From Epilithonimonas sp. (lineage in GTDB: Bacteria; Bacteroidota; Bacteroidia; Flavobacteriales; Weeksellaceae): a stretch of 64,000 bases of DNA. Below are positions 1-64,000 of this stretch, in pieces. A model generated the notes under the pieces. That model was given only the letters and a program-made list of their open reading frames with translations. It did no database searches and was not told the origin of the DNA. Location of the stretch: NCBI RefSeq assembly GCF_032054105.1, contig NZ_DAMBTK010000003.1; one strand, 5' to 3'. The translations under genes and the position numbers were made by a program. How positions within the stretch are numbered: position 1 is the stretch's first letter; every line of letters begins with the position of its first letter.

Positions 1-972
1 GTTGCAGGAAAGTCTGCTGCGGAAGTAAAAACTTACATGGACGCACAGATGAAGGAAGCGCTGGATTACTACACCCCTCAAGCTGAGAAAGGCTACAATC
101 TGGACTTCGATCCAAGAAAAGAAATCGTGGGCGATAATTATGATGATTATTCTGAAAAAAATTACGGAAATAATCATTATGAAGGTCCAGACGCAAAGCA
201 CGGAACACACGTTGCGGGAATTATTGCCGGATTGCCTAATGGTTCTGAGCCCCAATATGGAGTGGCTTCCAGAGTTGCAAAAATCATGACGGTTAGAGCT
301 GTTCCAGATGGTGATGAGAGAGATAAAGATGTTGCAAATGCAATCCGATATGCTGTGGACAATGGTGCGAAAATCCTTAACATGAGTTTTGGAAAGCCTG
401 TTTCTCCAGGTAAAAATGTGGTGTGGGATGCCTTCAAATATGCGGAAAGCAAAGGCGTACTTTTGGTAAAAGCTGCCGGTAATGAAAATGAGGATATTGC
501 TGAACACCAGTATTTTCCTACCAACTACAAATCAACTACTGATGAAAAACCTTTTGTCAATAATATGATAGTTGTAGGGTCTAATACTAATGATCCCAAC
601 GCTTTGAAATCAAGCTTTTCAAACTATAACAAGAAAATGGTAGATGTTTTTGCACCGGGCTCGGAAATCTATTCTACGGTCCCAGACGGAAAATATGAAT
701 ATTTACAAGGAACTTCTATGGCATCACCAGTAGTTGCTGGTGCAGCTGCGGTTTTATTGGCTTACATGCCAAATCTGAAACCAGAACAGATTATCGAGTC
801 ATTAGTAAAGACATCCAATGCGAGTACAAATAACGGATTCGAGAATCTTTCCAGATCTGCAGGCGTAATTGATGTTGCCAAAGCAGCAGAATATGCTTAT
901 AAGAATTTTTATAAAGTTGAAGTGCCTAAAAAGTCCAATAAAAAACCTGTAAGAAAAGCAAAAGCTAAATAA
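1..972 (+). CDS. Subtilisin-like (S8) serine peptidase, 5' end outside window
   Basis: Frame is open from base 1, with no stop upstream of the ATG at 37. His box HGTHVAG, AAGNEN and Ser box GTSMASP are present. The Asp box must lie upstream of the window. Confidence 0.85.
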   Translation, partial: VAGKSAAEVKTYMDAQMKEALDYYTPQAEKGYNLDFDPRKEIVGDNYDDYSEKNYGNNHYEGPDAKHGTHVAGIIAGLPNGSEPQYGVASRVAKIMTVRAVPDGDERDKDVANAIRYAVDNGAKILNMSFGKPVSPGKNVVWDAFKYAESKGVLLVKAAGNENEDIAEHQYFPTNYKSTTDEKPFVNNMIVVGSNTNDPNALKSSFSNYNKKMVDVFAPGSEIYSTVPDGKYEYLQGTSMASPVVAGAAAVLLAYMPNLKPEQIIESLVKTSNASTNNGFENLSRSAGVIDVAKAAEYAYKNFYKVEVPKKSNKKPVRKAKAK

Positions 973-1013
973 GGCTTTAGACAAAACAATATTTTAACAC
1001 GATTAGCATAGTC

Positions 1014-1046
1014 AAAAAAATCTGAGACATCCTCAGATTTTTTTTG
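1014..1046. terminator. Rho-independent terminator (A-run/hairpin/T-run, bidirectional shape)
   Basis: aaaaaaa-TCTGAG-acatc-CTCAGA-tttttttt directly after the S8 stop codon. Confidence 0.7.
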
Positions 1047-1099
1047 TTTTTATCCTTTGGCATAATTTTTAATAATAATTTAGCAGTAAATATAAAACT

Positions 1100-1597
1100 A
1101 TGAGAAAATTAATTTTTTTAGGAATGTTAGGTACAGCTTTAGTAGCTACTTCCTGCTCATCCAAGAAAACTGGAGTGAGCGCTGGTGAAGCACAGGCGCT
1201 TCGTGCAGATGTAATGAAACTAAAAGGTCAGTGGGATATTTCCAATATCGATTTTGATAGAAATTATTCCATAAAACCGTTCGATGAAGGTGCAAGTATT
1301 AATTGCTTTGTAGGCAGTTCTTGGACCCTCATTCCGAATAATTACACGGGAACTTATACGCTACATGGAGAAAACGGTTGTCCTTCCAAAATTCAGGCAA
1401 TTACTTTCAGTGTAGATAAAAACAGTGTAGTTACTATAAAAAAAGTGGGAGATGGAGAAAAAGCGAAACGTGTTTTGTCTGGTTACAAGCTAATGCTAGA
1501 AAATCCAACTGCAGATACGTTTACTTTGGTACAATCTCTTACAGCAGATGGAAAAGCGATGGATGTACGATATAATTTTGTAAGAAAAGGTAAATAA
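1100..1597 (+). CDS. Lipoprotein of unknown function
   Basis: Signal peptide with lipobox (LVATSC). No recognisable catalytic motif. Confidence 0.6.
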   Translation: MRKLIFLGMLGTALVATSCSSKKTGVSAGEAQALRADVMKLKGQWDISNIDFDRNYSIKPFDEGASINCFVGSSWTLIPNNYTGTYTLHGENGCPSKIQAITFSVDKNSVVTIKKVGDGEKAKRVLSGYKLMLENPTADTFTLVQSLTADGKAMDVRYNFVRKGK

Positions 1598-1611
1598 TAA
1601 ACACTTTTAAA

Positions 1612-2301
1612 ATGAAAATAAATAAACTAAACATAGCAGCATATTTTATCGCTGGTTCACTATTGCTAACAAGTTGTGAATCAGTCCAGAATGCTAACAA
1701 TACTCAGAAGGGTGCTGCTATCGGTACCGCAGCAGGTGCTGTAATTGGTGGTATTCTTGGAAACAATATTGGTAAAGGAGGAAACGCGCCACTTGGAGCA
1801 GTCCTAGGAGGTGTTGTCGGTGGGGTTGCCGGCGGTGTGATTGGTGACAAAATGGATAAGCAGGCTAAAGAAATCAAAGAAGTTCTACCAGGAGCTGAAG
1901 TAGAAAGAGTAGGTGAAGGTATTAAAGTTACTCTAAACGAAAATACTGTAAATTTTGATTTTAATTCTGCTAATCTTACTACAGTAGCTAAAACTAATTT
2001 AGATAAATTGGTAACAGTTCTGAAAAATAATCCAGACACTAATATCAATATTTATGGTCACACTGATAGTATTGGTAGTGATGCGGTAAACCTGAGAATC
2101 TCTTCTCAAAGAGCTGAAGCAGTTAAAAACTATCTTGTAGCAAAAGGGATTTCAGCTTCTAGAATGTTTACGGAAGGTCTTGGAAAGTCTAGCCCGATTG
2201 CATCCAATGATACAGATGCAGGAAGAGCTAAAAACAGAAGAGTAGAATTTGCAATTACTGCAAACGAGAAAATGATAGAAGACGCTAAACAAGGAAACTA
2301 A
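1612..2301 (+). CDS. OmpA-family lipoprotein with glycine-zipper N-terminal region
   Basis: Lipobox LLTSC, a Gly-rich GxxxG run, and a C-terminal OmpA-like domain (GHTDSIGS...NLRISSQRAEAV...NRRVEF). Confidence 0.85.
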   Translation: MKINKLNIAAYFIAGSLLLTSCESVQNANNTQKGAAIGTAAGAVIGGILGNNIGKGGNAPLGAVLGGVVGGVAGGVIGDKMDKQAKEIKEVLPGAEVERVGEGIKVTLNENTVNFDFNSANLTTVAKTNLDKLVTVLKNNPDTNINIYGHTDSIGSDAVNLRISSQRAEAVKNYLVAKGISASRMFTEGLGKSSPIASNDTDAGRAKNRRVEFAITANEKMIEDAKQGN

Positions 2302-2328
2302 AATTTTCTTAGCAAACTATAAAAATTC

Positions 2329-2351
2329 AAAACCGCAATTTGCGGTTTTTT
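2329..2351 (+). terminator. Rho-independent terminator after the OmpA-family gene
   Basis: AAAACCGCA-att-TGCGGTTTT followed by T residues. It overlaps the TTG start of the track ORF at 2340, which argues against that start. Confidence 0.75.
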
Positions 2352-2390
2352 CATTTTAATGCTACTTTTGTAGGATTATTGAAACACAGA

Positions 2391-3275
2391 ATGAAAAATT
2401 ATTTAAAACTAATGCGTGTAGAACAATGGGTAAAAAACTTATTCGTTTTTGCACCATTATTTTTTTCAGGCAATATTATGAACGCACATCTTTTTTATGA
2501 GAGTTTGTTTGCATTTGTAGTATTTTCATTCACAGCAAGTTCAATATACATACTAAACGATTATGTGGATATAGAATCCGACAAAAAGCATCCTGAAAAA
2601 AAAAACAGACCTCTGGCTAGTGGAGCAGTCTCCGAGCGGAGAGCAAAATTTTTATTCGTATTATTAATTCTTTCTTCAGCAGTATCAATTTTTGTAGGAA
2701 ACAATATCTTTCAGGTCAGTTTGTGGAAATTCGGGGTTATTATAATGACCTATTTTATTCTGAATATTTTCTATACTTTTAAACTGAAACACGTTGCCAT
2801 TGTGGATATCTGTATTATTGCGCTGGGTTTTGTGCTTAGGGTTTTAGCAGGTGGTTACGTTACAGGGATTATCGTTACCAATTGGGCTATCTTGCTCACA
2901 TTTGTTTTAGCATTAGTTTTGGCAATTGGAAAAAGAAGAGGAGAGCTTATCAATGCGCAGGTTTCCGGGAAAACAAGAAAAGCCTTAGATGGTTATAATG
3001 TTCAGTTTGCGGATATTGCGTTGTCTATCAGCTGTACTCTAGCTATTATTTGTTACCTCATGTTTACGCTTTCACCGGAAGTGCAGGCAAGATTCCACCC
3101 TCGTGTTTTTTATACAGTAATTTTTGTGGTTTTTGCTTTCCTGAGATATCTCCAGCAGACACTAGTTTACAATAAAACAGAATCACCAACCAAAATTGTT
3201 TATAAGGACCGATATATCCAGATTACAATTGTTTTATGGGTCATTGTTTTCCTTTTACAAATCTACTTTAAGTGA
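2391..3275 (+). CDS. UbiA-family decaprenyl-phosphate 5-phosphoribosyltransferase-like prenyltransferase
   Basis: Polytopic membrane protein. N-terminal RVEQWVKNLFVFAPLFF and NDYVDIESDKKHPEKKNRPLASG resemble Mycobacterium Rv3806c. Start moved to the ATG at 2391, which is preceded by a TACTTTTG -7 box at 2363-2370. Confidence 0.75.
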   Translation: MKNYLKLMRVEQWVKNLFVFAPLFFSGNIMNAHLFYESLFAFVVFSFTASSIYILNDYVDIESDKKHPEKKNRPLASGAVSERRAKFLFVLLILSSAVSIFVGNNIFQVSLWKFGVIIMTYFILNIFYTFKLKHVAIVDICIIALGFVLRVLAGGYVTGIIVTNWAILLTFVLALVLAIGKRRGELINAQVSGKTRKALDGYNVQFADIALSISCTLAIICYLMFTLSPEVQARFHPRVFYTVIFVVFAFLRYLQQTLVYNKTESPTKIVYKDRYIQITIVLWVIVFLLQIYFK

Positions 3276-3357
3276 TACAATTATTACTTTAAAAAACCAA
3301 CAAATCACGATGAAAAAATTTACTGCGATTGTATTGTGCGAAAAAAAATATTCATAG

Positions 3358-4677
3358 ATGAAGCCGAATTTTATTCAGAGAGTTACAAATTGGGGAAATT
3401 TCCCTGTTGTAGAAAAAGAAATGAAATCGGATGATTCTCTTTCTAAAATAAAACAATTTGTAAGAGAAAATAATGAAGTGATTGCCAGAGGTAATGGCCG
3501 CTGCTACGGCGATGCTTCTCTTGGTGAACATATTTTTTCTACCAAAAGACTCAATAAATTTATTTCATTTGACAGAATAAACGGAATTATAGAATGTGAA
3601 TCCGGTGTTCTATTATCTGAAGTTTTAGAAGTTTCTGTTCCGCAAGGTTACTTCCTTTACGTAACGCCTGGAACCAAATATATTTCCGTTGGTGGTGCAA
3701 TAGCTTCTGACGTTCACGGAAAAAATCATCACGCAGAAGGATGTTTCTCAGAATATGTGATTGAATTCAAATTATTGAATGAAAACTCAGAAATCATAAC
3801 TTGTTCCCGCGAAGAAAATTCAGATAAATTCTGGGCTACCATCGGCGGAATGGGTTTGACGGGAATTATTCTTTCAGCAAAATTCAAACTGAAAAATATA
3901 GAATCAGCTTACATCAGACAAGAAAGCATCAAAGCTGAAAATCTGGATGAGGTTTTCCAATTATTTGATGAAAGTGAAGATTGGACATATAATGTGGCTT
4001 GGATTGATTGTTTTCAAAAAGGAAAAAATCTTGGTCGTTCTATTTTGATGAGAGGTGAACACGCTTTGAAAGCTGAATTGCCATCCAATCTTCAGAAAAA
4101 ATCTTTGAAACTGAAAGAAAAATTTAAACCAACTGTCCCTTTTTATTTTCCAGGATTTGTTTTGAATGCCTTGACTATTAAGATTTTTAATTTCCTTTAT
4201 TACAATAAGCAAACGAAGAAACAACTCAATAATTTCATCGATTACGAAACCTTTTTCTATCCCTTGGATGTCATCAATGATTGGAATAAAATCTACGGAA
4301 AAAGCGGATTTATTCAGTATCAAATGGTAATTCCGAAAGAAAACGGAAAAGAAGGGATGAAACAAATTCTTGACGCCATTGCAAAAAGTGGAAACGGTTC
4401 TTTCTTAGCTGTTTTGAAGCTTTTTGGAAAGCATAATCCTCAAGCATATAACTCTTTTCCAATCGAAGGTTATACTTTGGCTTTAGATTTTAAAGTTAAT
4501 AAAGGATTGAAAAAACTAGTTGACCAACTGGACACCATTGTTGAGAATTTCGGAGGAAGAATTTACTTAACGAAAGACAGTATGAGCAAGTCTTCTTTGA
4601 CTAATTATCTTCAAAATGTGGATTCATCCAAGTTTGTATCACTTCAACATAAAAGAATATTGAGCGGAGGAAAATAA
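3358..4677 (+). CDS. FAD-dependent oxidoreductase, DprE1-like (decaprenylphospho-ribose 2'-oxidase family)
   Basis: ARGNGRCYGD and PGTKYISVGGAIASDVHGKNHHAEGCF closely parallel the DprE1 FAD-binding signature. Confidence 0.8.
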   Translation: MKPNFIQRVTNWGNFPVVEKEMKSDDSLSKIKQFVRENNEVIARGNGRCYGDASLGEHIFSTKRLNKFISFDRINGIIECESGVLLSEVLEVSVPQGYFLYVTPGTKYISVGGAIASDVHGKNHHAEGCFSEYVIEFKLLNENSEIITCSREENSDKFWATIGGMGLTGIILSAKFKLKNIESAYIRQESIKAENLDEVFQLFDESEDWTYNVAWIDCFQKGKNLGRSILMRGEHALKAELPSNLQKKSLKLKEKFKPTVPFYFPGFVLNALTIKIFNFLYYNKQTKKQLNNFIDYETFFYPLDVINDWNKIYGKSGFIQYQMVIPKENGKEGMKQILDAIAKSGNGSFLAVLKLFGKHNPQAYNSFPIEGYTLALDFKVNKGLKKLVDQLDTIVENFGGRIYLTKDSMSKSSLTNYLQNVDSSKFVSLQHKRILSGGK

Positions 4678-4725
4678 ACGCAATTTATACATTCTGTGTT
4701 TACAGATTATAAACTTTTGTAAGCG

Positions 4726-4829
4726 TTAGCGCCTTTGTGAACATTATAAAGAGTAAATTAAAGTCATTGTGCGCTTTGTGTTCAAAAAAATTACTTATAA
4801 AAACTAAAACTTAGCGCAACTTGCGTTCA
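4726..4829. repeat. Three ~18-nt imperfect direct repeats (ttaGCGCctTTGTGaaCA-like)
   Basis: Copies at 4726-4743, 4767-4784 and 4811-4829, spaced 41-44 nt apart, just upstream of the SDR gene. Confidence 0.5.
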
Positions 4830-4834
4830 ATAAA

Positions 4835-5560
4835 ATGATAGTATTAGGTTCCAATTCCGAAGTTGCACAAGCATTTGTAGAAGAATGTTTAGCTAAGGGA
4901 GAAAAATTTTCCACAATTTATTTGTTGAGTTCCAATCCGGAAACTACCGAGAAATTTGCTGGTCATATCAATGTGAAATTTCTTCAGCATTCTGAAATTA
5001 TTCCTTTGAATTTAATGAAAGAGATTGATTATAAGACTTTGGAAAACATCAATTCGGATTTGTTGTTTTGTGCTTCTGGTTATCTTGGTTTAGGAACGGA
5101 AGAAGGTCTTTATGACGACGAAAATACAGCACAGATTATTAATGTCAATTACGCAAAATTAATTCCTGTTCTTAATTTTTTCGGCAAAAAAATGGAATCT
5201 AAAAGAAGTGGAACAATAATCGTTCTATCATCCGTTGCCGGTGAAAGAGGAAGGCAAAGCAATTTCATCTACGGAAGTGCAAAAGCAGGCTTGACAGCTT
5301 ATTTGAGTGGACTGAGAAATTACTTATTCGATAAAAAAGTTCACGTTCTGACGGTAAAGCCTGGTTTTATGGATACCAAAATGACTGAAGGTTTACCTCT
5401 GAATCCTGCTTTGACAGCAACGCCTAAAAAAGCGGCAGCAGGAATTTATAAAGCTTACAAAAATAAAAAAGACGTTGCTTACGTTTTACCAATTTGGGCA
5501 ATCATTATGATGATAATCAGAAATATTCCTGAATTTATTTTTAAAAAATTGAAGCTTTAA
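4835..5560 (+). CDS. Short-chain dehydrogenase/reductase, DprE2-like
   Basis: SDR catalytic pattern (SSVAG...YGSAKAG) of about 240 aa, immediately downstream of the DprE1-like gene. Confidence 0.7.
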   Translation: MIVLGSNSEVAQAFVEECLAKGEKFSTIYLLSSNPETTEKFAGHINVKFLQHSEIIPLNLMKEIDYKTLENINSDLLFCASGYLGLGTEEGLYDDENTAQIINVNYAKLIPVLNFFGKKMESKRSGTIIVLSSVAGERGRQSNFIYGSAKAGLTAYLSGLRNYLFDKKVHVLTVKPGFMDTKMTEGLPLNPALTATPKKAAAGIYKAYKNKKDVAYVLPIWAIIMMIIRNIPEFIFKKLKL

Positions 5561-5566
5561 AATCTG

Positions 5567-6154
5567 ATGAAAAAATTATATCTATTCGACTTCGACGGAA
5601 CTTTAACATACAAAGACACGATGTTTTCGTTTTTGAAGTTTTATGACCCAGCCAAATTTTCTGTTCAGTTTCTGAAACACGTTCCGCTTTTTATTTTGTT
5701 AAAAATGAAATTGGCAGACGCAGAAGCTGTGAAAAAGAGCTTAATTTCATCAATTCTAAAAGGTCAATCCAGATATCAAATAGAAAAAAAAGCACAACAA
5801 TTCTTTGAAGAGAATTACCCTAATTTATTCAGAGAAAACGCTTTGGATTTTATTAATAATATCGATAGAACCAATACAGAATCTTATATTGTTTCGGCGT
5901 CTTTAGATATTTGGGTTAAGCCATTTGCTGAGAAATTTAATATGAAATTACTTTCTACTCAGGCAGAGTTCAAAGATGATATTTTTACGGGAAAATTCGT
6001 GGGGAAAAACTGTAACAAAGAAGAGAAAGTCAACAGAATTAAGCTTGAAATTGGCGATAAGAAATTTGATAAAATCATCGCATTTGGAGATACTTCAGGA
6101 GACAAATCAATGTTCAAATTCGCCAATGAATCTCATTACCGATTTTTTCACTAA
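5567..6154 (+). CDS. HAD-IB family hydrolase/phosphatase
   Basis: Motif I FDFDGTLT at the N-terminus and GDTSGD near the C-terminus. Confidence 0.75.
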   Translation: MKKLYLFDFDGTLTYKDTMFSFLKFYDPAKFSVQFLKHVPLFILLKMKLADAEAVKKSLISSILKGQSRYQIEKKAQQFFEENYPNLFRENALDFINNIDRTNTESYIVSASLDIWVKPFAEKFNMKLLSTQAEFKDDIFTGKFVGKNCNKEEKVNRIKLEIGDKKFDKIIAFGDTSGDKSMFKFANESHYRFFH

Positions 6155-6205
6155 TTTTGTGCTTTAATTTTTCGGCCTTTTTTCTGGCTTCAAATTTCAA
6201 TAAAA

Positions 6206-7378
6206 ATGGAAAGAATTTATTTGGATAACGCAGCAACTACGCCTCTCGATGATGAGGTGATAGACTGTATGGTGAATGTTTTAAGATTCAATTATGGCAA
6301 TCCGTCATCAACACACAGTTTGGGACAAGAAGCCAAGACCATTTTGGAGGAAGTAAGGCGAAAGATTGCAGATTCTTTGAAAGTAACTCCGGGAGAAATC
6401 GTTTTCACATCCTGTGGAACGGAATCCAACAATATGATTATCAAATCTGCGGTCAATTATCTCGGTGTTGAAAGAATCATCACTTCCGCTTTGGAACACA
6501 AGTGTGTTGCTGAGACTTGCCTTGAAATGAAGAAATTAAAAGGTGTTGAATTGGTTTACCTTAGACCAGATTCCAACGGAGACTTTGATTTGAATAAATT
6601 AGAAGAAGCTCTAAAATCCTCAGACAAAAAAACTTTGGTAACATTGATGCACGCTAATAATGAAATCGGGAATATTCTTGATATCGAAAAAGTAGCACAT
6701 CTTTGTAAAGAAAATAATACATTGTTCCATTCTGATACAGTTCAGACAATGGCGCATTTGGATTTAGATTTCTCAAAAATTCCGGTTGATTTTGCATCTT
6801 GTAGTGCACACAAATTTCACGGACCAAAAGGTGCTGGATTTGCATTCGTGAGAAAATCTTCAGGTCTGAAAGGAATCATTACAGGCGGACCTCAAGAAAG
6901 AAGTTTGAGAGCTGGGACTGAGAATGTAACCGGAATTGCAGGTTTAGGAAAAGCTTGGGAAATTTCTCAAAAGAAAATGGAAGATTATAAGAATCATATT
7001 CAAGACATTAAGAATTATACTATCCAACAATTAAAAGAAAAAATTGCTGGTGTAAAATTCAATGGTAGAAGTGCTGATGAAAACAGTTTATATACAGTTT
7101 TGAATCTTTTACTTCCTTATAAAAATCCTTTGATTGGATTGCAATTGGATATGAAAGGGATTGCCATTTCGCAAGGAAGTGCTTGTAGTTCTGGTGCGGC
7201 AAAACCGTCAATGGTTTTGATGTCTGTTTTGTCTGAAGAGGATTTGGACAACTCAACTCCGGTAAGAGTTTCATTCAGTCATTTTACTCAAAAATCTGAT
7301 ATTGATGCATTTGTGAGTGCGTTAGAAGAAATAGGTCAGCAATTCGTTATAGAAAAAGCTGATAGTTTACATAGATAA
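6206..7378 (+). CDS. Cysteine desulfurase (class V aminotransferase, NifS/IscS-like)
   Basis: PLP-lysine motif SAHKFHGPKG and active-site Cys loop SQGSACSSG. Confidence 0.85.
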   Translation: MERIYLDNAATTPLDDEVIDCMVNVLRFNYGNPSSTHSLGQEAKTILEEVRRKIADSLKVTPGEIVFTSCGTESNNMIIKSAVNYLGVERIITSALEHKCVAETCLEMKKLKGVELVYLRPDSNGDFDLNKLEEALKSSDKKTLVTLMHANNEIGNILDIEKVAHLCKENNTLFHSDTVQTMAHLDLDFSKIPVDFASCSAHKFHGPKGAGFAFVRKSSGLKGIITGGPQERSLRAGTENVTGIAGLGKAWEISQKKMEDYKNHIQDIKNYTIQQLKEKIAGVKFNGRSADENSLYTVLNLLLPYKNPLIGLQLDMKGIAISQGSACSSGAAKPSMVLMSVLSEEDLDNSTPVRVSFSHFTQKSDIDAFVSALEEIGQQFVIEKADSLHR

Positions 7379-7444
7379 TCAACAGAAGAAACAAAGATTA
7401 AATTTTGTAAATTTGTTTAATAAAACAATAAAGAAAAAGAAATC

Positions 7445-7762
7445 ATGGCAGTAGAAATTACAGATCAATCCTTTCAGGAAACAGTATTGAATTCAGATAA
7501 ACCAGTTTTAGTTGACTTTTGGGCAGCTTGGTGTGGACCTTGTAGAATGCTTGGACCAATCATCGAAGAAGTAGCAACCGACTTTGAAGGCAAAGCGTTG
7601 GTAGGTAAAGTAGATGTTGATAATAATCAGCAGATTTCTTTGGATTATGGAATCAGAAATATTCCTACCGTTTTAATTTTCAAAAACGGAGAAGTTGTAG
7701 ATAAAATCGTTGGTGTTGCACCAAAAGAAGTAATCGCTGAGAAGCTGAATGCTTTCTTATAA
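7445..7762 (+). CDS. trxA: Thioredoxin
   Basis: 105 aa with a canonical WCGPC active site. Confidence 0.9.
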   Translation: MAVEITDQSFQETVLNSDKPVLVDFWAAWCGPCRMLGPIIEEVATDFEGKALVGKVDVDNNQQISLDYGIRNIPTVLIFKNGEVVDKIVGVAPKEVIAEKLNAFL

Positions 7763-7786
7763 GAAATTAATATAATTGAAAATGAA

Positions 7787-7817
7787 CACCTTTCCATTTG
7801 AAAGGTGTTTTTTTTTG
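7787..7817 (+). terminator. Rho-independent terminator after trxA
   Basis: CACCTTTC-loop-GAAAGGTG followed by a 9-T run. Confidence 0.8.
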
Positions 7818-7896
7818 AAATTAATTTGCAGGATTGGATTATTGTTGTATTTTTGCAACCACAATAACGGAAGTACTAATCTTAGTTATGGCAAGA

Positions 7897-7970
7897 GATC
7901 CGGTAGTTCAGCTGGTTAGAATGCCGCCCTGTCACGGCGGAGGTCGCGGGTTCGAGTCCCGTCCGGATCG
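7897..7970 (+). tRNA. tRNA-Asp (anticodon GTC)
   Basis: Hand-folded cloverleaf of 74 nt. Acceptor stem GATCCGG/CCGGATC; D arm GTTC-AGCTGGTTA-GAAT; anticodon stem CCGCC/GGCGG with loop CTGTCAC; T arm GCGGG-TTCGAGT-CCCGT; discriminator G. No CCA is encoded. A TATTTTTG -7 box lies at 7848-7855. Confidence 0.9.
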
Positions 7971-7998
7971 CAACTATTACAACAAAGTAATACAAAAT

Positions 7999-8030
7999 GC
8001 AGTAAAATAGAGGTTTTACTGCATTTTTTG
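7999..8030 (+). terminator. Hairpin plus T-run downstream of the tRNA
   Basis: GCAGTAAAA-tagagg-TTTTACTGC followed by atttttt. Confidence 0.6.
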
Positions 8031-8071
8031 TTTTATGCCGGTATCAAAAAGAGTCAAATTTTCACAATCTG

Positions 8072-8120
8072 TCAGTGACCTATTCAGTGACCTATCGAGA
8101 AGGTTGAAAAAGGGTCACTG
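8072..8120. repeat. Three copies of CAGTGACC (two direct, one inverted), candidate integrase arm-type sites
   Basis: tCAGTGACCta at 8072-8082 and 8084-8094, and GGTCACTG at 8113-8120. They lie between the tRNA and the integrase start. Confidence 0.45.
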
Positions 8121-8221
8121 GAAAGTTTGAAAAACACCTGTGCAAGGGCTTATTCAAAGATTGAACATCTTGTAGCAGGGTTTATTTCAGATTAATTTTA
8201 ACTCCAAAATGATACAGCAAA

Positions 8222-9463
8222 ATGAACCAATCTTTCAACCTACTTTTCTACGTCAAAAAAACGAAGATAAACTCCCAAGGTGAAGCTCCAATTTATTTAC
8301 GAATTACCATCGATGGACGCGTTACCGAAATAAGCGTTAAAAGAACCACAAAACCACATTTATGGAATTCGGCTGGTCAGAAGTTGAATGGAAATTCCGA
8401 AGCGATTAAATCGTTTAATTTCTACCTTAAAACTTTTGAACAGAGGGTATATGACGCCTACCACGAGTTGATGAAGGATAAAGACTTGATCACTTGTGAA
8501 TCGCTCAAAAATAAATTACTCGGAACGGATATCAAAAGCAGAATGCTCCTCCCAATTTTTCAAGATCATAACAATAGGATGGAAAAATTGGTGGGTAAAG
8601 AATTTGCCATCGGAACACTTGGTAGGTACAAAACCTGTATGAGCCACACCAAAGCATTTTTAAAATGGAAATTCAAAACCAATGATATTGATATAAAGAA
8701 AATTGATTACGCCTTTCTTAACGATTTTGAGTTTTATCTACAAACAGAAAAAGGTTGCAACAATAATTCGGCGGTGAAATATTTGAAAAATTTTGGAAAG
8801 ATTATTCGGATTTGTTTAGCGAATGGCTGGCTTGATAAAGATCCATATCTCAATTATCAATCTAAATTCAATGAAGTTACTCGTGTATTTTTAAATGAGG
8901 ATGAATTGGAACGACTTTCGACAAAGAATTTCAAAAATGAGCGTCTTTCTCAAGTTCGAGATATTTTCCTTTTTAGTTGCTTTACAGGTCTTGCCTATAT
9001 TGATACAAAGAAATTGACCCATAAAAATATCAATCTTGGGTTAGATGGCAATAAGTGGATTTTCACGAAACGACAAAAAACTAAAACCACCTCTAATATT
9101 CCATTACTTCCGCACGCGGAAGATATTATTCAAAAATACAAGGAACACAAAACCTGTCTCAATACCGGAAAACTCTTGCCGGTTCTAAGCAATCAAAAAA
9201 TGAATGCCTATTTAAAGGAAATTGCTGATTTGTGTGGAATTAACAAAGAATTAACCTACCACATCGCAAGACATACCTTTGCTACCACCGTTACTTTGTC
9301 AAACGGTGTATCTATTGAAAGTGTAAGTAAAATGCTTGGCCATAAAAGCATTAAGACGACACAGCATTATGCGAAAATATTGGATGCTAAAGTGAGTGAG
9401 GATATGCAGATGTTAAAAGAAAAATTGGATTTTGGAAAAAAATCTGCTAAGAAAGTGATATAA
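8222..9463 (+). CDS. Tyrosine site-specific integrase (Bacteroidota type with N-terminal arm-binding domain)
   Basis: N-terminus FYVKK...APIYLRITIDGRVTEISV. C-terminal catalytic region HIARHTFATT...LGHKSIKTTQHYAK. Confidence 0.9.
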   Translation: MNQSFNLLFYVKKTKINSQGEAPIYLRITIDGRVTEISVKRTTKPHLWNSAGQKLNGNSEAIKSFNFYLKTFEQRVYDAYHELMKDKDLITCESLKNKLLGTDIKSRMLLPIFQDHNNRMEKLVGKEFAIGTLGRYKTCMSHTKAFLKWKFKTNDIDIKKIDYAFLNDFEFYLQTEKGCNNNSAVKYLKNFGKIIRICLANGWLDKDPYLNYQSKFNEVTRVFLNEDELERLSTKNFKNERLSQVRDIFLFSCFTGLAYIDTKKLTHKNINLGLDGNKWIFTKRQKTKTTSNIPLLPHAEDIIQKYKEHKTCLNTGKLLPVLSNQKMNAYLKEIADLCGINKELTYHIARHTFATTVTLSNGVSIESVSKMLGHKSIKTTQHYAKILDAKVSEDMQMLKEKLDFGKKSAKKVI

Positions 9464-9680
9464 CGCACTTTCTAGTTCCTTTTTCAGTTTTAATCAGCAT
9501 AACAATCCCATTAATTTGCAATAGAGACATGAAAAATTTTGTCGTTATAAAATAACGCATTTATCTGCCAAGCTTTTAATTTTAATAAAAAATTAGATTT
9601 TTTGGGGCTAAAATTATTTAGATTTTATGGTAGATACCTCAAAATCCAACAACTCCTTCGGATGAACATCTTAGAAATTT

Positions 9681-9980
9681 TTAAACACTCTTAGATTTTT
9701 GCAAACTTCTTAAATTATCTATTTCTGAAATAATTTCCTTTAACTTTTGCTCAGTAAGCGGTAAAAAAAGTTGTGAGAAATCGATGCCTAAGTAATCAGA
9801 AATTTTAAAAAGAGTTTCAATTGTTGGATTGGTTTCACCTCTTTCGATTCTACCTATTTGATTTGAAGAAACACCTATTTCACTAGCAATGTGAAACTGT
9901 GACAAATTTTTTCTCATTCGGTGCACCAGAATTATTTTACCGATACAATCTTTTACATTTTCAAAATTTCTTTCCTTCAT
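9681..9980 (-). CDS. XRE-family helix-turn-helix transcriptional regulator
   Basis: 99 aa with LSQFHIASEIGVSSNQIGRIERGETNPTIETLFKISDYLGI. Confidence 0.8.
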   Translation of the reverse strand: MKERNFENVKDCIGKIILVHRMRKNLSQFHIASEIGVSSNQIGRIERGETNPTIETLFKISDYLGIDFSQLFLPLTEQKLKEIISEIDNLRSLQKSKSV

Positions 9981-10015
9981 TTAGTAAATTTTGAAAATAT
10001 TTATATTTTTATTCG

Positions 10016-10029
10016 ACACATATATGTGT
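10016..10029. promoter_or_regulatory. Perfect 14-bp palindrome ACACATATATGTGT, candidate operator
   Basis: Located 36 nt upstream of the XRE gene start, on the minus-strand side. Confidence 0.4.
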
Positions 10030-10125
10030 TATATTAAAATAAATACTATATTTGTATTTAAGATTGCATCAATAATGTAATTTTGCGACACTTCTAAAAA
10101 AATATTGAAGCTTCGCTTTGAATCT

Positions 10126-10255
10126 CGACTGGAAAACTGGTAATTTAAGGAACGAGAGGATAAGTAGAAGGCTCACGTCCCGGGCGTGGGCTCTCTTATC
10201 GTTCCAAGGTATACCAGTACCCCCAGTCGGTAAGTTGAGTTCCACGCCTTTTTTT
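10126..10255 (+). ncRNA. Candidate structured RNA or DNA hairpin element (~104-nt rod-like stem plus T-run); identity unknown
   Basis: Nested helices: CGACTGG(10126-32)/CCAGTCG(10223-29); ACTGGTA(10136-42)/TACCAGT(10212-18); GGAACG(10149-54)/CGTTCC(10200-05); GCTCACG(10171-77)/CGTGGGC(10185-91). An alternative pairing GGCGTGG(10183-89)/CCACGCC(10242-48) precedes a T7 run at 10249-55. The element is GC-rich within an AT-rich spacer. Strand is uncertain. Confidence 0.35.
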
Positions 10256-10571
10256 GTGCAGTACACTCAGCGTTCATCGAAAACTCTTTAATAAGTCTCG
10301 CTAAGATTAGACCTCTACAGCAGTGTGCACAACTGTTGCGGCCAAAGTGCTTCATTTAGTTTTTATTTTCATATCAATCGGCTTTGCATTTGAGAAAAGC
10401 CATCTGATGATTTTGGATAATGGAGTAAGTATCGTTTTTCTCATTGGCAAGGCTTTAAAACAAAAGCCTATGTAATAATTTTCCAAAACAAAAAGCCCTT
10501 CCTGCATATTATGGGGTAATCATGCAGAGAAGAGCATAGTCTTAATTTTCTAACTAAAACTTTACAAAACT

Positions 10572-11915
10572 ATGAAAATCTTCCTGAAGTATTTGGGATG
10601 GGGTTGCCTTGTCTTGATATTGAGTACATTAAGGACTCAAGTTACAGCACAGAATAAGAAGCCACTCTCAAAAAATCCAGAAATAAAATCATTGCTTCCA
10701 GGTGAAAAAATCCCTGAAAACCTCCGGTTTCATCCACTTAAATTGATCAACGGAACAAAAGAAACTATAAGTCTTTCAGATTTTAAAGAACGTCTGGTAA
10801 TTCTTGAGTTTTGGGCAAGTAATTGTTCAGCCTGTCTAAAAAATATTCCAAAAGTAGCTGAAATCAATAATCAGTTTAAAAACAGAGCGATCATATTGCC
10901 TATTTCAGAACAGCCAAAAAGTTTAATTGCAAAGTTTTTCCAGGGGGAATACGGCAGAAAATATACAGATCTAATTTCAGTAACAGACGATTCCAATCTT
11001 ACTAAGTATTTTCCACATTTTGGAGTTCCATACCTGATTTGGATTTATGACGGGAGAGTTGTGAGTGCAACTGATGCCGGTCAGCTTTCAGCGGAATCAG
11101 TTAGTGATATTTTGCAGGAAAAAAAATCTTCCCTCAAGAATATACAGCAGATGGATGCCTCTAAGCCTTTGTTTCTTAAAGAAAGCTATTTTGATAATGA
11201 TGCCACAACACTGCAAAACTATTTTATTCTTTCAAAAGGTGCCGTTAACGGAATTGGTTCTGGAAGTTCATTCAGAAAATCTCCTACAGGTGCAATTAAT
11301 GGGAGAATGTTCAGCAACCTTCCGCTCGGTGATATTCTCTTTGCGATAGGCCTGGAAATTTTTAAACAGAAAGGAGAAGTGGCACTTTTCAACGAGAAGA
11401 GGGCGGTAATCAATGTAGCGGATCAATCTAAAATTTTTCAGTTGACGGACGACTATATTGATAAAGATAACCTTTACAGTTTGGATCTGATTGTCCCAGA
11501 GAAAAAGGCAGATTCACTTTATTATTTTATGCTTGATAACCTTAACCGTTATACTGGGTTTAAATCAAAATTTAAAGTTGTTCCCACTAAATGTTTAGTA
11601 TTAAAAAGAACATCTGAAAAAGATAAGATAAGAACTAAGGGAGGGAAAAGAATTTCAACATTTCCGCGAACACCCTCTATAATCCAGAATGCACCACTTT
11701 CTGTCATGGTAAATATGTTGAACGGCAAAACACCAATTTCATTACCCATCATTGATGAAACAAATTATACTTCTAATGTGGATATGCAAATCTCATCAAT
11801 TACAACAGTTGAAAAACTGCAGAAAGAACTTTTGCAATATGATCTTGAATTAATAGAGGCTTCAAGAAATCTTCTGATGCTGATAGTTGAAGAAAATAAC
11901 CAAAAACAAAATTAA
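10572..11915 (+). CDS. Secreted TlpA/redoxin-like thiol-disulfide oxidoreductase domain fused to ~250 aa of unknown function
   Basis: Signal peptide, then a thioredoxin-fold motif EFWASNCSACLKNIP. The C-terminal half has no recognisable motif. Confidence 0.65.
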   Translation: MKIFLKYLGWGCLVLILSTLRTQVTAQNKKPLSKNPEIKSLLPGEKIPENLRFHPLKLINGTKETISLSDFKERLVILEFWASNCSACLKNIPKVAEINNQFKNRAIILPISEQPKSLIAKFFQGEYGRKYTDLISVTDDSNLTKYFPHFGVPYLIWIYDGRVVSATDAGQLSAESVSDILQEKKSSLKNIQQMDASKPLFLKESYFDNDATTLQNYFILSKGAVNGIGSGSSFRKSPTGAINGRMFSNLPLGDILFAIGLEIFKQKGEVALFNEKRAVINVADQSKIFQLTDDYIDKDNLYSLDLIVPEKKADSLYYFMLDNLNRYTGFKSKFKVVPTKCLVLKRTSEKDKIRTKGGKRISTFPRTPSIIQNAPLSVMVNMLNGKTPISLPIIDETNYTSNVDMQISSITTVEKLQKELLQYDLELIEASRNLLMLIVEENNQKQN

Positions 11916-11919
11916 CAAT

Positions 11920-14900
11920 ATGAAGAAATCTTTGTTTATTACGCTAATAATATTGGGATCATTACTTCATGCCCAAAAAATGCTTCGTGGAACTGTGATA
12001 GACGAATCCACTAATCTTCCCTTAACCGGAGTTAATGTATCATTTGAAGATTCTGACAAACTTGCGCTCACAGACCAATATGGAAAATTTGAACTTCCAA
12101 TAACACAGGAAGGCAAAAAAGTCAAATTTAGATTTAACGGCTATGAGACAGTTGAATTTTCTGTGGATCAGTTGAATAAATCTAATTTTATAATTAGGCT
12201 TAAGTACAAAATAAAGGAAATTGAAGGTGTTAATCTCCTTTCAACAGGATATCAGAAAATCCCTAAAGAAAGAGCTACCGGCTCATTTACTGAGGTTGAC
12301 AATCGGTTGTTCAAAAATCAGGTTTCCACAAATGTCCTAGACCGTTTGCCGGGAATAGCGGTTGGAATCATCGTGGATAAAGGGACATCCTTAACAAAAC
12401 CGCAGTTTATGATAAGGGGGCTAAGTACAATCAGAGGACCGAAATCACCTCTGATTGTAATTGATAATTTTCCTTACGATGGTGACCTCGGGAATATAAA
12501 TCCGAATATTGTTGAAAACATTACCATTCTCAAGGATGCCTCTGCAGCGAGTATTTGGGGAGCCAGAGCAGCAAACGGGGTTATTGTAATTACTACCAAG
12601 ACAGGCAAATTCAATCAGCCGACTTCTTTTAACTTCACAATGAATACCATCGTTACGGGGAAACCTGATTTAAGTTACATTAAGCAAATATCCAGTGCCG
12701 ATTTTATTGAGTTAGAACAGGAGTTGTTTAGCAGAGGGTTTTACAATACGGATATTAATTCTTCCAGCCATCCAGTTATATCGCCAGTAGTTGCATTGTT
12801 AGATAAGGAAAAAAAAGGTCTGGTAGATCATTCCGCGGTAATTGAGCAGCTTAACAAATGGAAACAGATTGATATGAGGGAGGAGTTTAAAAGATATATG
12901 TACAAAGCCTCTATCAACAAACAATATGCTTTTGATGTTTCTGGCGGAAGTAATCGATTTTCCTGGTCTTATAATCTCGGTTATGATGATAATGAAGGTA
13001 ATTTGGACGAACGGTATAAAAGGATAAATTCTAGGATTCAAAATACATGGCAGCCAAACGATGCCATCAAATTTAACTATTCGATACAATACAATGCTAC
13101 AGAAACAAAAAGTGGAAGAACGCCGTATGGAACAGTATCAATGAAAAATAACAACGCTGTTCCTTATATGCAGTTAGCCGACGAATTTGGTAATGGCTTA
13201 CCCGTATTTGCGGGATATAATCAGGATTATAAAATCGCGTTGGGCAACGGGAAATTATTAGATTGGAATTATTATCCTTTAACGGATTGGCAGCATAATA
13301 TTTCGTCCTCAAAAAACAATGAGATTATTATTGCTGCTGGTTTAAATTATAAAATTATGAAGGGACTGGATATGGATTTAAAATACCAATTTCAAAATAA
13401 TATTGGTGTTGCAGAAAATTTACAGGACGAAAAAAGCTACTACACTATTAATTACATTAATAGGTTTACACAACTCAATTCTAATGGAAGCTTAACTTAT
13501 GCTGTTCCGCGTGGGAGCATATATGGAAGATCCGATTCTCATTTGAAAGTAAATAATTTAAGAACACAGCTAAATTATGGTACCAATTGGAATAAAAGTC
13601 AGATTAATGGATTGGGCGGTATTGAAATTAGAGATATTAACAATGAATATATGAATAACAGATTTTACGGATATAATACAAACAATCATACTGCTGGTGT
13701 TGTTGACTTTACTAAACCGTACCCTGTTATCACCGGTGGAAATTCATTCATTGACAATTTAAATGCTATGGGGGAAACTACTAACAGGTTTGTTTCTGTA
13801 TTTGCGAACGCAGCATATATTTACGATAAAAGATTGATATTCTCAGCAAGCGCTAGAAGGGATGCCAGTAATTTATTCGGGCTTAAGACAAATAATCAAT
13901 GGAATCCGTTTTGGTCTGGCGGGTTAGCTTGGATCATTTCGAATGAGGGATTTTACAAATGGGATACGCTTCCTAAATTAAAGATCCGCAGTTCCTATGG
14001 TTATAATGGAAACGTTGATCCTGCAATGGTTGCGGTTTCTACAGTTTCTTACTCAGCAAATAATTCAATTTACACAGGAACAAAAATGGCTCAGTTTAGT
14101 AATTATTTTAATCCAAATCTTAAATGGGAAACAATAAAAACATTTAATCTGGGTCTTGAATTTTCGTCAAAAAATTCAAGAGTGAGCGGTTCAATCGACT
14201 ATTTTAATAAAAAGGGGAGTAATTTGTTTGGCCAGACACCAATGGATTATACGACCGGAATAACAAGTATGCTATGGAATGTTGCAGGGATGAAGTCAAA
14301 TGGTGCTGATATAGAATTAAGAACATTAAATATTAATAGTAAAATTCAGTGGAGCAGTCTTATTAATTTTAGCGTCGCAAAAGAAAAAGTTACAAAATAT
14401 TTTCTATCCAATACTGTTGGCCGGCAGTTTGTCGTTTCACCAGTCCCAATTTCAGGTGTGGAAGGGTTACCGGTATATTCCATATTTGCTTATAAATGGG
14501 CTGGATTAGACCCTGCTACTGGAGATCCGCAAGGTTATCTAAATGGAGAAATAAGTAAGGATTATGCAAAAATAACAGGGGTAGGTACGGATTTAAAAGA
14601 TTTACAGTATTTCGGTTCTGCTGTTCCTACACTATATGGTTCTTTTATTAATACAATATCATTCAAAAATTTTACTTTGGATTTGGGAGTTACTTATAAA
14701 CTTGGCTACTGGTTTAGGAGAAGCTCGATTAACTATACCAATCTGTATAGAGATTGGGCTGGGCATAGCGATTATGCATTAAGATGGCAGAAACCTGGGG
14801 ACGAACTTATTACAAACGTACCTTCAAATATATATAAAACTAATACAAACAGAGATGCATTTTACGCTGGATCAAGTATTTTAGTTGAAAAAGGGGATCA

Positions 14901-15114
14901 CGTAAGATTACAGTTTATCAATTTTAATTATTCATTATCTCAGGAAATGCTAAATAACCTTCCGCTTAAATCTTTGGATCTATATTGTAACATCTCAAAT
15001 ATTGGACTTCTATGGAAAGCAACTAAGCAAGATATTGATCCGGATTTTAGTCTTGGAAACAATACACTCAAAGCCCCATTAACTATTGCATTTGGATTGA
15101 AAACAAAATTTTAA
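11920..15114 (+). CDS. SusC/RagA-family TonB-linked outer-membrane protein
   Basis: Signal peptide, a carboxypeptidase-regulatory-like N-domain (LRGTVIDESTNLPLTGVNV), a plug (ITILKDASAASIWGARAANGVIVITTK) and a long beta-barrel ending in F. Start moved to the ATG at 11920. Confidence 0.9.
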   Translation: MKKSLFITLIILGSLLHAQKMLRGTVIDESTNLPLTGVNVSFEDSDKLALTDQYGKFELPITQEGKKVKFRFNGYETVEFSVDQLNKSNFIIRLKYKIKEIEGVNLLSTGYQKIPKERATGSFTEVDNRLFKNQVSTNVLDRLPGIAVGIIVDKGTSLTKPQFMIRGLSTIRGPKSPLIVIDNFPYDGDLGNINPNIVENITILKDASAASIWGARAANGVIVITTKTGKFNQPTSFNFTMNTIVTGKPDLSYIKQISSADFIELEQELFSRGFYNTDINSSSHPVISPVVALLDKEKKGLVDHSAVIEQLNKWKQIDMREEFKRYMYKASINKQYAFDVSGGSNRFSWSYNLGYDDNEGNLDERYKRINSRIQNTWQPNDAIKFNYSIQYNATETKSGRTPYGTVSMKNNNAVPYMQLADEFGNGLPVFAGYNQDYKIALGNGKLLDWNYYPLTDWQHNISSSKNNEIIIAAGLNYKIMKGLDMDLKYQFQNNIGVAENLQDEKSYYTINYINRFTQLNSNGSLTYAVPRGSIYGRSDSHLKVNNLRTQLNYGTNWNKSQINGLGGIEIRDINNEYMNNRFYGYNTNNHTAGVVDFTKPYPVITGGNSFIDNLNAMGETTNRFVSVFANAAYIYDKRLIFSASARRDASNLFGLKTNNQWNPFWSGGLAWIISNEGFYKWDTLPKLKIRSSYGYNGNVDPAMVAVSTVSYSANNSIYTGTKMAQFSNYFNPNLKWETIKTFNLGLEFSSKNSRVSGSIDYFNKKGSNLFGQTPMDYTTGITSMLWNVAGMKSNGADIELRTLNINSKIQWSSLINFSVAKEKVTKYFLSNTVGRQFVVSPVPISGVEGLPVYSIFAYKWAGLDPATGDPQGYLNGEISKDYAKITGVGTDLKDLQYFGSAVPTLYGSFINTISFKNFTLDLGVTYKLGYWFRRSSINYTNLYRDWAGHSDYALRWQKPGDELITNVPSNIYKTNTNRDAFYAGSSILVEKGDHVRLQFINFNYSLSQEMLNNLPLKSLDLYCNISNIGLLWKATKQDIDPDFSLGNNTLKAPLTIAFGLKTKF

Positions 15115-15120
15115 AAAATT

Positions 15121-16470
15121 ATGAATAGAATTTATAGATTAATAGTTTTAGTGATAATTTTAATTACTTTAACTAATTGCCGTGATTTTTTATCAGAAAA
15201 ATCTGATGTTAAATTGGCAATACCAGAAACAATTGAAGACAATCAGGCTTTGTTAGATCAGCATGGATTTATAAATATTGATTTTTCAAGTATTGCCGAA
15301 ACCAGCTCTGATGATATTTATCTCAATGATTCAGACTATAATTCGCTCCCTTATGATGAATATAAACGATTATATACATGGCAGCCAGATAATGTAACAC
15401 CGCCTGTATCAGTTGGCAATGCGTGGATGCATTGCTATCGCGCAATATATATTTGCAATTCTGTATTAAAAAATATTAATGATTACAATCTGACAGGAAT
15501 TGATGCTGATAATGTTAAAGGACAAGCGCTAGCATTAAGGGCAATACGTTATTTAGATGGTGTTCAAGCATGGTGCAAAGCCTACAATTCTGCTACTGCA
15601 GGAAACGATTTGGGATTACCATTAAAACTTGACCCCGACATGAATGCTCCGTCGACAAGGTCTTCGCTTCAAGATACTTATGCGCAAATAATTGCTGATT
15701 TAAAAAGTGCAATCGATTTACTGCCAGAGAAGCAGATATCTGTAACAAGAATGTCCAAAACAGCAGCACAAGGTATTTTGGCAAGAACCTACCTTTATAT
15801 GGGAGATTATGAAAATTCGCTGAAATATTCATTGGAATCTCTTAAGAGTAATAGCAAACTTTTGAACTATAATCAACTAAATCAACAAGCGGATTTTCCA
15901 ATAAATGACTTGAATGAAGAAATTTTGTTTTGGGGAGCCATGAAATATGATTATCATCTTATACCAGCCAAAATTCCTCTTTCGTTATTCAACCGTTACA
16001 GTGACAACGACTTAAGGAAAAATATTTTTTTCAGAACCAATGCATCTGGAGAAATTCTCTTTAAAGGCTATTATCTAAATTCTAATGGCCCTTTATGCGG
16101 TATAGCTGTTGATGAAATCTTTTTAATGGCAGCTGAATCTTATATAAGGAAAGGTAATATTGTCGAGGGTTTAGCAAAACTTAACGAATTATCAGAAAAA
16201 AGATGGAAAATTGGGACTTTCATTCCTTTTTCTGCTTCTACACAAGAAGATGCTTTGGAGATTGTTTTGACAGAACGGAGAAAGGAGCTGATATTAAGGG
16301 GTTTGAGGTGGGCAGACATAAAGCGTCTAAATTTGCAAGGAAAGAATATTGTTCTGAACAGAAATGTAAATGGTCAATCATACATTTTGCAACCAAATGA
16401 TTTAAAGTATGCAATAGCAATTCCCGAAGATATTATTAAATTAACTGGCATGCAACAGAATCCAAGATAA
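15121..16470 (+). CDS. SusD/RagB-family nutrient-binding lipoprotein
   Basis: Lipobox LTNC. It sits 6 nt downstream of susC, is about 450 aa, and carries the C-terminal ERRKELILRGLRWADIKR motif. Confidence 0.88.
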   Translation: MNRIYRLIVLVIILITLTNCRDFLSEKSDVKLAIPETIEDNQALLDQHGFINIDFSSIAETSSDDIYLNDSDYNSLPYDEYKRLYTWQPDNVTPPVSVGNAWMHCYRAIYICNSVLKNINDYNLTGIDADNVKGQALALRAIRYLDGVQAWCKAYNSATAGNDLGLPLKLDPDMNAPSTRSSLQDTYAQIIADLKSAIDLLPEKQISVTRMSKTAAQGILARTYLYMGDYENSLKYSLESLKSNSKLLNYNQLNQQADFPINDLNEEILFWGAMKYDYHLIPAKIPLSLFNRYSDNDLRKNIFFRTNASGEILFKGYYLNSNGPLCGIAVDEIFLMAAESYIRKGNIVEGLAKLNELSEKRWKIGTFIPFSASTQEDALEIVLTERRKELILRGLRWADIKRLNLQGKNIVLNRNVNGQSYILQPNDLKYAIAIPEDIIKLTGMQQNPR

Positions 16471-16494
16471 TCAGGGATACGTGGGCATCCCTGA
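16471..16494. terminator. Hairpin between convergent genes
   Basis: TCAGGGAT-acgtgggc-ATCCCTGA followed by ttt. Confidence 0.55.
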
Positions 16495-16506
16495 TTTAAA
16501 AATTGG

Positions 16507-16821
16507 CTAAGGTTTTCTTTCTCCAGGATTAATTGCTAAAACTTGTGAGTTGCTCATTCCACCAATGTATTCTTCTAGAGAAGTGCCTTCGGATACCAAA
16601 ATATGGCAAGGTCTTGCTCCATTGGACTGACAGGATGAGCTGCCGCTTGGACTCCAATTTGAAACATTTCCGAAAGCTCCTTCTGTCGTATCACTACTGT
16701 TGTAGTAATAAACAGTGTCAGTAACAACATTCTCAGATTTTTCAAAGGATTGGATTGAGAATAACAAAGCCAAAATAAATAACGTGAAAATTCCAATTTT
16801 TAATAGATGCGTATTTTTCAT
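16507..16821 (-). CDS. Small secreted protein of unknown function
   Basis: The internal ATG at 16821 gives MKNTHLLKIGIFTLFILALLFS, a signal peptide. The longer track ORF adds a non-signal N-terminus. Confidence 0.45.
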   Translation of the reverse strand: MKNTHLLKIGIFTLFILALLFSIQSFEKSENVVTDTVYYYNSSDTTEGAFGNVSNWSPSGSSSCQSNGARPCHILVSEGTSLEEYIGGMSNSQVLAINPGERKP

Positions 16822-17022
16822 TGTCCAGGTCTTTTTTTCTGTAAAAAAAGGTTGCCATAAAAAACTTTGGTTAGAGTTAATTTTCTTATTTAATTCTGAA
16901 TTAAATTGTAACACAAAATTCACTAACATTTGAATAATAAACATTTTGATTATTGAGAATATTATATTATTTATCTCAGAAAACATTATTAATGATGCTT
17001 GATGTATTATTAATTTTGATTA

Positions 17023-17748
17023 CTAAAACTTTTTGCAATATCTAGGTATTTTAGAGAGATTTAGAAAGTTGGTCTTGTGGAAAGCATTATACATGGCTAT
17101 GTAACTTGAAAAATTGTTCTTAAATGCAATTTCTTTTAAAGTGAGATTGGTAAACATAATGTCTCTGATGGCGTTTACCATTTTCATTTTCAAAACAAAG
17201 GCTTGATGCGAGGAGCCATAATAGTCTTTGGAATCCTTAAGAAATTGTCGATAGTTAATTTCGGATTCATTTTTAATTGAAAAATTTTCCTCATTTAATG
17301 CTTGAACTAAAATTTTATTCAAGTATTTAAATCTATGATTTTTAAAGTCTATATTTTGAGTTGTCAATATTACCGTGTGTAACAAATAAACTGGATTATC
17401 AATATGGTCGATTTTGAATCCAATTTGAAAAGTTAGTTTTTGTTTGCTTACATGGAGAGTTCGTACAACCTGTAGAAATCTTGTATAATCTTTTTGGAAG
17501 GATGATTTCAAGGAAAAAGGAATCTTTTCTTCATTAGAATAATAATTACTGCTTTGAAGATTGATTAAAAAATCAGGAAAAATCGTTTTGAAAAAATCAA
17601 TATAAAAAGAAAGCATTTCCCTGCTTTCCTCCATTATTTTTTTCAGCAGAAGAAGGCTGTAAACAGAATCTTCAAATGGAAGTTCTGAAAATAAATTAAA
17701 TGCCTCTTCAATTTTATCATCTGCAATTTTAAGAATACCTATATTCAT
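17023..17748 (-). CDS. Putative AraC-type HTH regulator
   Basis: C-terminus LTLKEIAFKNNFSSYIAMYNAFHKT resembles the second AraC HTH. The ATG at 17748 is preferred over the TTG at 17772. Confidence 0.5.
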   Translation of the reverse strand: MNIGILKIADDKIEEAFNLFSELPFEDSVYSLLLLKKIMEESREMLSFYIDFFKTIFPDFLINLQSSNYYSNEEKIPFSLKSSFQKDYTRFLQVVRTLHVSKQKLTFQIGFKIDHIDNPVYLLHTVILTTQNIDFKNHRFKYLNKILVQALNEENFSIKNESEINYRQFLKDSKDYYGSSHQAFVLKMKMVNAIRDIMFTNLTLKEIAFKNNFSSYIAMYNAFHKTNFLNLSKIPRYCKKF

Positions 17749-17837
17749 ACAGTCTAATTTTTTCCTTTGCAAAAAATGAAATTCATTTTTTCAGAAAAAT
17801 AAGACCTAAATGTTTATGACACAAAATATATAAGTCG

Positions 17838-17857
17838 TAATTTATAAATAATGACGT
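17838..17857. promoter_or_regulatory. Conserved upstream motif, copy C (TAATTTATAAATAATGACGT)
   Basis: 20/20 identical to 19726-19745. Confidence 0.45.
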
Positions 17858-17900
17858 AATTTTAATCTTTTAAGGAATATTTACTCTTAATTTTATGATA

Positions 17901-19598
17901 TTATTCAAGTTCCTTTTTCCTCTGCTTAATAAAATCTGTCGGACGGATCCCATTTATTTCCAAAAAGAGATCTGAAAAGTTTTGTCGCGAAGAAATCCCA
18001 CATTCATCTGCCAAACCCTGTACTGAATAGCTCAAAACTTTAGCGTCGTTATACATGAGGTCGGTGACATAGTTGATCCTTAGAGTAGAGATATACTTAT
18101 TGAAATTCACGCCCATCACATCATTGATATATTGGGAGAGATATGTTGTATTAGTTTTAAAATTTTCCGCCAGTTGAGGAAGGGTTATTCCTTTTTCTTT
18201 AAAACTTTTTGAATCTTCAAATTCTTTTAGCTTTTCAGCCAAATCAGTGAAAACATCTTTGCTAATTACGGCTTTACTTTGTTGCGGAATATTTTCGTAA
18301 GAAACTGCTGGTGTAGGTTGGTGAGTTTGTAATCTCTCTTCTAATTCGGAATATTTTTTTCTGATGAGTTTTTCTTTTTGATAAAGCTTCCATGCTATAA
18401 AAATTAATCCAATTATAGCGAGAATTAATAATAATATTGCACCTAAACTCCAATAATTTTGCTTTTCTAATTTACCCTTCGCATCCTCTAAAATTTGAGT
18501 ATCGTAATCTTTATGAATTTTTGCAGAGAGATAAGGGAAGTCCTTGGCTAAAATGCTGTCTGCTTTCAGCAAATTCTTGGTGTAGTGGAGTTCTTGTTTA
18601 TCATTCTTTTTCTCTTTCCAATATTTGATGAGCAGTTCATAATTTTCGCGTAGTTCCGGAACAATAAATTTGTGTTTTTGGAAAATAGAATCAACCTTCT
18701 CAAACTGCTGTATCGCCTGTTCTTGTTTTCCCAATCCTAAATAACTTTTCCCAATATAAAAATCTGCAACTGATGCCCAGGAAAAATCATTGTTTTTTTT
18801 AAGCACTGGTAACGCGCTGGTAAGACTTTGAATTGCATCATCATAATTTTTTTGATGATACTCGAATATCCCTTTGCATTTTGTAAAATAGGCTTGTTCT
18901 AAAGGAAATTCTTTACTTTTATTTGTGAAATTTAGTCCCACTTCTACTAATGAATCCGCCTTTTTGTAATTTCCCAAATTCCTGTAGCAGATGGTGGCTT
19001 GGTGTAAACTGTTGAGGTAGCCTTTGCTATTATTAAAAATGGTGTTAGGATGTAAATCTCCCTTTGTTTTAGGCTCAAAATATTGAATACAATCCTCAAA
19101 ATGCTTCCGTGCTTCAATATAATAACCTAGGTAACTTTTTACCACACCCATGTGATAGATTACTTTGTATTTTTGGTACTCGTCAGTTCCTTTTTTAGAA
19201 TATTCATACGCTTTCACATATTCATCGAGAGCGGGTTCGTAGCGTTTTAGATTGAAGTAATAAATGGTTCCCTTGCCTAAATAAGAGCGACTGATAAGAT
19301 CATTATCATTAGTTTTTAACGAAGCACTGATACAACTGTCAGCAAATTTAAGTTTGTCATTAGGATTTGGCGAGAAATAAAAAGCATCTTCATACCCTTG
19401 TGTTAAAGCTTTATAATTCTTATCGGTTTTCGCTTTATTTATATAGACTTTTACAAATGGCAAGGCGTCTTGATCATTATGTTCATAACTCTCATACTTT
19501 TTTCTTAAATCCTCATAAGTGTTTTGAGCTTTCATTTTGAAGCAAAATGAAAGGAATAAAATAAGAATTGATATAAAATGATGTTTATTGATGAGCAT
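17901..19598 (-). CDS. Membrane-anchored TPR sensor fused to a C-terminal AraC-family HTH domain
   Basis: N-terminal signal/TM segment, TPR-like repeats, an internal TM segment (WSLGAILLLILAIIGLIFIAW), and a C-terminal AraC HTH (TTYLSQYINDVMGVNFNKY...GISSRQNFSDLFLEINGIRPTDF). Confidence 0.8.
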   Translation of the reverse strand: MLINKHHFISILILFLSFCFKMKAQNTYEDLRKKYESYEHNDQDALPFVKVYINKAKTDKNYKALTQGYEDAFYFSPNPNDKLKFADSCISASLKTNDNDLISRSYLGKGTIYYFNLKRYEPALDEYVKAYEYSKKGTDEYQKYKVIYHMGVVKSYLGYYIEARKHFEDCIQYFEPKTKGDLHPNTIFNNSKGYLNSLHQATICYRNLGNYKKADSLVEVGLNFTNKSKEFPLEQAYFTKCKGIFEYHQKNYDDAIQSLTSALPVLKKNNDFSWASVADFYIGKSYLGLGKQEQAIQQFEKVDSIFQKHKFIVPELRENYELLIKYWKEKKNDKQELHYTKNLLKADSILAKDFPYLSAKIHKDYDTQILEDAKGKLEKQNYWSLGAILLLILAIIGLIFIAWKLYQKEKLIRKKYSELEERLQTHQPTPAVSYENIPQQSKAVISKDVFTDLAEKLKEFEDSKSFKEKGITLPQLAENFKTNTTYLSQYINDVMGVNFNKYISTLRINYVTDLMYNDAKVLSYSVQGLADECGISSRQNFSDLFLEINGIRPTDFIKQRKKELE

Positions 19599-19720
19599 TT
19601 TAAAGAAGAATATTAATCTTCATTGCCAAAAATAAACAAATTTGAATAAAAAGTAGAACAAATTATTAAAATACAGTTTTTTTTCAAATCGCTGTATTTC
19701 AGAACTTTAAAAATTATCTC

Positions 19721-19788
19721 TGTCCTAATTTATAAATAATGACGTCTTAAATTTTGAAATTTATAGAAGAGGACTGCATTTACTTGCA
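19721..19788. promoter_or_regulatory. Conserved upstream motif, copy A (long form)
   Basis: TGTCCTAATTTATAAATAATGACGTCTTAAATT...AGGACTGCATTTACTTGCA. Segments are shared with sites at 17838, 25027-25109 and 32642. Confidence 0.45.
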
Positions 19789-19871
19789 AAAATTTTCAAC
19801 ACCAAATAATTTTAGCCACAGAATTCTGAGGAAAATTTTTCCCGGCCGGGATAAACTTAAAAAAATTAATT

Positions 19872-20087
19872 ATGAAAAAGTTTATCTCATTGGTAGCATT
19901 GGCTACATCATTAATTTCAGCAGTAAGTTGTAGAGAAGCAGAACAGATTACAGATCTTAAAGAAAGCCAGAGTTTTAATTTATCTGCAAAAGTAGCACAA
20001 GATTCTGTAGTGATTAATTCATCAACAAATACACCTGCAGAAAATACACCGAAAGACCCTCCGGTAAAAGATGGTCATGATTGGTAA
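19872..20087 (+). CDS. Small lipoprotein
   Basis: Lipobox ISAVSC; 71 aa. Confidence 0.55.
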   Translation: MKKFISLVALATSLISAVSCREAEQITDLKESQSFNLSAKVAQDSVVINSSTNTPAENTPKDPPVKDGHDW

Positions 20088-20128
20088 TTGCTAAATACCA
20101 AAATATTATTAAAATAAATTTATATACA

Positions 20129-20953
20129 ATGAAAAAGTTCGCATTATTTTTCTTGCTGTTTATCCTAATTGTTAATGCACAGACTAACCGATTTTTTTAT
20201 GAATTGCAATCAAGGAAGGATTCAACACAAGAATACAAGAAAAATTATATGGTTTTAGATGTTAACCCAAAATCAATAAAGTTTTATGATAAGGATCTTT
20301 TGGATTACGATTCCATTAACAAAAGTAAAGAGGGAGTGGCAGAATATAGAACAAATACCAAAACTGACCAGCTAATTATTAGAAAACCAAACAGTTTTAA
20401 AAATGACTGGTATAGAGATTTTAAAGAGTATTTTGTTATTCATACAAATGATGAAATGAAATGGAAACTATATCCTGATTCAAAGAATTATAATGTCTAT
20501 AAACTCCAAAAAGCGACTACAAATTTTGGTGGAAGAAAATGGACAGCTTGGTTTTGCAAAGATATTAACATTTCAGAAGGGCCATATAAATTTAGGGGAT
20601 TGCCAGGATTAATTTTTCTTCTAAATGATTCAGAAAATAATTTCATTTACAAATTAGTTAAAAACACAAAATTGAAAGATACCTATGATACGAAACAATT
20701 TTTGGAAAATCACTATGACCAAAAACCGTTGGTTGTCACTAATGAATTTTATAACAAATATTTAATTGATTTTTATGAGAACCCTACAAGGTTAATGGGT
20801 GAAAATATTAAGAGTGGAGGAAATGCTTCACTTAATGGAAAGCCAATTCAATCAATTGAAGAATTAAATAAAATGAAAAGGACGTTACAAAATGTTATTA
20901 GAGATCGCTATTTATACATTGAAAAAGATAAAGAGCCACATTTCGAGAAGTAA
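20129..20953 (+). CDS. GLPGLI-family protein
   Basis: Signal peptide MKKFALFFLLFILIVNAQ and the eponymous FRGLPGLIF motif. Start moved to the ATG at 20129. Confidence 0.8.
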   Translation: MKKFALFFLLFILIVNAQTNRFFYELQSRKDSTQEYKKNYMVLDVNPKSIKFYDKDLLDYDSINKSKEGVAEYRTNTKTDQLIIRKPNSFKNDWYRDFKEYFVIHTNDEMKWKLYPDSKNYNVYKLQKATTNFGGRKWTAWFCKDINISEGPYKFRGLPGLIFLLNDSENNFIYKLVKNTKLKDTYDTKQFLENHYDQKPLVVTNEFYNKYLIDFYENPTRLMGENIKSGGNASLNGKPIQSIEELNKMKRTLQNVIRDRYLYIEKDKEPHFEK

Positions 20954-21077
20954 TACAAATTTTGAGTTTAACTCATTCAAAATTTAGTTTTAAAAAATAA
21001 GAGGAATTTTCAAAGGCCACGAAAAATCTGTCTTACGTGTAATTCGTTTAATATTCATTAATCAAAAATCATTTACA

Positions 21078-21272
21078 ATGTTAAAAAAAAGATTAAAGAA
21101 AATCGCTAAGAAAAGCGACAACAAGAAAGAGATTGAGATCATAAAAGATGGAAATCTTTCTTCCGTAAAAGGAGGTATGGCAGAAGCACAAGTGTGTAGT
21201 TTACTGTACGACTGCAGTTTCAATTTTTCTGATTGTCCTCATCTACACAGTTGCGGGGCAAATTTTGCTTAA
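21078..21272 (+). CDS. RiPP precursor peptide with a double-glycine leader (GG-Bacteroidales-type) and a four-Cys core
   Basis: Lys-rich leader ending ...LSSVKGG. Predicted core MAEAQVCSLLYDCSFNFSDCPHLHSCGANFA (21177-21269). It sits immediately upstream of the rSAM maturase. Confidence 0.75.
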   Translation: MLKKRLKKIAKKSDNKKEIEIIKDGNLSSVKGGMAEAQVCSLLYDCSFNFSDCPHLHSCGANFA

Positions 21273-21280
21273 ACCAATTG

Positions 21281-21311
21281 CAGGCAAAATTTTCATTTTG
21301 CCTGTTTTTTT
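21281..21311 (+). terminator. Hairpin plus T-run between precursor and maturase (attenuating terminator)
   Basis: CAGGCAAAA-ttttca-TTTTGCCTG followed by ttttttt. Confidence 0.65.
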
Positions 21312-21322
21312 AAATTATTATT

Positions 21323-22678
21323 ATGAAATTATCAAAATACCACTTAACAACAGATTTATTGGATGATTATGATTTTCCAAATAAACAAATTCTTTTCTCT
21401 ACACGCACTGGAACATCATTAATGATTGATTCAGAAATTTATCAAAATTTAAAGACCGATAATTTCAACGCAATCAAAAATGACATGGTTGATCTACTTA
21501 AAAAGAATTTAATAATAGTAGATTCTGAGGAAGATGAGTTCTTAATTGTGACTTCAGAAAATGATAAATCTAGAGAAGAGGTAGATGTATTGTCATTCAC
21601 CATCCAACCTTCTGCAAATTGCCAGTTAGGATGCTATTATTGTGCACAAAATCATTCAAAAGATTATGCATCAGACGATATTATTGAGAAATATGTGAAG
21701 AGAATCTTACATTTTTTAGATTCAGGTAAAACTTATCGTGGACTCAATATTATTTGGTATGGTGGAGAACCTTTAACAGGATTAAGTTCAATCAAAAAAA
21801 CTACCAAAAAGTTACTTGAAATATGTAATGAGAGAGGTCTTCATTATAACGCATCAATGGTAACTAATGGCTTAAGTTTGAAAAAAGACATTTTCCAAGA
21901 TTTAGTGACAAATTATAAAATTCGAGATTTTCAAATAACATTAGATGGCTTAGCAGAATCGCATGATCAACGAAGATATACTAAAAGTGGTGAATCAACC
22001 TTTGATATTATTTTCAAGAATATTATCGACTGTACTAGAACTCAAGCTTATCAAAATAAACAAGGCGGTATTTCGATAAGAATAAATATTGATAAAACTA
22101 ACCATCAGTTTGTTAATCCACTACTGGAATATCTTGTTGAAAAAGAAATCAACAATTATGTTGCTGTAAGCTTTGCCCCTATTGTAGACTGGGGTGGTAA
22201 TGATGCAGGTAAAGATTCATTAACCAATGAACAATTTGCCGAGAAAGAAATCGAGTGGTTACTGTACTGCTTTGATAATAAAATAAAATTATCTAATCTT
22301 CTACCAACAAGAAAATATTATGCATGTATGGTGGAAAGAAATGATTCAGAGGTATTTGATGCTTTTGGCAATATATATACTTGTTGGGAATTTCCGTATA
22401 CAGATACATACGGACAAGATAAACATAAGATAGGGAATCTCAACAATGACTATGATACATATGACGAAAATGCCACATTAAGAAATTGGTCGGATGAAAT
22501 AAAAGCAGGAAAAACATGGTGTAAAACATGTTCACATTTGCCTGTTTGTGCTGGTTCTTGCCCTAAGTCATGGTACGAAGGTAAACCTGCATGCCCCGAA
22601 TTTAAATTTAACTATAAAGAAAAACTAATTTTAGATTACTATATCAGAAAAGAAAAAGAAATTCTTGCTGATGCTTAA
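21323..22678 (+). CDS. Radical SAM / SPASM-domain peptide maturase
   Basis: CxxxCxxC cluster (ANCQLGCYYCAQ), GGEPL, and a C-terminal SPASM Cys cluster (WCKTCSHLPVCAGSCP). Confidence 0.88.
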   Translation: MKLSKYHLTTDLLDDYDFPNKQILFSTRTGTSLMIDSEIYQNLKTDNFNAIKNDMVDLLKKNLIIVDSEEDEFLIVTSENDKSREEVDVLSFTIQPSANCQLGCYYCAQNHSKDYASDDIIEKYVKRILHFLDSGKTYRGLNIIWYGGEPLTGLSSIKKTTKKLLEICNERGLHYNASMVTNGLSLKKDIFQDLVTNYKIRDFQITLDGLAESHDQRRYTKSGESTFDIIFKNIIDCTRTQAYQNKQGGISIRINIDKTNHQFVNPLLEYLVEKEINNYVAVSFAPIVDWGGNDAGKDSLTNEQFAEKEIEWLLYCFDNKIKLSNLLPTRKYYACMVERNDSEVFDAFGNIYTCWEFPYTDTYGQDKHKIGNLNNDYDTYDENATLRNWSDEIKAGKTWCKTCSHLPVCAGSCPKSWYEGKPACPEFKFNYKEKLILDYYIRKEKEILADA

Positions 22679-24875
22679 GTTTTTTTCTCAATATGATTTA
22701 ATGGATTGTGGACCAGCTTGTCTTGCTATGGTTGCATCTTATTATGGCAAAAATTATGGATTGAGATATCTTCGGGAAAGATGCTTCTTAACAAGGGATG
22801 GAGTTTCGCTATTAGGAATAATTGAAGCATCAAAAAAAATAGGATTTAGTGTTGTTCCTGGGAAACTTCAAGTCAATGATATTGATTCAAAGGATCTACC
22901 CTGTATACTACATTGGAATAAAAATCATTTCGTAGTCCTTCACAAAATTTCTAGAAATTTTCTTACAAAAAAACTGACATATAAAATTGCAGATCCAGGA
23001 CATGGCTTTGTTTCCCTAGACAATGAAAAATTTAAAAAATCTTGGCTTTCTGATGGTAAAAAAGGTATTGCACTTTTTTTAGAACCAACAGATGAATTTT
23101 ATAAACAAACTCCACCAACAGAAGAAAAAATATCTGCAAAATATTTGTTAAAATATCTTCGCCCACACCAATCGCAGATGGGCTGGATGCTTTTTCTGCT
23201 TACTTTAGGAACACTCTCGACATTAGTTTTTCCTATTCTTACCCAAAAATTAATAGATGAGGGTGTAAGCAAGAAAAACCTGTCAGTAATTACATTGATT
23301 TTATTGGCTCAGCTCGCATTCTTCTTTGGAAATATTGTAATTAATATTTTTCGGAACTGGATTATGCTTGTCGTTGGTACAAAAATTAATATTCAAATTA
23401 TCTCAGACTTTCTTAAAAAGCTTTTGAAACTTCCCATTAAATTTTTTGATACTAAATTGATGGGTGACTTTAATCAACGCATCCAAGACCATGAAAGGAT
23501 AGAAAGTTTTCTCACTTCACAAAGTTTATTAACGCTCTTTTCAATTATAACTTTTACTGCTTTTTTTGGAGTGCTTTGGTATTACGATTTTAGAATTTTA
23601 GCAGTTTATATTATATTAACCATAATATCAGTTTTATGGTCTTTATACTGGATGAGAAAAAGAAAAATTCTAGATTATTTCAGATTCCAGCAAAGAAGCG
23701 AAAACCAAGAGTCTATTTACGAGATTATCAATGGTGTCTCTGAAATGAAGCTCAACCAATTTGAAGATTTTAAACGTAAAGAATGGGAAAATATCCAGCA
23801 AAAACTTTTTAAAATCAATATTCGCATTCTTAAGTTAGATCAAGTTCAACTTTCAGGATTTGAATTTATAAATCAGCTTAAAAACATTCTCGTAACTTTT
23901 CTCTCGGCTTATTTCGTAATAAAAGGACATATGACTCTAGGAGCACTTCTAAGTGTGTCCTACATTATTGGCCAAATGAATTCTCCAGTGAGCCAACTCA
24001 TCAATTTTTTCCGATCATTACAAGATGCAAAATTGAGTTTAGCAAGGCTAAACGAAGTGCAAAACAACCCTGAAGAAGAGCTGGAAAACCAAGTGCCGTT
24101 ACTTAGCAAAAAATATACAGAACAAAATGGCATAGAAAAAGGAATTTATTTCAAAAACGTTTCATTTCAATATGAAGGACCACAATCTCCGTATGTTCTA
24201 AAAGAGATCAATTTGTTTATTCCGGACGGAAAAATTACTGCTATAGTAGGAGCTAGTGGAAGCGGTAAAACCACTTTAATGAAAATGCTCTTAAAATTCT
24301 ATGAGCCAATAAAGGGTGAAATAAAATTTAATCATCTTAATCTAAGTGAAATTTCACCAACAGATCTGAGAAAAAATTGTGGTGTAGTAATGCAGGACGG
24401 TTTTATTTTTTCTGATACGATCGAGCGAAATATTGCAACAAGTGATGAAAATATTGATTATGAAAAACTAAATAAAGCTTTAGAAACGGCCAATATTAAA
24501 TCTTTTGTAGAAGAGCTTCCATTGGGATTAAAGACTAAAATTGGTGCTTCTGGTAACGGAATTTCCGGTGGACAGAAGCAAAGAATTCTTATTGCTAGAG
24601 CGGTTTATAAAAATCCACACTTCATTTTATTTGACGAAGCTACTTCTGCTTTGGATGCTGAAAATGAAAAAATAATTCACGATAATCTGCAATCTTTTTT
24701 TAGAGGAAAAACAGTAATAATTGTTGCCCACAGACTTTCAACAGTAAAAAACGCAGATCAAATTATTGTGCTTAAGAATGGTGAAATTGTGGATCAAGGA
24801 AATCACCAAGAACTGGTAAGCAAAAAGACGGATTATTTTAATCTTGTTAAAAATCAATTGGAACTAGGAAATTAA
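22671..24875 (+). CDS. Peptidase-C39-domain bacteriocin ABC transporter (leader-cleaving exporter)
   Basis: N-terminal C39 motif QYDLMDCGPACLAMVASYYG, six TM segments, Walker A GASGSGKTT, signature ISGGQKQR and Walker B ILFDEATSALD. The ATG at 22671 overlaps the rSAM stop. Confidence 0.92.
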   Translation: MLKFFSQYDLMDCGPACLAMVASYYGKNYGLRYLRERCFLTRDGVSLLGIIEASKKIGFSVVPGKLQVNDIDSKDLPCILHWNKNHFVVLHKISRNFLTKKLTYKIADPGHGFVSLDNEKFKKSWLSDGKKGIALFLEPTDEFYKQTPPTEEKISAKYLLKYLRPHQSQMGWMLFLLTLGTLSTLVFPILTQKLIDEGVSKKNLSVITLILLAQLAFFFGNIVINIFRNWIMLVVGTKINIQIISDFLKKLLKLPIKFFDTKLMGDFNQRIQDHERIESFLTSQSLLTLFSIITFTAFFGVLWYYDFRILAVYIILTIISVLWSLYWMRKRKILDYFRFQQRSENQESIYEIINGVSEMKLNQFEDFKRKEWENIQQKLFKINIRILKLDQVQLSGFEFINQLKNILVTFLSAYFVIKGHMTLGALLSVSYIIGQMNSPVSQLINFFRSLQDAKLSLARLNEVQNNPEEELENQVPLLSKKYTEQNGIEKGIYFKNVSFQYEGPQSPYVLKEINLFIPDGKITAIVGASGSGKTTLMKMLLKFYEPIKGEIKFNHLNLSEISPTDLRKNCGVVMQDGFIFSDTIERNIATSDENIDYEKLNKALETANIKSFVEELPLGLKTKIGASGNGISGGQKQRILIARAVYKNPHFILFDEATSALDAENEKIIHDNLQSFFRGKTVIIVAHRLSTVKNADQIIVLKNGEIVDQGNHQELVSKKTDYFNLVKNQLELGN

Positions 24876-25026
24876 AATTTTATAAATAAGATTTATGATA
24901 TTTTCATACAGATACCAATAAGGAAAAAATATAAAGAAAGTTACATACCGGTAAAACTAAAAATATATCAGAGAAATTAATTTATCTGTTCTTCTCTTGT
25001 TATCAACAACATTATCCTAAAAAGCT

Positions 25027-25109
25027 ATTTATAAATTGATTCGTCAATATTTTAAAATTTTGACGTCTTAAATTCTAAATTTTATAATTAAGGACTACCT
25101 TTTCTTGCA
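25027..25109. promoter_or_regulatory. Conserved upstream motif, copy B
   Basis: TTTATAAATTGATTCGTCA...TGACGTCTTAAATT (14/14 identical to 19740-19753)...AAGGACTACCTTTTCTTGCA (compare 19769-19788). Confidence 0.45.
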
Positions 25110-25204
25110 CTATTTTCCGCAAGCCAATACATTTGGCTAATGATTTCTAATGCAAAAATTTAAACAACGCTCTTTGTGAAATTATATTAACCTAAATTAA
25201 TAAG

Positions 25205-27370
25205 ATGCTGAAAAGAACTGTATTATTTTTCATTTTATTCTTTCCTCTAATTTTTTTTGCTCAACTAAGTAAACAGGACTCTTTAAAAAGAGTCGCAGAA
25301 AAACAAATAGAGGGAATAACCATAAAAGGAAGAAAGCCAACGTTGGCAACCTTACCTGATAGATTTGTTTACAATTTGGAAAACTCTAGTCTAGTAATTG
25401 GCAACAATGCGTGGAATGTTTTGCAACAAACACCACTCCTTATGGTTGATGAAAATAGTGGAATAAGCGTAATGGGTTTTCAAAATGCTTCGGTGTATAT
25501 TAATGGAAGAAAGTCAATTTTAGTTGGCAAAGATTTGTATGGGTACTTGAAAAATATGCCTGCTGATAATTTGGTGAAAATAGATATAATTACAACTCCT
25601 TCATCGAAATACGATGCTAATGATGGTGCGGTAATCAACTTAATTCTTAAAAAATTAGAGAATGATGGTTACAAAGGCAGTCTTTCTTTTACTGATACAC
25701 AAACAAGAAAAAATAGTCAAGATATTACCTCATACCTAAATTATCATAACAATAGATTTAGTCTAAGTTCAAGTTTTGACGTAGGTGTTGATAGAAGAAA
25801 GTCTTATGAATATAACATTAATAAAATATATGATACCTCAAATGAACTTTACATTGATACACAAAGAGAATATAAGGAGTTTTATATCAGTACTAATAAC
25901 TCTTATGAATATGAAATAAATCCCAAAACAACAATTGGGGGCGTTTTAGAACTAAATTATTCGAATCCTCGAACATTATATTTGAGCAAAAATTACTCCG
26001 AAAATTCACAATCGTATTTTACAAATCAGGATGATAATAATAGAAATTTACTGTTTTCCAACAATATTTTTTATCGGTTTCAAAATAATAAATCCAACCA
26101 ACAAAATTTAGAAATAAATTTCGATTGGATTTATAGAAGGAGCAGAGGAGATGGTGTTTACAATTCATTTCAAAATAGTTTAATAAATGCAAATAATTCT
26201 TTTTTAAATGAGGAAAGACGAAATTATTCTATTAAAATTGATTATTCTCAAGCATTAGGAAATACTGGCTATTTTTTAGAAGCAGGCTTGAAAAATAATT
26301 TTTTGAACCAAAGTAGTCCATATTATGTTTATTCATGGGATGGCAGTGAGTTTGTCTCGAACCAGAATCTAACAAATATTTTTAAATATCGAGAGAATAT
26401 TTTGGGAATTTACGCAAATATTAATAAGACTTTTTTCAAAAAGCTCAGTATAAAGGGGGGATTAAGAAGTGAATTTACGGATATTAACGGAGTAGAGAAA
26501 TTAAGTAATAAAGAAAATAATAGAAATTACATTGACTACATGCCAACAATAATCTCCAGTTACAAGATAAATGACAGAAATACAATTTCTCTTGGTTATA
26601 GGAAATCAATTATTCGACCTTATGCAAATGAGCTTAACCCCTTTATTTATTATATAAATGATAATTACCTACGAAAAGGAAACCCTTATTTGGAAGTTTA
26701 TAAACAAGACACTTATAGACTAAATTACACTTTTAACAAGAACTACAACTTAATAATTGCTTATAGAGTTAATAGTGATGTGATGCGTTCCACATTTTAT
26801 TATGAAAATAATCAATTGATTGTACAAACCATTAATTATCAAGGAAATAATTATCAAATAATTTTAGGTCTAAATATCAACAAATCTTTATTTAGTGACC
26901 GATTGGGAGTGAATTTTAACCCGACTTTTACAATTAATAATAATTCTGAAATAAATAGTAAAAACAGTCTTAATATTCCAAATTCAACATTTACCAATTT
27001 TGACTTAAAGCTATCTTATAAAAATATTTTTAATTCGGGAATAAATTCAGAAGCATACTTTTCATTTTACTACAACTACTCTTTCCTCAATTATAAGCTT
27101 GTTGAACCATCAAACAGATTTACATTCAGTTTATCAAAGAATTTTGAAAAGCAGGGAATCAAGATTAGATTAGAAACAATTGATCCTTTTAATTTTTTAA
27201 CATGGAAGACATTGTATTATTCAGGCATAGGAGAGATGTACAAGGATAATAGAAGAGATATAAGAAGTATAACCTTATCTATTTCAAAATCCTTTGGAAA
27301 TACAAAAACTAAAGAGATTAAAAATAGGCAAATAGATAGAGGAAGAACAAATTCTGGTGATAACACTTAA
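25205..27370 (+). CDS. Outer-membrane beta-barrel protein (TonB-dependent-receptor-like)
   Basis: Signal peptide, a plug-like region (IEGITIKGRKP...NAWNVLQQTPLL...ASVYINGRK), then ~600 aa of alternating Y/N/S-rich beta-strand sequence. Confidence 0.75.
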   Translation: MLKRTVLFFILFFPLIFFAQLSKQDSLKRVAEKQIEGITIKGRKPTLATLPDRFVYNLENSSLVIGNNAWNVLQQTPLLMVDENSGISVMGFQNASVYINGRKSILVGKDLYGYLKNMPADNLVKIDIITTPSSKYDANDGAVINLILKKLENDGYKGSLSFTDTQTRKNSQDITSYLNYHNNRFSLSSSFDVGVDRRKSYEYNINKIYDTSNELYIDTQREYKEFYISTNNSYEYEINPKTTIGGVLELNYSNPRTLYLSKNYSENSQSYFTNQDDNNRNLLFSNNIFYRFQNNKSNQQNLEINFDWIYRRSRGDGVYNSFQNSLINANNSFLNEERRNYSIKIDYSQALGNTGYFLEAGLKNNFLNQSSPYYVYSWDGSEFVSNQNLTNIFKYRENILGIYANINKTFFKKLSIKGGLRSEFTDINGVEKLSNKENNRNYIDYMPTIISSYKINDRNTISLGYRKSIIRPYANELNPFIYYINDNYLRKGNPYLEVYKQDTYRLNYTFNKNYNLIIAYRVNSDVMRSTFYYENNQLIVQTINYQGNNYQIILGLNINKSLFSDRLGVNFNPTFTINNNSEINSKNSLNIPNSTFTNFDLKLSYKNIFNSGINSEAYFSFYYNYSFLNYKLVEPSNRFTFSLSKNFEKQGIKIRLETIDPFNFLTWKTLYYSGIGEMYKDNRRDIRSITLSISKSFGNTKTKEIKNRQIDRGRTNSGDNT

Positions 27371-27454
27371 TAGCAATTATATTTCATTAAAATATAAAAA
27401 TGCGGAAACCGAAAAGCATGCAATGAGTAGGTATAACAGCAAAAACTTAAAACA

Positions 27455-27598
27455 ATGAAAAAGTTAAGTTTAGATGCTTTCAAAAAGAAGGCTAAATCTA
27501 CAGAAGTAACTACTTTGCTAACTCAAGTTGTAGGAGGTAAAGGTGTTGCACAAGATTGTCATCCTGGTGATACATCTTGTCCAGCTACTTCTTTGTAG
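27455..27598 (+). CDS. Second GG-leader RiPP precursor (47 aa; not in the supplied ORF track)
   Basis: Hand translation: MKKLSLDAFKKKAKSTEVTTLLTQVVGG|KGVAQDCHPGDTSCPATSL*. The leader style matches the 21078 peptide. The 19-aa core (27539-27595) has two Cys. Confidence 0.65.
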   Translation: MKKLSLDAFKKKAKSTEVTTLLTQVVGGKGVAQDCHPGDTSCPATSL

Positions 27599-27607
27599 GA
27601 CTGATCT

Positions 27608-27640
27608 GAGAGAGAATTTGTTTCTCTCTCTTATTGTTCA
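27608..27640 (+). terminator. Hairpin after the second precursor
   Basis: GAGAGAGAA-tttgt-TTCTCTCTC followed by a T-rich tail. Confidence 0.5.
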
Positions 27641-27768
27641 ACCTTCATTAAAATAGATTTTAAAGGGGCTTAAATGCGATGTTTCATCTCTGTCATTGTG
27701 GAAAGTTTTTATCTCAATAAAACTAAAAACAATTATAAGTCAGTAGTCTATCAATAAATAAATGTAAA

Positions 27769-28947
27769 ATGTTAGAAATTATTAAACCATTATTACAAGA
27801 AGGAAGGTCTCAATGGAATGAGCAAATCAAAATGCTATTGTACAAGCAGAATGAAGAAATATTCGATTATGTAGACTTTGAAAATGAAGAAATATATTGT
27901 AATCCACTGTTAAACCTTTATTTTGGAAGCGAGACTCATCCTAAGAAATTAAAAAATATTTTGTTTTCACATTGGAATGGAGAAAAGGAACTTTATTTTG
28001 ACATCAATGAAGATTTATTATATATTCCTAATCTCGGTTGGTCATATAAAGTAAAAGATGGAGAATTCCCTAAGGCAAATCAAGAATTTAAAAAGCCTAA
28101 ATTCTTAATTAAAGAATGCAAAATTGAACTGTTACAAAATAGATTCCAACTTATAGAAGATTGTTTTGGAGATTATGAGTATGAAATTGAAGAAATTAGC
28201 AATAAGAATATTAGCTATGTTACGAAAGCTTATGAATCAATAAAGAGTAATCTTCCCGAGTATTTTAAACTAATAGAAAGATACTGTCCTAGATGTGTTA
28301 TATTTAATACTTTGCCATCAAATACTAACTCCTTTGCTTATAAAAGAGCTTTGGGAATTTCATTTTACAACGCTTATCAAGATAACTACGACGAAGTTTT
28401 TTTTATAGATGATATAGCGCATCAGACTGGTCATGTTTTGATGTATACAATGTTATTTGATAAAGATGTCTTTTTTACCATCGACGATGAAAATACGTCA
28501 ATTCAAAGTATAGCAACACCTAAAAATGTAGAAAGTAATAGGAGTGTTGAAATTTGGTTTCATGCATTGTACACATATTATGCTAGCTTCATTTGCTTAA
28601 ATGCATTCTTAGAAAAGAGTGACTTTACAAAAATTCAAAGAATTGAAGCGTTAGGTAGAATTTTATTGTATTTACATAGGTGCTACTACGATCTCCGACT
28701 GTTCTATACGCCTATTGACAGTTCTAAAATTTTCACTAAAATTCCGGCAGACTATCAATTCGTAGAAGATGTTTCAAAGAAAATTTTCACAGATATTGGT
28801 AAAAAAATTTTTATCGAAATAAGAAATAAGTGGATCGAAATTTACAATAAATACTATGCTTTGATTGATGACTATACCTTGGATGGTCAAGGTTATAACT
28901 TTGATTTGAAGATTTTTCTAAAAAACAATCCATCATGCTTAAAGTAG
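27769..28947 (+). CDS. Putative peptide-modifying enzyme with an HExxH-like (HQTGH) motif
   Basis: 392 aa, cytoplasmic, with a single DDIAHQTGHVLMY motif. It lies between the precursor and the exporter. Family assignment is tentative. Confidence 0.4.
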   Translation: MLEIIKPLLQEGRSQWNEQIKMLLYKQNEEIFDYVDFENEEIYCNPLLNLYFGSETHPKKLKNILFSHWNGEKELYFDINEDLLYIPNLGWSYKVKDGEFPKANQEFKKPKFLIKECKIELLQNRFQLIEDCFGDYEYEIEEISNKNISYVTKAYESIKSNLPEYFKLIERYCPRCVIFNTLPSNTNSFAYKRALGISFYNAYQDNYDEVFFIDDIAHQTGHVLMYTMLFDKDVFFTIDDENTSIQSIATPKNVESNRSVEIWFHALYTYYASFICLNAFLEKSDFTKIQRIEALGRILLYLHRCYYDLRLFYTPIDSSKIFTKIPADYQFVEDVSKKIFTDIGKKIFIEIRNKWIEIYNKYYALIDDYTLDGQGYNFDLKIFLKNNPSCLK

Positions 28948-29393
28948 CATTTTTGCTTTTTTGTTTTTTAGGCAATATATTCTTTGCTCAGGTAAACGAT
29001 AATTTGGAATTATGTGGAGACAAAAAAGTGTATCCGTATTATTATCTGCAAAATTCTGGAAATTATATTCCTGATTTTTATCAGATAAAAGGTGTTTTTA
29101 ACACTAAGTATTTTAAAGAAGAATATTCACATTTAGAAAATAATACTGGTATACTTCACATTACATTTTGGGTAAACTGCAAAGGGGAAACTGGAAATTA
29201 CTCTATGGAGTCCTTTAATTTTGATTATCAATATTGTGTTTTAAATGATAAAATAAAACAGAGAATTTTAGAATTAGTACAATCATTGAAAATATGGAAA
29301 CCTATCGCTGAAGATCAATTAATCCAAAATTTTCATCAGTATTATATTTTTAAAATAAAGAATGGAGAAATCACCGATATATTACCCAAATAA
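28935..29393 (+). CDS. Small secreted protein of unknown function
   Basis: Signal peptide MLKVAFLLFCFLGNIFFAQ. It overlaps the upstream gene by 13 nt. Confidence 0.5.
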   Translation: MLKVAFLLFCFLGNIFFAQVNDNLELCGDKKVYPYYYLQNSGNYIPDFYQIKGVFNTKYFKEEYSHLENNTGILHITFWVNCKGETGNYSMESFNFDYQYCVLNDKIKQRILELVQSLKIWKPIAEDQLIQNFHQYYIFKIKNGEITDILPK

Positions 29394-29395
29394 GT

Positions 29396-30283
29396 ATGAG
29401 AAAGAAACTTTTACCATTTATTATATCATTCCTTATGATAAATTTATTTTATGCGCAGGATTTATCTCCAAAGGCATTAAACCGCTTACAAGAAGTATCC
29501 AAAAAGAATAATGACACAATAAATATAAAATCTCCGGAAACTATATTTAATATTGGATATTGGTCAAGTTACTTTGGTATGGATGATATTGGAGAAGAAT
29601 TAATGCAATACGGTATTCGCAATGTTAAAAATTTAAAGCCGGAACTAATCAGGCATTCATCGGTACAAAATACAAAAAATGGATATTGGGTTCAAGCCAT
29701 CCAAAAGCTTGAACAATCTTCAACTTTAGATCCTAGTATAAATGCGTATTATGGTTGGGTTTTGCTTTTCTTTTATCATGATTATAGCAAATCATTAGAA
29801 AAACTTGAAAAATATGAGAAGTATATGAAAAATGAGCCAAATCTAATTGCAAATGGTGATAACTTTCATTATTTAAAAGGTATTAACTACATGCAACTTA
29901 ACCAATATGAGAAAGCAATAAATGAATTTGACTGGAGTAAGAGAGAATCATTTGAATTAACAAAAAAAAATGACTTCTTTCCATTTCAATTAGAATTATA
30001 TAAAGGAAGGTGCTTTGAGAAGTTAGGTCAACTTAATAAGGCATTGGATTCTTACGATGAATCAATTAAAATAGCAAAAGTTGCAGACAATTATTTTTAT
30101 AAGGCATTGGTCTTAAAAAGACTAAATCGAGTAAAAGAATACGAAAAAAATATAAAAATATCATTCGACTTGATAAAACAAGGTAAAAAAAATAATGATA
30201 ATTATCAGGTAGTTTTTGATGAAGTATATATCCAGGATATAGAAAAGGAATTAAATGAAATTACCAACAAATATAATAGATAA
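29396..30283 (+). CDS. Secreted TPR-repeat protein
   Basis: Signal peptide and TPR-like repeats (YLKGINYMQLNQYEKAINEF; YKGRCFEKLGQLNKALDSYDESIKI). Confidence 0.65.
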   Translation: MRKKLLPFIISFLMINLFYAQDLSPKALNRLQEVSKKNNDTINIKSPETIFNIGYWSSYFGMDDIGEELMQYGIRNVKNLKPELIRHSSVQNTKNGYWVQAIQKLEQSSTLDPSINAYYGWVLLFFYHDYSKSLEKLEKYEKYMKNEPNLIANGDNFHYLKGINYMQLNQYEKAINEFDWSKRESFELTKKNDFFPFQLELYKGRCFEKLGQLNKALDSYDESIKIAKVADNYFYKALVLKRLNRVKEYEKNIKISFDLIKQGKKNNDNYQVVFDEVYIQDIEKELNEITNKYNR

Positions 30284-32462
30284 GTTTAAACCATTTCCTT
30301 TTTATAAGCAATTGGAAGGAAAAGATTGCGGACCAACATGTCTTAAAATTATTTGTGCATATTACAATAAAGAAGTTTCCATTCAAGAGTTGAGAAACCT
30401 TTCTAAGACAACAAGGGAGGGAAGTAGTCTTTACAATCTTTCCAAAACTGCTGAAGTTTTAGGATTTGATACTTTCGGGACAACGGTAAGTTTTGAGGAC
30501 TTAAAGGAGGCACCACTTCCTTGCGTAGTTTTTTGGAAAAATTATCATTACGTTGTTTTGTATAAAATTGATAAAACTAAAGTGCATATTTCTGATCCCG
30601 CAATGGGGAAAATAAAATATTCACATAATGATTTTATTAAAAATTGGATAAATGATTCGGCTACTGCCGAAAATGATGGAATTGTACTTTTGTTGGAGCC
30701 TAATTCCAATTTTATTCTTGAAAGAAAAGATAATAAAACTAAATCTTATAGTAGATTTTTAAATTATTTAAAACAGCAAAAAAAATTAATTCTATATTTA
30801 ATTATAGCATTGTTGATTGAAAATGTAATAACATTCTTCTTCCCATTTTTTACGAAAAATATTGTTGACAAAGGTATTAGACCTAAAAATATTAGTTTTG
30901 TTTATACTGTGTTATTTGCCCAATTGTCACTATTCCTTGGTCAAATTGTAGTTGAGTCAATTAGGTCTCGAGTTTTAGTTCATTTAAGTAATAGAATTAA
31001 TATTGTATTGGTTGCTGAATTTCTCAAAAAAATGATGAATTTACCTATTTCTTTTTTTGAGGCTAGAATTACTGGAGATTTAATTCAGCGAATGAATGAT
31101 AATTATAGAGTGCAAAATTACCTTACTGGAAGTTCATTAAACACTTTTTTTTCTTTTATCAATTTTATAGTTTTTGGAGGTATTCTACTATATTATAATA
31201 GTTTTGTTTTCGGGGTATTTATTACCGGAGGTATTTTATATGTCGTTTGGTTGCTGATATTTACAAAAAGAAGAAAAGTTTTAGATTATTTAAGGTTTGA
31301 ACAGCAGGCGGAAGAACGTTCTATGACGATGGAAATTATTTCTGGAATGCCCGAGATTAAAATCAATAAAGCGGAAGATCAAAAAACAAAAGATTGGGAA
31401 AAAATACAAGAGAAGTTATATAATATTCAGTTAAAAGTTCAAAAAGTTGAGCAATGGCAAAATGTTGGCTCTAGTTTTTTGAATCATTTAAAAGATATTT
31501 TAATAACATTTATTTCAGCAAGTCTTGTAATAAAGAACAAAATTACTCTTGGAGAAATGTTATCTATTCAGTTTATTGTGGGGCAACTAAATATCCCACT
31601 TTCCCAACTTGTAACATTCATTAGAAGTTCTCAAGACGCAAAAATTAGTTTAGAAAGATTGAATGAAATATATGAGAAAGAAGATGAGGATGTAAGTGTT
31701 ATTAATCGGGGAATAGATTTGGAAGGTAAAGACATTTATCTAGAGGGTGTTTCTTTTTCATATTATGGCGTAGAAAATAATGTTCTTCATAACATTGACA
31801 TATTAATTCCAAAAAATAAAATTACAGCAATAGTTGGAATGAGCGGAAGCGGGAAAACAACGTTGATGAAGTTGCTGATTAAATTTTATAAACCAATAAC
31901 TGGTTCAATATTTCTTGAAAACTTTAATCTTAACGAAATTCACTCGAGTGAGTGGCGAAGAAAAATTGGCGTTGTTATGCAGGATGGTTATATTTTTAGT
32001 GATACCATCGCAAATAACATTACTTTAGGGGATGATAATATAGATTTAGAAAGATTGAGGTACGCAATTTCAACATCTAATTTGACAGATTTTGTTAATA
32101 AGCTACCTTTAAATACAGATACTTTGATAGGTGCTGATGGTAATGGGATTTCGGGTGGACAGAAACAGCGTATATTAATTGCAAGAGCGGTTTATAAAAA
32201 TCCTCACTTTTTGTTTCTAGATGAAGCAACTTCTGCACTTGATGCTGAAAATGAGAAAATCATCCATAATAATCTTCAATCATTTTTTAAGGGAAAAACC
32301 GTCGTAGTAATTGCACATCGACTTTCTACAGTGAAAAATGCGGATAAAATTATTGTTCTCAAAAATGGTAAAATTGTCGAGTCTGGTAGTCATGATGAAT
32401 TGGTAAGTAAAAAAGCTGATTATTTTAATCTCGTTAAAAATCAACTAGAATTAGGTAGTTAA
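30255..32462 (+). CDS. Second peptidase-C39-domain bacteriocin ABC transporter (paralogue of 22671-24875)
   Basis: C39 motif LEGKDCGPTCLKIICAYYN, Walker A GMSGSGKTT and signature ISGGQKQR. The last ~100 aa are nearly identical to the first exporter. Confidence 0.92.
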   Translation: MKLPTNIIDKFKPFPFYKQLEGKDCGPTCLKIICAYYNKEVSIQELRNLSKTTREGSSLYNLSKTAEVLGFDTFGTTVSFEDLKEAPLPCVVFWKNYHYVVLYKIDKTKVHISDPAMGKIKYSHNDFIKNWINDSATAENDGIVLLLEPNSNFILERKDNKTKSYSRFLNYLKQQKKLILYLIIALLIENVITFFFPFFTKNIVDKGIRPKNISFVYTVLFAQLSLFLGQIVVESIRSRVLVHLSNRINIVLVAEFLKKMMNLPISFFEARITGDLIQRMNDNYRVQNYLTGSSLNTFFSFINFIVFGGILLYYNSFVFGVFITGGILYVVWLLIFTKRRKVLDYLRFEQQAEERSMTMEIISGMPEIKINKAEDQKTKDWEKIQEKLYNIQLKVQKVEQWQNVGSSFLNHLKDILITFISASLVIKNKITLGEMLSIQFIVGQLNIPLSQLVTFIRSSQDAKISLERLNEIYEKEDEDVSVINRGIDLEGKDIYLEGVSFSYYGVENNVLHNIDILIPKNKITAIVGMSGSGKTTLMKLLIKFYKPITGSIFLENFNLNEIHSSEWRRKIGVVMQDGYIFSDTIANNITLGDDNIDLERLRYAISTSNLTDFVNKLPLNTDTLIGADGNGISGGQKQRILIARAVYKNPHFLFLDEATSALDAENEKIIHNNLQSFFKGKTVVVIAHRLSTVKNADKIIVLKNGKIVESGSHDELVSKKADYFNLVKNQLELGS

Positions 32463-32641
32463 ACATATATGAAAATAATTTTGCAATTTATAACAGAACA
32501 AATAAATGGAAAACCTGTTCAGTCAGAGAAGTTAAAAATCTGCTTATTGAGAATTTTGTAAATCGATAATCATTGAGACTAATACAAATTTTTTTTGTGA
32601 AAAAGGTAACATAAGAGTTATTTTTGAAATCAGCAGTAAAT

Positions 32642-32666
32642 TGTCCTAATTTATAAATCCTGACCT
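32642..32666. promoter_or_regulatory. Conserved upstream motif, copy D
   Basis: TGTCCTAATTTATAAAT is 17/17 identical to 19721-19737, followed by CCTGACCT. A TACTTTTG -7 box lies at 32697-32704, upstream of rteC. Confidence 0.45.
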
Positions 32667-32724
32667 AAACTTCTTGGAAATTAAGACAAATCAACAATAC
32701 TTTTGCTTTGCTTATCGAAAACCA

Positions 32725-33567
32725 ATGCAGGAATATTTTGAAAATATAATCGAAACACTCCAGGAAAACATCCGGGAATTATCCATGGAGATTGATAATC
32801 CCATTGTATTTTCCGAGTTGGCCGTCAAATTGAGTTTGGATACGCTTTCTGAGCTTAAAAAATATGTTCTTGAACATTCGTTTCAAAATATTGAAGATGA
32901 GATTTGGTTTTTCAAAAATATTAAACCAAAAATTCTTTCAAAATTAATTTATCATAATTCAGTTTTCAGAACTGAAACCAAAAAGCCAAATGGTGGTGAG
33001 AAAATTATTAGAAAATATTATGAAGCACAATTGGCCAAGCTCAAAAATTATTTTGAGAATAATTTAGAGTTTTATAAATATTACAGAACCGGAAATACCT
33101 TTCTGGATGATCATTATTTCGTGAGAGGCAAATATGATATAAAGCTGAGTTTGGATACTTATTTCTTTGAATCTGACCACTCTTTCACAACTTCTCACGA
33201 TTATAAAGTGGCCAAAATCATTGCAAATGATCAACTGCAGGTTTATCTTGAAAATGAACTCACCAATCTTTATAAAACACACAGCAGAGAGGAAAAAGAG
33301 TTGCTTTTGTCAGGTTTAAAATGGACGGCTCCCAAAGTTTCCCTAATTGAATTGCTTTATGCTCTGCATGCTGATGGAGTTTTTAACAATGGCGCTGTGG
33401 AACTAAAAGAAATTGCAGAAAGTTTTGAAAAAATATTCAATATCGATTTAGGACAGTTTCATAGAGTTTTTCTGGAAATAAGAATACGCAAATCGTCCAA
33501 AACAAAATTCCTTGATAATTTGAAGGAAACCCTTATAAAGAGAATGGATGATGCGGATGAAAATTAA
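32725..33567 (+). CDS. rteC: RteC-family regulator (conjugative-transposon excision regulation)
   Basis: LKWTAPKVSLIELLYALHADGVFNNGAVELKEIAESFEKIFNIDLGQFHRVFLEIRIRK is typical of RteC. Start moved from the TTG at 32674 to the ATG at 32725. Confidence 0.75.
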   Translation: MQEYFENIIETLQENIRELSMEIDNPIVFSELAVKLSLDTLSELKKYVLEHSFQNIEDEIWFFKNIKPKILSKLIYHNSVFRTETKKPNGGEKIIRKYYEAQLAKLKNYFENNLEFYKYYRTGNTFLDDHYFVRGKYDIKLSLDTYFFESDHSFTTSHDYKVAKIIANDQLQVYLENELTNLYKTHSREEKELLLSGLKWTAPKVSLIELLYALHADGVFNNGAVELKEIAESFEKIFNIDLGQFHRVFLEIRIRKSSKTKFLDNLKETLIKRMDDADEN

Positions 33568-33594
33568 TTATTACTAACCAAAATACATAATATT

Positions 33595-34791
33595 ATGAAA
33601 AAACATTTTTTTATTACATTAGCATGCTGTTTATTTTTACTATTCACATCATGCTCAGACTCTTCAATATCAACTCAATTTGATGAAAGAGGTTCTGAAA
33701 AAATCACAAAGTTTACTTCTGATATAAATGAAGAAGCTGATGCAGCAATTCAGGAAGAAGCAAATTTAAAGATTGGGAAATTAATGCAAGCTTTTGGAGC
33801 GAAAACTGTATTAGGGAAAACCAATATAAGTTACCCAGATTATTATGGAGGTTCATTCATATCTGACAAAGGTATATTAACCATTTATATTTCAGGTAAG
33901 TTTAGCACCGGTAAAAAAGAAATATTGAAGATAATTGATGAGGACAAAGTAAAATTTAAGCCAGCAAAGTTTTCGTATAGGTATTTAACGGAATTAATGG
34001 ATGAGTTGAACCTTTGGGCGATAACAAAAGAGAATCCAAGTTTACTAAATTTTATTTCAACCTTTGGTGTGATGGATGAATTTAATACGATTGAAGTGAA
34101 CGTGCTGGGATTGGATGAATACAAGAAAACTTTATTAGAAAAATCCATATTTGGGAAAGAAGGAATAAAATTTACAAATGCAAGTGGTAGAGTTAAATTA
34201 GAAACAATGATATATCCGGGATGTGCCGTTGATAGAACCTCTTCCATGGTCACCGCTGGTTCAGTAGGATTTAAGGCAAAAAGAAATTCTGATGGAAAAA
34301 TCGGATTTGTTACTGCCGGTCATGCAATATCAGTTGGCGAAACTGCTTATTATGGAGGTGCAGCGGTTGGCACTTGTGCAAATTCAAAACAATCTGGAAC
34401 GGTTGATGCTGCTTTTGTTGTTTTAAATAATATATCAACAGATGAAGTAAGTAATACACTTTGCAGCACTGTTGACAATTTGTCTTTATCTACAACTCTT
34501 CCCGGTGTTGGAACAGTTGTTAATAAAAGAGGTAGGCAGACGGGGGCAACATCTGGTAAGATTTTAAGTACGAATATAAGTATAATTAGTGCTACAGGGG
34601 AAACTATTGATAATATGTCAACTGCAGATTATAATAGTGATGAGGGTGATAGTGGTGGTACTGTTTATACTTACATAAGTAGTACTGGAGCAAGACCAAC
34701 AGCTGGAATACATATGGGTGCAATTGGAACGACAAGATATTTTACAAAAGCTACAAATATCCTTAGTACTTTTGGATTATCTAGGAATTAA
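33595..34791 (+). CDS. Lipoprotein S1-family (alpha-lytic/chymotrypsin-fold) serine protease with an N-terminal pro-region
   Basis: Lipobox LFTSC. Catalytic triad context VTAGHAI, TVDAAFV and DEGDSGGTVY. Confidence 0.8.
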   Translation: MKKHFFITLACCLFLLFTSCSDSSISTQFDERGSEKITKFTSDINEEADAAIQEEANLKIGKLMQAFGAKTVLGKTNISYPDYYGGSFISDKGILTIYISGKFSTGKKEILKIIDEDKVKFKPAKFSYRYLTELMDELNLWAITKENPSLLNFISTFGVMDEFNTIEVNVLGLDEYKKTLLEKSIFGKEGIKFTNASGRVKLETMIYPGCAVDRTSSMVTAGSVGFKAKRNSDGKIGFVTAGHAISVGETAYYGGAAVGTCANSKQSGTVDAAFVVLNNISTDEVSNTLCSTVDNLSLSTTLPGVGTVVNKRGRQTGATSGKILSTNISIISATGETIDNMSTADYNSDEGDSGGTVYTYISSTGARPTAGIHMGAIGTTRYFTKATNILSTFGLSRN

Positions 34792-34823
34792 AAATAAGTA
34801 ACTTAATTATTAAAAATAAAGTA

Positions 34824-35303
34824 ATGAGAAGTTTGCTTTTATTATTGCTTACTATAAGTTATGGATGTAACAAAAAACTCAATCCTACAAATCCATCTGT
34901 TAATAAATATACAATGAATGAAAATGTCTTAAATAGAAGTGAAAAAACGGAGGTAGTACTAAAAATTTCACCAAAAATTTTCAATTATTCTGATTCAAAA
35001 AAAGAGGGTACTTATAAACTCATAAATAATACTGAAAATCAAATATTATATTCAAGCGATTTTATTATTGAGAAATTTAATGATGAAAAATGGTTAAAAC
35101 AGGCTTTAGATCCTAAATTAGTTTTTGGAGAGATTAATTATTCATTAGAAAAGAAAACCTCGAAATCCTATCCGCTTTTTTTGGTAACATTTATGAAAGA
35201 TAAGAAGTTAGAAAGAGGACGTTATAGAATCGGTAAAAGAATATGGCCGACAAAGAACTCCAAAGATATTAGATATATATATGATGAATTTTTAATTGAT
35301 TAG
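34824..35303 (+). CDS. Small lipoprotein of unknown function
   Basis: Lipobox ISYGC; 159 aa. It lies immediately downstream of the protease. Confidence 0.5.
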   Translation: MRSLLLLLLTISYGCNKKLNPTNPSVNKYTMNENVLNRSEKTEVVLKISPKIFNYSDSKKEGTYKLINNTENQILYSSDFIIEKFNDEKWLKQALDPKLVFGEINYSLEKKTSKSYPLFLVTFMKDKKLERGRYRIGKRIWPTKNSKDIRYIYDEFLID

Positions 35304-35357
35304 TTTGAAACAATCACAACTTTGTGCAACTTGTGATTTGCAACTTGTACATCTTTT

Positions 35358-35402
35358 AAACCCTAAAAAGTAATTTTTAATACTGCTTTTTAGGGTTTTT
35401 TG
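35358..35402 (+). terminator. Rho-independent terminator
   Basis: AAACCCTAAAAAG...CTTTTTAGGGTTT followed by tttt. Confidence 0.7.
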
Positions 35403-35496
35403 TTGAAAAAAAATCGTTCACAACTTCGGTTATGATTGTGAAAAAACATAACAAATAAGGCTAAACTTTGTCGCCCTAATCAAATTTTTAATCATT

Positions 35497-35757
35497 ATGG
35501 CACTCGAAGTTTTAACCAAAGAAGATCTTCAGGAATTCAAAACAGAATTATTGGAAGACATCAAAAACCTGTTTCACATTAGAACCACAGAACAAAAATT
35601 GTGGCTTCGCTCTGCAGAAGTAAAAGAATTACTCAAAATTTCATCCGGAACATTACAGAATTTGCGCATTAACGGAACGCTTCGCTTTTCCCGCGTCGGC
35701 GGAACTCTCTACTACAACTACCAGGACATCGAAAAACTCCTACAGTCTGACAAATAA
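35497..35757 (+). CDS. Excisionase-family / MerR-like HTH DNA-binding protein
   Basis: 86 aa with WLRSAEVKELLKISSGTLQNLRINGTLRFSRVGGTLYYNYQDIEKLL. Confidence 0.75.
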   Translation: MALEVLTKEDLQEFKTELLEDIKNLFHIRTTEQKLWLRSAEVKELLKISSGTLQNLRINGTLRFSRVGGTLYYNYQDIEKLLQSDK

Positions 35758-35790
35758 TCACTGAATTATTGACCTAGGAGTTATTTGCGT

Positions 35791-35945
35791 GAAGAAAAAT
35801 CCAAATTTCTTGATAACTACAAGTTGAACTTTTACCGAATAAAAAATTCCCACTGTTTGAGCGCGCCAAAGTTTTGTTAAGCAATTCAAATAGTGAATCG
35901 CGCGAGTTTTGGGAATTTTCTTAAAAGAAATTTGAATTTTTTAGC
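35791..35945. repeat. Composite inverted repeat in an intergenic region
   Basis: Left arm: AAGAAAAATCCAAATTTCTT (35792-35811) and AAAATTCCCA..GCGCGC (35843-35866). Right arm: CGCGCG..TGGGAATTTT (35899-35919) and AAGAAATTTGAATTTTTT (35925-35942). A further hairpin GTCTTGAA/TTCAAGAC lies at 35957-35988. Confidence 0.5.
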
Positions 35946-36011
35946 AAATAAATCCAGTCTTGAATTTTTGATTCTTTTGTTTCAAGACAAAGAATAATAA
36001 ACAATAAAATA

Positions 36012-36884
36012 ATGAACTATATCCGTCACCTTACAGGCTTCTACGACCGCATACAAGAAGACGACCGCCTCAATCCAACGCACATAAGTCTGTATTTGGC
36101 CTTATTTCAGTTTTGGAATCTCAACCACTTCCGAAATCCAATCAGCATTTCCCGAAACGAGATGATGAAACTTAGCAAGATTTCGGCGTACGGAACATAC
36201 CACAAATGCATCAAGGAACTGCATCAATTCGGCTATATTGACTATTTACCATCCTTCAATCCTTACAAAGGAAGTTTGGTGCATCTGTTTAATTTTGGAG
36301 ATTTAGATAAAATCGGCGATGAAGAAAATTTTATTCAAAATCAAAAAAGCACCCATTCAAAAAATGAACGGGAATCTATTCAAAAATCGGACAACCGCCG
36401 TGTCAAAAAACAGACAGGTTCTGAACAAGCAATGAATAGCAATGATACCAAAATCGATACAGGTTATGAACAAGCATTGATACCTTCTAAAAACCTATCA
36501 AACTATAAAAACTTTACAAAGAGAGCGGCGCAACCGCAAAAATTATTGGTGGAAGAAAATAGATTTAATTCAAAAATGGAAAGGCAGGGTTCTAATATTC
36601 CACCCGAGTTATGGGAAGTGAAAATGTATTTCGAGGAAAAAGATTCCACAATTTTTGAAGCCGAAAAATTTTTTAACCACTACGAAAGCAACGGATGGCT
36701 TGTCGGCGGAAATTCTCTAATGAAAAATTGGCAGGCAAGTGCTAGAAAATGGCTTTTGAACAGCAAAAAATATGGTTTTGAAAGTTCGAAATCTACAAAT
36801 AGTGGATTGTCAAAAATGGCTTCTATTCCGAAAGCAAATCATCTGAATGCGAACATACGTAAATCCTATCAAGAAAAACTCTGA
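36012..36884 (+). CDS. Winged-HTH-like protein with a C-terminal NGW motif (replication-initiator-like); function unknown
   Basis: N-terminus ISLYLALFQFWN...ISISRNEMMKLSKISAYGTYHKCIKELHQFGYIDY. C-terminus FFNHYESNGWLVGGNSLMKNWQASARKW. It is a paralogue of 39829-40500. Confidence 0.5.
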   Translation: MNYIRHLTGFYDRIQEDDRLNPTHISLYLALFQFWNLNHFRNPISISRNEMMKLSKISAYGTYHKCIKELHQFGYIDYLPSFNPYKGSLVHLFNFGDLDKIGDEENFIQNQKSTHSKNERESIQKSDNRRVKKQTGSEQAMNSNDTKIDTGYEQALIPSKNLSNYKNFTKRAAQPQKLLVEENRFNSKMERQGSNIPPELWEVKMYFEEKDSTIFEAEKFFNHYESNGWLVGGNSLMKNWQASARKWLLNSKKYGFESSKSTNSGLSKMASIPKANHLNANIRKSYQEKL

Positions 36885-36898
36885 AAATTTTAATCATT

Positions 36899-37540
36899 AT
36901 GCAACTTCCCAAACGAGAAATTGAAGTATCCTACGATTATAGGCAGGTTGTAATGAACTTTACCAAAATCGCAGAGGAATATCTCAGTAGAAAGTTTCAA
37001 ATCGCAGAAAACGAACGGGGAATTATTTTCGGAATTCTGGCTTGGTTTCTACAAGATGATTTAATCGCAAAAGAAATGAACATCGATCTGAATAAAGGAT
37101 TGTTTCTTACAGGACCAATCGGCTGTGGAAAAACCACTTTGTTGAAATTGATGCAGAAATTTCCTTCCCAAAGAAGATCTTTCAGAATGTTTTCTACAAG
37201 GCAGATTGTATCAGAATTTATGCAATCGGGATATGAGACCATTGAGAAATATTCACGAGGAAATCTTTACAATGAAACACGGCAACCACAAGCAATTTGT
37301 TTTGATGACCTTGGCGCAGAGTCGGCGTCGAAGTACTTCGGAAACGATTGTAATGTAATGGCAGAAATTCTACTCACACGCTACGATTTATTTAAAGAAA
37401 AAGGATTGATAACGCATATTACGACCAATCTAACCGCAACAGAAATTGAAACCATTTACGGAAATCGTTTGCGTTCGAGAATGAGGGAAATGTTTAATCT
37501 TTTTGGATATGAGGAAAGTTGTAGGGATAAGAGAAGCTAA
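36899..37540 (+). CDS. P-loop ATPase (DnaC/IstB-like helper)
   Basis: Walker A GPIGCGKTT and Walker B ICFDDLG; about 210 aa. Confidence 0.65.
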   Translation: MQLPKREIEVSYDYRQVVMNFTKIAEEYLSRKFQIAENERGIIFGILAWFLQDDLIAKEMNIDLNKGLFLTGPIGCGKTTLLKLMQKFPSQRRSFRMFSTRQIVSEFMQSGYETIEKYSRGNLYNETRQPQAICFDDLGAESASKYFGNDCNVMAEILLTRYDLFKEKGLITHITTNLTATEIETIYGNRLRSRMREMFNLFGYEESCRDKRS

Positions 37541-37751
37541 TATTCATTCCCAAAACTCTTATACAATATTTTATTCTTGCAATTTTATTAAACGATACAA
37601 ACAAAAAAAATGTTTATAATTGATTTTATGTTTGAAAATCAATACTTTATAATTTGTCTTTCACTATTGGTAATTTGTAATAATTGCATAAATTTGGGTG
37701 TTATGTGCAAGGATATGAGAACCCGCTTCAATAGAAAATCCAGATATAAAT

Positions 37752-39410
37752 ATGGCAAGATATTCTCGTTCAATTAAGATAGCTTTTGACAAATTATCAG
37801 GAGAGATACTAGACGCTGATGAAATATTTGACATTACAAAAGATGCTTTCCAAATTAGAAAAAAATATCATGAAAAAAATTTGGAACTTTCTTGTTGCGA
37901 GTGCGAGCAAGATTTAATGGTTTCAGGAAGTAAATATGATAGATTGCATTTCAAACATAAACCAGGTCATGAATTTTGTATTTTGGCTAACGGTCAGTTC
38001 AGTCCATTAGAACAAGAAAAATTTACTGCAATCTTAAAAGCCAAAGAAAGTAAACGCCACAAAGATTTAAAGAAAAAAATCGGCAAGTTACTAGAGAATG
38101 TTAAAGAAGTAGATAAAAGTTCAATCCAAATTGATAACAAATTTATTATAAAAGGTAATGAAAGAAGAAAACCAGATGTTTATTGCAAGTTTCAAGATAA
38201 AGAAATTGTATTTGAAATCCAGCTTTCAGATTTATCTCTTGGTTACATATTAAGTAGATATGATTTTTACAAAAAAAATGGGATTTATCTAATATGGATA
38301 CTTGACAATTTTGATTTACACAATCAAGGAACACTTGAAAGAGATATAAAATATTTAACAAAATACGAGAATTTCTTTAAACTTGATGAGAGTTCTGAAA
38401 CATTTAGATTATTGTGTGATTATAAATATCCTTTTCTAACAGATAAAAATAAACTTTTGACAAAATGGTTGAAAAAATCTATTTCCTTAAATGAATTAAA
38501 CTTTGACAGTGAAGTCTTTCAGACTTTTTACTACAATTTTGGTGATCATAAATTGCGAACGGAAAATCTCCAGAAACAGAGAATTTTTGAGTTAGAAGAA
38601 TCTGAAAGAAAAAGAAAAGAAATTGAAAGACTAGAAAAAGCGGAACAAAAAGCAAAAGATTTAGTAATAAATATTGCTGACTTTAGAAGACAAAAATTGC
38701 ATAACTTTTCACTAATTACAAACAAGATTGAAAAATTAAACAATTTAGAATTAATCCTCTTTAATAAAATCTTAAATTTAAAAGGAAGAAATAAACCTCC
38801 TTTGCTAACATGGATTGATAAAGCAAGTCAAGATGATGTTGGGTTTTTAAATTTTATTATTACCACCAAAGAGATTGAAATTGACATTATCAAATCTCAT
38901 AATGGTAGAACAGCATTTCAAGCATTATTTGAAAATTCTAATATTTCTAAATTTGTTATTGCTCAAGCATTATTTCAAGTAGGCTACAAATTAACAGAAA
39001 ATGATAAGACCAAACTTATACAACTTAAAGAGAAAGAAGAAATAGAAGAACTTGATTTCCATTGTTATTTTTTTTGCGACAGATTGAAAAACAGAACGCT
39101 TGCAAAAAATATCTTTGATTTTATAAAATTGCTTCTAATTCTTGAATCAGCTCGAAATAATGACTTGATATACTTTAAATACAACGGAAATAAATGGATA
39201 TCTTTTGCAAACAATGCAATCCAATATTATAGTGAGTATTGGGAATACATAGAACTCACTTTTAAACACTTTGGAACATGGGATGAATTAATTAAAATTG
39301 ACACAAACGGAACTTTTCAAAAAAAAGTCGAACAATTTTATTCGAAAATGCCAATCCAAAAATATGATTTTGATAGAATATTTAAGGATTTATTTCCAGA
39401 AATTGAATAA
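37752..39410 (+). CDS. CoiA-like nuclease-fold protein with a ~330-aa uncharacterised C-terminal extension
   Basis: Zn-ribbon-like CCECEQ...LHFKHKPGHEFC, then ESKRHKDLKKKI, then a PD-(D/E)xK-like RKPDVYCKF...EIVFEIQLSDLS...GIYLIWILD. A coiled-coil ERKRKEIERLEKAEQKAKD follows. Confidence 0.7.
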   Translation: MARYSRSIKIAFDKLSGEILDADEIFDITKDAFQIRKKYHEKNLELSCCECEQDLMVSGSKYDRLHFKHKPGHEFCILANGQFSPLEQEKFTAILKAKESKRHKDLKKKIGKLLENVKEVDKSSIQIDNKFIIKGNERRKPDVYCKFQDKEIVFEIQLSDLSLGYILSRYDFYKKNGIYLIWILDNFDLHNQGTLERDIKYLTKYENFFKLDESSETFRLLCDYKYPFLTDKNKLLTKWLKKSISLNELNFDSEVFQTFYYNFGDHKLRTENLQKQRIFELEESERKRKEIERLEKAEQKAKDLVINIADFRRQKLHNFSLITNKIEKLNNLELILFNKILNLKGRNKPPLLTWIDKASQDDVGFLNFIITTKEIEIDIIKSHNGRTAFQALFENSNISKFVIAQALFQVGYKLTENDKTKLIQLKEKEEIEELDFHCYFFCDRLKNRTLAKNIFDFIKLLLILESARNNDLIYFKYNGNKWISFANNAIQYYSEYWEYIELTFKHFGTWDELIKIDTNGTFQKKVEQFYSKMPIQKYDFDRIFKDLFPEIE

Positions 39411-39556
39411 TCTTTGCACTTAAAAATCCATGCACATAACATATTCTTTCTCAAAAAAATAAACCTATCAACCCACTTCTTTACCATTTGAATATCTTGT
39501 AGCATTCTTCTTATCACTTTACTTTTATCAAAATTTTCATAAAAGTAATAACTAAA

Positions 39557-39832
39557 ATGAAGGGAAAAGAGGAAAAGGAAACCAAGAAATACCTGTGGCA
39601 ACTCACCATTGAGGAGTTCAGGGAACTGCAAATTGAAATCACCAAAGAAAAAACCTACGAATACGGTATCAAAGGATTGGCGAAAATTTTAGGTTGTTCC
39701 CGTTCCAAAGCCTACCAAATCAAAGCATCGGGAATTTTAAATGATGCCATTATCCAAAACGGAAAAGTCATCGTTATTGATGTAGAAAAGGCACTTCGAC
39801 TACTATCCGAAAACAATTCTGCACAAAAATGA
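39557..39832 (+). CDS. Small HTH DNA-binding protein
   Basis: 91 aa with GIKGLAKILGCSRSKAYQIKASG. Its stop overlaps the next gene's start (ATGA). Confidence 0.6.
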   Translation: MKGKEEKETKKYLWQLTIEEFRELQIEITKEKTYEYGIKGLAKILGCSRSKAYQIKASGILNDAIIQNGKVIVIDVEKALRLLSENNSAQK

Positions 39833-40500
39833 CGATTGATAAATTGGTTCAACGCTTTTGGAATCATAGCGGTTTCGGTGCATTGGGAACTTCAAGCGTT
39901 TCGATGTATTTCTATTTGTTGTGGCAGTTGAAAAACAATCAGTTAAAAGAATTTTCCGTTGCTGACACTCAAATTTCACGAGATTTGGGAATCAGTAGAA
40001 ATACGGTAAGAATTTGCCGTGAAAAATTGAAAAGGGTAGGGCTTTTATATTTTGAAATTCCGAGAGGCGGTTCCGTGCAGTATAATTTTGAAAAAACATA
40101 TGATTCGAAAAACTGTGTAAGCAAATCCGAAGATTTGCAAAAGGATAAAATAATTCTAAAGAAACAGAAGATAAACAAACTTGTCAAAACGGAATTAGCA
40201 AATTCAGAAATTACACCAACAATCACAGAAATCCAAAAATTGAATTCGGAAATAAGCATTCCATCTTTTGATGAATTTCTTTCATTTGCCAAAACCCTTG
40301 AGTTCTACCAAGAAAATATGCAAAACGCTCTTGAAGAAAAATACAGAAATTGGTTAGAAAATGGTTGGAAAAACGCATTGGGAAAACCCATCACCAATTG
40401 GAAACTCTCGGTAAAAAACCTCATTCCTTACCTGCAAAATGCGCCTTCCAATTCCATTTCTTTACAAAAAGTTCCCAATATCACTCGTCCAAAAGAATAG
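39829..40500 (+). CDS. Winged-HTH-like protein with a C-terminal NGW motif (paralogue of 36012-36884)
   Basis: SMYFYLLWQLKN...FSVADTQISRDLGISRNTVRICREKLKRVGLLYF, and a C-terminus YRNWLENGWKNALGKPITNWK. Confidence 0.5.
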   Translation: MTIDKLVQRFWNHSGFGALGTSSVSMYFYLLWQLKNNQLKEFSVADTQISRDLGISRNTVRICREKLKRVGLLYFEIPRGGSVQYNFEKTYDSKNCVSKSEDLQKDKIILKKQKINKLVKTELANSEITPTITEIQKLNSEISIPSFDEFLSFAKTLEFYQENMQNALEEKYRNWLENGWKNALGKPITNWKLSVKNLIPYLQNAPSNSISLQKVPNITRPKE

Positions 40501-40503
40501 GAT

Positions 40504-43500
40504 TTATCGGTTCTTTCCAATACTTCTTTCCGCCACTATAGATTGATTTTTCGTTTTTTCACTTCTAAACAAAACTTCATTTTCCGCCTTTCTTTCTGTC
40601 AAATGATCCACCAAAGAAACTTTTCTCAACCGTTCCTCATTTTCCCTCTGATATTGCAACACCAAAGCCGACTGAACTTCGGGAAGTTTCTCAATCTGCT
40701 CCTCAAATTCGGCAATTTTCTTTTCGGTGAGTTCGTTTTGCAGTTCAATTTCAGAGATATTCACGCCTTTTTTTGCGAGATGGTCGATGGTTTCCTGCAG
40801 TTCCTGTTTTGCTCGATTCACATTGGCTTCGTAATTATAGATATGGCGATTCCAAGTGCTGTCTTCACCTGCGTCTTTCGCCCATTGTTCTACTCTTTTC
40901 AAACTTGAGATGGCGTAGTCCAACTTTTCTTTTACTTTAGTATAATCCTCAAATTTTCGTAGGACAAAAGATTGGTCGGCGAAATATCGGTCTTTTTCAT
41001 TTTGCAGTTTTTTCTTTAAAAGTTCAATTTCGATGTTCGCACGAGTTTCAGGTTTAGTGATGATGGCGGTTTTCAGTTCCTGTGTGTTCACATCGGAAAC
41101 ATCTACCACATTTGCTCCCTTTTTCATCGCTTCAAGATATCTCGCCTGTTTTGCCTGCAATTTTTGAAGCATAAAAACATCGATGCTGTCGTTTGTAAGC
41201 ATATAATTGATGCGCACATTTTCCCATTGGTTTCCCTGTCTCCAAGCGCGACCTTCCACTTGCCGAAGCGAAGTAAAATTGTAGGGTAGGGAAAGCAGAT
41301 ACATATCCGAAGTTTTTTCCTGCAGATTCATTCCTTCCTGAATCGCCTCACTCCCGATAATGACCTTAATTTTCCCCGAATTAAAATCATTCTGAATGTC
41401 AATCCGCTGATTTTTTGTGGTCGCTCCCGCAATAATTCCGACCTCATTGGGTTTGAAACCGACTTCCGAAATCAAGTATTCCTTCAATTTTGGAAATTCT
41501 GCAACCGCCAATTCAGAATAAATGATTTGTCCCGCATTTGGAATATCCTTTTTGTTTTGAGCAATCAAATCCATCGTCAGTTTCAGTTTCGGTGAATTTT
41601 CGATAAATCCTTTTGTGGTAGGGTTTTCATCTTCAAAATGAATGGAAAGGTAGGGCGAAATCGCAATCAATCTCGCATTCAGGATATGCGTCAAAATCGC
41701 TCCCGGTTCCTTCTCGGAAAAGGAATCGTTTAAAAGTTCGTATTGTTCTTTTGTCAAATCGTTCTGCTCAATTTTATATTCTTTGTTGATTCGGTTCGGT
41801 CGCTTTAATTCGGGATTGTCTTCTTCGCCTTTTAAATCAATAAATTCTGACAACAATTGCTGAAAAAGTGAATTGTTTTTAAACCTCCGAACATTGGATT
41901 TGAATTTTACGTCGCCTGTCGCACCGATTTCCATCTCGTTGTCGGCTTCCATAAAGGTTTCAAAGAAATTGTTCACATTGAAATATCCGCTTTCTTCCAA
42001 ACGTTTATTGGCGATGAGCGATAAAATAGAGTAGTATTCCAAAGGTTTATTGGTAAATGGTGTCGCCGAAAGAAGCGAAACATTTCTACCGTTATTTTTC
42101 TCCTGAATGTATTGACACGCCATCCAAGCATTGATTCCCAATCCCGATGTCCGCTGATTTTGACTTCTAAAATCAGAAGAAAATCTTCTGTCCTCAATCC
42201 GCACTTTTCCCACGATGTGATTGGCGTTGTGAACTTCATCGAAAGTGATATGGTCGAACCCAAAATCCTCCCAATCGTAGATTTTTCCACGCCTCATTTT
42301 TCCTTCCACCTCTTTTTCCTTCTGAATTTCAATCTGCGTATCTCTTTCGCTGTTTTTCACGGATTTCAGTTCCGATTCCGTGATGTAGGAAAACTTGGAC
42401 GCAAGTTGCTCCGTCGTTTCCCTCGAAAACCCGATATTGTTGAAACCATCGTAAGTCACCAAAGTAATTTCCCCGTCCTTGTTGTCGAAATTTGACAAAT
42501 CGTAATCCATTCCCAAGTTTCCCAAAATATTCAACTTCGCTTCGGGAATAGATTCAAAAATAGTTTCCACCCATTGCTTCAAGATATTTGCATTGGGAAC
42601 CACGATTAGAGGTCGTTTTGCATTTCCTCTCTGCATCGCTTCGTGTATCGAGATAATTCCTGAAAGCGTTTTCCCGAATCCCACTTCGTGCGCCAAAAGT
42701 CCGACACCTTTCGTGGTCAATCTTCCAACTCCTGCTCGCTGAACTTCGGTCAAGGAAAGCGGTTCACCCTTGAAATTTTTGTTGATTTTTGAAAACAATG
42801 GAAACTGCGAATAATCCGGAACGTGGATATTGTTGAATTTTTTGTTGAATTCCGCCACAAAGCGATTTCGGGTTTCTATGGAAAGTTCCTCTCTCACATA
42901 TTTTCTGAAAAGGTCGTTTGCGGCATCCTTTCTTCGTTCCCGAATCAGCGCATTTCTTTCCTTGTCGCTTCCGGTCACATTTTCATTGTCCACGAAACTG
43001 CGCACTTCCCACGACGACGAACCTGCAAATGCAGAAGCAGGCAAGGAACTCACAAATGTCTTAAAAGTTTCCGCTAAAGAAGCGTCTTCTTTCACGGTTT
43101 CGGTTTGTCTCGTGTTCGGATTCCATTTTTCTTTTTCCACTTTTCCCATAGAAAATTGGTGGACAAACTCGTGGTTTGGACTGATGATGATGTCCTCCAA
43201 ACTTTTGGGTTTTGGGAGAACGTTTTCAAGGAGCGACTTCTGTTTCTGGTATTGGTTTTCCATTCCGCCGACTGCTTTTTTATCTACAAAATCCCGTTCC
43301 AATTGCTCCAATTTCGCGTAGATATTTCCTTCGGCATAATAAAAATCGTGCATCCATCGACCTTCAAAATAGTTGGCAAATTTGCAATGTTTTCCCCTGT
43401 TGTTGAGCGTTCCGTCATATTCCGTATCCTGAAAAGCAGAAATTTGTTCGGGACTGATGTTGGAAGAGTTTTGAAGTGCCGTATCTACAATTTCGTCATT

Positions 43501-46140
43501 CTTAAAAAACTGATATTTCAGGATTCCCTTCTTTATTTCAGGTTTCGTCTGAATTTCATATTCAGAATTTCTATCCTTTCTAGATTTGATGATGATTTCC
43601 GCCTTTTTCAGGAGTTCCTCAATCTGTTTTTGGTCAAATTTCTCGGATTTCTCTGAAAGTTCAGTCTTTAATTTTTCATAGCGTAAAATCTCAGAATTTA
43701 CGAGTGAAGACTTGAACTTGATATGGGAAAGGAGCGCCAAAACGTCGTCCACTTTCGTTTTCGCCAAATCGGTTTGAACAGTTCGGTCAAAAACTTCTGC
43801 ATTTTTTTCTTCTGCATCCTGCGTTTTTTTGTCCGAACCTTTTTCCGTTTTTTGGAAATGTTTTTGTGGCGGTGGAATTTCAGTGTAAAGGTCTTCAAAA
43901 AGATTTCCGATGCGGACTTGCTTTTTGTTGTTTTGAAGTTGCTCAAGAATAGCGAGAGCGTCTTCCAAACTTCCCGAAACATATTCCTCAAGTTTCCCGA
44001 AACGGTTGGTTTTTTCCTTGATGCTCCCCAAAATATGGGCTGAATTTTTCTCGAAATAATCGGAATAATCTCGGGACAATTTATCGGAAGTTTTCTTCAA
44101 AACGACAATATCAGTCCCGATTTTCGTTCCCGAAAAAGCACCAAGAGGCAATCGGAAAGCTTCAAGCAATTCGGCGGATTTCAATTTTTTCTGTCGGTTC
44201 ATCCATCCCGAAGGAAGCACCATTGCTAAAATTCCATTTGGTTTTAAAGAATCTAAGGAACGCTTCACAAAATAGTCCTCGTATTTCGAGATTTTGCTTT
44301 CCTCGCCTAAACCTTTGTATATTCCACGATGTTCTCCATACGGCGGATTCCCGAGAACCAAGTCGTATTTTTCCGAAAAATTTTCAGGATTTTTCTTCGT
44401 GCCTTTCTCAAGGATAAATTCCGTCTCGAAAGAACGCAGATTGACGGTAATTTCAGGATTTAGGATTTTGGCAATTTTCGCCGAGGTCTCGTTAATTTCA
44501 AAAGAATTGACGGAAATGTTTTCGCTTAATTTTTTCGAGGCATTAATGAAATTACCCGTTCCTACACTCGGTTCAAGCACAGAAATATGGTCTTTTCCCG
44601 AAAAATGGTCTTTGATTAAATTTCGGACGGTTTCGACGATTTTGGTGTCGGTATAATATTCGTCAAGAATTCCACGACCTTCCTTTGCGGTTCCGCCACT
44701 TTTGAACTGACGGCAAATATTTTTGAGTTCGTCGGTAATGTTCAGATGCTCTTTCAGATGAACCTCCTTATCATCCGAAACAAAACAAGTCGCGGAGACG
44801 ATTTCCGCAACTTGTTCGTTGGTAAGTTTCTGACCTTTATGTTGGTCTAAAATTCGGTCTAATTCAGCAATTCCTGTTTTGCCATCTATTCCGGATAACC
44901 GTCCGACCACGGAATTTTCTGTTCCCGCATTTTCTTGAGCATTTTTTGGTTGTGTTCCAAGTGCGGGTGTTCCCACTTTTCCTGTTCCTCGAAGATGGCT
45001 CCCGACTGCGCCTGTAAATCCATCTCTAGCATTTTCGCCGTCCATTTTTTGTCCGCTCTGCTGATGGTTTTCTTGCTCGGATTGGCTGATTTGCTCAGGT
45101 TTTCCAAGGTCTCGTTCAGATGTTCTTCCTGCCAATTGGAGAGTTTGGGATATTGTTTCGGATTGAGGTTCAGGATTTCCATTTTGGCTGTGTTTTAAAG
45201 ATTCTAAATTAAGGCTTTTTTTCAGATTCTCCACTTTCTTTTGCAGATAATCGCTCAAATCGTTATGTCCTGTTTCCGAAATTCCGTAAAGAAGTCGAAC
45301 ATCCTTTATTTTAAGGTCTTTCATTTCGGAAAGGATTTTTTTCGTGGCATAGTTTCCTGCTTCGTCTCCGTCGAGACAAAGAAAAATTTTCCCCTCAAAA
45401 TCTTGGAAGGCGTTGATGAATTTGTCCGCATTTACTACAGAATTGAGCGCCACCAAAGTTCGGGTGTTCTTCACCTGATTATCCTTCTGCAGTTGCAGAA
45501 AAGAAAGCAAATCGGTCGGTCCCTCAAAAACGATCACTTCATCCTTTCTTGTTCCTTCCACCACGGAAATGTCGCTTTTCCCGATTTTGCTTTTTATCAT
45601 CGGGTTTCGCAATTCAAAACCGCCGGAAAGGTTTTCGATACCCAATCCGAAATAGGATTTTCCGCTAGATTCATAATGAACTTGTTTGGTGTTTTCCAAA
45701 AGAACCTCCCGAGAAATCCCCCGACTTGCAAAGTAGTCGATGAGCGTTTCGTTGTTAGGCGGAATGATGTTCAATATTTTAGGCGAGGAGTTCACGGCAA
45801 TTGAAGAGTTCAGGGTTTTTATTGGCTGTAGATTTGTGGAGATGGTGTTGTTAAGGGGATTGGGAGAAAACAGTTTCAAATATTCCATTGCCTCCTTCCA
45901 ACTTTTGTTCTCAAAATGCATCACGGCTTTAATGATTTCGCCACCTTCCTTGGTTTTGAAATCGAAATATTTTCTTTCATTCACCGAAAACTTGTTTTCA
46001 GGCGTGAGGAAATAGTGGTCTTTTCCCGATTTTCGGTCGTAACGCACGAGATTTCTTCGCGCCAAATCCTGAAAATAATCCAAAACCGAAAGACTTTCCG
46101 AAATCTGCCGTATTTCATCCTGAGAATATCTATTTTCCAC
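40504..46140 (-). CDS. 1878-aa fusion protein: Toprim/primase-like N-terminus, N6-adenine DNA methyltransferase, and SNF2-family helicase
   Basis: Toprim: VIVFEGPTDLLSF...FLCLDGDEAG. MTase motif I VLEPSVGTGNF and motif IV LGNPPYG. Helicase motifs LLAHEVGFGKT, FDEVHN, SATPFTN and GSEAIQEGMNLQ...QVEGRAWRQGN. Confidence 0.88.
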   Translation of the reverse strand: MENRYSQDEIRQISESLSVLDYFQDLARRNLVRYDRKSGKDHYFLTPENKFSVNERKYFDFKTKEGGEIIKAVMHFENKSWKEAMEYLKLFSPNPLNNTISTNLQPIKTLNSSIAVNSSPKILNIIPPNNETLIDYFASRGISREVLLENTKQVHYESSGKSYFGLGIENLSGGFELRNPMIKSKIGKSDISVVEGTRKDEVIVFEGPTDLLSFLQLQKDNQVKNTRTLVALNSVVNADKFINAFQDFEGKIFLCLDGDEAGNYATKKILSEMKDLKIKDVRLLYGISETGHNDLSDYLQKKVENLKKSLNLESLKHSQNGNPEPQSETISQTLQLAGRTSERDLGKPEQISQSEQENHQQSGQKMDGENARDGFTGAVGSHLRGTGKVGTPALGTQPKNAQENAGTENSVVGRLSGIDGKTGIAELDRILDQHKGQKLTNEQVAEIVSATCFVSDDKEVHLKEHLNITDELKNICRQFKSGGTAKEGRGILDEYYTDTKIVETVRNLIKDHFSGKDHISVLEPSVGTGNFINASKKLSENISVNSFEINETSAKIAKILNPEITVNLRSFETEFILEKGTKKNPENFSEKYDLVLGNPPYGEHRGIYKGLGEESKISKYEDYFVKRSLDSLKPNGILAMVLPSGWMNRQKKLKSAELLEAFRLPLGAFSGTKIGTDIVVLKKTSDKLSRDYSDYFEKNSAHILGSIKEKTNRFGKLEEYVSGSLEDALAILEQLQNNKKQVRIGNLFEDLYTEIPPPQKHFQKTEKGSDKKTQDAEEKNAEVFDRTVQTDLAKTKVDDVLALLSHIKFKSSLVNSEILRYEKLKTELSEKSEKFDQKQIEELLKKAEIIIKSRKDRNSEYEIQTKPEIKKGILKYQFFKNDEIVDTALQNSSNISPEQISAFQDTEYDGTLNNRGKHCKFANYFEGRWMHDFYYAEGNIYAKLEQLERDFVDKKAVGGMENQYQKQKSLLENVLPKPKSLEDIIISPNHEFVHQFSMGKVEKEKWNPNTRQTETVKEDASLAETFKTFVSSLPASAFAGSSSWEVRSFVDNENVTGSDKERNALIRERRKDAANDLFRKYVREELSIETRNRFVAEFNKKFNNIHVPDYSQFPLFSKINKNFKGEPLSLTEVQRAGVGRLTTKGVGLLAHEVGFGKTLSGIISIHEAMQRGNAKRPLIVVPNANILKQWVETIFESIPEAKLNILGNLGMDYDLSNFDNKDGEITLVTYDGFNNIGFSRETTEQLASKFSYITESELKSVKNSERDTQIEIQKEKEVEGKMRRGKIYDWEDFGFDHITFDEVHNANHIVGKVRIEDRRFSSDFRSQNQRTSGLGINAWMACQYIQEKNNGRNVSLLSATPFTNKPLEYYSILSLIANKRLEESGYFNVNNFFETFMEADNEMEIGATGDVKFKSNVRRFKNNSLFQQLLSEFIDLKGEEDNPELKRPNRINKEYKIEQNDLTKEQYELLNDSFSEKEPGAILTHILNARLIAISPYLSIHFEDENPTTKGFIENSPKLKLTMDLIAQNKKDIPNAGQIIYSELAVAEFPKLKEYLISEVGFKPNEVGIIAGATTKNQRIDIQNDFNSGKIKVIIGSEAIQEGMNLQEKTSDMYLLSLPYNFTSLRQVEGRAWRQGNQWENVRINYMLTNDSIDVFMLQKLQAKQARYLEAMKKGANVVDVSDVNTQELKTAIITKPETRANIEIELLKKKLQNEKDRYFADQSFVLRKFEDYTKVKEKLDYAISSLKRVEQWAKDAGEDSTWNRHIYNYEANVNRAKQELQETIDHLAKKGVNISEIELQNELTEKKIAEFEEQIEKLPEVQSALVLQYQRENEERLRKVSLVDHLTERKAENEVLFRSEKTKNQSIVAERSIGKNR

Positions 46141-46802
46141 TATTTCCTTTGGTTTGCAAAATGGTTGAACTCAAAAATTTCCTTCGCCTCGTTGTCCCAA
46201 TTTTTTCTTGGAATCAATTGCATCGAGACAAATACATCATCTTTCTTGTTATAGGAATCGATGCGCTCGATTCTTCCCGAATAATCCTTCTCGGCGTGTC
46301 GGTAAATTGCATAGGGCAAAATCGTGTCGGTTGGATAAACATAATATCTCGTGTAATTCCACGGCGAATTGATTTCGAAGCGTCTGAATTTTTTATTGAA
46401 TAAGATGGTGTCGCTCAAATTTCGGCGGTTTCTATAATTGGGAATCGGGTCTTTTGAAAAGATGGCGCCCGCTTTTTTATCAAAGACCAATGAAGGTTCC
46501 GTTTTCTTTGAAATTTCAGAAAACAACAAATTTTCTGTAGGTTCTAAATGATAAAAAATGGAATCTTTGATGAAGAAAAGATGTCTGGTCATTTCGGGGA
46601 GTTCCGGCTCGGGAACAATTTCCACGATGGAGTCGCCCGAATAATTCATCCTCGAAATCAAAAAACTCTTACGATTTTCAAGATTTTTGGAAGCATCGAC
46701 ATAGACGTTGGAAATAATGTCGATTCCGCCTTTTTTTGAAATGACTTTTTGTTTGCACGAAACAATGGATAGTAGAACGGAAAGCAGAATTATAATTTTC
46801 AT
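46140..46802 (-). CDS. Lipoprotein of unknown function
   Basis: Lipobox LSIVSC. Its stop overlaps the start of the downstream giant gene. Confidence 0.55.
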   Translation of the reverse strand: MKIIILLSVLLSIVSCKQKVISKKGGIDIISNVYVDASKNLENRKSFLISRMNYSGDSIVEIVPEPELPEMTRHLFFIKDSIFYHLEPTENLLFSEISKKTEPSLVFDKKAGAIFSKDPIPNYRNRRNLSDTILFNKKFRRFEINSPWNYTRYYVYPTDTILPYAIYRHAEKDYSGRIERIDSYNKKDDVFVSMQLIPRKNWDNEAKEIFEFNHFANQRK

Positions 46803-46856
46803 AGTATTGATGGTTGTTAAAAGGCGGTAAACAACACCGTCATTTACCGCTGAAGA

Positions 46857-49628
46857 TTAAATGTTGAAATAGTTTTTAGATTCCTCTTGAAATACTCTGC
46901 TGTTTTGATTTTTTTCAGTACTCTCAACTTCCAAACCCTTCAATGGCTTGTTGGTATTGATGCGGTTCATCTCGTTGTCGTACAGATTGAGATTTTTGTA
47001 CTGCGGATTCAAGACCGCTTTTCCTTCCACGGTTTGGTTGTCGAGTGAAAATTTTACTTTCACGATGTTGCCTTTCTCCAAAGACTTGATGACGTTGTCT
47101 CGGTATTCCGGTTTGTCGAAAATCAGACCTGCCTTATCCACAATTTTCCCTGTATCCACCCCGTAATTTTCGTTGTAGATTTCGAGTTTGTAGTTGCCGT
47201 AATCGTTTTTGTCCTCGTTGAACTTTAGTTTCACAAAGGCGGGAATCATCTCGTCGGTCTTGGTGTTTTTCAGTTCCGTTTTCACGGCTCTGCCTTCAAG
47301 AAGGTTTACGGCTTCTTTTGCGGTAAAGGAATTTTCCTTGCCCACGCCGAAGTTGTGCGTGAATTTTTCACCTTTGTCGTTGGTCAGTTCCGCCTGATAA
47401 GCGTTCAGGAAGATTCCGCCCTTTTCAGATTTGTTGAATTTAAGGGTAAAATCCACCTTGTTTTCGGGCAGGGTTTTGTCGGAAGTCGTCTTGATTTCAA
47501 ACTGCCTTGCCTCGCCTTTGATTCCGTTTTCCAAATCTTTGTGGAGTTTTTCTCCTTCCCCGAAACCTAGGTATTTCATTTGGTCTTTCAGGTACTGCGC
47601 AGTGTCGAATTCTTGTGTGCTCATAATGCTTGTTTTTGAGTTGTTAATAAAATTGTTTTGGTTATCTTGATTTGTTGTTTGTTGTTGGGAAGCAGATTCG
47701 GGAGCGGGATTCAGTCCATTTCTAAAATCATAAATCTGCATCCACTTTTTTTCCTTTTCGGAGAATTCGCGTTCTCCGTTCTTAAAGAACATCTCGGGAG
47801 AAGTGTTTTCCATTTCGGCGATAAAATCTTTATAGGCTTTGGTTTTGGGCGTGATGTACTTGTCGAAAAAGGTCAATTCGTAATGGCTTTGAATATCTTT
47901 CGGAATCTCCTTCTGATGAAAAATGCCATTAAACAATTCGAGTTCTTCGAGGATTTCTTTTACAAAATCTTCTGTCGGATTATGGGAAATGTCGATTTCA
48001 AAGGTTTGGGATTCCTCGTCAAAACCGCCGATTTCCTCATCCATATCGTCTTTGGTAACGCCGATCCAATCATCGTCGTCGCCATATTCTTTACACATAA
48101 TGTCCTCCAAAATATCGTTCGCCAAAAGATATTCTGCTTCCGAGCGATTGACCTTGATATGGAATGCTTCGCCTTGACGCTCCTCGGGAATGTGTTGGAG
48201 AAATTTCTCCTCCCGATTTTTAGTATTTTCAACGACATTTTTTGAGGAATAATGGTTTTCCACCTCGTTCATCAGTTTATTCAGAGAGTATTGCGAAAGC
48301 CTGTCCAACAAGAAGGGCTGTTTTCCTTCGGCGATTCTCACCAAAAGAATCGGGTCTGTATCATATTGCGACATCGTCAAATCCAAATATGCCTTTAGTT
48401 CTTCGGTCGAGTCAAAATCGAAAGGTTTTGGTGCCACGGATTTGGCTTCGTCATTCGCATAAACACCTATTTCCACGGTTATCTTTTCATTCGAGCTGTA
48501 TCGATTTCCTAATTCGCCGACTATGGGTTCCGCATTCAGATTATCCTTGCTGAACTTGTCGACGAGATGGTCATAGACATTGATTTTGGTCTTTTCGTAG
48601 AGGGAATGAAAATTTCCGCTTTCCAATAAAATCGCGTCCAAAGCCGTGAATCCCATCAGTTCGAGTTTTTCGCGGTATTCCTTGTACATCTGCTCGTTCA
48701 CATTGTTTCCGTAGAGGATTACTCCCGTTCCGGCGTGAATGGTCATCAGTTCTGTCAATTTCTCGAATTGCCGATGTTGCGGAAGAATGAACTTCCCCAC
48801 AATGTCGTTCGCATTGTTCAGGATGATGGCTTCCGTCTTGTTGGACAACCCAAATTTTTGGCTCGAAATGTAGGCGGCGGTATCTTCGGGACTGCTTATT
48901 TTAAACGGTTGATAATTGGCGGCAAAAATCTGCTTGTTGAAGGAAAAGGTGCTGACTTTTTCCTGCAGTTGGTTTTGCTCGGAAAGTTCCAACACTCGGT
49001 CGTTTCCCAACTCGCCGTTAAAAACCAAATATTTTCCCGAACGCAAATTGATGACGATGCCGTCTTCCACCTTTATTCCCGTGTGGTCGAAAATGTCGTG
49101 CAATCTTTGCAACATCAGTCGGTCGTGTTTGCTCGAAATCAGTTGTCCGCTCGGATGGTTGTGGACAAGCGTAATGCTTTCGGGCTGCATTTTGAAGACA
49201 TTCCCCGTCAACAACCGCAAATCCACGACCGTGGAAGTAATTCCGCCTGTCGAAAGATGCTGAACGAGGTAACTGTCGTCCTTGAATTTGTAAAGCGCAA
49301 AAGTGTGTTCCACCGCCTCGTCCTCAAGCGCACGGAAAAGCCACGCCACATCGTTCACATCCGAAACTTTCGTACCCGCTCGAAATGAAAGACTTTTATT
49401 TTCCGAAAACTGCCTTTCTACGAGCGCAAAATCATTGGTGTAACCTTGATTGTCCTTTTCCCGTAGGATGGCGGAATTTGGGTAAGCATCATTTCGCCCG
49501 CTGAAAAGTTTGTAAGGTAAAACTTTGCCTTCCGAAGTTTTGAGATATTTCGTCGCCTCGTCCGTTGGAAAGCGAAAATTCGTGTTCGGTCCATATTTGC
49601 TTTGATAATTAAAAAGGTCTATGTCCAT
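46857..49628 (-). CDS. 923-aa conjugative-element protein with a RadC-like JAB/MPN domain
   Basis: JAB motif ITLVHNHPSGQLISSKHD at about aa 152-168. The C-terminal ~250 aa resemble repeat domains common in Bacteroidota conjugative transposons. Confidence 0.7.
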   Translation of the reverse strand: MDIDLFNYQSKYGPNTNFRFPTDEATKYLKTSEGKVLPYKLFSGRNDAYPNSAILREKDNQGYTNDFALVERQFSENKSLSFRAGTKVSDVNDVAWLFRALEDEAVEHTFALYKFKDDSYLVQHLSTGGITSTVVDLRLLTGNVFKMQPESITLVHNHPSGQLISSKHDRLMLQRLHDIFDHTGIKVEDGIVINLRSGKYLVFNGELGNDRVLELSEQNQLQEKVSTFSFNKQIFAANYQPFKISSPEDTAAYISSQKFGLSNKTEAIILNNANDIVGKFILPQHRQFEKLTELMTIHAGTGVILYGNNVNEQMYKEYREKLELMGFTALDAILLESGNFHSLYEKTKINVYDHLVDKFSKDNLNAEPIVGELGNRYSSNEKITVEIGVYANDEAKSVAPKPFDFDSTEELKAYLDLTMSQYDTDPILLVRIAEGKQPFLLDRLSQYSLNKLMNEVENHYSSKNVVENTKNREEKFLQHIPEERQGEAFHIKVNRSEAEYLLANDILEDIMCKEYGDDDDWIGVTKDDMDEEIGGFDEESQTFEIDISHNPTEDFVKEILEELELFNGIFHQKEIPKDIQSHYELTFFDKYITPKTKAYKDFIAEMENTSPEMFFKNGEREFSEKEKKWMQIYDFRNGLNPAPESASQQQTTNQDNQNNFINNSKTSIMSTQEFDTAQYLKDQMKYLGFGEGEKLHKDLENGIKGEARQFEIKTTSDKTLPENKVDFTLKFNKSEKGGIFLNAYQAELTNDKGEKFTHNFGVGKENSFTAKEAVNLLEGRAVKTELKNTKTDEMIPAFVKLKFNEDKNDYGNYKLEIYNENYGVDTGKIVDKAGLIFDKPEYRDNVIKSLEKGNIVKVKFSLDNQTVEGKAVLNPQYKNLNLYDNEMNRINTNKPLKGLEVESTEKNQNSRVFQEESKNYFNI

Positions 49629-49640
49629 CGCTATAAAAAA

Positions 49641-50375
49641 TTACCTGCGGAATCCTCTGCGTTTTTCCTGTTCCTGTTCGATTTCTTGCTCGTTTTCCTC
49701 GTCCTCTTGCTGTGATTTGGCTTCCCTTACAGAATTCGCGTCCTGATAAAGGTCGGGGTCGTTCACGTCAAGCCGTACTTCGGACTGCTGCTGTTTTTGC
49801 GCCTGCTTCGGGGATTGAGCCACCTCGTTCACGGTATTGATTTCTTTGGACAGGATATTGAGGTTGTTGATGATGTCCTTGGCGATTTCGGGGTACTTGT
49901 CGATTTTATCCTGCAGGAATTCTTTCAGTTTCAGGAGTTCGTCCTTGTAGCGGTTGATTTCCTCGGAATCGTTTCGACCTAAAATAGTCTTGGTCAAAAC
50001 TTCCGCATTAAAAACCATATCATATTCCTCCAAAGATTTTGTGGATTCGTTGTAGAGGAACGCTTTTTTGGAGATATTGAAATCGGGGTTTTGGTCGTTC
50101 AGATTTTTCTCCGAAACATACTGTACCGATTCTTTTTTGGATTGGTCTAGAATTTCGGAAAGGGAATGCTCCATTTGATAGACTTTTACCTCCAATTTGG
50201 AGTTGTTGTCGGTCAGTTGGAAGGTGATTCGGTCTTTCTCGTTGTCGGCGACAAGGATTTTTCCCTGCATAAATTCGATGATGTCGTTGGCGTTCAGTCT
50301 TTTCGAGAACGAATTGTCGGCTTCGATGATGCCGAATTTTTTCAGGTCGTCTGTTGGTAGTGGGTTAGTGTTCAT
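49641..50375 (-). CDS. Acidic conjugative-element protein of unknown function
   Basis: 244 aa with an EQ-rich tail. It lies in the same operon as the JAB protein. Confidence 0.5.
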   Translation of the reverse strand: MNTNPLPTDDLKKFGIIEADNSFSKRLNANDIIEFMQGKILVADNEKDRITFQLTDNNSKLEVKVYQMEHSLSEILDQSKKESVQYVSEKNLNDQNPDFNISKKAFLYNESTKSLEEYDMVFNAEVLTKTILGRNDSEEINRYKDELLKLKEFLQDKIDKYPEIAKDIINNLNILSKEINTVNEVAQSPKQAQKQQQSEVRLDVNDPDLYQDANSVREAKSQQEDEENEQEIEQEQEKRRGFRR

Positions 50376-51192
50376 AATGTTGTGCGATTAATTGTTTTGC
50401 TTGAATGAGTTCGTTCAGAAAATTCAGGGGATTGATGAATTTTCCAAATTCCTTCACGGAAAAATGCAGGTGCGGTCCGGTTGAGTTTCCCGAGTTTCCG
50501 CTCTTGCCGATGACGAATCCCGCCTTTACCACTTCTCCTGCTTTATAATATTTTTCGGAGAGGTGCAGATAGGCGGTCTCGAAACGGTTGTGGTGCAGGA
50601 CTTTGATGTAGTTTCCGCCACCTTTAGTGTCCCATCCCGATTCGGTAATGATGCCGTCCATCACAGCAAAAACATTTTCATATCTAGCCTTGATGTCGAT
50701 GCCGTTGTGGAATTTTTGTCCGCCAAAAATGGGATGGAAGCGGTTTCCAAAAGCCGAACTCAAGTTGAGTGCATTTTTCACGGGCATCATAATCTTGTTC
50801 GGGGAAAGAACATTTTCTTCCTTTGCTTTTAAGGATTTTTGCAATCCCGATTTTTCTATGGAAAGATTTCTTTTAAGGATTTGGATAAGGGAATCTTCCA
50901 CGCGTTTGATGTCTAATTGATGTGGAATAGGCTTTCCCTTTTTTATTTCCAAAATCATCTTTTTCAGGGAATCAAGTTCCTTACGCAAGACTTTCTTTGA
51001 AGAATTCTTCAGCAAAAAATTTCCCTTTTCAGAAACTCTTGTTTCATTGGTTTTAGAATTAGTTTCCTTCCCTGAATTTTCAATAAATTCAGGTTTGTTT
51101 TCTTCCATTTTCTTCACAAAAGTTACAGTGTTGAATTGTGCCTTTAACGAAAATTGAATGAGCACGGTAAAAAGTAGGATGTATCGTTTCAT
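50365..51192 (-). CDS. M23-family metallopeptidase (peptidoglycan hydrolase)
   Basis: Signal peptide, HNGIDI, and GNSGNSTGPHLHFSV. Confidence 0.85.
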   Translation of the reverse strand: MKRYILLFTVLIQFSLKAQFNTVTFVKKMEENKPEFIENSGKETNSKTNETRVSEKGNFLLKNSSKKVLRKELDSLKKMILEIKKGKPIPHQLDIKRVEDSLIQILKRNLSIEKSGLQKSLKAKEENVLSPNKIMMPVKNALNLSSAFGNRFHPIFGGQKFHNGIDIKARYENVFAVMDGIITESGWDTKGGGNYIKVLHHNRFETAYLHLSEKYYKAGEVVKAGFVIGKSGNSGNSTGPHLHFSVKEFGKFINPLNFLNELIQAKQLIAQHYEH

Positions 51193-51197
51193 TTTGG

Positions 51198-53189
51198 TCA
51201 GTTTAAGATTTTCAGGGCGTCGATGATGAGTTCCACCTCCTTGTTGATTCTTCGGAAATTGGTCATCAGCACTTCCTCTTTTCGGTTTTTTCCCGTTTTG
51301 TCCGTGAAATTGTAGTAGGTCGGCATTTTCACATAGTTCTGTTCCTCGTGTTTAATCTTCTCCATATCGAGGTTGATTTTCCCGCTGATTGCCGAAGATT
51401 TGTATTCCGAGTTGTCGTTTTCCTCGCTTTGGGCAATCATTCCGACCATTTCTCCGGTGCGGAGTGCGGCGATTTTTCCTGCAGGAATCATATTGTCCAT
51501 CTTTTCGTTGATACTCGTGGTGGTTCCCTGTTGCGAGATACTCTGCGAATAGGTTTTCTGCTTTATTTTTCCGAATAGTTTTTCGAGCCATTCCAAGGTG
51601 TTCTTATCCCTTGCAGAACCTGAAAGGATGTTCCCGACGATGGCGGAAATGGTGTCTGCGACTTCTTTTTTGTAAAACTGTCGGAGTTGCGGAATTTCCT
51701 GAAGTCCCAAAAGCACGGCAATCTTGTTGCTTCTTGCGGTTGCCACCACATTGTCGATTTTGTGGATGTAGATGGTTGGGAACTCGTCGGCAATAATTCC
51801 GCCGGGAAGATTTCCCTTGTTGTTAATCAAGGTCAAAGTTCTGTTTAAGACGGAAGAGTAAAGGGCTGAGTTGATGTCCTGTGTTCCGGGATTGGAAGCC
51901 AATATCATTATCGACGGATTTTCGCTGTTGGTAATCTTCAGTTCCACTTCGTCGCCTGAAAACACCCAAAAACTTTCCTTGGTCGCCAATCTTGAGAGGA
52001 AGATTTTCAAGGTTCCGACCTGTCCCTCCAATTGGTCGAATGCCTTGTTGTCATATGCCGTCTTGAAGGGAGAAAGAAGCGAGGACAGTTCCTCGTGAGT
52101 AAAGAGCGTCTCGAATATTTCCTCGTAACTCTTGTTCATAAAAGCCAAAAGATGGGGCAGTGTGGAAAATTTTCCGTTCTCGTAAGTTGCAAAAAAGTAG
52201 ATGCACGAGGATAAAAAATTAATTGCTGATTGCGTAAAAAACTGCTCCGAACCGCCACCTGCACTTGCACCACCTTTTTGCAGTGCTGAAACCATCGCTT
52301 CCGCCATTTCCTGTGCTTCCGCCAAAGTTCGGATGTATTCCTTTTTAAAGGGATTCACTCGTTTCGAGCCTTCCACCTCGTTCAGATTGATGATGTTGAA
52401 TTGATGTTGATATCCTCCATCATTGGATTTCTTCAAAAGATAGTGGTAGTACGCAATCTGTGAAAGGTCGGGAAACTTGAAATCATAGATACACAGCGAG
52501 AAACCTTTGGCGACCATCTGTCGGATTGCGGGATTGATGACGCCGAACGATTTTCCCGAGCCGGGCGTTCCGATGACCATCGTTCCACGAAACGGATTGA
52601 GGTTGATCCATCCCTTGTGCGTCATCTTTTGGTAGCGGAACAAATAGGGCAGGTTCACCGACGTGTCGGTTTCCGCCAATTCTGTGTTTTGAGCAAAACT
52701 TTCCTCCTCCACATTCCATCGGTCTTTCCCCATTTTCTGCTGCATGTATTTCGAGATGCTGTCGGCACCCATCTGTGCAATCATCGCTCCCAAAAGGGAA
52801 AGCAGGGCGTATCCGATTTGGAAGACGTTCATTCCGGGCAGGATGTTTGGGATGGATCTGTCGTCGGTAAGAGGAATGAGGAAGAGTGAGCCGACCATCA
52901 TTCCGACACCGAAAATAATCGGCAGGATGATGGATTTCACGATGTTCAAATCCTGTTTCTTCTTCGCCTTGGTTCCCGCCGCTACGATGGCGATTAAAAT
53001 CAGTGTCGAAATTTTGGCGTTGATGGGCGGGGAGAAAATCCCCATCTTGGCAAATCCCTCCAACAGTTTTGAAAGCACGGGAACATTGGCGTGTAGGAAA
53101 AACAACGTGATGCATTCCATCGCCACGACGGCATAGACCAATTTTTGGAAGAATCCGTAAATCTTGATTTGGTGCTGCTGTTCCTGCAT
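51198..53189 (-). CDS. Type IV secretion coupling protein (TraG/TraD/VirD4 family)
   Basis: N-terminal TM helices, Walker A GTPGSGKS and Walker B-like GGIIADEFP; 663 aa. Confidence 0.85.
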   Translation of the reverse strand: MQEQQHQIKIYGFFQKLVYAVVAMECITLFFLHANVPVLSKLLEGFAKMGIFSPPINAKISTLILIAIVAAGTKAKKKQDLNIVKSIILPIIFGVGMMVGSLFLIPLTDDRSIPNILPGMNVFQIGYALLSLLGAMIAQMGADSISKYMQQKMGKDRWNVEEESFAQNTELAETDTSVNLPYLFRYQKMTHKGWINLNPFRGTMVIGTPGSGKSFGVINPAIRQMVAKGFSLCIYDFKFPDLSQIAYYHYLLKKSNDGGYQHQFNIINLNEVEGSKRVNPFKKEYIRTLAEAQEMAEAMVSALQKGGASAGGGSEQFFTQSAINFLSSCIYFFATYENGKFSTLPHLLAFMNKSYEEIFETLFTHEELSSLLSPFKTAYDNKAFDQLEGQVGTLKIFLSRLATKESFWVFSGDEVELKITNSENPSIMILASNPGTQDINSALYSSVLNRTLTLINNKGNLPGGIIADEFPTIYIHKIDNVVATARSNKIAVLLGLQEIPQLRQFYKKEVADTISAIVGNILSGSARDKNTLEWLEKLFGKIKQKTYSQSISQQGTTTSINEKMDNMIPAGKIAALRTGEMVGMIAQSEENDNSEYKSSAISGKINLDMEKIKHEEQNYVKMPTYYNFTDKTGKNRKEEVLMTNFRRINKEVELIIDALKILN

Positions 53190-53623
53190 TATGGGTATCT
53201 GTTTTCAATAATGGTGTTGATGTCGTTCAAAGAGATGTCGATGTGGCACAGCGAGGCAAATTCCCGCAGGAAAAGGATGATGTCCGTAAAATGTTCCTTG
53301 GAAATCTTGTCGTAATACACCTTTACGCCGTAAAGCGGCTTAATCAATTGGACGGCTTTTTCAAATTTTTCGGAATCTGTAGCGGAGATTTCAAATCGCT
53401 TTCTGAATTGAAGCCAATCGTAAACGTAGAAAAAGCGGATGCAGAAATATTTTTCGTCAAACAGGCTAATGAATTCCTTTTGAAACTTCATGATGCTTGC
53501 CTCGTTGACGGTGTCGTTGAATTCGTCAACAAATCTCGGGTTGTCGGTTTTCGGGGTCATAAGTCCGTCGAGGTTCAGATTTAGAAAAAGTGTTTTCAGT
53601 TTGTTGGTGGTTTTGGTAGCCAT
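53189..53623 (-). CDS. Hypothetical conjugative-element protein
   Basis: 144 aa. Its stop overlaps the coupling-protein start by 1 nt. Confidence 0.45.
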   Translation of the reverse strand: MATKTTNKLKTLFLNLNLDGLMTPKTDNPRFVDEFNDTVNEASIMKFQKEFISLFDEKYFCIRFFYVYDWLQFRKRFEISATDSEKFEKAVQLIKPLYGVKVYYDKISKEHFTDIILFLREFASLCHIDISLNDINTIIENRYP

Positions 53624-53642
53624 AATTTTTGATTTTAAATGA

Positions 53643-54512
53643 TTAAAAAGTGTCTGCGTTCAGGATGTCGGAATACTTGATTCCCATCTCAATAGTTCTT
53701 CCCGAAAGTTGTTCCTCCACGAAGCGTATTTTCAGAATCTTGCTGTTCGGATAGGTAAACTTCTTGAAGACATAGATGTTCCGGTAGTTTTTCTTGAAAC
53801 CTTTCTGCGACTGAAATCGGTAAATCGGTTTCATTTCGATGCTTTGGTTGTTGGTTGCCTTGTAGATTTTCTTGTCCTCCACGGAAAACTTGACGTCGTC
53901 AATTTGGTAACTCATATTCGACTTGTTGGCGATATTGATGTCGAGAAAGATGTAGTCGCCAACCACGTACACATTGTTGAGTTGCAGGGAAAGTTTCAGT
54001 TCGTTCACCGTCCTCAAAGGCGTTTTGTAGGTTTTTTCGATGATGTTTTTCGAAAATCGGTGGAGTTCCGTGTTGGAAAAAGCCTGTTTCGGAAATTCCA
54101 AGGGCTGCATATCCTCCGGCTGAATTTGGATGTTGGTCTGCACATTGATTCGGTCGCTCGATCCAAAAAGAGCGCGGTATTGCGCCATAAACGATTGTCC
54201 CACTACGGTTACCACGCCGACTTCCTCGCTCGACTTCATTATTTTTTTGTTGAACTGTTTCGAGGAAATCGAATCTTTCGGAGCGGGATTGATTTTAATT
54301 CTCGCAATATTTTCAGCGGGAAGGTCGCCCACCAAAAAATCCGAGGACAAGTCCACAAACTGAATCGGTTCGGGGGAGATGATGTGCACGTTCACGCCTT
54401 CGCCCATGTCAAGTTCGGGAAGTTGGGTGATGCGGATTTCGGGTGTGGAAGTTTGGGCAAAAACGCTTGCCGAAAATAAAAAGGAGAGGATGGTGTAAAA
54501 AAAGGTCTTCAT
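53643..54512 (-). CDS. traN: Conjugative transposon protein TraN-like
   Basis: Signal peptide MKTFFYTILSFLFSASVFAQ from the ATG at 54512. Position after traM and size (~290 aa) fit TraN. Confidence 0.7.
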   Translation of the reverse strand: MKTFFYTILSFLFSASVFAQTSTPEIRITQLPELDMGEGVNVHIISPEPIQFVDLSSDFLVGDLPAENIARIKINPAPKDSISSKQFNKKIMKSSEEVGVVTVVGQSFMAQYRALFGSSDRINVQTNIQIQPEDMQPLEFPKQAFSNTELHRFSKNIIEKTYKTPLRTVNELKLSLQLNNVYVVGDYIFLDINIANKSNMSYQIDDVKFSVEDKKIYKATNNQSIEMKPIYRFQSQKGFKKNYRNIYVFKKFTYPNSKILKIRFVEEQLSGRTIEMGIKYSDILNADTF

Positions 54513-54516
54513 AATG

Positions 54517-55731
54517 TTAAGGTTGATTGGTATTTTGTTTAAGGTCTTTTTCATTAATTAAAAAGATGTAGGAATTGTACTTGAGTTTGGCTTTGTTGGT
54601 TCTAATCAGGTTTGCCGCGGTTTGTGAGGCGGAACGGAACGCTCCCGACAAAAGACTCGTGTAAAATCCCTTGCCTTCGGAATCGATGTTCGTTCCCTGC
54701 ACGGAATTGCTTCCAAGCTCTCGCAACATTTCACGGAAGGTGCTGTTCGGAACATAAAGTCCCTGCATTCCGTCGGTATCGTAAACGGTTAAATTGATGG
54801 GTAGGATTTCGCCACTGCGCATTACGGAAACCACGTTCAGGTTCACCCGCTGCAAAGAAAATCCCGAAATCTGACCATAAAGCAGGGTTCCCTTCGGCAG
54901 TTTTTGTCCGCCTGCGAAGACATCCTCCAACAATCGCAACCGTATCCTGCTGCCTAGAAATCCGGTCAGGTTTTCATCTATGACGGCTTTCACAAAGTTG
55001 CCCTCCTTTTCACGGTAGATGGAATTGAAGCCGTTGTGGATATTGGATTTTGCGACATAATAGGTGGAATTGAGAAAGGCGTCCATCTTTTCCTTATTCT
55101 TCTTCAGCAGTTCCTGCGCCTTTAATTGCGCCTGAAATTCGGGGTCTCTTGATTTTTCCAAGGAATCGAGCACGAGCATTTGCTGACGCATCATCTTTAC
55201 CGGATCCAACGCTTTTGAATCCTCAGCAGATGGAGAGGTGTTCTTTGCTAAATTCTGCGCATTATTTGAACTTCCGCTCGAACCTTCTTGGTTCAACATT
55301 CGGATGATGTCCTTGGAACGCTGAAAGTCTCCGTCGTCGGAAGTTTTCGGTGTGTAGTAAGAGTTTTGTCCCTGATTTCCCTTTTCCGAAATCTGACTTT
55401 TTCTCGACTCGTTCAGGGAATCGATATAGCGTTTCTGTCGGTATTCCAAATTGTCGCTGAATTGATTCAGGCTGTCATTTTCCTGTTGCAGTCCGTCCAA
55501 CATCGTCCTGCCGTCGGTTTTCGAGAATAATTTGTCGTAGGCGTCGTTTTTGGAGAGGATAGAGTCCTGCGTTTCGCCGAGCGATACCGAAAGTTCCTGC
55601 TGTGGCGGTTTCTTCGCATCACCACTTCCCATAAACTTGCTTCCTTGAAATCCTAAAAACAGGATAAAGGGCAGTGCGATGAGCGGAAGGATGTATTTCT
55701 GCTGTTTAAGGTTTATTTTTTTAAAGTCCAT
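54517..55731 (-). CDS. traM: Conjugative transposon protein TraM-like
   Basis: N-terminal TM segment (YILPLIALPFILFLGF), a Q/S-rich linker and a conserved C-terminal domain. Gene order is K-L-M-N. Confidence 0.75.
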   Translation of the reverse strand: MDFKKINLKQQKYILPLIALPFILFLGFQGSKFMGSGDAKKPPQQELSVSLGETQDSILSKNDAYDKLFSKTDGRTMLDGLQQENDSLNQFSDNLEYRQKRYIDSLNESRKSQISEKGNQGQNSYYTPKTSDDGDFQRSKDIIRMLNQEGSSGSSNNAQNLAKNTSPSAEDSKALDPVKMMRQQMLVLDSLEKSRDPEFQAQLKAQELLKKNKEKMDAFLNSTYYVAKSNIHNGFNSIYREKEGNFVKAVIDENLTGFLGSRIRLRLLEDVFAGGQKLPKGTLLYGQISGFSLQRVNLNVVSVMRSGEILPINLTVYDTDGMQGLYVPNSTFREMLRELGSNSVQGTNIDSEGKGFYTSLLSGAFRSASQTAANLIRTNKAKLKYNSYIFLINEKDLKQNTNQP

Positions 55732-56074
55732 TTTTTAATTTTTCATATTGGTTATAGAGGTACTCAATCCTGATGCTGTCGGTTTTCGACAAAGACTGCT
55801 GCGAACCTTTCGCTTTAAAGGCCGAAAGTTCGCCCACGATTTTTTCCATCGATTTCTCTTTCGCCTCCTGATTTTGCTTTACCTTGTCGCTTTTGGTGTA
55901 CAAACTTGGAATTGCGCTTCCCAAGGTTACTTTCGGCGGAAAGAAGCAGTATTGCAGGATGGAGAAAATCAGTGAGAGGATGAGTACCGCCATTGCATAG
56001 GCGAATACTTTTCGGGGTTGGGAGAATATTCGTTCCTTCAGCACCCCGTATTTTTTGATGATGTTTTCTTGCAT
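55721..56074 (-). CDS. TraL-like small membrane protein
   Basis: 117 aa with one TM segment, lying between traK and traM. Confidence 0.55.
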   Translation of the reverse strand: MQENIIKKYGVLKERIFSQPRKVFAYAMAVLILSLIFSILQYCFFPPKVTLGSAIPSLYTKSDKVKQNQEAKEKSMEKIVGELSAFKAKGSQQSLSKTDSIRIEYLYNQYEKLKNGL

Positions 56075-56075
56075 G

Positions 56076-56690
56076 TTAATAGGAGAATTTGGGTTGGTTG
56101 GAGATTTCTGAATTGTCGATGATGCGCCAATCTTTCAGCAGCACACCGTGCGGATTGTTCGGACTTCGGACGATGTCCTCGAAACGACCTTCGGTAAAGA
56201 GTTTTCTCACGATGAGTGCCGTTTTTCTGTTAATCATCTGTTTCCCGAAAAACATAAACTTTCGATCGTTGGAATTGATTTGGATCGAGTCCGTGGTAAC
56301 CGTCACCATCGAGTTCGAGGAAATCAGTTGGTTGTAGAATCCCTTTTCACGCAGGTTGGTGTATTCCTTTTTTCCCGTATCGTCAACCAGGTATAGCGAT
56401 TTCTCGATATTGTCCTTGATGTATTGGTCATCAGGAGCAAGGGTGAAAAACAGTCGGTGGAAGAGTTCCACCTGCGAACGGTATTCCACCGGACGGTTCA
56501 GCAGTTCGTCGGTCTGCTTTACCAAAACCGGAACGCCGTTATCCAAGACATAGAGCGATTTTCTAGATTCCTTGATAAGTTGGTAGGCGAATCCGAATCC
56601 CGCCAAAACCATAAACAGAGACACCGTCAAAGCCGTGATGGAGACCGCCTTGTTAATCCTTATTTTTTCTTCAATACTTTTTATCAGCAT
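56076..56690 (-). CDS. traK: Conjugative transposon protein TraK-like
   Basis: 204 aa with an N-terminal TM segment (AVSITALTVSLFMVLAGFGFA). Size and position are typical of TraK. Confidence 0.75.
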   Translation of the reverse strand: MLIKSIEEKIRINKAVSITALTVSLFMVLAGFGFAYQLIKESRKSLYVLDNGVPVLVKQTDELLNRPVEYRSQVELFHRLFFTLAPDDQYIKDNIEKSLYLVDDTGKKEYTNLREKGFYNQLISSNSMVTVTTDSIQINSNDRKFMFFGKQMINRKTALIVRKLFTEGRFEDIVRSPNNPHGVLLKDWRIIDNSEISNQPKFSY

Positions 56691-56702
56691 AGTTTTTAGT
56701 TT

Positions 56703-57929
56703 TTATCGTAAAGCCTTGATTGATTTTCCCATTTCACCCGCAGTCTTGGCGGCAGATAATGCGATTGCCTTTCCTCCCGTTGCCGCAGAAGCCGCAGCGG
56801 TTTTACCCATGCTCATCACTTTGGCTGCCGCACTCTTTCCTTTGGTCATGATTCCCGCACCTCCCGCAGAAACGATGGAGTCTGCAATGGTCGGGGTCAT
56901 CAGTACGCCGATTCCCGTTACGATGTACGCGACGCAGGGGAAAAGTACAGTGTGAATCATCCCGTTATTAGAAATGTAGGCAGCGAGCATATTGAGGTCG
57001 GTCACGGTTCCGTTGTTCAAAAGCAGGTCGTAGCGTTCTATTTCAAGTTGATAGCCCGAGATAATCAGTTGCTGACCGATGTTGATAATGGTGTAGGAAA
57101 CGAAGGTGTAGAGATTGATGTTGATGAATTTCGCCACCCAATTTTGAAAGGAACTCTCAAATCCCGGAATCAGCGAAAGACCGACGGCGACAGGACCGAG
57201 CACAATCAACACATAACTCCAAATTTTTTGTATAAAGAAGATAAAGTAGGTACAGACCCGCAAAATCGTCAGCGAAACCGCCTCCAACACTTCCGAAATA
57301 AGTTTCTGAAATTGGAAATCCATCCTAATCATCCACTCCTGAATCGGCGTGAAAAGTTTGCTCATTCCCTCGATGATTCGGTCACCGAATCCTTTGTCCT
57401 CGTTGATTTGAAGTTCCTTCTGTTTGGCTTCCTCCTCGGCTTTCTGCTTAATCAGGAACTCCAACAATTGGGTCTGCTTTTCAAATCTTTTGACGCGGAT
57501 GTCGTTTGCCTGTTTTTCAATCGATAAAAAAATGTCCTTGGAAGGTTGCGCCAATTTCTGCAACGGATATTGAATCATTTGGTAGAAACTCACCCAATGC
57601 AGGAGAATCATCCCGATGATGATGGGTCTAATCATCGGCGTCACTTCCCAAGGTCTCGCGCCTTCCTGCATTTGGAATCCGAGGTATCCGAGATACATCA
57701 ACGCTCCCAAACCGCCGATGGTTCTTCCGAGCATACTCGCTGCAATCGCGTTGCTTTGGATGTCGGTGTCCAATTGAGTGAAGACCTCCATATACCATCG
57801 TTCAAATGCGCCGTCACCTTTCAGAAACTGCAATAAACTGTTGACGCTGTTGTTGGTCTGCGCAAATCCCATTACGGGAAGCAGGAGCGCCATAAGGCAA
57901 AGCACGTTTAAAATTGTTTTGCTATTCAT
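56703..57929 (-). CDS. traJ: Conjugative transposon protein TraJ-like (VirB6-analogous polytopic membrane protein)
   Basis: Multiple TM helices and an Ala/Gly-rich C-terminal tail, lying upstream of traK. Confidence 0.7.
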   Translation of the reverse strand: MNSKTILNVLCLMALLLPVMGFAQTNNSVNSLLQFLKGDGAFERWYMEVFTQLDTDIQSNAIAASMLGRTIGGLGALMYLGYLGFQMQEGARPWEVTPMIRPIIIGMILLHWVSFYQMIQYPLQKLAQPSKDIFLSIEKQANDIRVKRFEKQTQLLEFLIKQKAEEEAKQKELQINEDKGFGDRIIEGMSKLFTPIQEWMIRMDFQFQKLISEVLEAVSLTILRVCTYFIFFIQKIWSYVLIVLGPVAVGLSLIPGFESSFQNWVAKFININLYTFVSYTIINIGQQLIISGYQLEIERYDLLLNNGTVTDLNMLAAYISNNGMIHTVLFPCVAYIVTGIGVLMTPTIADSIVSAGGAGIMTKGKSAAAKVMSMGKTAAASAATGGKAIALSAAKTAGEMGKSIKALR

Positions 57930-57930
57930 C

Positions 57931-58770
57931 TTAAAATTGGTGTTTGTAGTGGTTCATCACTTCCTGTGCGATTTCCTTGTCGGTTTTGAAATTTTTCGTT
58001 CCGAATAGGTTTGTAGTATTTTTTAGGTCTTGAAGGATCTTGTGATAATCCATATACAGTCCGCCTTTTAGGTCGTGGCTTCGGATTTCGGACGAAAATT
58101 TTCGCCATCCGATCAAAGTTTCGTGGTACATCAGGAAGCGTTTCCCTCTCGGCATATCCACCGTTCTTGAAATATTGTACTTGTCTTTAAGCAAATCCAA
58201 TTTTTCTTTCAGGAGACTAATTCCACCCGTAGAAAGCAAAGTCTGATAGACTTCGGGTTTTTGAAATCCCCACTCCAAATAATTTTGAGGGTTGTCGGGA
58301 AATTCACGTAGCGGTTTCAGCATCCTGTTGTAGTAGAGCAACCAAAGCGGGTCTGCGCTGACTGTGGCTGAAGTCCAATGCGCAAAATCTTGAACGCTTC
58401 TTTTGTGGATGGTGTCGGTTTCCATCTTGATGCGTTCCGTCTCCTTTCTTTGCAGTTCGAGTTCGCCGAATCGTTGGGTTTCCAATCCTGTCGGTTTTAG
58501 CGGTCGGATATCGGGACCGTCTTTATAATCACGATTTCTAGACGGTGCCCACATTCCCCAAACCGTGGCGTAGGCAAAATTCGTCTGAATCCCTAGCAAA
58601 TATTTTGGATAGGGTCTCCAATCACCCCATCCCTCGAAGACCATCCTTTTCTGTTGTGCCACGATGGAAGGGTCGTTCAGTCGTTTGACTGTAAATTGTG
58701 CCTTCAGGTTTTCAGAGAAAATCAGTGCAATAAGGGCAATGAAGAAGGCGAAGTTTGTTTTAGTATTCAT
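57931..58770 (-). CDS. Secreted conjugation-operon protein of unknown function
   Basis: Signal peptide FAFFIALIALIFSENLKAQ; 279 aa. Confidence 0.5.
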   Translation of the reverse strand: MNTKTNFAFFIALIALIFSENLKAQFTVKRLNDPSIVAQQKRMVFEGWGDWRPYPKYLLGIQTNFAYATVWGMWAPSRNRDYKDGPDIRPLKPTGLETQRFGELELQRKETERIKMETDTIHKRSVQDFAHWTSATVSADPLWLLYYNRMLKPLREFPDNPQNYLEWGFQKPEVYQTLLSTGGISLLKEKLDLLKDKYNISRTVDMPRGKRFLMYHETLIGWRKFSSEIRSHDLKGGLYMDYHKILQDLKNTTNLFGTKNFKTDKEIAQEVMNHYKHQF

Positions 58771-58779
58771 AATGATTCA

Positions 58780-59451
58780 TTAAAAAAGGTTTCTGTATTT
58801 AGTGATGATGTCTTGAACCAAAATCCTGTCGAGATTGATATAGTCTTGCAGGACGGGAATCTGATAGAGGTAGGGTCTGTTTTTGGCGGTCTTCAGGATG
58901 ATATTGATGTACAAAATCCATCCGTCGATGGCTCTTGCGCGTGCCAACATTTTCTCGATAAGCAGGTCGCGGTCGTAGGCGTTCATCAGAAAATCCTTGT
59001 TCTCGTTCATAATGTCGGAAACCATTTCCTGCTTCAGCAGGATGGATTCCTGAATGATTTGGTTGTAGTATTTGGTCAGCAGAATGGCGTATTCGGAATT
59101 TTGTGCGCTGAGCTGCATCATTTCCTGAGAATGGGTGAGGATGTCGCCCAAATAATTATAGAAATACACGAGCTGTTTCCCGTTTTTGATGGCGGAATTG
59201 ATGTTGGCAAGTTTGTCGTAGATAAACTCGTGTATGGCGACCACCTGAATCATTTTTTTGTTCGCCTCCTCGTAGAGTTTTCTCTGCTTTTCATAGGAAT
59301 CGAGATAGGCCTGATTGCTCGCCAAACGGACACCCTGATTTTTGGTGAGCTGCGCTAATAGTTTGTCGTTGATGACGATGAAGCTTGTGCTTTGTGCATG
59401 AAACAAACAGAACCCCGAAAGAAGCAATGCCGTCAAAAGAATTTTTTTCAT
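58780..59451 (-). CDS. Secreted conjugation-operon protein, tandem paralogue 3
   Basis: Signal peptide. The C-terminus DYINLDRILVQDIITKYRNLF matches the two upstream paralogues. Confidence 0.55.
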   Translation of the reverse strand: MKKILLTALLLSGFCLFHAQSTSFIVINDKLLAQLTKNQGVRLASNQAYLDSYEKQRKLYEEANKKMIQVVAIHEFIYDKLANINSAIKNGKQLVYFYNYLGDILTHSQEMMQLSAQNSEYAILLTKYYNQIIQESILLKQEMVSDIMNENKDFLMNAYDRDLLIEKMLARARAIDGWILYINIILKTAKNRPYLYQIPVLQDYINLDRILVQDIITKYRNLF

Positions 59452-59453
59452 AT

Positions 59454-60140
59454 TTAAAAAGTGTTTATTCCGTTAATGATGCTCTGAACAACCTGTCGGT
59501 CTCGGTTGACATAGTATTGCAACAAAGCCTTCTTGTATTCGATTTTTCTTCGCAGTTCCCGAATCAGGAAAAGGGTATAGTAGGATTCGCTTTCTAGCCG
59601 GTTCACTTCCTCAAGGGCATAATCCAACAAAACTTTCCGTTCGGCTTTTTCCATTTGGTTGATGGCGCCGTAGGAAACCACGATGCCTGCCAAAAGTCTT
59701 ACCACCATCTGCAGGTCGTCTGCAAACTGAATCTGTCCCAGCAATGCTACGATGAGCGCATAAGGAGCGGTTTGCAGTTCCTCGATAATCAAAAGTTCGT
59801 TGTTTCGGATTCTTGCCGCTTCCTGAGTGATTGCGTAACCCGTGGGAATGGACTGCATCGCAAAATCAACGAAACGGAGCCGTTCCTGAATCTTCACGGT
59901 CGTTTCCCGAAGTTTTGTCCACTGCTTCTTGTTTTGGTTTTCGGTAGCGAGGTTCAGCGCCTGCTTGTTCTTCATCTCCTTTTGACGACCGTTTTCCTCC
60001 ATCGTATGGCGGATTTCCAAATTCATCATCGGAAAGGAGACATTTTCCTGCTGCCACGACGGCGTGGAACCGCCACTGCTAGAAGTCAGAAGCGAATGTG
60101 CCGCAATCAGCACCGCCGAAAGATAGAATTTGGCTTTCAT
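59454..60140 (-). CDS. Secreted conjugation-operon protein, tandem paralogue 2
   Basis: Signal peptide; C-terminus YYVNRDRQVVQSIINGINTF. Confidence 0.55.
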   Translation of the reverse strand: MKAKFYLSAVLIAAHSLLTSSSGGSTPSWQQENVSFPMMNLEIRHTMEENGRQKEMKNKQALNLATENQNKKQWTKLRETTVKIQERLRFVDFAMQSIPTGYAITQEAARIRNNELLIIEELQTAPYALIVALLGQIQFADDLQMVVRLLAGIVVSYGAINQMEKAERKVLLDYALEEVNRLESESYYTLFLIRELRRKIEYKKALLQYYVNRDRQVVQSIINGINTF

Positions 60141-60796
60141 CAGAAATTGTGCTTGTATTTAATCATGATATTTTCCACGATGGTCTTGTCGGTGTTGATG
60201 TAGCCCTGAAAAGGATTGATGGCTTTTAGAAAACCGAGGCGTTTGGCGCGTTCGATGTTCATCATGATGGTCAGGAGCCAAATCTTCAATGTTTTCACCT
60301 TTTCAGAGATGCTGAATAAAAGGCGGTAACGGTCTCCCGCAGTGGCGAGATTAAGTTCCCCCGACTTCAGCAATTCCGAAACATCGGTACTCATCGCAAG
60401 GACGCTCTCATAAGTTTCCTTGGTGGCTTTTACCCCGAAAATGGAGTATTCGGGCGCATCGCTCACCAATGTTGAAATCTGCGAGGAATAGGTGGCGCAA
60501 TCCTGTAAGTCGGAATAGATTTCCTTTACCTGAATACCGTTTTGCAGCGTCCCCGAAACTTCGCGAAGCCCTTTCAGAATCTTGTTCTGAATTTCGTTGG
60601 CAACGACCATTTGTGCACCCACCCAAGCTTGAGCCTGCTGCAGTTTGTTCTGTTGTTCGATTGTTTTTTGCTGTTGTGATTTTAAATTTTCTGAATAAAG
60701 AATCAGCGCAGCGGTCGTGGTCGGGTCGATGTAGGTATTTTGGGCGGAAAGGAATCCGACTCCAAAAAAGGCGGTCAAAATCTTAAACTTTTTCAT
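60140..60796 (-). CDS. Secreted conjugation-operon protein, tandem paralogue 1
   Basis: Signal peptide; C-terminus GYINTDKTIVENIMIKYKHNF. Confidence 0.55.
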   Translation of the reverse strand: MKKFKILTAFFGVGFLSAQNTYIDPTTTAALILYSENLKSQQQKTIEQQNKLQQAQAWVGAQMVVANEIQNKILKGLREVSGTLQNGIQVKEIYSDLQDCATYSSQISTLVSDAPEYSIFGVKATKETYESVLAMSTDVSELLKSGELNLATAGDRYRLLFSISEKVKTLKIWLLTIMMNIERAKRLGFLKAINPFQGYINTDKTIVENIMIKYKHNF

Positions 60797-63700
60797 GATG
60801 CAAATCGTTTTGTTGAATTATTTCTTCAAAAGTCAGTTCGGAATCCTCCATCATTTCGGTGATTTTCTTGAACACGTTCTGACCTTTGAACTGTGATTTC
60901 ATTTTTTGGTAAAAGGAGGTAGCCTTTTTGTCCAAAGGTTTTTTGTAGAGGTTCACGAGGGAAACCACATTTCCCAAATCGTTATTGAAAGCCTTCACAT
61001 CCTCTACAAACTTTTTGAGCGCCACGTCATAACTTCCGCTTTCCTTGGCGTAATATTCTATGGCGGACTTTTCGGGTTTCTCGGTGGTGTAGGTGAGATA
61101 TTGTTCAAGGGAAACCTCGTTTCCGTAGACTTCGCCTCTCGAACCCCGCTTCAGATAAAATTCCTTGAATCGGCTTCTTCCGAATTTGTTGTTCAGGTTG
61201 TTGATGGTAAAAATTTTGTTCTGTTCCACCTTGTTCAGCGAGAGTAGCGATGCGATTCGGTCAAAATTGTCCTTGAACTTGGTTTGGTCCAACAAAATGA
61301 AGGTGTCTGAATTATTGATAATGGAATCCTTTACCACTGTATTTCCGATGATGTCGTCCAATTCCTGCGTCACCACTACGGCTTCGCCCCAAAACTTTCT
61401 CACGGTTTTATAGAGATAAAGAATGTAGCCTCCCATCAGTTTTGAGACAATCGCCTTCCATGCTTCCTCGATAATCAGGGCTTTTCTTCGGTCTTTTCGC
61501 AACCTCATTTTCTGAATAAAGGTGTCCATGATGATGAGTGTCACGATGGGGAAGAGTTTCGGATTGTCCTTCACATTGTCGATTTCAAACACGATGAAAG
61601 GTTCGTCGAATAGAGTGTTATCGGCACTTTCGTTCAAAGTTGTTCCGTATCTGCCGCCTTTGTAGAAATCCTTCAGAACAAACAAGAAAGTTCGCAGGTT
61701 GAATTCCTTTTCACCAATCTTGTGCTTTTTATTGTTCAAAAAGACAGGAAGAAATTTCTCGCAGTATTCATAAAACCCATTAAAAGAAAGTTCTTTCACA
61801 GCGAGTTTTTCCTCAAGACCGACAATTTTTTTGATGAGCGTCTTTCGGTAGGCGTCATTCCATTCCTGCGAGGATTCGGGACGCTTTATAAGGTCTCTCG
61901 TTTTGGTCAGAACCAATTGCGACTCGTTGTAGGTTTTTCGTCTTTCCTCGTCAGTCAAAGTTTCATACGCTTCAAAAATTCGGTAGAACATCTCCCTGTC
62001 GTAATCGGGGTTTCCGATGTTGGAATCGGGATGGTAATAACGGATGAGTTTTCTTCCCGTTTCCTTAATTTCATTGGTCGAAGCATCAAATGGAAGTCCC
62101 AACAAATCGTAAAAAGTCTTGGCATCCTGAAAATCCTTTTCAAACTCCGACTCGATGTCCGCCTCGTCGATATTGTATTTTTTGAGGTAGAGCATCAGTT
62201 CGTCGGAATCCTTGTGTTCAAACCAATTGGTTCCCGCATTAAAATATTGGTGGTAATAAGACATCAGCACATTGTCCAAGATGGATTTTTGGGTATTGCT
62301 CATTGTTGCGTCCGCTCCCTGCCAAATCAAAAAAATGAGGTTGGTCAGAAACTCGATTTTCTCGATGTTGAATTCCTCCTTGTTCATCAGGAAAGGATTC
62401 ATCGTAATAGGTTTTTCCTCGGTGTACTGAATGTATCTTCCTCCTTTGTAACTGCACGTTCCGGAGTAGGAATCTCCTGTGTCCACGATAATCACGTCGT
62501 AATTGTAGGTGAGATACTGCTCCACAATATTGTTCATCAGGAAAGATTTCCCGCTTCCCGAAGGTCCCAAAACAAACTTGTTCCGATTGTTGATTCGTCC
62601 CGTCTTCATCGGTAAATCAGCGGGATCCACGCGAAGCGGAACACCCTGTCTGTCGGTAAATCTCAAATAAAAATTCGAATTTTCACTCACGGGGTAACTT
62701 TCTTTAAAAAAAAAACATAACGCAGCCTCGCTCGTCGTGGTAAATAAATCGTAGTCTTTCAGTTCGACCGCATTTCCGGGAAGGCAACATCGGAAGAGTT
62801 CCAATTGGTTAAAGGCGTTCTTGGAAATGTTGATGCCCTTGGTGAACAGTTTGCTCTCAATCAGCGACTGTGTTTCCTCCATTCTGTCGAGCGAGTCGGC
62901 GGAATAGACGATGGAGAAATGCGCGTCCACAATCAGTTGACCATCAACCGTCACATTGTGCAGGAGTTCGTCGATTTCGGCAGCGACAATCGCATTCGAC
63001 GGTGCGCTGTTTGCAACGCCTTCGTGCTTTTTCTTCTTCTTTTCCAAATCGCGCTGTCGTTGGGTTTGGATGGGAATCGAGATAATTTGGTTGTAGATGA
63101 TGGTGTTGTAGTCCTCCAACTCGTTGATGAAGGAGAAATTATCCACCGCCGTATCAGAAGAGGCGTTGTTTCCGCCCAAAAGCGAGTAGGGTTCAATTTC
63201 GGAGGGAAGTTCGATGCGTTCCACATCCACATAGGAAATGGTTTTCACAAACTGTTTTCCAATGCGCAGAAACTCGTTATTGGAGTAGATATTGTCGAAG
63301 ACTTGATTCTTAACGAAATTCATCGAGAGACTTCCACCGACATAATATTCAAAATCTTTCTCCCGTAAAAATTTCGGTTCGCAGTGGTATTGGGAGAGAA
63401 GCATAAAAATCTTCTGACAACGGTCGCGCAAGTCTTTGTAGTTTTTTTCCGAGAAGGAATACGAGGTCTTTTTTTTCTGTTGGTCGAGGATGTCGGTAAA
63501 GAGTAAAATAGTGTCAATACTCTTAAAGATTCTTCCCTCGAAATGTTCGGAATATTTTTGCTGCAGGAACTGATTGGACGGTTCTGCCGAATACTGCCTT
63601 TTGGAAAAAATGTCAAGTTTTTGGAGTAAATGTCCCTCTCCCAAAGTCGCCACGATTTGGTTCAAAAGCGTGTGGTATTGCAGGTATAGGTCGGGGTCGG

Positions 63701-63860
63701 CGGAATATTGCTCCACCATATTTTTGATTTTGATTCCTATGACGGGATTTCCGAACTTTCCGACCATCACGTCAAAATTCCAATCGTGTTTGCTGCCGTG
63801 GTCATAGCCGATGAACGGGATGTCCATTTCAATTTTTTTCTTTTTCATTGTTTTGCTCAT
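60783..63860 (-). CDS. traG: TraG-like conjugative transposon ATPase (VirB4 family) carrying an internal J-domain
   Basis: Walker A LGPSGSGKSF and Walker B ALIIEEAWK. Between them lies TFYDLLGLPFDASTNEIKETGRKLIRYYHPDSN...FYRIFEAYETLTDEERRKTYN. An alternative start at 63827 (MDIPFIGYD) lies just after the upstream gene's TGA. Confidence 0.85.
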   Translation of the reverse strand: MSKTMKKKKIEMDIPFIGYDHGSKHDWNFDVMVGKFGNPVIGIKIKNMVEQYSADPDLYLQYHTLLNQIVATLGEGHLLQKLDIFSKRQYSAEPSNQFLQQKYSEHFEGRIFKSIDTILLFTDILDQQKKKTSYSFSEKNYKDLRDRCQKIFMLLSQYHCEPKFLREKDFEYYVGGSLSMNFVKNQVFDNIYSNNEFLRIGKQFVKTISYVDVERIELPSEIEPYSLLGGNNASSDTAVDNFSFINELEDYNTIIYNQIISIPIQTQRQRDLEKKKKKHEGVANSAPSNAIVAAEIDELLHNVTVDGQLIVDAHFSIVYSADSLDRMEETQSLIESKLFTKGINISKNAFNQLELFRCCLPGNAVELKDYDLFTTTSEAALCFFFKESYPVSENSNFYLRFTDRQGVPLRVDPADLPMKTGRINNRNKFVLGPSGSGKSFLMNNIVEQYLTYNYDVIIVDTGDSYSGTCSYKGGRYIQYTEEKPITMNPFLMNKEEFNIEKIEFLTNLIFLIWQGADATMSNTQKSILDNVLMSYYHQYFNAGTNWFEHKDSDELMLYLKKYNIDEADIESEFEKDFQDAKTFYDLLGLPFDASTNEIKETGRKLIRYYHPDSNIGNPDYDREMFYRIFEAYETLTDEERRKTYNESQLVLTKTRDLIKRPESSQEWNDAYRKTLIKKIVGLEEKLAVKELSFNGFYEYCEKFLPVFLNNKKHKIGEKEFNLRTFLFVLKDFYKGGRYGTTLNESADNTLFDEPFIVFEIDNVKDNPKLFPIVTLIIMDTFIQKMRLRKDRRKALIIEEAWKAIVSKLMGGYILYLYKTVRKFWGEAVVVTQELDDIIGNTVVKDSIINNSDTFILLDQTKFKDNFDRIASLLSLNKVEQNKIFTINNLNNKFGRSRFKEFYLKRGSRGEVYGNEVSLEQYLTYTTEKPEKSAIEYYAKESGSYDVALKKFVEDVKAFNNDLGNVVSLVNLYKKPLDKKATSFYQKMKSQFKGQNVFKKITEMMEDSELTFEEIIQQNDLHHEKV

Positions 63861-64000
63861 TAAGGTTGAAGCGTTTTGGGAAAATGTGGATCTGCTCGTG
63901 GTTTTTGGTCTTGTTGTAGAGTCCTTTTCTGTCCTGAATTTTGTAAATCATATAGATTCCGCTTCCGGCGAGGATAAATCCCAGGACGGTTCCGAAAATC
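63829..64000 (-). CDS. TraF-like small membrane protein, 5' end outside window
   Basis: Hand translation of the minus strand gives ...IFGTVLGFILAGSGIYMIYKIQDRKGLYNKTKNHEQIHIFPKRFNLNEQNNEKEKN*. It contains a TM helix and sits directly upstream of traG. The supplied track does not list it because its start is outside the window. Confidence 0.5.
   Translation of the reverse strand, partial: IFGTVLGFILAGSGIYMIYKIQDRKGLYNKTKNHEQIHIFPKRFNLNEQNNEKEKN

What the first reader, a model, noticed from the sequence alone, without database searches (positions are those of the whole stretch)
21078..24875. ICE-borne radical-SAM RiPP locus: GG-leader four-Cys precursor, SPASM maturase and C39 exporter
The 64-aa precursor has a Lys-rich leader ending VKGG and the core MAEAQVCSLLYDCSFNFSDCPHLHSCGANFA, with Cys spacing 6-8-6. 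An attenuating hairpin follows it, then an rSAM/SPASM enzyme and a leader-cleaving ABC exporter. The architecture matches the GG-Bacteroidales precursor/maturase families defined only by genome mining. The product chemistry (sactionine or ranthionine-type thioethers, or other crosslinks) and its activity are, to my knowledge, uncharacterised. Here the locus is mobile cargo.
Basis: partly seen in the sequence, partly recalled or inferred. Interest (0 to 1): 0.65.

Follow-up and report, generated by a model that had tools for sequence, protein, structure and literature searches.

The report
Radical-SAM modified-peptide cluster on an ICE
This is a real three-gene cassette (a four-cysteine peptide, a radical-SAM enzyme that most likely cross-links it, and a cleaving exporter) carried on a conjugative element; it belongs to a widespread but uncharacterised Bacteroidota family, so it is a useful genome-mining lead and not a new kind of system.

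Summary
All three ORFs, the GG leader, the four-Cys core and the hairpin are at the stated coordinates. One detail is wrong: the Cys spacing is 6-7-6, not 6-8-6. The enzyme has the expected RRE, radical-SAM and 7-Cys SPASM regions. The exporter is a full-length PCAT with an intact C39 catalytic set. The cassette lies between a tRNA-Asp-adjacent integrase and RteC plus tra genes, so it is ICE cargo. In Chryseobacterium tagetis the same cassette is chromosomal.

The link to the "GG-Bacteroidales" families is not supported. The precursor matches no NCBIfam or Pfam model. The maturase is below the cut-off of every curated family; the best is TIGR04463 at 218 bits against a cut-off of 525.

It belongs to an unnamed family found almost only in Bacteroidota (662 maturase homologs at E<=1e-10). 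I read 28 precursors that share C-x2-L-x2-C-x2-[N/Y/F]-x3-C-x2-L-x2-C-x2-[N/Y/F]. In 51 related loci the PCAT follows the maturase in 37. A hairpin follows the last precursor gene in 23 of 26.

The most likely mechanism is leader-guided thioether cross-linking of the four Cys, then cleavage after GG and export. The chemistry and the activity remain inferred.

The parts
17901..19598 (-). Divergently transcribed TPR / single transmembrane helix / AraC-HTH regulator. It has an N-terminal signal peptide, TPR repeats, one TM helix at about aa 387-410 and a C-terminal HTH_18 domain. It is the candidate regulator of the cassette.
   Evidence: Pfam TPR_12 and HTH_18. It travels with the cassette in every ICE variant. 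A homolog lies upstream of the rSAM locus in L001, L003, L006, L012, L027, L040 and L044. The topology is read from the sequence; the regulatory role is inferred.
19872..20087 (+). 71-aa predicted lipoprotein (lipobox ...LISAVSC). It is a constant member of the cassette and its function is unknown; immunity or an accessory role is speculation.
   Evidence: ORF. It was called as a gene in all eight contigs. It is 41% identical in L003.
20081..20953 (+). GLPGLI-family secreted protein. The likely start is the internal ATG that gives MKKFALFF... It is a constant upstream neighbour of the precursor gene in the Cloacibacterium/Chryseobacterium subgroup.
   Evidence: TIGR01200 at 146 bits against a cut-off of 50. 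Pfam Porph_ging. Conserved in L001 (61%) and L003 (81%).
21013..21043 (+). Conserved upstream box AAGGCCACG-N13-ACGTGTAAT, about 60 nt before the precursor ATG. It is a candidate promoter or regulator-binding site.
   Evidence: The same GGCCACG ... A[C/A]GTGT boxes occur at -63 and -57 in L003 and L001, while the rest of the intergenic sequence has diverged. The function is inferred.
21078..21272 (+). Precursor peptide of 64 aa: a 33-aa double-glycine leader and the 31-aa core MAEAQVCSLLYDCSFNFSDCPHLHSCGANFA. The core is a tandem of two C-x2-L-x2-C-x2-N-F units.
   Evidence: The identical peptide is indexed in 84 blocks of the assembly collection.
21280..21312 (+). Intrinsic-terminator-like hairpin (11-bp stem, 4-nt loop) plus a T7 run, lying between the precursor and maturase genes.
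   Evidence: dG -13.8, z -3.0. A strong stem-loop occupies the same position in 23 of 26 related loci.
21323..22678 (+). rSAM/SPASM peptide maturase of 451 aa. It has an N-terminal RRE-like wHTH (aa 1-85), the motif C100-x3-C104-x2-C107, and the SPASM motif C335-x13-G-x4-C354 ... C400-x2-C403-x5-C409-x3-C413 ... C424.
   Evidence: Pfam Radical_SAM. TIGR04085 SPASM at 47.6 bits against a cut-off of 27. All listed Cys are invariant in a 13-sequence alignment. AF2 model with pLDDT 79, and best Foldseek hits CteB, anSME and TigE. CteB is the only sequence hit in the PDB.
22671..24875 (+). Peptidase-containing ABC transporter (PCAT). The C39 domain carries Q9, C15, H88 and D110 (numbering of the 736-aa ORF). 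It also has six-helix TMD region and an NBD with Walker A, signature and Walker B motifs.
   Evidence: Pfam Peptidase_C39, ABC_membrane and ABC_tran, all above threshold. It aligns end to end with PCAT1 4RY2 (E 4e-100) and with ComA. Catalytic motifs located.
8222..9463 (+). ICE context, left end: a tyrosine integrase 250 nt downstream of tRNA-Asp (7897-7971).
   Evidence: Arm-DNA-bind_5, Phage_int_SAM_5, Phage_integrase.
32674..63860 (.). ICE context: RteC (32674-33567), a methylase/helicase giant protein (40504-46140), a coupling protein (51198-53189), TraN/DUF4138, TraM, a TraJ/TrbL-like protein and a TraG/VirB4-type ATPase (60783-63860). GC is 0.41-0.45 here against 0.28-0.32 in the cargo.

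Best explanation
This is a leader-dependent RiPP cassette.

1. The precursor gene is transcribed from its own upstream control region. The hairpin and T-run behind it stop or stabilise most transcripts, so the peptide mRNA outnumbers the enzyme and exporter mRNA (inferred).
2. The N-terminal RRE-like domain of the maturase binds the conserved leader (MLKKxLK...[I/F]E[I/V]I.D...[I/V].GG) (inferred).
3. The radical-SAM centre abstracts hydrogen atoms from acceptor residues. With the help of the two SPASM clusters, the four invariant Cys thiols are joined to them as intramolecular thioethers. There are only seven invariant SPASM Cys, so Aux I may have an open site as in CteB. The most probable acceptors are the other conserved core positions: the two invariant Leu (Cys+3) and the two N/Y/F positions (Cys+3). 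This would give small i->i+3 rings in each of two tandem C-x2-L-x2-C-x2-[N/Y/F] units. This step is inferred. Whether the links are at C-alpha (sacti) or C-beta/gamma (ranthi) is open.
4. The PCAT, whose gene overlaps the maturase gene and is probably translationally coupled to it, cleaves after Gly33 with its C39 Cys/His/Asp site. It then pumps the 31-residue product across the inner membrane. The architecture is shown; the activity is inferred.
5. No membrane-fusion protein is encoded, so the product may first reach the periplasm. There the TPR domain of the neighbouring TPR-TM-AraC regulator could sense it (speculative).

The biological role is most likely a narrow-spectrum antimicrobial or a signal. 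The cassette moves as cargo of a CTn-type ICE in Cloacibacterium, but it is chromosomal in at least one relative.
For: Domains and motifs.

Order of similarity to curated maturase families: TIGR04463 at 218 bits, CefB 195, Clo7bot 175, geopeptide 156, FlmE/OhkG 117, PapB (ranthipeptide) 109. These all exceed SCIFF/CteB 66, QhpD 60 and the sactisynthase RumMC 45.

The closest relatives by family name act on Cys-rich peptides. The closest characterised ones (PapB, CteB) make thioethers.

In 19 aligned cores the four Cys and two Leu are invariant and the Cys+3 positions are restricted to N/Y/F. Nine of ten further representatives keep the pattern.

Synteny across 51 loci: the PCAT is downstream in 37. 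A post-precursor hairpin is present in 23 of 26 loci.

The SPASM seven-Cys motif and the open Aux I site of CteB are described in PMC6231123.

ICE context.
Against: No experiment exists, and no member of this maturase family is characterised.

Every curated family score is far below its cut-off, so the chemistry cannot be transferred by homology.

SPASM enzymes with the same fold make C-C, C-O and cyclopropyl links or epimerise residues; TigE, SuiB, ChlB and EpeE are among the fold hits.

Four Cys exported to an oxidising periplasm could simply form two disulfides.

The seven-Cys argument is weak, because a non-invariant Cys316 exists upstream.

The RNA-run data were only low-depth assembled contigs. 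They show neither expression nor attenuation.

No immunity gene is recognisable.
Confidence: 0.6

Rival explanations
1. The product is a classical sactipeptide. The four Cys are linked to alpha-carbons of acceptor residues (sactionine bridges), not to side-chain carbons.
For: The architecture of RRE, rSAM and SPASM is the same. Sactipeptide acceptors often include Phe, Tyr and Asn (established knowledge of subtilosin, thurincin H and ruminococcin C). The sactisynthase-type models RumMC, CcpM and lachnocin all give weak hits.
Against: Sactisynthase models score lowest among the peptide maturases (RumMC 45 bits, N-terminal part only), below PapB at 109. The Cys are spread over both halves of the core, not clustered in one arm of a hairpin. 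Restricting the acceptor candidates to N/Y/F and Leu suggests that the side chain matters, which alpha-linkage would not require (inference).
Confidence: 0.2
2. The maturase installs a non-thioether modification, such as a C-C or C-O cross-link on the conserved N/Y/F or Leu positions, or an epimerisation. The four Cys form two disulfides after export.
For: Fold hits include TigE (8VPO), SuiB (5V1T), ChlB (9GMC) and the epimerase EpeE, all annotated in the PDB as radical SAM enzymes. From my own knowledge, not tested here, TigE is a cyclopropyl synthase, SuiB makes a Lys-Trp C-C link and ChlB makes other cross-links. Cyclophane-forming families (GrrM/OscB, YhhB, FxsB) give weak HMM hits. The product enters an oxidising compartment. 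A thioredoxin-like gene (10572-11915) lies in the same cargo region.
Against: These families score at or below 60 bits, lower than the Cys-peptide and thioether group. The invariant residues are dominated by Cys, in a fixed register across genera. The Trx/SusCD block is absent from other variants that carry the identical cassette (L058-L060).
Confidence: 0.15
3. The cassette is a decaying or silent passenger of the ICE with no functional product.
For: There is no expression evidence and no recognisable immunity gene.
Against: All three ORFs are intact and every catalytic motif is present. The identical precursor is seen in 84 blocks of the assembly collection, with the maturase 100% identical across different ICE variants. 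The core is conserved while the leader and flanks diverge (P0123). Synteny is conserved across Bacteroidota.
Confidence: 0.05

Closest known systems
TIGR04463 family radical SAM/SPASM RiPP maturase (rSAM_vs_C_rich); also CefB (Cys-every-fifth), Clo7bot and geopeptide maturases
   Same: These are the best-scoring curated families over nearly the full length (aa 36-437 for TIGR04463). All are rSAM/SPASM enzymes paired with short peptides, and those peptides are Cys-rich by family name.
   Different: The scores are 218, 195, 175 and 156 bits against cut-offs of 525, 600, 600 and 400, so this is not a member of any of them. To my knowledge these families were themselves defined by genome mining and their chemistry is unknown. 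Their precursors are different.
PapB / freyrasin (ranthipeptide; Cys-Asp beta-thioethers)
   Same: It is an rSAM/SPASM thioether synthase acting on repeated short Cys-containing motifs and making small rings. It is the closest family with known chemistry (109 bits, aa 89-415).
   Different: The score is below the cut-off of 340. The PapB model begins at the radical-SAM domain of this protein (aa 89-415). The precursor motif here is C-x2-L-x2-C-x2-[N/Y/F] and not repeated C-x3-D. The conserved Asp/Glu acceptors are absent.
CteB / thermocellin (SCIFF maturase; PDB 5WGG/5WHY)
   Same: It is the only sequence hit in the PDB (E 2e-8) and the top fold match covering RRE, rSAM and SPASM. Both have seven conserved SPASM Cys. 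[quoted passage not shown]
   Different: Identity is 16%. The TIGR03974 score is 66 against a cut-off of 425. The precursor is not a SCIFF peptide. The taxonomic range also differs: Firmicutes versus Bacteroidota.
NxxcB / NxxC peptides of streptococci (Cys-Asn beta-thioether)
   Same: It is a precedent, recalled from the literature and not tested here, for an rSAM thioether between Cys and an Asn three residues away. That matches the C-x-x-N spacing seen twice in this core.
   Different: The order is reversed (N-x-x-C there, C-x-x-N here). No sequence comparison was possible with the tools. This is a lead only.
   Same: It shares the Bacteroidota host range, a GG-type leader and an rSAM maturase.
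   Different: The precursor gives no hit even at E<=10. The maturase model is not among the 25 best hits, all of which score at least 35 bits. No pseudo-rSAM gene is present in the cassette. The accession numbers are from memory.
PCAT1 (C. thermocellum), ComA, LahT-type peptidase-containing ABC transporters
   Same: It aligns over the full length with PCAT1 and ComA. The C39 Gln/Cys/His/Asp set is intact. The substrate has a canonical double-glycine leader.
   Different: The host is diderm, yet no adjacent membrane-fusion protein or TolC-like gene is present. The NCBIfam equivalog scores are below their cut-offs (TIGR03796 465/853; TIGR01193 378/524).

Membership tests
SPASM-subfamily radical SAM RiPP maturase | CX3CX2C radical-SAM cluster motif | tested here: met
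   C100-QLG-C104-YY-C107 is present. All three Cys are invariant in 13 homologs. Pfam PF04055 scores 37.6 against 29.5.
SPASM-subfamily radical SAM RiPP maturase | Seven-Cys SPASM motif CX9-15GX4C-gap-CX2CX5CX3C-gap-C | tested here: met
   C335-x13-G349-x4-C354 ... C400-x2-C403-x5-C409-x3-C413 ... C424, all invariant. TIGR04085 scores 47.6 against a cut-off of 27. The motif definition is from PMC6231123.
SPASM-subfamily radical SAM RiPP maturase | N-terminal RiPP recognition element (wHTH) | tested here: inconclusive
   The AF2 model has three strands and three helices in aa 1-85 at pLDDT about 90. The Foldseek alignment to CteB spans the whole length. No RRE/PqqD HMM hit was obtained.
SPASM-subfamily radical SAM RiPP maturase | Adjacent short precursor peptide co-conserved with the enzyme | tested here: met
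   One to three precursors lie directly upstream in most of the 51 loci.
TIGR04463 (rSAM_vs_C_rich) maturase family | HMM score at or above the curated cut-off (525 bits) | tested here: not met
   217.8 bits.
PapB-family ranthipeptide maturase (NF047865) | HMM score at or above the curated cut-off (340 bits) | tested here: not met
   108.8 bits.
Ranthipeptide (class) | Thioether from Cys sulfur to a non-alpha carbon of the acceptor residue | not testable with these tools
   This needs MS/MS, NMR or isotope labelling of the modified peptide.
Sactipeptide (class) | Thioether from Cys sulfur to the alpha-carbon of the acceptor residue | not testable with these tools
   The same experiments are needed. 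Sactisynthase HMMs are only weakly matched (RumMC 44.8 against 720).
SCIFF / CteB system (TIGR03974) | HMM score at or above 425 bits, and a SCIFF-type precursor | tested here: not met
   66.1 bits. The precursor has no NCBIfam hit.
GG-Bacteroidales rSAM system | Precursor matches the family's target-peptide model | tested here: not met
   No peptide-family hit even at E<=10. Only three chance-level matches to unrelated enzymes were returned.
GG-Bacteroidales rSAM system | Maturase matches the family model above its cut-off, and a pseudo-rSAM partner gene is present | tested here: not met
   The model is not among the 25 best families, whose lowest score is 35 bits. No second rSAM-like ORF lies between 17.9 and 25 kb.
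Peptidase-containing ABC transporter (PCAT) | N-terminal C39 peptidase with catalytic Cys/His/Asp and oxyanion Gln, plus ABC TMD and NBD | tested here: met
   Pfam C39 scores 106.5 against 22, ABC_membrane 111.9 against 28 and ABC_tran 105.9 against 25. Q9, C15, H88 and D110 were located. It aligns end to end with PCAT1 4RY2.
Peptidase-containing ABC transporter (PCAT) | Substrate with a double-glycine leader (hydrophobic residues at -4, -7, -12, -15) | tested here: met
   V-4, L-7, I-12 and I-15 precede GG33, read directly from the sequence. The leader is conserved across homologs.
Bacteroidetes-type conjugative transposon / ICE | Integrase plus conjugation genes (coupling protein, TraG/VirB4 ATPase, TraJ, TraM, TraN) and RteC flanking the cargo | tested here: met
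   The integrase is next to tRNA-Asp.
Bacteroidetes-type conjugative transposon / ICE | Direct-repeat att sites at both ends | not testable with these tools
   The right end lies beyond base 64000. The 3' end of the tRNA occurs only once in the window.

The most novel reading that the evidence does not exclude
The family makes a cross-link pattern that has not been described. In it, each of two tandem C-x2-L-x2-C-x2-[N/Y/F] units carries two i->i+3 thioethers, one of them to an invariant leucine side chain. The exported product would act as a periplasm-sensed autoinducer for the adjacent TPR-TM-AraC regulator and not as an antibiotic. It would then be a horizontally transferable signalling module.
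Probability: 0.15. Interest if true: 0.65.

Novelty: new member of a known kind. Interest (0 to 1): 0.38.

Why it matters
The cassette gives a compact three-gene entry point to a large orphan RiPP family of Bacteroidota. The family has at least 662 maturase homologs and a sharply defined precursor motif, but no curated model and no known product. Solving one member would assign chemistry to hundreds of clusters. It could also extend the acceptor range of rSAM thioether synthases to Leu, Asn, Tyr or Phe.

The ICE location shows that such peptide modules are exchanged together with defence systems: Kiwa occupies the neighbouring variable slot in sister elements. This is relevant to competition in wastewater and host-associated Flavobacteriales.

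It is not conceptually new. It has the standard architecture of a genome-mined rSAM RiPP.

Tried and rejected
- RNA evidence. The look-up of sequencing runs and read laying returned only low-depth Logan contigs of runs guessed to be RNA. Contigs span the hairpin (21081-21940 in X1; 20729-22189 in X2), but depth is flat and DNA cannot be excluded. There is no conclusion on expression or attenuation.
- Literature. Eight full-text searches found no paper on this family. FlmE/OhkG turned out to belong to the unrelated 'DD(I/V)LF' precursor clusters (PMC12703449). The Bacteroidales mining paper (PMC10352776) and the rSAM compendium (PMC10288494) do not mention these genera or this motif. Subscription journals are not covered.
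- Plasmids. A tblastn search found no relative above 35% identity.
- att site. The 3' end of the tRNA-Asp is not repeated in the window.
- Bacteroidetes -7 consensus TAnnTTTG. It was not found upstream of the precursor, the regulator or the maturase.
- The extra ~325-aa helical protein found between rSAM and PCAT in distant loci. It is not similar to the TPR protein of the second locus and is absent from this cassette.
- OMP_b-brl_3 gene at 25205-27370. I first took it for part of this locus, because such a gene precedes the precursors in 32 of 51 loci. It is missing from ICE variants that carry the identical cassette and sits in front of the second GG peptide, so I assign it to that second locus.
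- Precursor profile search of 1.84 billion representatives. It gave only 12 hits, because short ORFs are poorly represented. It was useful for the motif but not for estimating family size.

Full report
**1. Observation**

- The 64-aa precursor is at 21078-21272.
- The 451-aa maturase is at 21323-22678.
- The 736-aa transporter ORF is at 22665-24875.

Gene callers on eight independent contigs start the transporter at the ATG that corresponds to 22671. That start overlaps the maturase stop codon by 8 nt.

The leader ends in VKGG. It has hydrophobic residues at -4, -7, -12 and -15, which is the classical double-glycine pattern. The core is exactly as quoted. Its Cys are at core positions 7, 13, 20 and 26, so the spacing is 6-7-6 and not 6-8-6.

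The segment 21280-21305 folds into an 11-bp stem followed by seven T. Its dG is -13.8 kcal/mol, with z = -3.0 and 1 of 200 shuffles folding as well.

**2. The proteins**

*Maturase.* It hits Pfam Radical_SAM and the NCBIfam SPASM domain above threshold. It carries C100-x3-C104-x2-C107 and the complete seven-Cys SPASM motif. All of these Cys are invariant in an alignment of 13 homologs down to 43% identity.

An AlphaFold model (pLDDT 79) shows an N-terminal three-strand, three-helix module, a partial TIM barrel and a C-terminal SPASM region. Its best PDB fold matches are CteB, anSME and TigE. CteB is the only PDB chain found by sequence.

Against curated families the order of scores is as follows:

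| Family | Score (bits) | Cut-off (bits) |
|---|---|---|
| TIGR04463 | 218 | 525 |
| CefB | 195 | 600 |
| Clo7bot | 175 | 600 |
| geopeptide | 156 | 400 |
| FlmE/OhkG | 117 | 500 |
| PapB | 109 | 340 |

HxsB, anSME, DynA, SCIFF/CteB, QhpD and others follow at 60-70 bits, and the sactisynthase RumMC scores 45. The enzyme is therefore a member of no curated family. It is nearest to enzymes that act on Cys-rich peptides and, among characterised ones, to thioether synthases.

*Transporter.* It has C39, ABC_membrane and ABC_tran domains. It aligns end to end with PCAT1 and ComA. It retains the oxyanion Gln9, Cys15, His88 and Asp110.

**3. The family**

A search of 5.8 billion proteins found 662 maturase homologs at E<=1e-10. 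All of them carry only generic names.

A scan of one genome per species returned 52 loci. Nearly all are Bacteroidota:
- Cloacibacterium normanense (96% identity)
- Chryseobacterium tagetis (76%)
- Flavobacterium, Mucilaginibacter, Empedobacter, Cecembia, Chitinophaga and Pedobacter
- plus two Chromobacterium genomes and an unclassified 'Proteobacteria bacterium' MAG (L051)

The window is therefore most probably from a Cloacibacterium.

Small ORFs directly upstream of the maturases encode one to three precursors with the same leader. In the subgroup with at least 53% maturase identity, 19 aligned cores share C-x2-L-x2-C-x2-[N/Y/F]-x3-C-x2-L-x2-C-x2-[N/Y/F]. The four Cys and two Leu are invariant. 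Nine of ten further peptides from a profile search of 1.84 billion representatives keep this pattern.

The core is thus a tandem duplication of a ten-residue unit. More distant loci have a single unit of the type C-x5-7-C-x3-[F/Y], and they carry an extra ~325-aa helical protein between maturase and transporter.

Neither Pfam nor NCBIfam has a model that touches the precursor, even at E<=10.

**4. Synteny and regulation**

Of the 51 loci that contain the maturase, 37 have the PCAT downstream on the same strand. An OMP_b-brl_3 barrel lies upstream in 32, and a TPR-AraC regulator lies nearby in 7.

A strong stem-loop follows the last precursor gene in 23 of 26 loci examined, although the sequences are unrelated. 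This supports a conserved role in transcript termination or stabilisation.

In the window, in L003 and in L001 a box AAGGCCACG ... A[C/A]GTGT lies about 60 nt before the precursor ATG, in otherwise diverged spacers.

The divergent regulator at 17901-19598 has a signal peptide, TPR repeats, one TM helix and a C-terminal AraC HTH. This is the topology of a periplasmic sensor with a cytoplasmic DNA-binding domain.

**5. Mobile context**

The cargo lies between two sets of ICE genes.
- On the left, tRNA-Asp (7897-7971) is followed by a Bacteroidetes-type integrase.
- On the right come RteC, a methylase/helicase giant protein, a coupling protein, TraN, TraM, a TraJ-like protein and a TraG/VirB4-type ATPase.

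GC is 0.28-0.32 in the cargo and 0.41-0.45 in the transfer region.

The exact precursor is indexed in 84 blocks of the assembly collection. In the eight contexts read, one block is constant: regulator, 71-aa lipoprotein, GLPGLI protein, precursor, maturase and PCAT. The slot between the PCAT and RteC varies. It holds one of the following:
- the OMP plus a second GG-peptide locus, as in this window;
- a Kiwa (KwaA/KwaB) defence system;
- a 711-aa protein.

The upstream SusC/D block is also replaceable.

In Chryseobacterium tagetis the cassette lies between dapB/lepB and wbqC/subtilase genes, so it is chromosomal there. In C. normanense IMET F it is flanked by primase-like, ImmA/HTH and E2/multiubiquitin genes. 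No close relative is on a sequenced plasmid.

**6. Mechanism**

Shown:
- the domain architecture
- the catalytic motifs
- the co-conservation of precursor, maturase and PCAT
- the GG leader
- the hairpin
- the ICE location

Inferred:
- the leader binds the RRE
- the radical-SAM and SPASM chemistry cross-links the four Cys
- the PCAT cleaves after Gly33 and exports the 31-mer

I favour thioethers for three reasons. The invariant positions are dominated by Cys in a fixed register. The nearest families act on Cys-rich peptides, with PapB and CteB the nearest characterised ones. Only seven SPASM Cys are invariant, as in CteB, whose Aux I has an open site that binds a substrate Cys (PMC6231123).

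The other conserved positions are the obvious acceptor candidates: Leu at Cys+3 and N/Y/F at Cys+3. N, Y and F share an activated beta-methylene group. From memory, a Cys-Asn beta-thioether is known from NxxcB. This favours side-chain (ranthionine-type) links, but only weakly.

Two rivals remain. One is alpha-linked sactionines. The other is a non-thioether modification combined with periplasmic disulfides. SPASM enzymes of the same fold catalyse many other reactions.

No membrane-fusion protein or TolC-type gene accompanies the PCAT. The product may therefore first reach the periplasm, where the TPR domain of the regulator could sense it. This is speculation.

**7. Comparison and novelty**

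The system works like a PCAT-exported, rSAM-cross-linked Cys-rich RiPP. It is not a member of TIGR04463, PapB, SCIFF, RumMC or the GG-Bacteroidales families, because every score-based membership test failed.

I found no publication on the family, with the caveat that subscription journals are not searchable here.

I rate it a new, unnamed family within a well-known kind. It is a good target for heterologous expression but it is not surprising in concept.

Noticed in passing
window 25205-32462: A second, unrelated GG-leader peptide locus. It comprises an OMP_b-brl_3 barrel (25205-27370) and a 47-aa peptide MKKLSLDAFKKKAKSTEVTTLLTQVVGG|KGVAQDCHPGDTSCPATSL (27455-27598) followed by its own hairpin (27608-27630). 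Next come a 392-aa protein (27769-28947), a 152-aa protein, a TPR protein and a second PCAT (30255-32462, 47% identical to the first). The 392-aa protein has an invariant DDIAHQxGH motif. Its relatives are named 'HEXXH motif domain-containing protein'. Its AF2 model (pLDDT 84) best matches the HExxH alpha-ketoglutarate-dependent oxygenase domain of ChlBHExxH (8S5F, E 5e-7) and SjiH. It is probably a hydroxylated-peptide RiPP locus with Gln in place of the motif's Glu.
   Followed up: partly
L054 13873-18719 and L057 (sister ICE variants): In sister elements that carry the identical rSAM cassette, the slot between the PCAT and RteC holds a Kiwa defence system (KwaA/KwaB) plus five small ORFs, or a 711-aa protein. 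In this window the same slot holds the second peptide locus. The slot is therefore a variable cargo site of this ICE family.
   Followed up: partly
window 21013-21043; L003 about 5689-5720; L001 about 5644-5670: A conserved box AAGGCCACG ... A[C/A]GTGT(A/T) lies about 60 nt upstream of the precursor start in three species, while the surrounding spacer has diverged. Other subfamilies have a different repeated box (for example CGTAAAACT, or GTAA.ATC...AAACTTTCTC) before each precursor gene. These are candidate promoter or regulator sites.
   Followed up: partly
window 1-2301 and L001 11046-13302: In Chryseobacterium tagetis the rSAM cassette lies about 1.5 kb from homologs of the chromosomal genes at the far left of this window (ORFs 37-972, 1100-1597, 1612-2301; 48-80% identity). 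The cassette and the ICE insertion site thus share a chromosomal neighbourhood in two genera.
   Followed up: no
window 16000-40000 versus 40000-64000: There is a sharp GC step. The cargo region is 0.28-0.32 GC and the transfer region 0.41-0.45, which suggests that the ICE backbone and its cargo have different origins.
   Followed up: no
window 37752-39410 and 40504-46140: A 552-aa protein carries DUF7830, DUF6035 and DUF7829 domains with a CoiA-like nuclease domain. A 1878-aa protein fuses Toprim, an Eco57I-type methylase and an SNF2 helicase. Both are typical ICE accessory or anti-restriction genes and were not examined further.
   Followed up: no
window 19642 / 21323 (run X18): One assembled contig of run X18 joins 19642 to 21323 with 10 unmatched letters between them, and has long loose ends on both sides. 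It could be a variant lacking the lipoprotein, GLPGLI and precursor genes, or a chance short match.
   Followed up: no

Follow-up and report, generated by a model that had tools for sequence, protein, structure and literature searches.

A gene cluster of Epilithonimonas sp. probably makes a new RiPP family, in which a divergent oxygenase of the aKG-HExxH fold would modify a Cys-His dyad of the precursor core, followed by leader cleavage and export. The cluster lies in a 64,000-nucleotide stretch of contig NZ_DAMBTK010000003.1, referred to here as the window. Its 392-aa HQxxH protein, the putative maturase, and its double-glycine precursor form a pair which is conserved in both directions: a related GG-leader Cys-His peptide is found near the enzyme, on the same strand and usually just upstream, in 46 of 52 enzyme-anchored loci, and the enzyme is encoded 0.1-1.3 kb downstream in all six precursor-anchored genomes. 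The co-occurrence of HQxxH homologues with GG-leader peptides, on which the first-pass annotation had made its reading depend, recurs across Bacteroidota, and neither NCBIfam nor the literature searched yielded a description of the enzyme-precursor pairing, in agreement with its view that the pairing appears undescribed.

The precursor is encoded on the plus strand (27455..27598) by a small open reading frame which had been proposed as the unannotated GG-leader precursor of a RiPP-type locus, and both the gene and the locus type are supported. Of its 47 residues, MKKLSLDAFKKKAKSTEVTTLLTQVVGG|KGVAQDCHPGDTSCPATSL (leader|core), the first 28 form a double-glycine leader and the remaining 19 the core, which contains Cys35-His36. 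When the window is aligned with the syntenic loci L001 and L002, the reading frame is preserved, indels being in-frame and changes falling at third positions. Across 67 locus peptides the GG is invariant, position -4 is I or V in every case and position -7 is L or M in 66, a leader resembling that of GG-leader bacteriocin systems (C39, TIGR01193 type), with their hydrophobic residues at -4 and -7. The sole invariant residues of the core are a Cys and the His following it, placed a few residues, usually four, past the GG; the spacing is exactly four residues in 49 of the 67 locus peptides and in 118 of the best 120 database matches. The dyad is present in 120/120 of these matches, a count biased towards Cys-His by the search profile, which was built on the full precursor and itself contained the dyad. 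A six-frame scan of about 0.8 Mb for GG-x(1-9)-CH returned one match without a leader.

The remainder of the core is hypervariable. In the locus peptides and database matches the Cys is preceded by any of D, S, A, G or E, for which reason Asp beta-hydroxylation was rejected as the family reaction, and a second Cys is present in just 22 of the 67 cores, for which a disulfide was likewise rejected as a family feature. The Asp, Pro and two-Cys candidates of the first-pass annotation, in which the invariance of Cys-His was not remarked upon, therefore do not extend to the family. At E <= 10, NCBIfam models gave nothing beyond noise for the window precursor and nine other peptides, eight of them its relatives, in contrast with radical-SAM-modified Bacteroidota GG peptides (e.g. 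TIGR04149 type). A further difference from the latter is that the neighbouring radical SAM gene (21323-22678) has its own precursor, distinct from the 47-aa peptide, and is missing from L001 and L002.

The 392-aa protein (27769..28947, plus strand) is predicted to be cytoplasmic and carries the segment DDIAHQTGH. Sequence searches of Pfam, NCBIfam and PDB sequences returned no match, nor did a viral fold library. The family is nevertheless large, with 279 matches in one search and about 725 clusters at 50% identity, and among named matches it is confined to Bacteroidota. HQxxH had been described as the only motif of the protein, HExxH-like with Gln for Glu; across the family it is neither the only conserved motif nor is its Gln a local replacement. 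In the family alignment (A1), H218, Q219, H222, R258, E209, D214 and D215 are invariant and H265 nearly so, and the invariant or nearly invariant positions also include NSF187-189, H265-A-L-Y-T-Y-Y, E293, R297 and Q374-x-Y-N-F. The HQxxH itself is nearly universal in 264 family proteins, Glu being kept in P0169 and P0256 only. A family member in locus L060 retains Glu (HEGAH) and is still paired with a GG-x4-CH precursor, and the idea that Gln arose to suit a substrate with Cys was rejected on this ground. Degenerate paralogues in which the conserved residues were lost also exist, next to an intact copy, which shows that selection maintains these residues in the intact copies.

The relationship of this family to the aKG-HExxH enzymes, established RiPP tailoring enzymes acting on His, Asp, Gln, Asn, Pro and Phe (PMC12636437, PMC13060819), is visible only by fold and profile-profile comparison. 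Members of this group (TIGR04267 / IPR026337) include the ChlH domain of ChlB (PDB 8S5F), BpmH, PflC/PosC and PesO. In a Foldseek search with the AF2 model of the 392-aa protein (pLDDT 87.9, pTM 0.90), the predicted fold was matched best by the 8S5F chains of the ChlH aKG-HExxH domain (E 9e-9 to 4e-8, TM 0.53-0.65, prob 1.00) and then by SjiH (22ob, E 1e-5), of which no description was found in the literature searched; everything else had E > 0.1. Profile alignment of the HQxxH family with the PflC family (hhalign, A1 against A2) gave a probability of 79% and an E of 1.6e-5 over 218 columns. In it, H218-Q219-x-x-H222 falls on the H-E-x-x-H of the PflC relatives, D214-D215 on the acidic pair E245-E246 before the first His, and R258-x6-H265 on the Arg and H293 of 'RDLYGYFHAF', an R-x6-H which is also present in ChlH according to the PflC-ChlH alignment. 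The window protein itself has no TIGR04267 match at E <= 10, and the model weakly matches 5 of 32 relatives (best E 4e-4), all under its curated cutoff of 40 bits, while the positive control P0265 scores 119.7 bits. Sequence-level support for homology is thus modest. Fold, profile alignment and weak model matches together support the link with Fe/2-oxoglutarate HExxH peptide oxygenases that had been suggested at first pass. The putative metal ligands H218, H222 and H265 and the conserved R258 appear to be retained, and the aligned residues would bind metal or 2-oxoglutarate. CoiH, a sulfoxide-forming enzyme, proved unrelated.

The two groups also share their setting, both being stand-alone cytoplasmic proteins of ~380-400 aa whose genes adjoin those of a transporter and a RiPP precursor (PMC12636437, PMC13060819). 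They differ in several respects: Glu is invariant in the PflC-family alignment and replaced by Gln in the HQxxH family, and the P-W motif upstream of the Arg, common to PflC, ChlH and SjiH, is missing. HQxxH systems are further set apart by Bacteroidota hosts, a double-glycine leader, a C39 ABC exporter and a Cys-His substrate signature, whereas known aKG-HExxH substrates never involve Cys. The change from Glu to Gln may therefore have altered, or even abolished, catalysis or the use of a cofactor.

The order of genes downstream of the precursor, all on the plus strand, is as had been claimed. The 392-aa protein is followed by a 152-aa protein (28935..29393), probably secreted or a lipoprotein judging from its N-terminal signal-like segment, with invariant C27, C82 and W121. 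Its homologues adjoin the enzyme in 16 of 52 loci and occur in 5 of 7 precursor-anchored places; its single-sequence AF2 model reached a pLDDT of 38, and searches of PDB and Pfam with a profile built from 13 homologues gave no match, leaving a TonB-C-like domain unsupported. Next comes a 295-aa TPR protein (29396..30283; Pfam TPR_2), presumably secreted given its signal-like segment, homologues of which (36 gene calls across the loci) are almost always placed between the enzyme and the ABC exporter. The 735-aa exporter (30255..32462) combines Peptidase_C39, ABC_membrane and ABC_tran domains (PF03412, E 2.6e-36; PF00664; PF00005) and matches TIGR01193 (E 4e-125). About 40 of the 52 loci have a homologue of it 0.1-3 kb downstream of the enzyme, usually together with HlyD and sometimes with a TolC-like OEP. 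GG-leader bacteriocin systems have the same C39-ABC exporter and partners; what is added here is an invariant dyad in the core and a conserved, enzyme-like protein of the cytoplasm, neither of which an unmodified class II system needs, besides the conserved secreted TPR and 152-aa proteins.

The limits of 27455-32462 first given for the locus are too narrow, as an outer-membrane barrel and an AraC/TPR regulator are syntenic in the closest relatives. The barrel gene (OMP_b-brl_3, 25205..27370, plus strand; PF14905, E 4e-52) is directly upstream of the precursor in L001-L004, at 40-75% identity, and present in L043 and L045 too. The candidate regulator (17901..19598, minus strand) has a signal-like N-terminus, TPR repeats, one predicted TM segment and a C-terminal AraC-type HTH, with Pfam matches to TPR_12 and HTH_18. 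In the window it is separated from the barrel by the radical-SAM locus; its L001 orthologue, 54% identical, lies ~0.5 kb from the OMP gene, and 10 of the 52 loci have a homologue beside the enzyme locus, a synteny which suggests that it belongs functionally to this cluster. The cluster is situated in a probable conjugative element at tRNA-Asp.

Two non-coding features flank the precursor on the same strand. The hairpin previously noted after the small ORF is real: located 3' of the stop codon (27608..27630), it reads GAGAGAGAA-TTTGT-TTCTCTCTC, is followed by a T-rich stretch and resembles a terminator or attenuator. Taken over 40 nt, its folding energy is -14.4 kcal/mol, a z of -4.2 relative to shuffled sequences, and it is maintained in L001 and L002 by compensatory changes on both arms. 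Of 66 precursor genes in related loci, 48 are followed by a comparable hairpin (z <= -2). Upstream, the block 27400..27437, beginning ATGCGGAAACCGAAAAGCAT, is nearly invariant among the window, L001 and L002, although the flanking intergenic DNA is not conserved, and may be an operator or promoter element.

In the pathway proposed, the 47-aa precursor would be synthesised with its conserved double-glycine leader, which the HQxxH protein would bind in the cytoplasm, oxidatively modifying the core at the Cys-His dyad, usually four residues past the cleavage site. The C39 ABC transporter would then remove the leader after the GG and export the product. A role in the envelope, in export, maturation or immunity, may fall to the outer-membrane barrel together with the 152-aa and secreted TPR proteins, and the exported peptide may be sensed by the TPR/AraC regulator anchored in the membrane. 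We infer that the HQxxH protein depends on metal and 2-oxoglutarate, that the leader guides the positioning of the core and that the dyad is the site of reaction, but Cys-His could instead serve the mature peptide (e.g. in metal binding) or recognition by another protein of the cluster.

The modification might instead take place outside the dyad, with an ordinary aKG-HExxH-type hydroxylase acting on Asp34, Pro37 or Asp39 and Cys-His being a feature of recognition or of the mature peptide. Known members of the family do hydroxylate Asp and Pro (PMC12636437, PMC13060819), 32 of the 67 locus peptides have an Asp just before the Cys, and the motif CHPG[DE] is conserved in the clade of the window. 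Such an explanation seems distinctly unlikely, however, given that the residue preceding the Cys varies across the family, that positions C-terminal to the His are hypervariable and that no Asp or Pro is conserved across the 67 cores; to assume a reaction at the only residues that never vary is more economical than to assume a single conserved active site for hypervariable targets. A zincin-like peptidase trimming the precursor, for instance cutting off the four residues that separate GG from Cys, is very improbable. It would fit the metal-dependent hydrolytic side activity of PflC (PMC12636437) and a distant zincin resemblance, but the fold matches in question, to botulinum and anthrax toxin domains, are far down the Foldseek list (E > 0.1, TM ~0.2), the general-base Glu of HExxH, catalytic in zincin metallopeptidases, has given way to Gln in practically every family member, and the cluster already has a dedicated C39 peptidase domain.

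The same replacement, a classic inactivating change in zincins, leads to the question of whether the 392-aa protein is a catalyst at all, rather than an immunity factor, a pseudo-enzyme partner or a chaperone that binds the leader, the product being an unmodified class II-type bacteriocin or signal in which Cys-His acts, for instance by binding metal or forming a disulfide. Many cores do look like amphipathic bacteriocins, the retention of degenerate paralogues implies that non-catalytic roles occur in the family, and the Cys-His repeats of BURP domains make copper sites in which the His bind copper and the Cys form a disulfide (PMC12164859). We nevertheless consider a non-catalytic role unlikely: the putative metal ligands and the Arg are invariant or nearly so in intact copies and lost only in paralogues beside one, and relatives of the same fold are oxygenases, not hydrolases, so that the protein could well stay active after losing the Glu base. 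Moreover, CPBP/Rce1-like membrane proteins, a more usual immunity type, are separately present in 12 loci, and the fixed distance of four residues between leader and dyad suggests that an active site positions the dyad.

If the dyad is the site of reaction, the most conservative guess at its chemistry is beta-hydroxylation of His36, since His is the residue hydroxylated by the ChlH enzyme (PMC12636437). A reaction at the sulfur of Cys35, for example S-oxidation or the formation of a C-S link between Cys and His, is about as likely. A further step, which is possible but doubtful, is that the HQxxH clade diverged from the hydroxylases to a Cys-His reaction new for ribosomal peptides. EgtB, OvoA and cysteine dioxygenase are three-His iron enzymes which join or oxidise sulfur, the first two joining thiol and imidazole. 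The putative three-His site (H218, H222, H265) and a substrate thiol beside an imidazole would recall these enzymes as a mechanistic analogy only, no sequence or fold relation having been found. By analogy with ergothioneine or ovothiol chemistry, such a reaction could be the iron- and O2-dependent formation of an intrapeptide C-S bond from the Cys sulfur to the His imidazole, giving a peptide-embedded thiohistidine; alternatively, a Cys-derived heterocycle could form beside the His. Either one would give the hypervariable Bacteroidota peptides a common N-terminal warhead or metal-binding unit.

Recognised only recently, the aKG-HExxH enzymes still form a small set among RiPP tailoring enzymes, the reactions of this set being ones which are not yet predictable (PMC13060819). 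To these would be added a large Bacteroidota clade of hundreds of sequence clusters, overlooked by current family models and marked by a different motif, HQxxH, together with a sharply defined substrate signature. GG-x4-Cys-His offers a testable enzyme-substrate pair and a simple rule to mine hundreds of peptides which gene callers often skip, and a reaction involving the Cys would be a new post-translational modification. The family is hosted by the fish pathogen Tenacibaculum maritimum and by environmental and host-associated Flavobacteriia, as well as by Sphingobacteriia; in view of this host range and of the probable conjugative element, its products may matter in competition or signalling.

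The precursor gene of the second RiPP locus (27455-27598) encodes a 47-aa peptide (MKKLSLDAFKKKAKSTEVTTLLTQVVGG/KGVAQDCHPGDTSCPATSL, the bar marking the boundary between leader and core). It is followed by a 9-bp stem-loop with a T-rich tail (27608-27630; dG -14.4 kcal/mol, z -4.2), by the gene of the 392-aa HQxxH protein, which lacks a signal sequence (27769-28947), by genes for a 152-aa protein (28935-29393) and a 295-aa TPR protein, each with an N-terminal signal-like segment, and, as the last of the set, by a 735-aa Peptidase_C39/ABC exporter. The ORF, the stem-loop and the four downstream genes are all found where the first-pass annotation had placed them.

Searched by sequence, the 392-aa protein matches nothing in Pfam, NCBIfam or the PDB, and it defines a family without annotation. 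A 90%-clustered database yielded 279 homologues, those with a named source all belonging to Bacteroidota (Chryseobacterium, Flavobacterium, Aquimarina, Maribacter, Pedobacter and Paludibacter), while a profile search of a 50%-clustered library returned 725 clusters at E <= 1e-3, of which 593 reach E <= 1e-10. Among 32 aligned members, D214, D215, A217, H218, Q219, G221 and H222 are invariant, as are N187-S-F, E209, R258, E293, R297 and Q374-x-Y-N-F, and H265 is nearly so. The motif had been described as HExxH-like with Gln for Glu; the Gln is indeed present but is not a local substitution, since, of 264 family proteins, nearly all have HQxxH and just two keep Glu. More divergent enzymes (~25% identity) with the motif EELIHQG[SA]H are encoded in two loci (L054 9906-11228 and L058 9591-10877), where an Amidohydro_1 gene lies between enzyme and ABC exporter.

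Fold comparison places this family beside the aKG-HExxH oxygenases. Built from the family alignment, the AF2 model has high confidence (pLDDT 87.9, pTM 0.90), and its significant PDB matches are restricted to the HExxH domain of ChlB/ChlH (8S5F, E 9e-9 to 4e-8, TM 0.53-0.65), labelled 'a novel alpha-ketoglutarate dependent oxygenase', and SjiH (22ob, E 1e-5), followed by zincin toxins at E > 0.1. Homologues of PflC, gathered with the sequence from the supplement of PMC12636437, carry the database name 'aKG-HExxH-type peptide beta-hydroxylase'. Aligned by hhalign, the HQxxH-family and PflC-family profiles match over 218 columns (probability 79%, E 1.6e-5), with H218/Q219/H222 set against H250/E251/H254, D214-D215 against E245-E246, and R258...H265 ('NRSVEIWFHALY') against 'KRDLYGYFHAFY'; an R-x6-H is also present in the alignment of PflC with ChlH ('LRPPSGLLHAIF'). 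The clade nevertheless departs from the aKG-HExxH family in two of its defining features, the Glu and the TIGR04267 cutoff of 40 bits. PflC-like proteins, used as a positive control, pass that cutoff with 120 bits, whereas TIGR04267 fails to detect the window protein and matches 5 of 32 relatives, with a best E of 4e-4. It is concluded that the 392-aa protein shares the fold superfamily of the aKG-HExxH oxygenases and forms a separate clade, in which, judging from the aligned residues, the metal site and the conserved Arg are probably kept. The residues known to be hydroxylated by aKG-HExxH members are His, Asp, Gln, Asn, Pro and Phe; for PflC, oxidative backbone cleavage and a secondary hydrolytic activity are also described (PMC12636437, PMC13060819).

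Scanning a single genome from each species recovered 52 loci with a relative of the enzyme, 46 of which contain at least one small same-strand ORF nearby, usually within ~1.5 kb upstream of the enzyme gene, with the leader consensus K-L-S-L-[DE]-A-[LF]-K-x-[KR]-A-E-x-[VI]-x-S-x-E-[LV]-L-x-x-I-x-G-G. Several loci (L022, L028, L034) hold two to six precursors in tandem. The 67 distinct cores, 9-63 residues long, are hypervariable and range from amphipathic and cationic to strand-like or short and Cys-rich types, yet every one of them contains Cys-His, placed exactly four residues past the GG in 49 and five to nine in the others, the Cys being preceded by D, S, G, E or A. Searching a protein database with the precursor profile yielded another 314 clusters at E <= 10; among the best 120 of these, Cys-His is present in 120 and stands four residues past GG in 118, after S, A, D or G, a count biased towards Cys-His by its inclusion in the profile. 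These matches are labelled 'hypothetical protein', and no NCBIfam model recognises the precursors. Conversely, six precursors from other genomes, at seven places, each lie 0.1-1.3 kb 5' of an HQxxH homologue. The co-occurrence of GG-leader peptides with HQxxH homologues, on which the original proposal had been made to depend, therefore holds in both directions.

Six loci encode, besides an intact enzyme, a degenerate paralogue (L027 9485-10624, L030 9501-10640, L041 9493-10656, L043 9895-11028, L045 9432-10577 and L037 2634-3770) in which the His-x3-His motif has been lost, with replacements such as LGHYTGK, IGFFTGK or VIFTSSS. In L027, L030, L041, L045 and L037 the precursor located between the two genes has two dyads (CH-x3-CH), and no precursor was detected in L043. 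This pairing of two-dyad precursors with two gene copies ties the protein family to the dyad, and the degenerate paralogue could act as a pseudo-enzyme partner.

The leader and the Cys-His dyad, usually four residues beyond it, are the only features common to all substrates, and the HQxxH protein is the only cytoplasmic protein common to all loci. In the simplest account, which we hold to be moderately likely, the enzyme would dock on the leader and bring core residues +5/+6 to its metal centre, after which the exporter would cut the modified precursor behind GG. A non-catalytic role of the protein is rather improbable and would have to account for putative ligands that are invariant or nearly so in intact copies and lost in second copies only. 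A role as peptidase is unlikely because Gln stands in place of Glu and a dedicated C39 domain is already present. The first-pass annotation had proposed hydroxylation at Asp or Pro; as a family function this is also unlikely, since neither residue is conserved across the precursor cores.

As to the reaction at the dyad, His beta-hydroxylation has a direct precedent in ChlH (PMC12636437) but leaves the invariant Cys unaccounted for. With sulfur chemistry, whether a Cys-His C-S link or S-oxidation, both residues would be explained, although we know of no precedent for it in the aKG-HExxH fold. The attractive idea that Gln stands in for Glu so that a thiolate can be accommodated is weakened by a Glu-retaining member (HEGAH) in L060, paired with a precursor of the same GG-x4-CH signature (MKNTEKTKRLSLDDFKKSMENESKELESLLGG, core VLGDCHCPNG...). 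This cluster (L060 6001-12993) also encodes an Asp-protease/PDZ protein, an OEP and two methyltransferases, one of the CARME (carnosine N-methyltransferase) family, which weakly hints at the His side chain as a target there.

When the ORFs of the 52 loci were clustered all against all and representatives assigned by Pfam, a recurrent gene order emerged: an AraC-HTH/TPR transmembrane regulator (10 loci), precursor(s), a CPBP/Rce1-like membrane protein between precursors and enzyme (12 loci), the HQxxH enzyme, the 152-aa protein (16 loci), the TPR protein (36 gene calls), the C39 ABC exporter (43 gene calls) and an HlyD-type adaptor (29 gene calls), followed in L055 and L060 by a TolC-like OEP. 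Bacteriocin immunity proteins are commonly of the CPBP/Rce1-like membrane type. In the family of the 152-aa secreted protein/lipoprotein (16 homologues in these loci), C27, C82 and W121 are invariant, and Pfam, NCBIfam and PDB yield no match. Loci of the window's own clade (L001-L004) lack HlyD and instead have an OMP_b-brl_3 barrel directly upstream of the precursor. The window regulator (17901-19598) is 54% identical to that of L001, and in L001 and L002 the gap between regulator and OMP gene is only ~0.5 kb. The unit therefore runs regulator-OMP-precursor-enzyme-152aa-TPR-ABC, with the radical-SAM 'first locus' (~19.9-24.9 kb) nested inside. Lying between regulator and OMP gene, this cassette (19872-24875) appears to have been inserted into the HQxxH locus. 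It carries a 64-aa GG precursor (21078-21272) and an rSAM/SPASM maturase together with a C39 ABC exporter of its own, and it also includes a GLPGLI protein and a 71-aa lipoprotein-like ORF.

Aligned with L001 and L002, the precursor ORF displays in-frame indels and third-position changes, and the hairpin is retained despite changes in both arms, conservation ending past it. Of 66 precursor genes, 48 have a stable hairpin at their 3' side (median z -4.5), a position expected of a terminator or attenuator, which could set a high precursor-to-enzyme ratio. The window, L001 and L002 share a conserved non-coding block (27400-27437; ATGCGGAAACCGAAAAGCAT GCAATGAGTAGGTATAAC) 18-55 nt 5' of the precursor start, but not the neighbouring intergenic DNA; its first 20 bases open with ATGC and close with GCAT, a palindromic pair, and the block could serve as an operator or promoter.

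Both RiPP loci are probably cargo of an integrative conjugative element inserted at tRNA-Asp, since they are surrounded by tRNA-Asp (7897-7971) and, next to it, a tyrosine integrase with an Arm-DNA-binding domain (8222-9463), RteC (32674-33567), a 1878-aa Toprim, Eco57I-methylase and SNF2-helicase protein (40504-46140), RadC (46857-49628) and a TraG/TrwB-type coupling protein (51198-53189). A DUF6035/CoiA-like protein is encoded at 37752-39410. The element, whose far end lies outside the 64,000-nt window, appears CTnDOT-like. Between integrase and RiPP loci (10572-16470), the putative element also encodes a redoxin-domain protein and, as a SusC/SusD-like pair, a TonB-dependent receptor (11887-15114) and a SusD-like protein (15121-16470).

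The literature searched on HQxxH, HExxH RiPP and Bacteroidota GG-leader topics contained no description of the clade or of Cys-His precursors, in keeping with the earlier suggestion that this enzyme-precursor pairing is undescribed. The fold is already known, as is the general arrangement in which a tailoring oxygenase accompanies a RiPP precursor; what is new is the HQxxH clade, its motif and its substrate signature, and probably the reaction as well.

Follow-up and report, generated by a model that had tools for sequence, protein, structure and literature searches.

The window, the whole 64,000-nucleotide stretch of Epilithonimonas sp. DNA that was analysed, carries on its minus strand traG (60783..63860, the end coordinate including the stop codon). 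Its 1025-aa product was identified as a TraG-family (VirB4-type) conjugative-transposon ATPase from the open reading frame, matches to TIGR03783 and PF19044, an AF2 model and Foldseek searches. The profile search with TIGR03783 placed the protein firmly in the family (467.5 bits; cutoff, 261.55), and in the Pfam search PF19044 scored 428.7 bits (cutoff, 25.8). The AF2 model of the whole protein (pLDDT 88.5, pTM 0.80) confidently predicts the two-domain fold of VirB4. The best structural matches in the PDB were TrwK/VirB4 of R388 (7o41 and 8rtd; best match 8rtd_O, E 8.5e-27) and TpsVirB4 (4ag5, E 2.3e-11), with target-normalised TM scores of about 0.6-0.7 at only 13-16% identity. Both Walker motifs are intact and were invariant or near-invariant in the alignments. 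Walker A (GPSGSGKS, aa 432-439; 62544..62567, minus strand) was located from the sequence and alignment, and its residues G435, G437, K438 and S439 did not vary among 123 aligned TraG proteins. The Walker B region (ALIIEE, aa 794-799, with LIIEE at 795-799; 61464..61481, minus strand) was located in the same way with alignment A2, in which E798, E799, A800 and W801 were invariant. Within a conjugative type IV secretion system (T4SS) of Bacteroidota, of the MPF-B/CTnDOT class, the traG gene product is the VirB4-type ATPase.

The gene neighborhood agrees with this assignment. Downstream of traG, on the same strand, the T4SS genes of its operon extend over 51198..57929, and Pfam matches identified a TraJ/VirB6-like protein (56703-57929), TraM (54517-55731), TraN/DUF4138 (53643-54554) and a type IV coupling protein (T4CP; 51198-53189). 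The upstream side of the operon is cut off in the window, but related loci (L081-L084), whose gene order is identical to that of the window's T4SS operon, encode TraE (DUF4134) and TraF (DUF4133) upstream of traG. The downstream genes in the window and TraE and TraF in the relatives together place traG in an MPF-B tra operon. The protein shares with CTnDOT TraG and TIGR03783 the Walker motifs, the VirB4 fold and the tra neighborhood (TraJ, TraM, TraN and T4CP).

The query TraG differs from typical members of TIGR03783 in its length. The initial annotation had put the protein at roughly 200 aa longer than usual, and this was borne out: the TIGR03783 model has 829 positions and most full-length representatives have about 790-870 aa. 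Two segments account for the additional residues. The first is a C-terminal helical tail of about 70 aa (aa 956-1025; 60786..60995, minus strand; AF2 helices 962-1024), which is missing in the shortest TraG proteins of alignment A2 and is less conserved than the core (mean column identity 0.73). The second is a 150-aa insertion (aa 541-690; 61791..62240, minus strand), delimited in alignment A2 by the conserved anchors YYHQYF and LSFNGFYEY. In 106 full-length TraG representatives, a linker with a median of 6 aa joins these anchors, which establishes that the segment is an insertion, as had been proposed; the positions given for it at that time, 61761-62228, correspond to aa 545-700 and are essentially the insert. 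The majority of TraG/VirB4 proteins, the CTnDOT-like super-clade among them, are without any insert, and TrwK and TpsVirB4 have no J-domain or comparable insert between the aligned blocks. The site is an insertion hot spot in this TraG clade, and sister lineages carry unrelated helical inserts there.

The center of the insertion is a complete DnaJ-type J-domain (aa 581-646; 61923..62120, minus strand), located between Walker A (432-439) and Walker B (795-799) as first described, and the peptide TFYDLLGLPFDASTNEIKETGRKLIRYYHPDSNIGNPDYDREMFYRIFEAYETLTDEERRKTYN was found at aa 582-645. In the profile comparison called for at the outset, the J-domain profile PF00226 matched aa 583-645 over positions 2-63 of 63 with E 1e-16 and 61.2 bits, well over the gathering cutoff of 27.8, and the J segment alone scored 66.2 bits. 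The helices comprise residues 583-587 (I), 595-608 (II), 622-636 (III) and from 638 onward (IV). The HPD tripeptide (H610-P611-D612; 62025..62033, minus strand), read directly from the minus strand as CAT CCC GAT, is intact and sits in the loop that links predicted helix II (595-608) to predicted helix III (622-636). In a phmmer search of the PDB, the leading matches were J-domains (DNAJB9, 2ctr, E 7.5e-11). An AF2 model of the isolated insert had pLDDT values of 83-91 in the J region, and its best 50 Foldseek matches in the PDB were all J-domains, including DnaJ bound to DnaK (5nro_B). Among the best of them, target-normalised TM scores reached 0.83, and the rmsd was 1.2-2.1 A across about 63-66 columns. 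The insert model and the Foldseek matches thus both show the four-helix J-fold. The domain is about 40% identical to that of E. coli DnaJ (5nro_B) over 63 columns and has the same fold, with an rmsd of 1.8 A.

In the AF2 model, the J-domain is preceded by an N-terminal helical arm (aa 541-580; 62121..62240, minus strand; helices 546-549, 552-560 and 566-578) and followed by a C-terminal part (aa 647-690; 61791..61922, minus strand) comprising the end of helix IV, a flexible loop (656-663) and a helical arm (664-685). The pLDDT falls to 57 at aa 651-660, and low-confidence loops flank the J-domain on both sides, which we count in favor of tethering. The region between Walker A and Walker B is all-alpha, and the insertion there is a helical hairpin that bears the J-domain nested at its tip.

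Similarity to DnaJ is limited to the J-domain. Of the 354 positions of TIGR02349 (DnaJ_bact), only 2-65 matched TraG, and the score of 51.7 bits was far below the cutoff of 377.2; matches to the NCBIfam DnaJ models were confined to their J-domain portion, and the TopJ and DjlA models likewise matched only over the J-domain. No Pfam match to DnaJ_C or DnaJ_CXXCXGXG was found in TraG. Since the G/F region, zinc-finger and C-terminal client-binding domains are missing, TraG is a class C J-protein and not a DnaJ orthologue, and it does not belong with the class A/B proteins (Hsp40s) such as DnaJ and CbpA, which have these domains. The residues expected to face Hsp70 are present. Helix II is basic (K599, R603, K604 and R607), and K599, R603, K604, H610, P611, D612, N614 and F625 had column identities of 0.95-1.0 in the homologue alignment. 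The contact residues presumably correspond to R22, K26, R27, N37 and F47 of E. coli DnaJ, and their conservation in helix II and helix III marks an Hsp70-contact surface.

The J-domain is widespread among relatives of this TraG. More than 300 related sequences with a J-bearing TraG were recovered, down to about 40% identity, and the carriers are integrative and conjugative elements (ICEs) and plasmids of Weeksellaceae, Capnocytophaga and Sphingobacterium, which supplies the phylogenetic range that the initial annotation had left to be mapped. PF00226 was present in each of the best 120 TraG matches (120/120), and a genome scan of 80 fetched loci found the J-domain with its HPD in 79 of the 79 recoverable traG open reading frames. 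Among 120 matches to a J-bearing relative that is 42% identical, 106 contained the J-domain, including proteins from Capnocytophaga and Sphingobacterium. Plasmids of Chryseobacterium and Sphingobacterium also encode a J-bearing TraG. The concern that the segment might be an assembly chimera does not hold, given its presence in hundreds of independent genomes, in metagenomes and on two plasmids. Chimerism and chance resemblance were both rejected with near certainty: more than 300 independently assembled sequences (NCBI, JGI, ENA and Logan) and complete plasmids contradict the former, and a PF00226 score 33 bits over the cutoff rules out the latter. The plasmid search also turned up many plasmid-borne J-domain proteins.

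The conservation of the HPD and the rare exceptions to it bear on whether the J-fold is retained for its action on Hsp70 or mainly as a structural or docking module for a T4SS partner or the coupling protein, with Hsp70 activation irrelevant or vestigial. Two lineages (P0122 and P0123) have degenerate J-like domains, scoring 20-21 bits, that keep a recognisable segment of J-fold length and have lost the HPD, and HPD-less J-like domains such as Pam16/Tim16 occur elsewhere, and both observations favor a docking role. These two examples, however, are singleton metagenome clusters, whereas the HPD was found without exception in 193 unique homologous sequences even though it is written by 13 synonymous codon combinations across the 80 loci. 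The near-invariant basic helix II, N614 and F625 are furthermore the signature of a surface directed at Hsp70 and not of a generic scaffold, and a mainly structural or docking role is improbable. The dN/dS of the J-domain was about 0.06 compared with 0.11-0.15 in the flanking arms, which are rough values because dS was saturated (1.0-1.75). The HPD loop is under strong purifying selection, and the J-domain is a genuine and selectively maintained class C domain.

A third relative (P0406), 63% identical to the query TraG, is a natural, precise deletion of the J-domain that keeps both the N-terminal and the C-terminal arm of the insertion, and the tra operon around it looks intact. Judging from P0406, P0122 and P0123, the presence of a T4SS apparently does not require a functional J-domain. 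Because these rare relatives lost the HPD or the whole J-domain while the tra operon remained intact-looking, the J module is probably beneficial but not structurally essential. The neighbour-joining trees, which have no support values, only hint at how often the domain was gained or lost.

Fusion of a lone J-domain to a protein that fixes the site of action of Hsp70 is the hallmark of the class C (type III) J-proteins tethered to a machine, such as Sec63, Pam18/Tim14, DjlA, auxilin and Mycoplasma TopJ. Sec63 and Pam18 place the J-domain on a protein-translocation channel. The TraG gene product shares this arrangement, but its J-domain is internal, nested within a P-loop ATPase domain, and lies on the cis side of a DNA/protein secretion system. 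The large T antigen of polyomaviruses, in which an HPD-containing J-domain that recruits host Hsp70 is fused to a hexameric, DNA-handling P-loop ATPase, is likewise a fusion of J-domain and ATPase belonging to a mobile element. It differs in that the J-domain is N-terminal and not nested, the ATPase is an SF3 helicase and not of the VirB4/HerA-FtsK type, and the system is eukaryotic.

The best explanation overall, to which we assign a probability of about 0.7, is that TraG is a VirB4-type ATPase with a selectively maintained J-domain that docks and activates host DnaK beside the secretion ATPase. To our knowledge, HPD-bearing J-domains act on Hsp70 in every characterised case, and it is for this reason that we infer docking of DnaK by TraG. 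Neither DnaK nor GrpE was found among the larger open reading frames of the ICE that were scanned (most of those of at least 150 aa in the window), and with no DnaK gene found there, any Hsp70 partner would have to be the chromosomal DnaK. The most likely role of the J-domain would be to recruit host DnaK and activate it locally, on the cytoplasmic side of the ATPase. Each TraG protomer would present its tethered J-domain toward the cytoplasm, where it would dock ATP-bound DnaK and trigger ATP hydrolysis, and DnaK would then clamp onto a polypeptide adjoining the secretion ATPase. The location of the J-domain on the cytoplasmic (cis) side of the donor excludes a pulling-motor role like that of Sec63 and Pam18. 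The first-ranked candidate clients would be proteins entering the channel, namely the DNA-attached relaxase and large ICE-encoded proteins, followed by TraG itself or its partners as the ATPase ring is assembled, taken apart or activated.

Substrates of T4SSs need to be unfolded, and which enzyme does so has yet to be established (PMC5826034). Outside MPF-T, VirB11 is seldom present, and no MPF-B profile is a VirB11 homologue (PMC4027160). We suggest tentatively that, in this family of Bacteroidota elements, DnaK may be a working component of the T4SS, docked and fired by the J-domain of each VirB4 subunit, that unfolds or holds the relaxase and large substrates ahead of the channel. If true, DnaK would be an extra, borrowed ATPase in a class of T4SS in which no VirB11 homologue has been detected.

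The second-ranked clients correspond to a different reading, in which the J-domain acts in cis as an assembly or regulation device and not in substrate handling. DnaK would fold TraG, interconvert dimers and active hexamers, or dismantle and recycle the inner-membrane ATPase complex, much as DnaJ/DnaK act on plasmid Rep proteins and auxilin on clathrin. Since every protomer carries the J-domain covalently, no client could be nearer than TraG or its neighbors, and the unrelated helical inserts at the same site in sister lineages suggest a regulatory or peripheral surface. The clade also has the additional C-terminal tail, and a helix at the C terminus of R388 TrwK is autoinhibitory. The present data fit substrate handling equally well, however, and many TraG proteins assemble with no insert and no such help, and we regard action in cis as possible rather than probable.

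The J-domain might also allow the element to monitor or alter host proteostasis, either by coupling transfer to the amount of free DnaK or by perturbing the stress response as phage T4 Rki does. Free-standing J-proteins that target host DnaK are indeed encoded by mobile elements (Rki of T4), and the many J-domain proteins on plasmids would fit such a function. A regulator of this kind, however, need not sit in a structural ATPase at a fixed site across a clade that extends to about 40% identity, and no regulatory partner was evident in the traG operon in the Pfam scan of the open reading frames of the window. We consider a proteostasis function very unlikely, and local recruitment of DnaK to the secretion ATPase remains the preferred reading.

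The initial annotation had supposed that a coupling between a chaperone and type IV secretion was undescribed, and the searched full-text literature agrees with it. No mention of a J-domain in TraG or VirB4 was found in that literature, in papers on Elizabethkingia ICEs or in a 2025 review of T4SSs, nor was one found in the main text of a large census of J-proteins. Databases do show the architecture, since automated annotation labels some members of the family 'J domain-containing protein' or 'DnaJ domain-containing', yet it is apparently unreported in the literature. We know of no general chaperone previously placed at a T4SS ATPase.

The J-domain of TraG suggests that bacterial conjugation is linked to a general chaperone, and a conserved, HPD-containing J-domain in VirB4 is a concrete and genetically tractable handle on Hsp70 in this process. 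The protein is a clean example of a P-loop ATPase with a domain nested inside it, and also a bacterial class C J-protein whose site of action is obvious. Among the carriers are ICEs of Elizabethkingia anophelis, an emerging multidrug-resistant pathogen, as well as Chryseobacterium, oral Capnocytophaga and plasmids of Sphingobacterium. If transfer depends on DnaK, this dependence would matter for how resistance genes spread in E. anophelis, Chryseobacterium, Capnocytophaga and Sphingobacterium.

The traG open reading frame (60783-63860, minus strand) encodes a 1025-amino acid (aa) protein that belongs to the TraG/VirB4 family and holds a bona fide J-domain. TraG scored 467.5 bits against TIGR03783, the model of TraG conjugative-transposon ATPases (curated cutoff, 261.55), and 428.7 bits against PF19044, far over its curated cutoff. 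The initial annotation had recognized a complete J-domain and proposed a DnaJ profile search; residues 583-645 matched the Pfam DnaJ profile along its full length with 61.2 bits (gathering cutoff, 27.8; E = 1e-16); excised and scored by itself, the segment reached 66.2 bits. The domain occupies aa 581-646 (nt 61923-62120), exactly as first located, and lies between the Walker A (GPSGSGKS, aa 432-439) and Walker B (LIIEE, aa 795-799) motifs, as had been claimed. The HPD motif was likewise intact at aa 610-612 (nt 62025-62033, minus strand; codons CAT CCC GAT). Searching PDB sequences with TraG gave solved J-domains as the top matches, and VirB4 structures matched the C-terminal ATPase part only. 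By its domain composition, TraG is a class C J-protein rather than a DnaJ orthologue, because DnaJ-family models matched the J portion only, and Pfam and DnaJ-family profile searches found no G/F region, zinc finger or C-terminal client-binding domain in TraG. Long plus-strand open reading frames over traG (e.g., 61722-62615, 297 aa) were rejected as separate genes, being shadow frames of the strongly supported minus-strand gene.

Alignment of full-length matches from a search of 1.84 billion cluster representatives confirmed that the segment is an insertion. Between the conserved anchors YYxxYF (aa 535-540) and LSFNxFYE (aa 691-698), TraG has 150 residues vs. a median of 6 in 106 full-length representatives (10th and 90th percentiles, 3.5 and 69). 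The estimate that TraG is about 200 aa longer than typical also held, since TIGR03783 has 829 positions; the excess comprises the 150-aa insert and, at the C-terminus, a tail of about 70 aa. Three parts make up the insert: a helical arm on the N-terminal side (aa 541-580), the J-domain and a C-terminal part (aa 647-690) that holds a long helix as well as a flexible loop. Sister lineages have charged helical inserts (55-147 aa) at the same site that are unrelated and contain no J-domain, and in a Sphingobacteriales TraG subgroup (P0395, P0405, P0408 from Pedobacter antarcticus, and P0409) the site is occupied by a different, acidic helical insert of 114 aa, also without a J-domain. The site is therefore a recurrent hot spot for insertions.

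The AlphaFold2 model of TraG, made from a 123-sequence alignment, had a mean pLDDT of 88.5 and a pTM of 0.80, and its best PDB matches were TrwK/VirB4 of the R388 type IV secretion system (T4SS; E = 8.5e-27) and Thermoanaerobacter VirB4. In the model, the insert leaves the core between helices 522-541 and 693-708, in the all-helical stretch that separates the Walker A and B strands; when profiles were used to align TraG with 4ag5 and TrwK, the insertion point fell between two aligned ATPase blocks. Helices I (aa 583-587), II (aa 595-608), III (aa 622-636) and IV (aa 638-655) of the J-domain were predicted, with the HPD loop at aa 610-612. When the insert was modeled alone, the J region had a pLDDT of 83-91 and the best 50 PDB matches were all J-domains, the best of them with a target-normalized TM of about 0.8 and an rmsd of 1.2-2.1 Å over roughly 63-66 columns. 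One of the 50, the J-domain of E. coli DnaJ in complex with DnaK (5nro_B), was 40% identical, with an rmsd of 1.8 Å. Confidence dropped in the loops on either side of the J-domain (pLDDT of 57 at aa 651-660), as would be expected of a flexibly tethered module, and the HPD face would be exposed in the TraG hexamer.

The initial annotation had also proposed mapping the distribution of this architecture, and carriers were found in Weeksellaceae, Capnocytophaga and Sphingobacterium. PF00226 and PF19044 were both present in all 120 of the best 120 database matches (74-99% identity), the closest named match being Epilithonimonas vandammei (99%). Scanning a single genome per species yielded 212 relatives, and the 80 that were fetched were all Weeksellaceae (Chryseobacterium, Epilithonimonas, Kaistella, Cloacibacterium, Bergeyella, Halpernia, Elizabethkingia and Moheibacter). 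A second search, seeded with a J-bearing relative 42% identical to TraG, detected the J-domain in 106 of 120 matches, including those from Capnocytophaga leadbetteri, C. stomatis, Sphingobacterium siyangense and Elizabethkingia anophelis. J-bearing TraG with HPD is also encoded on two complete plasmids, one from Chryseobacterium sp. JJR-5R and the other, pWB8, from Sphingobacterium faecium. The architecture therefore spans at least two Bacteroidota classes, is carried by both integrative conjugative elements (ICEs) and plasmids, and extends to proteins of about 40% identity.

The HPD motif was invariant across 193 unique sequences, as were R603, N614, Y620, A631, Y632, R641 and Y644; K599, K604 and F625 had column identities of at least 0.95. 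The conserved insert residues include those that contact DnaK in DnaJ. The HPD codons of 80 loci comprised 13 synonymous combinations with zero amino acid changes, which is direct evidence for purifying selection on the motif. With dS saturated and the values therefore indicative only, pairwise dN/dS was lowest in the ATPase core (0.02-0.03), higher in the J-domain (about 0.06) and highest in the arms and tail (0.11-0.15).

Three homologs depart from this pattern. P0406 (947 aa, 63% identical; 10001-12844 of locus L084, JGI sample 3300007129) keeps both arms and lacks exactly the J-domain, with about 11 aa instead, in a tra operon that looks otherwise intact. This comparison shows that the J-domain is a separable module at the tip of the arms, and P0406 is a ready-made design for a J-deletion mutant. 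P0122 (L082, 860-3763) and P0123, two singleton metagenome clusters, have J-like segments of normal length that score 20-21 bits against Pfam DnaJ and have lost HPD (FDG, or deleted). The existence of these three proteins shows that the J-domain is structurally dispensable for this MPF-B (CTnDOT-class) T4SS. In crude neighbor-joining trees without support values, made with the insert masked, all three fell within the J-bearing clade and short-linker forms were scattered among deeper J-bearing groups, a pattern suggesting that the J-domain was gained once, anciently, and then lost several times.

Gene order was the same in every locus inspected: TraE(DUF4134)-TraF(DUF4133)-TraG-four proteins of about 220 aa-TraJ-TraK-x-TraM-TraN-coupling protein. 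The four-gene block directly downstream of traG (57931-60796, minus strand) encodes proteins of about 220-280 aa that lack Pfam matches and whose N-termini resemble signal peptides; the first and third are paralogous (29% identity, E = 9e-17), and the block is kept after traG in all four related loci, L081-L084. One of these, pWB8 (L083, NZ_CP123862.1), is typed "non-mobilizable" by PLSDB/MOB-suite although it has genes for a relaxase and a coupling protein as well as a full MPF-B tra operon that includes J-bearing TraG; the typing scheme probably has a blind spot here for Bacteroidota systems.

Most of an ICE lies within the window. The left end and attachment site of the element are probably the junction of tRNA-Asp(GTC) (7897-7971, plus strand) and, immediately to the right, an IntDOT-like tyrosine integrase (8222-9460, plus strand; Arm-DNA-bind_5, SAM_5 and Phage_integrase); the genes farther left (aminotransferase, HAD, SDR and UbiA) appear to be chromosomal. 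The ICE runs past the right edge, so traE and traF lie outside the window. An M23 peptidase gene (50365-51192) follows that of the coupling protein. The element also carries a SusC/SusD pair (11887-16470) and a plus-strand cargo cluster (20081-32462), in which a radical-SAM enzyme (21323-22678) accompanied by two C39-peptidase ABC exporters (22665-24875 and 30255-32462) suggests a modified-peptide or bacteriocin locus.

Machine-tethered class C J-proteins include Sec63, Pam18, DjlA, auxilin and TopJ, to which TraG may be functionally analogous, and the polyomavirus large T antigen resembles TraG in architecture, with a J-domain fused to the hexameric ATPase of a mobile element. The TraG architecture is already visible in databases, as automatic labels on some J-bearing TraG proteins read "DnaJ domain-containing protein," "J domain-containing protein" or even "Chaperone protein DnaJ." Full-text literature searching found no description of a J-domain in TraG/VirB4. 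No mention of the domain was found in the Elizabethkingia ICE papers, which use this very TraG as their VirB4 marker, in a 2025 T4SS review or, supplementary tables aside, in a large J-protein census.

A complete J-domain is thus built into each VirB4-type subunit and kept under selection. This observation is well supported, and a DnaK-related function is the straightforward hypothesis from sequence. HPD-bearing J-domains bind ATP-bound Hsp70 and trigger hydrolysis, whereupon Hsp70 closes on a nearby polypeptide, and J-only (class C) proteins localize this reaction; for these reasons, TraG probably recruits and fires host DnaK at the base of the secretion machine, on its cytoplasmic side. A scan of most open reading frames of 150 aa or more in the 64-kb window found no DnaK gene, so the partner would be chromosomal DnaK. 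The position of the J-domain, cis to the channel, excludes a pulling role of the Sec63/Pam18 type. Remodeling of TraG or the inner-membrane complex ranks second among candidate DnaK functions. Handling of transfer substrates ranks first because T4SS substrates must be unfolded by an as yet unidentified unfoldase (PMC5826034), VirB11 is rare outside MPF-T, with no corresponding MPF-B profile (PMC4027160), and the ICE encodes very large candidate transfer proteins. These are a 1878-aa fusion of Toprim, Eco57I-like methyltransferase and SNF2 helicase (40504-46140, minus strand) and a RadC/JAB-domain protein of 923 aa (46857-49628, minus strand), both of which could be transferred substrates.
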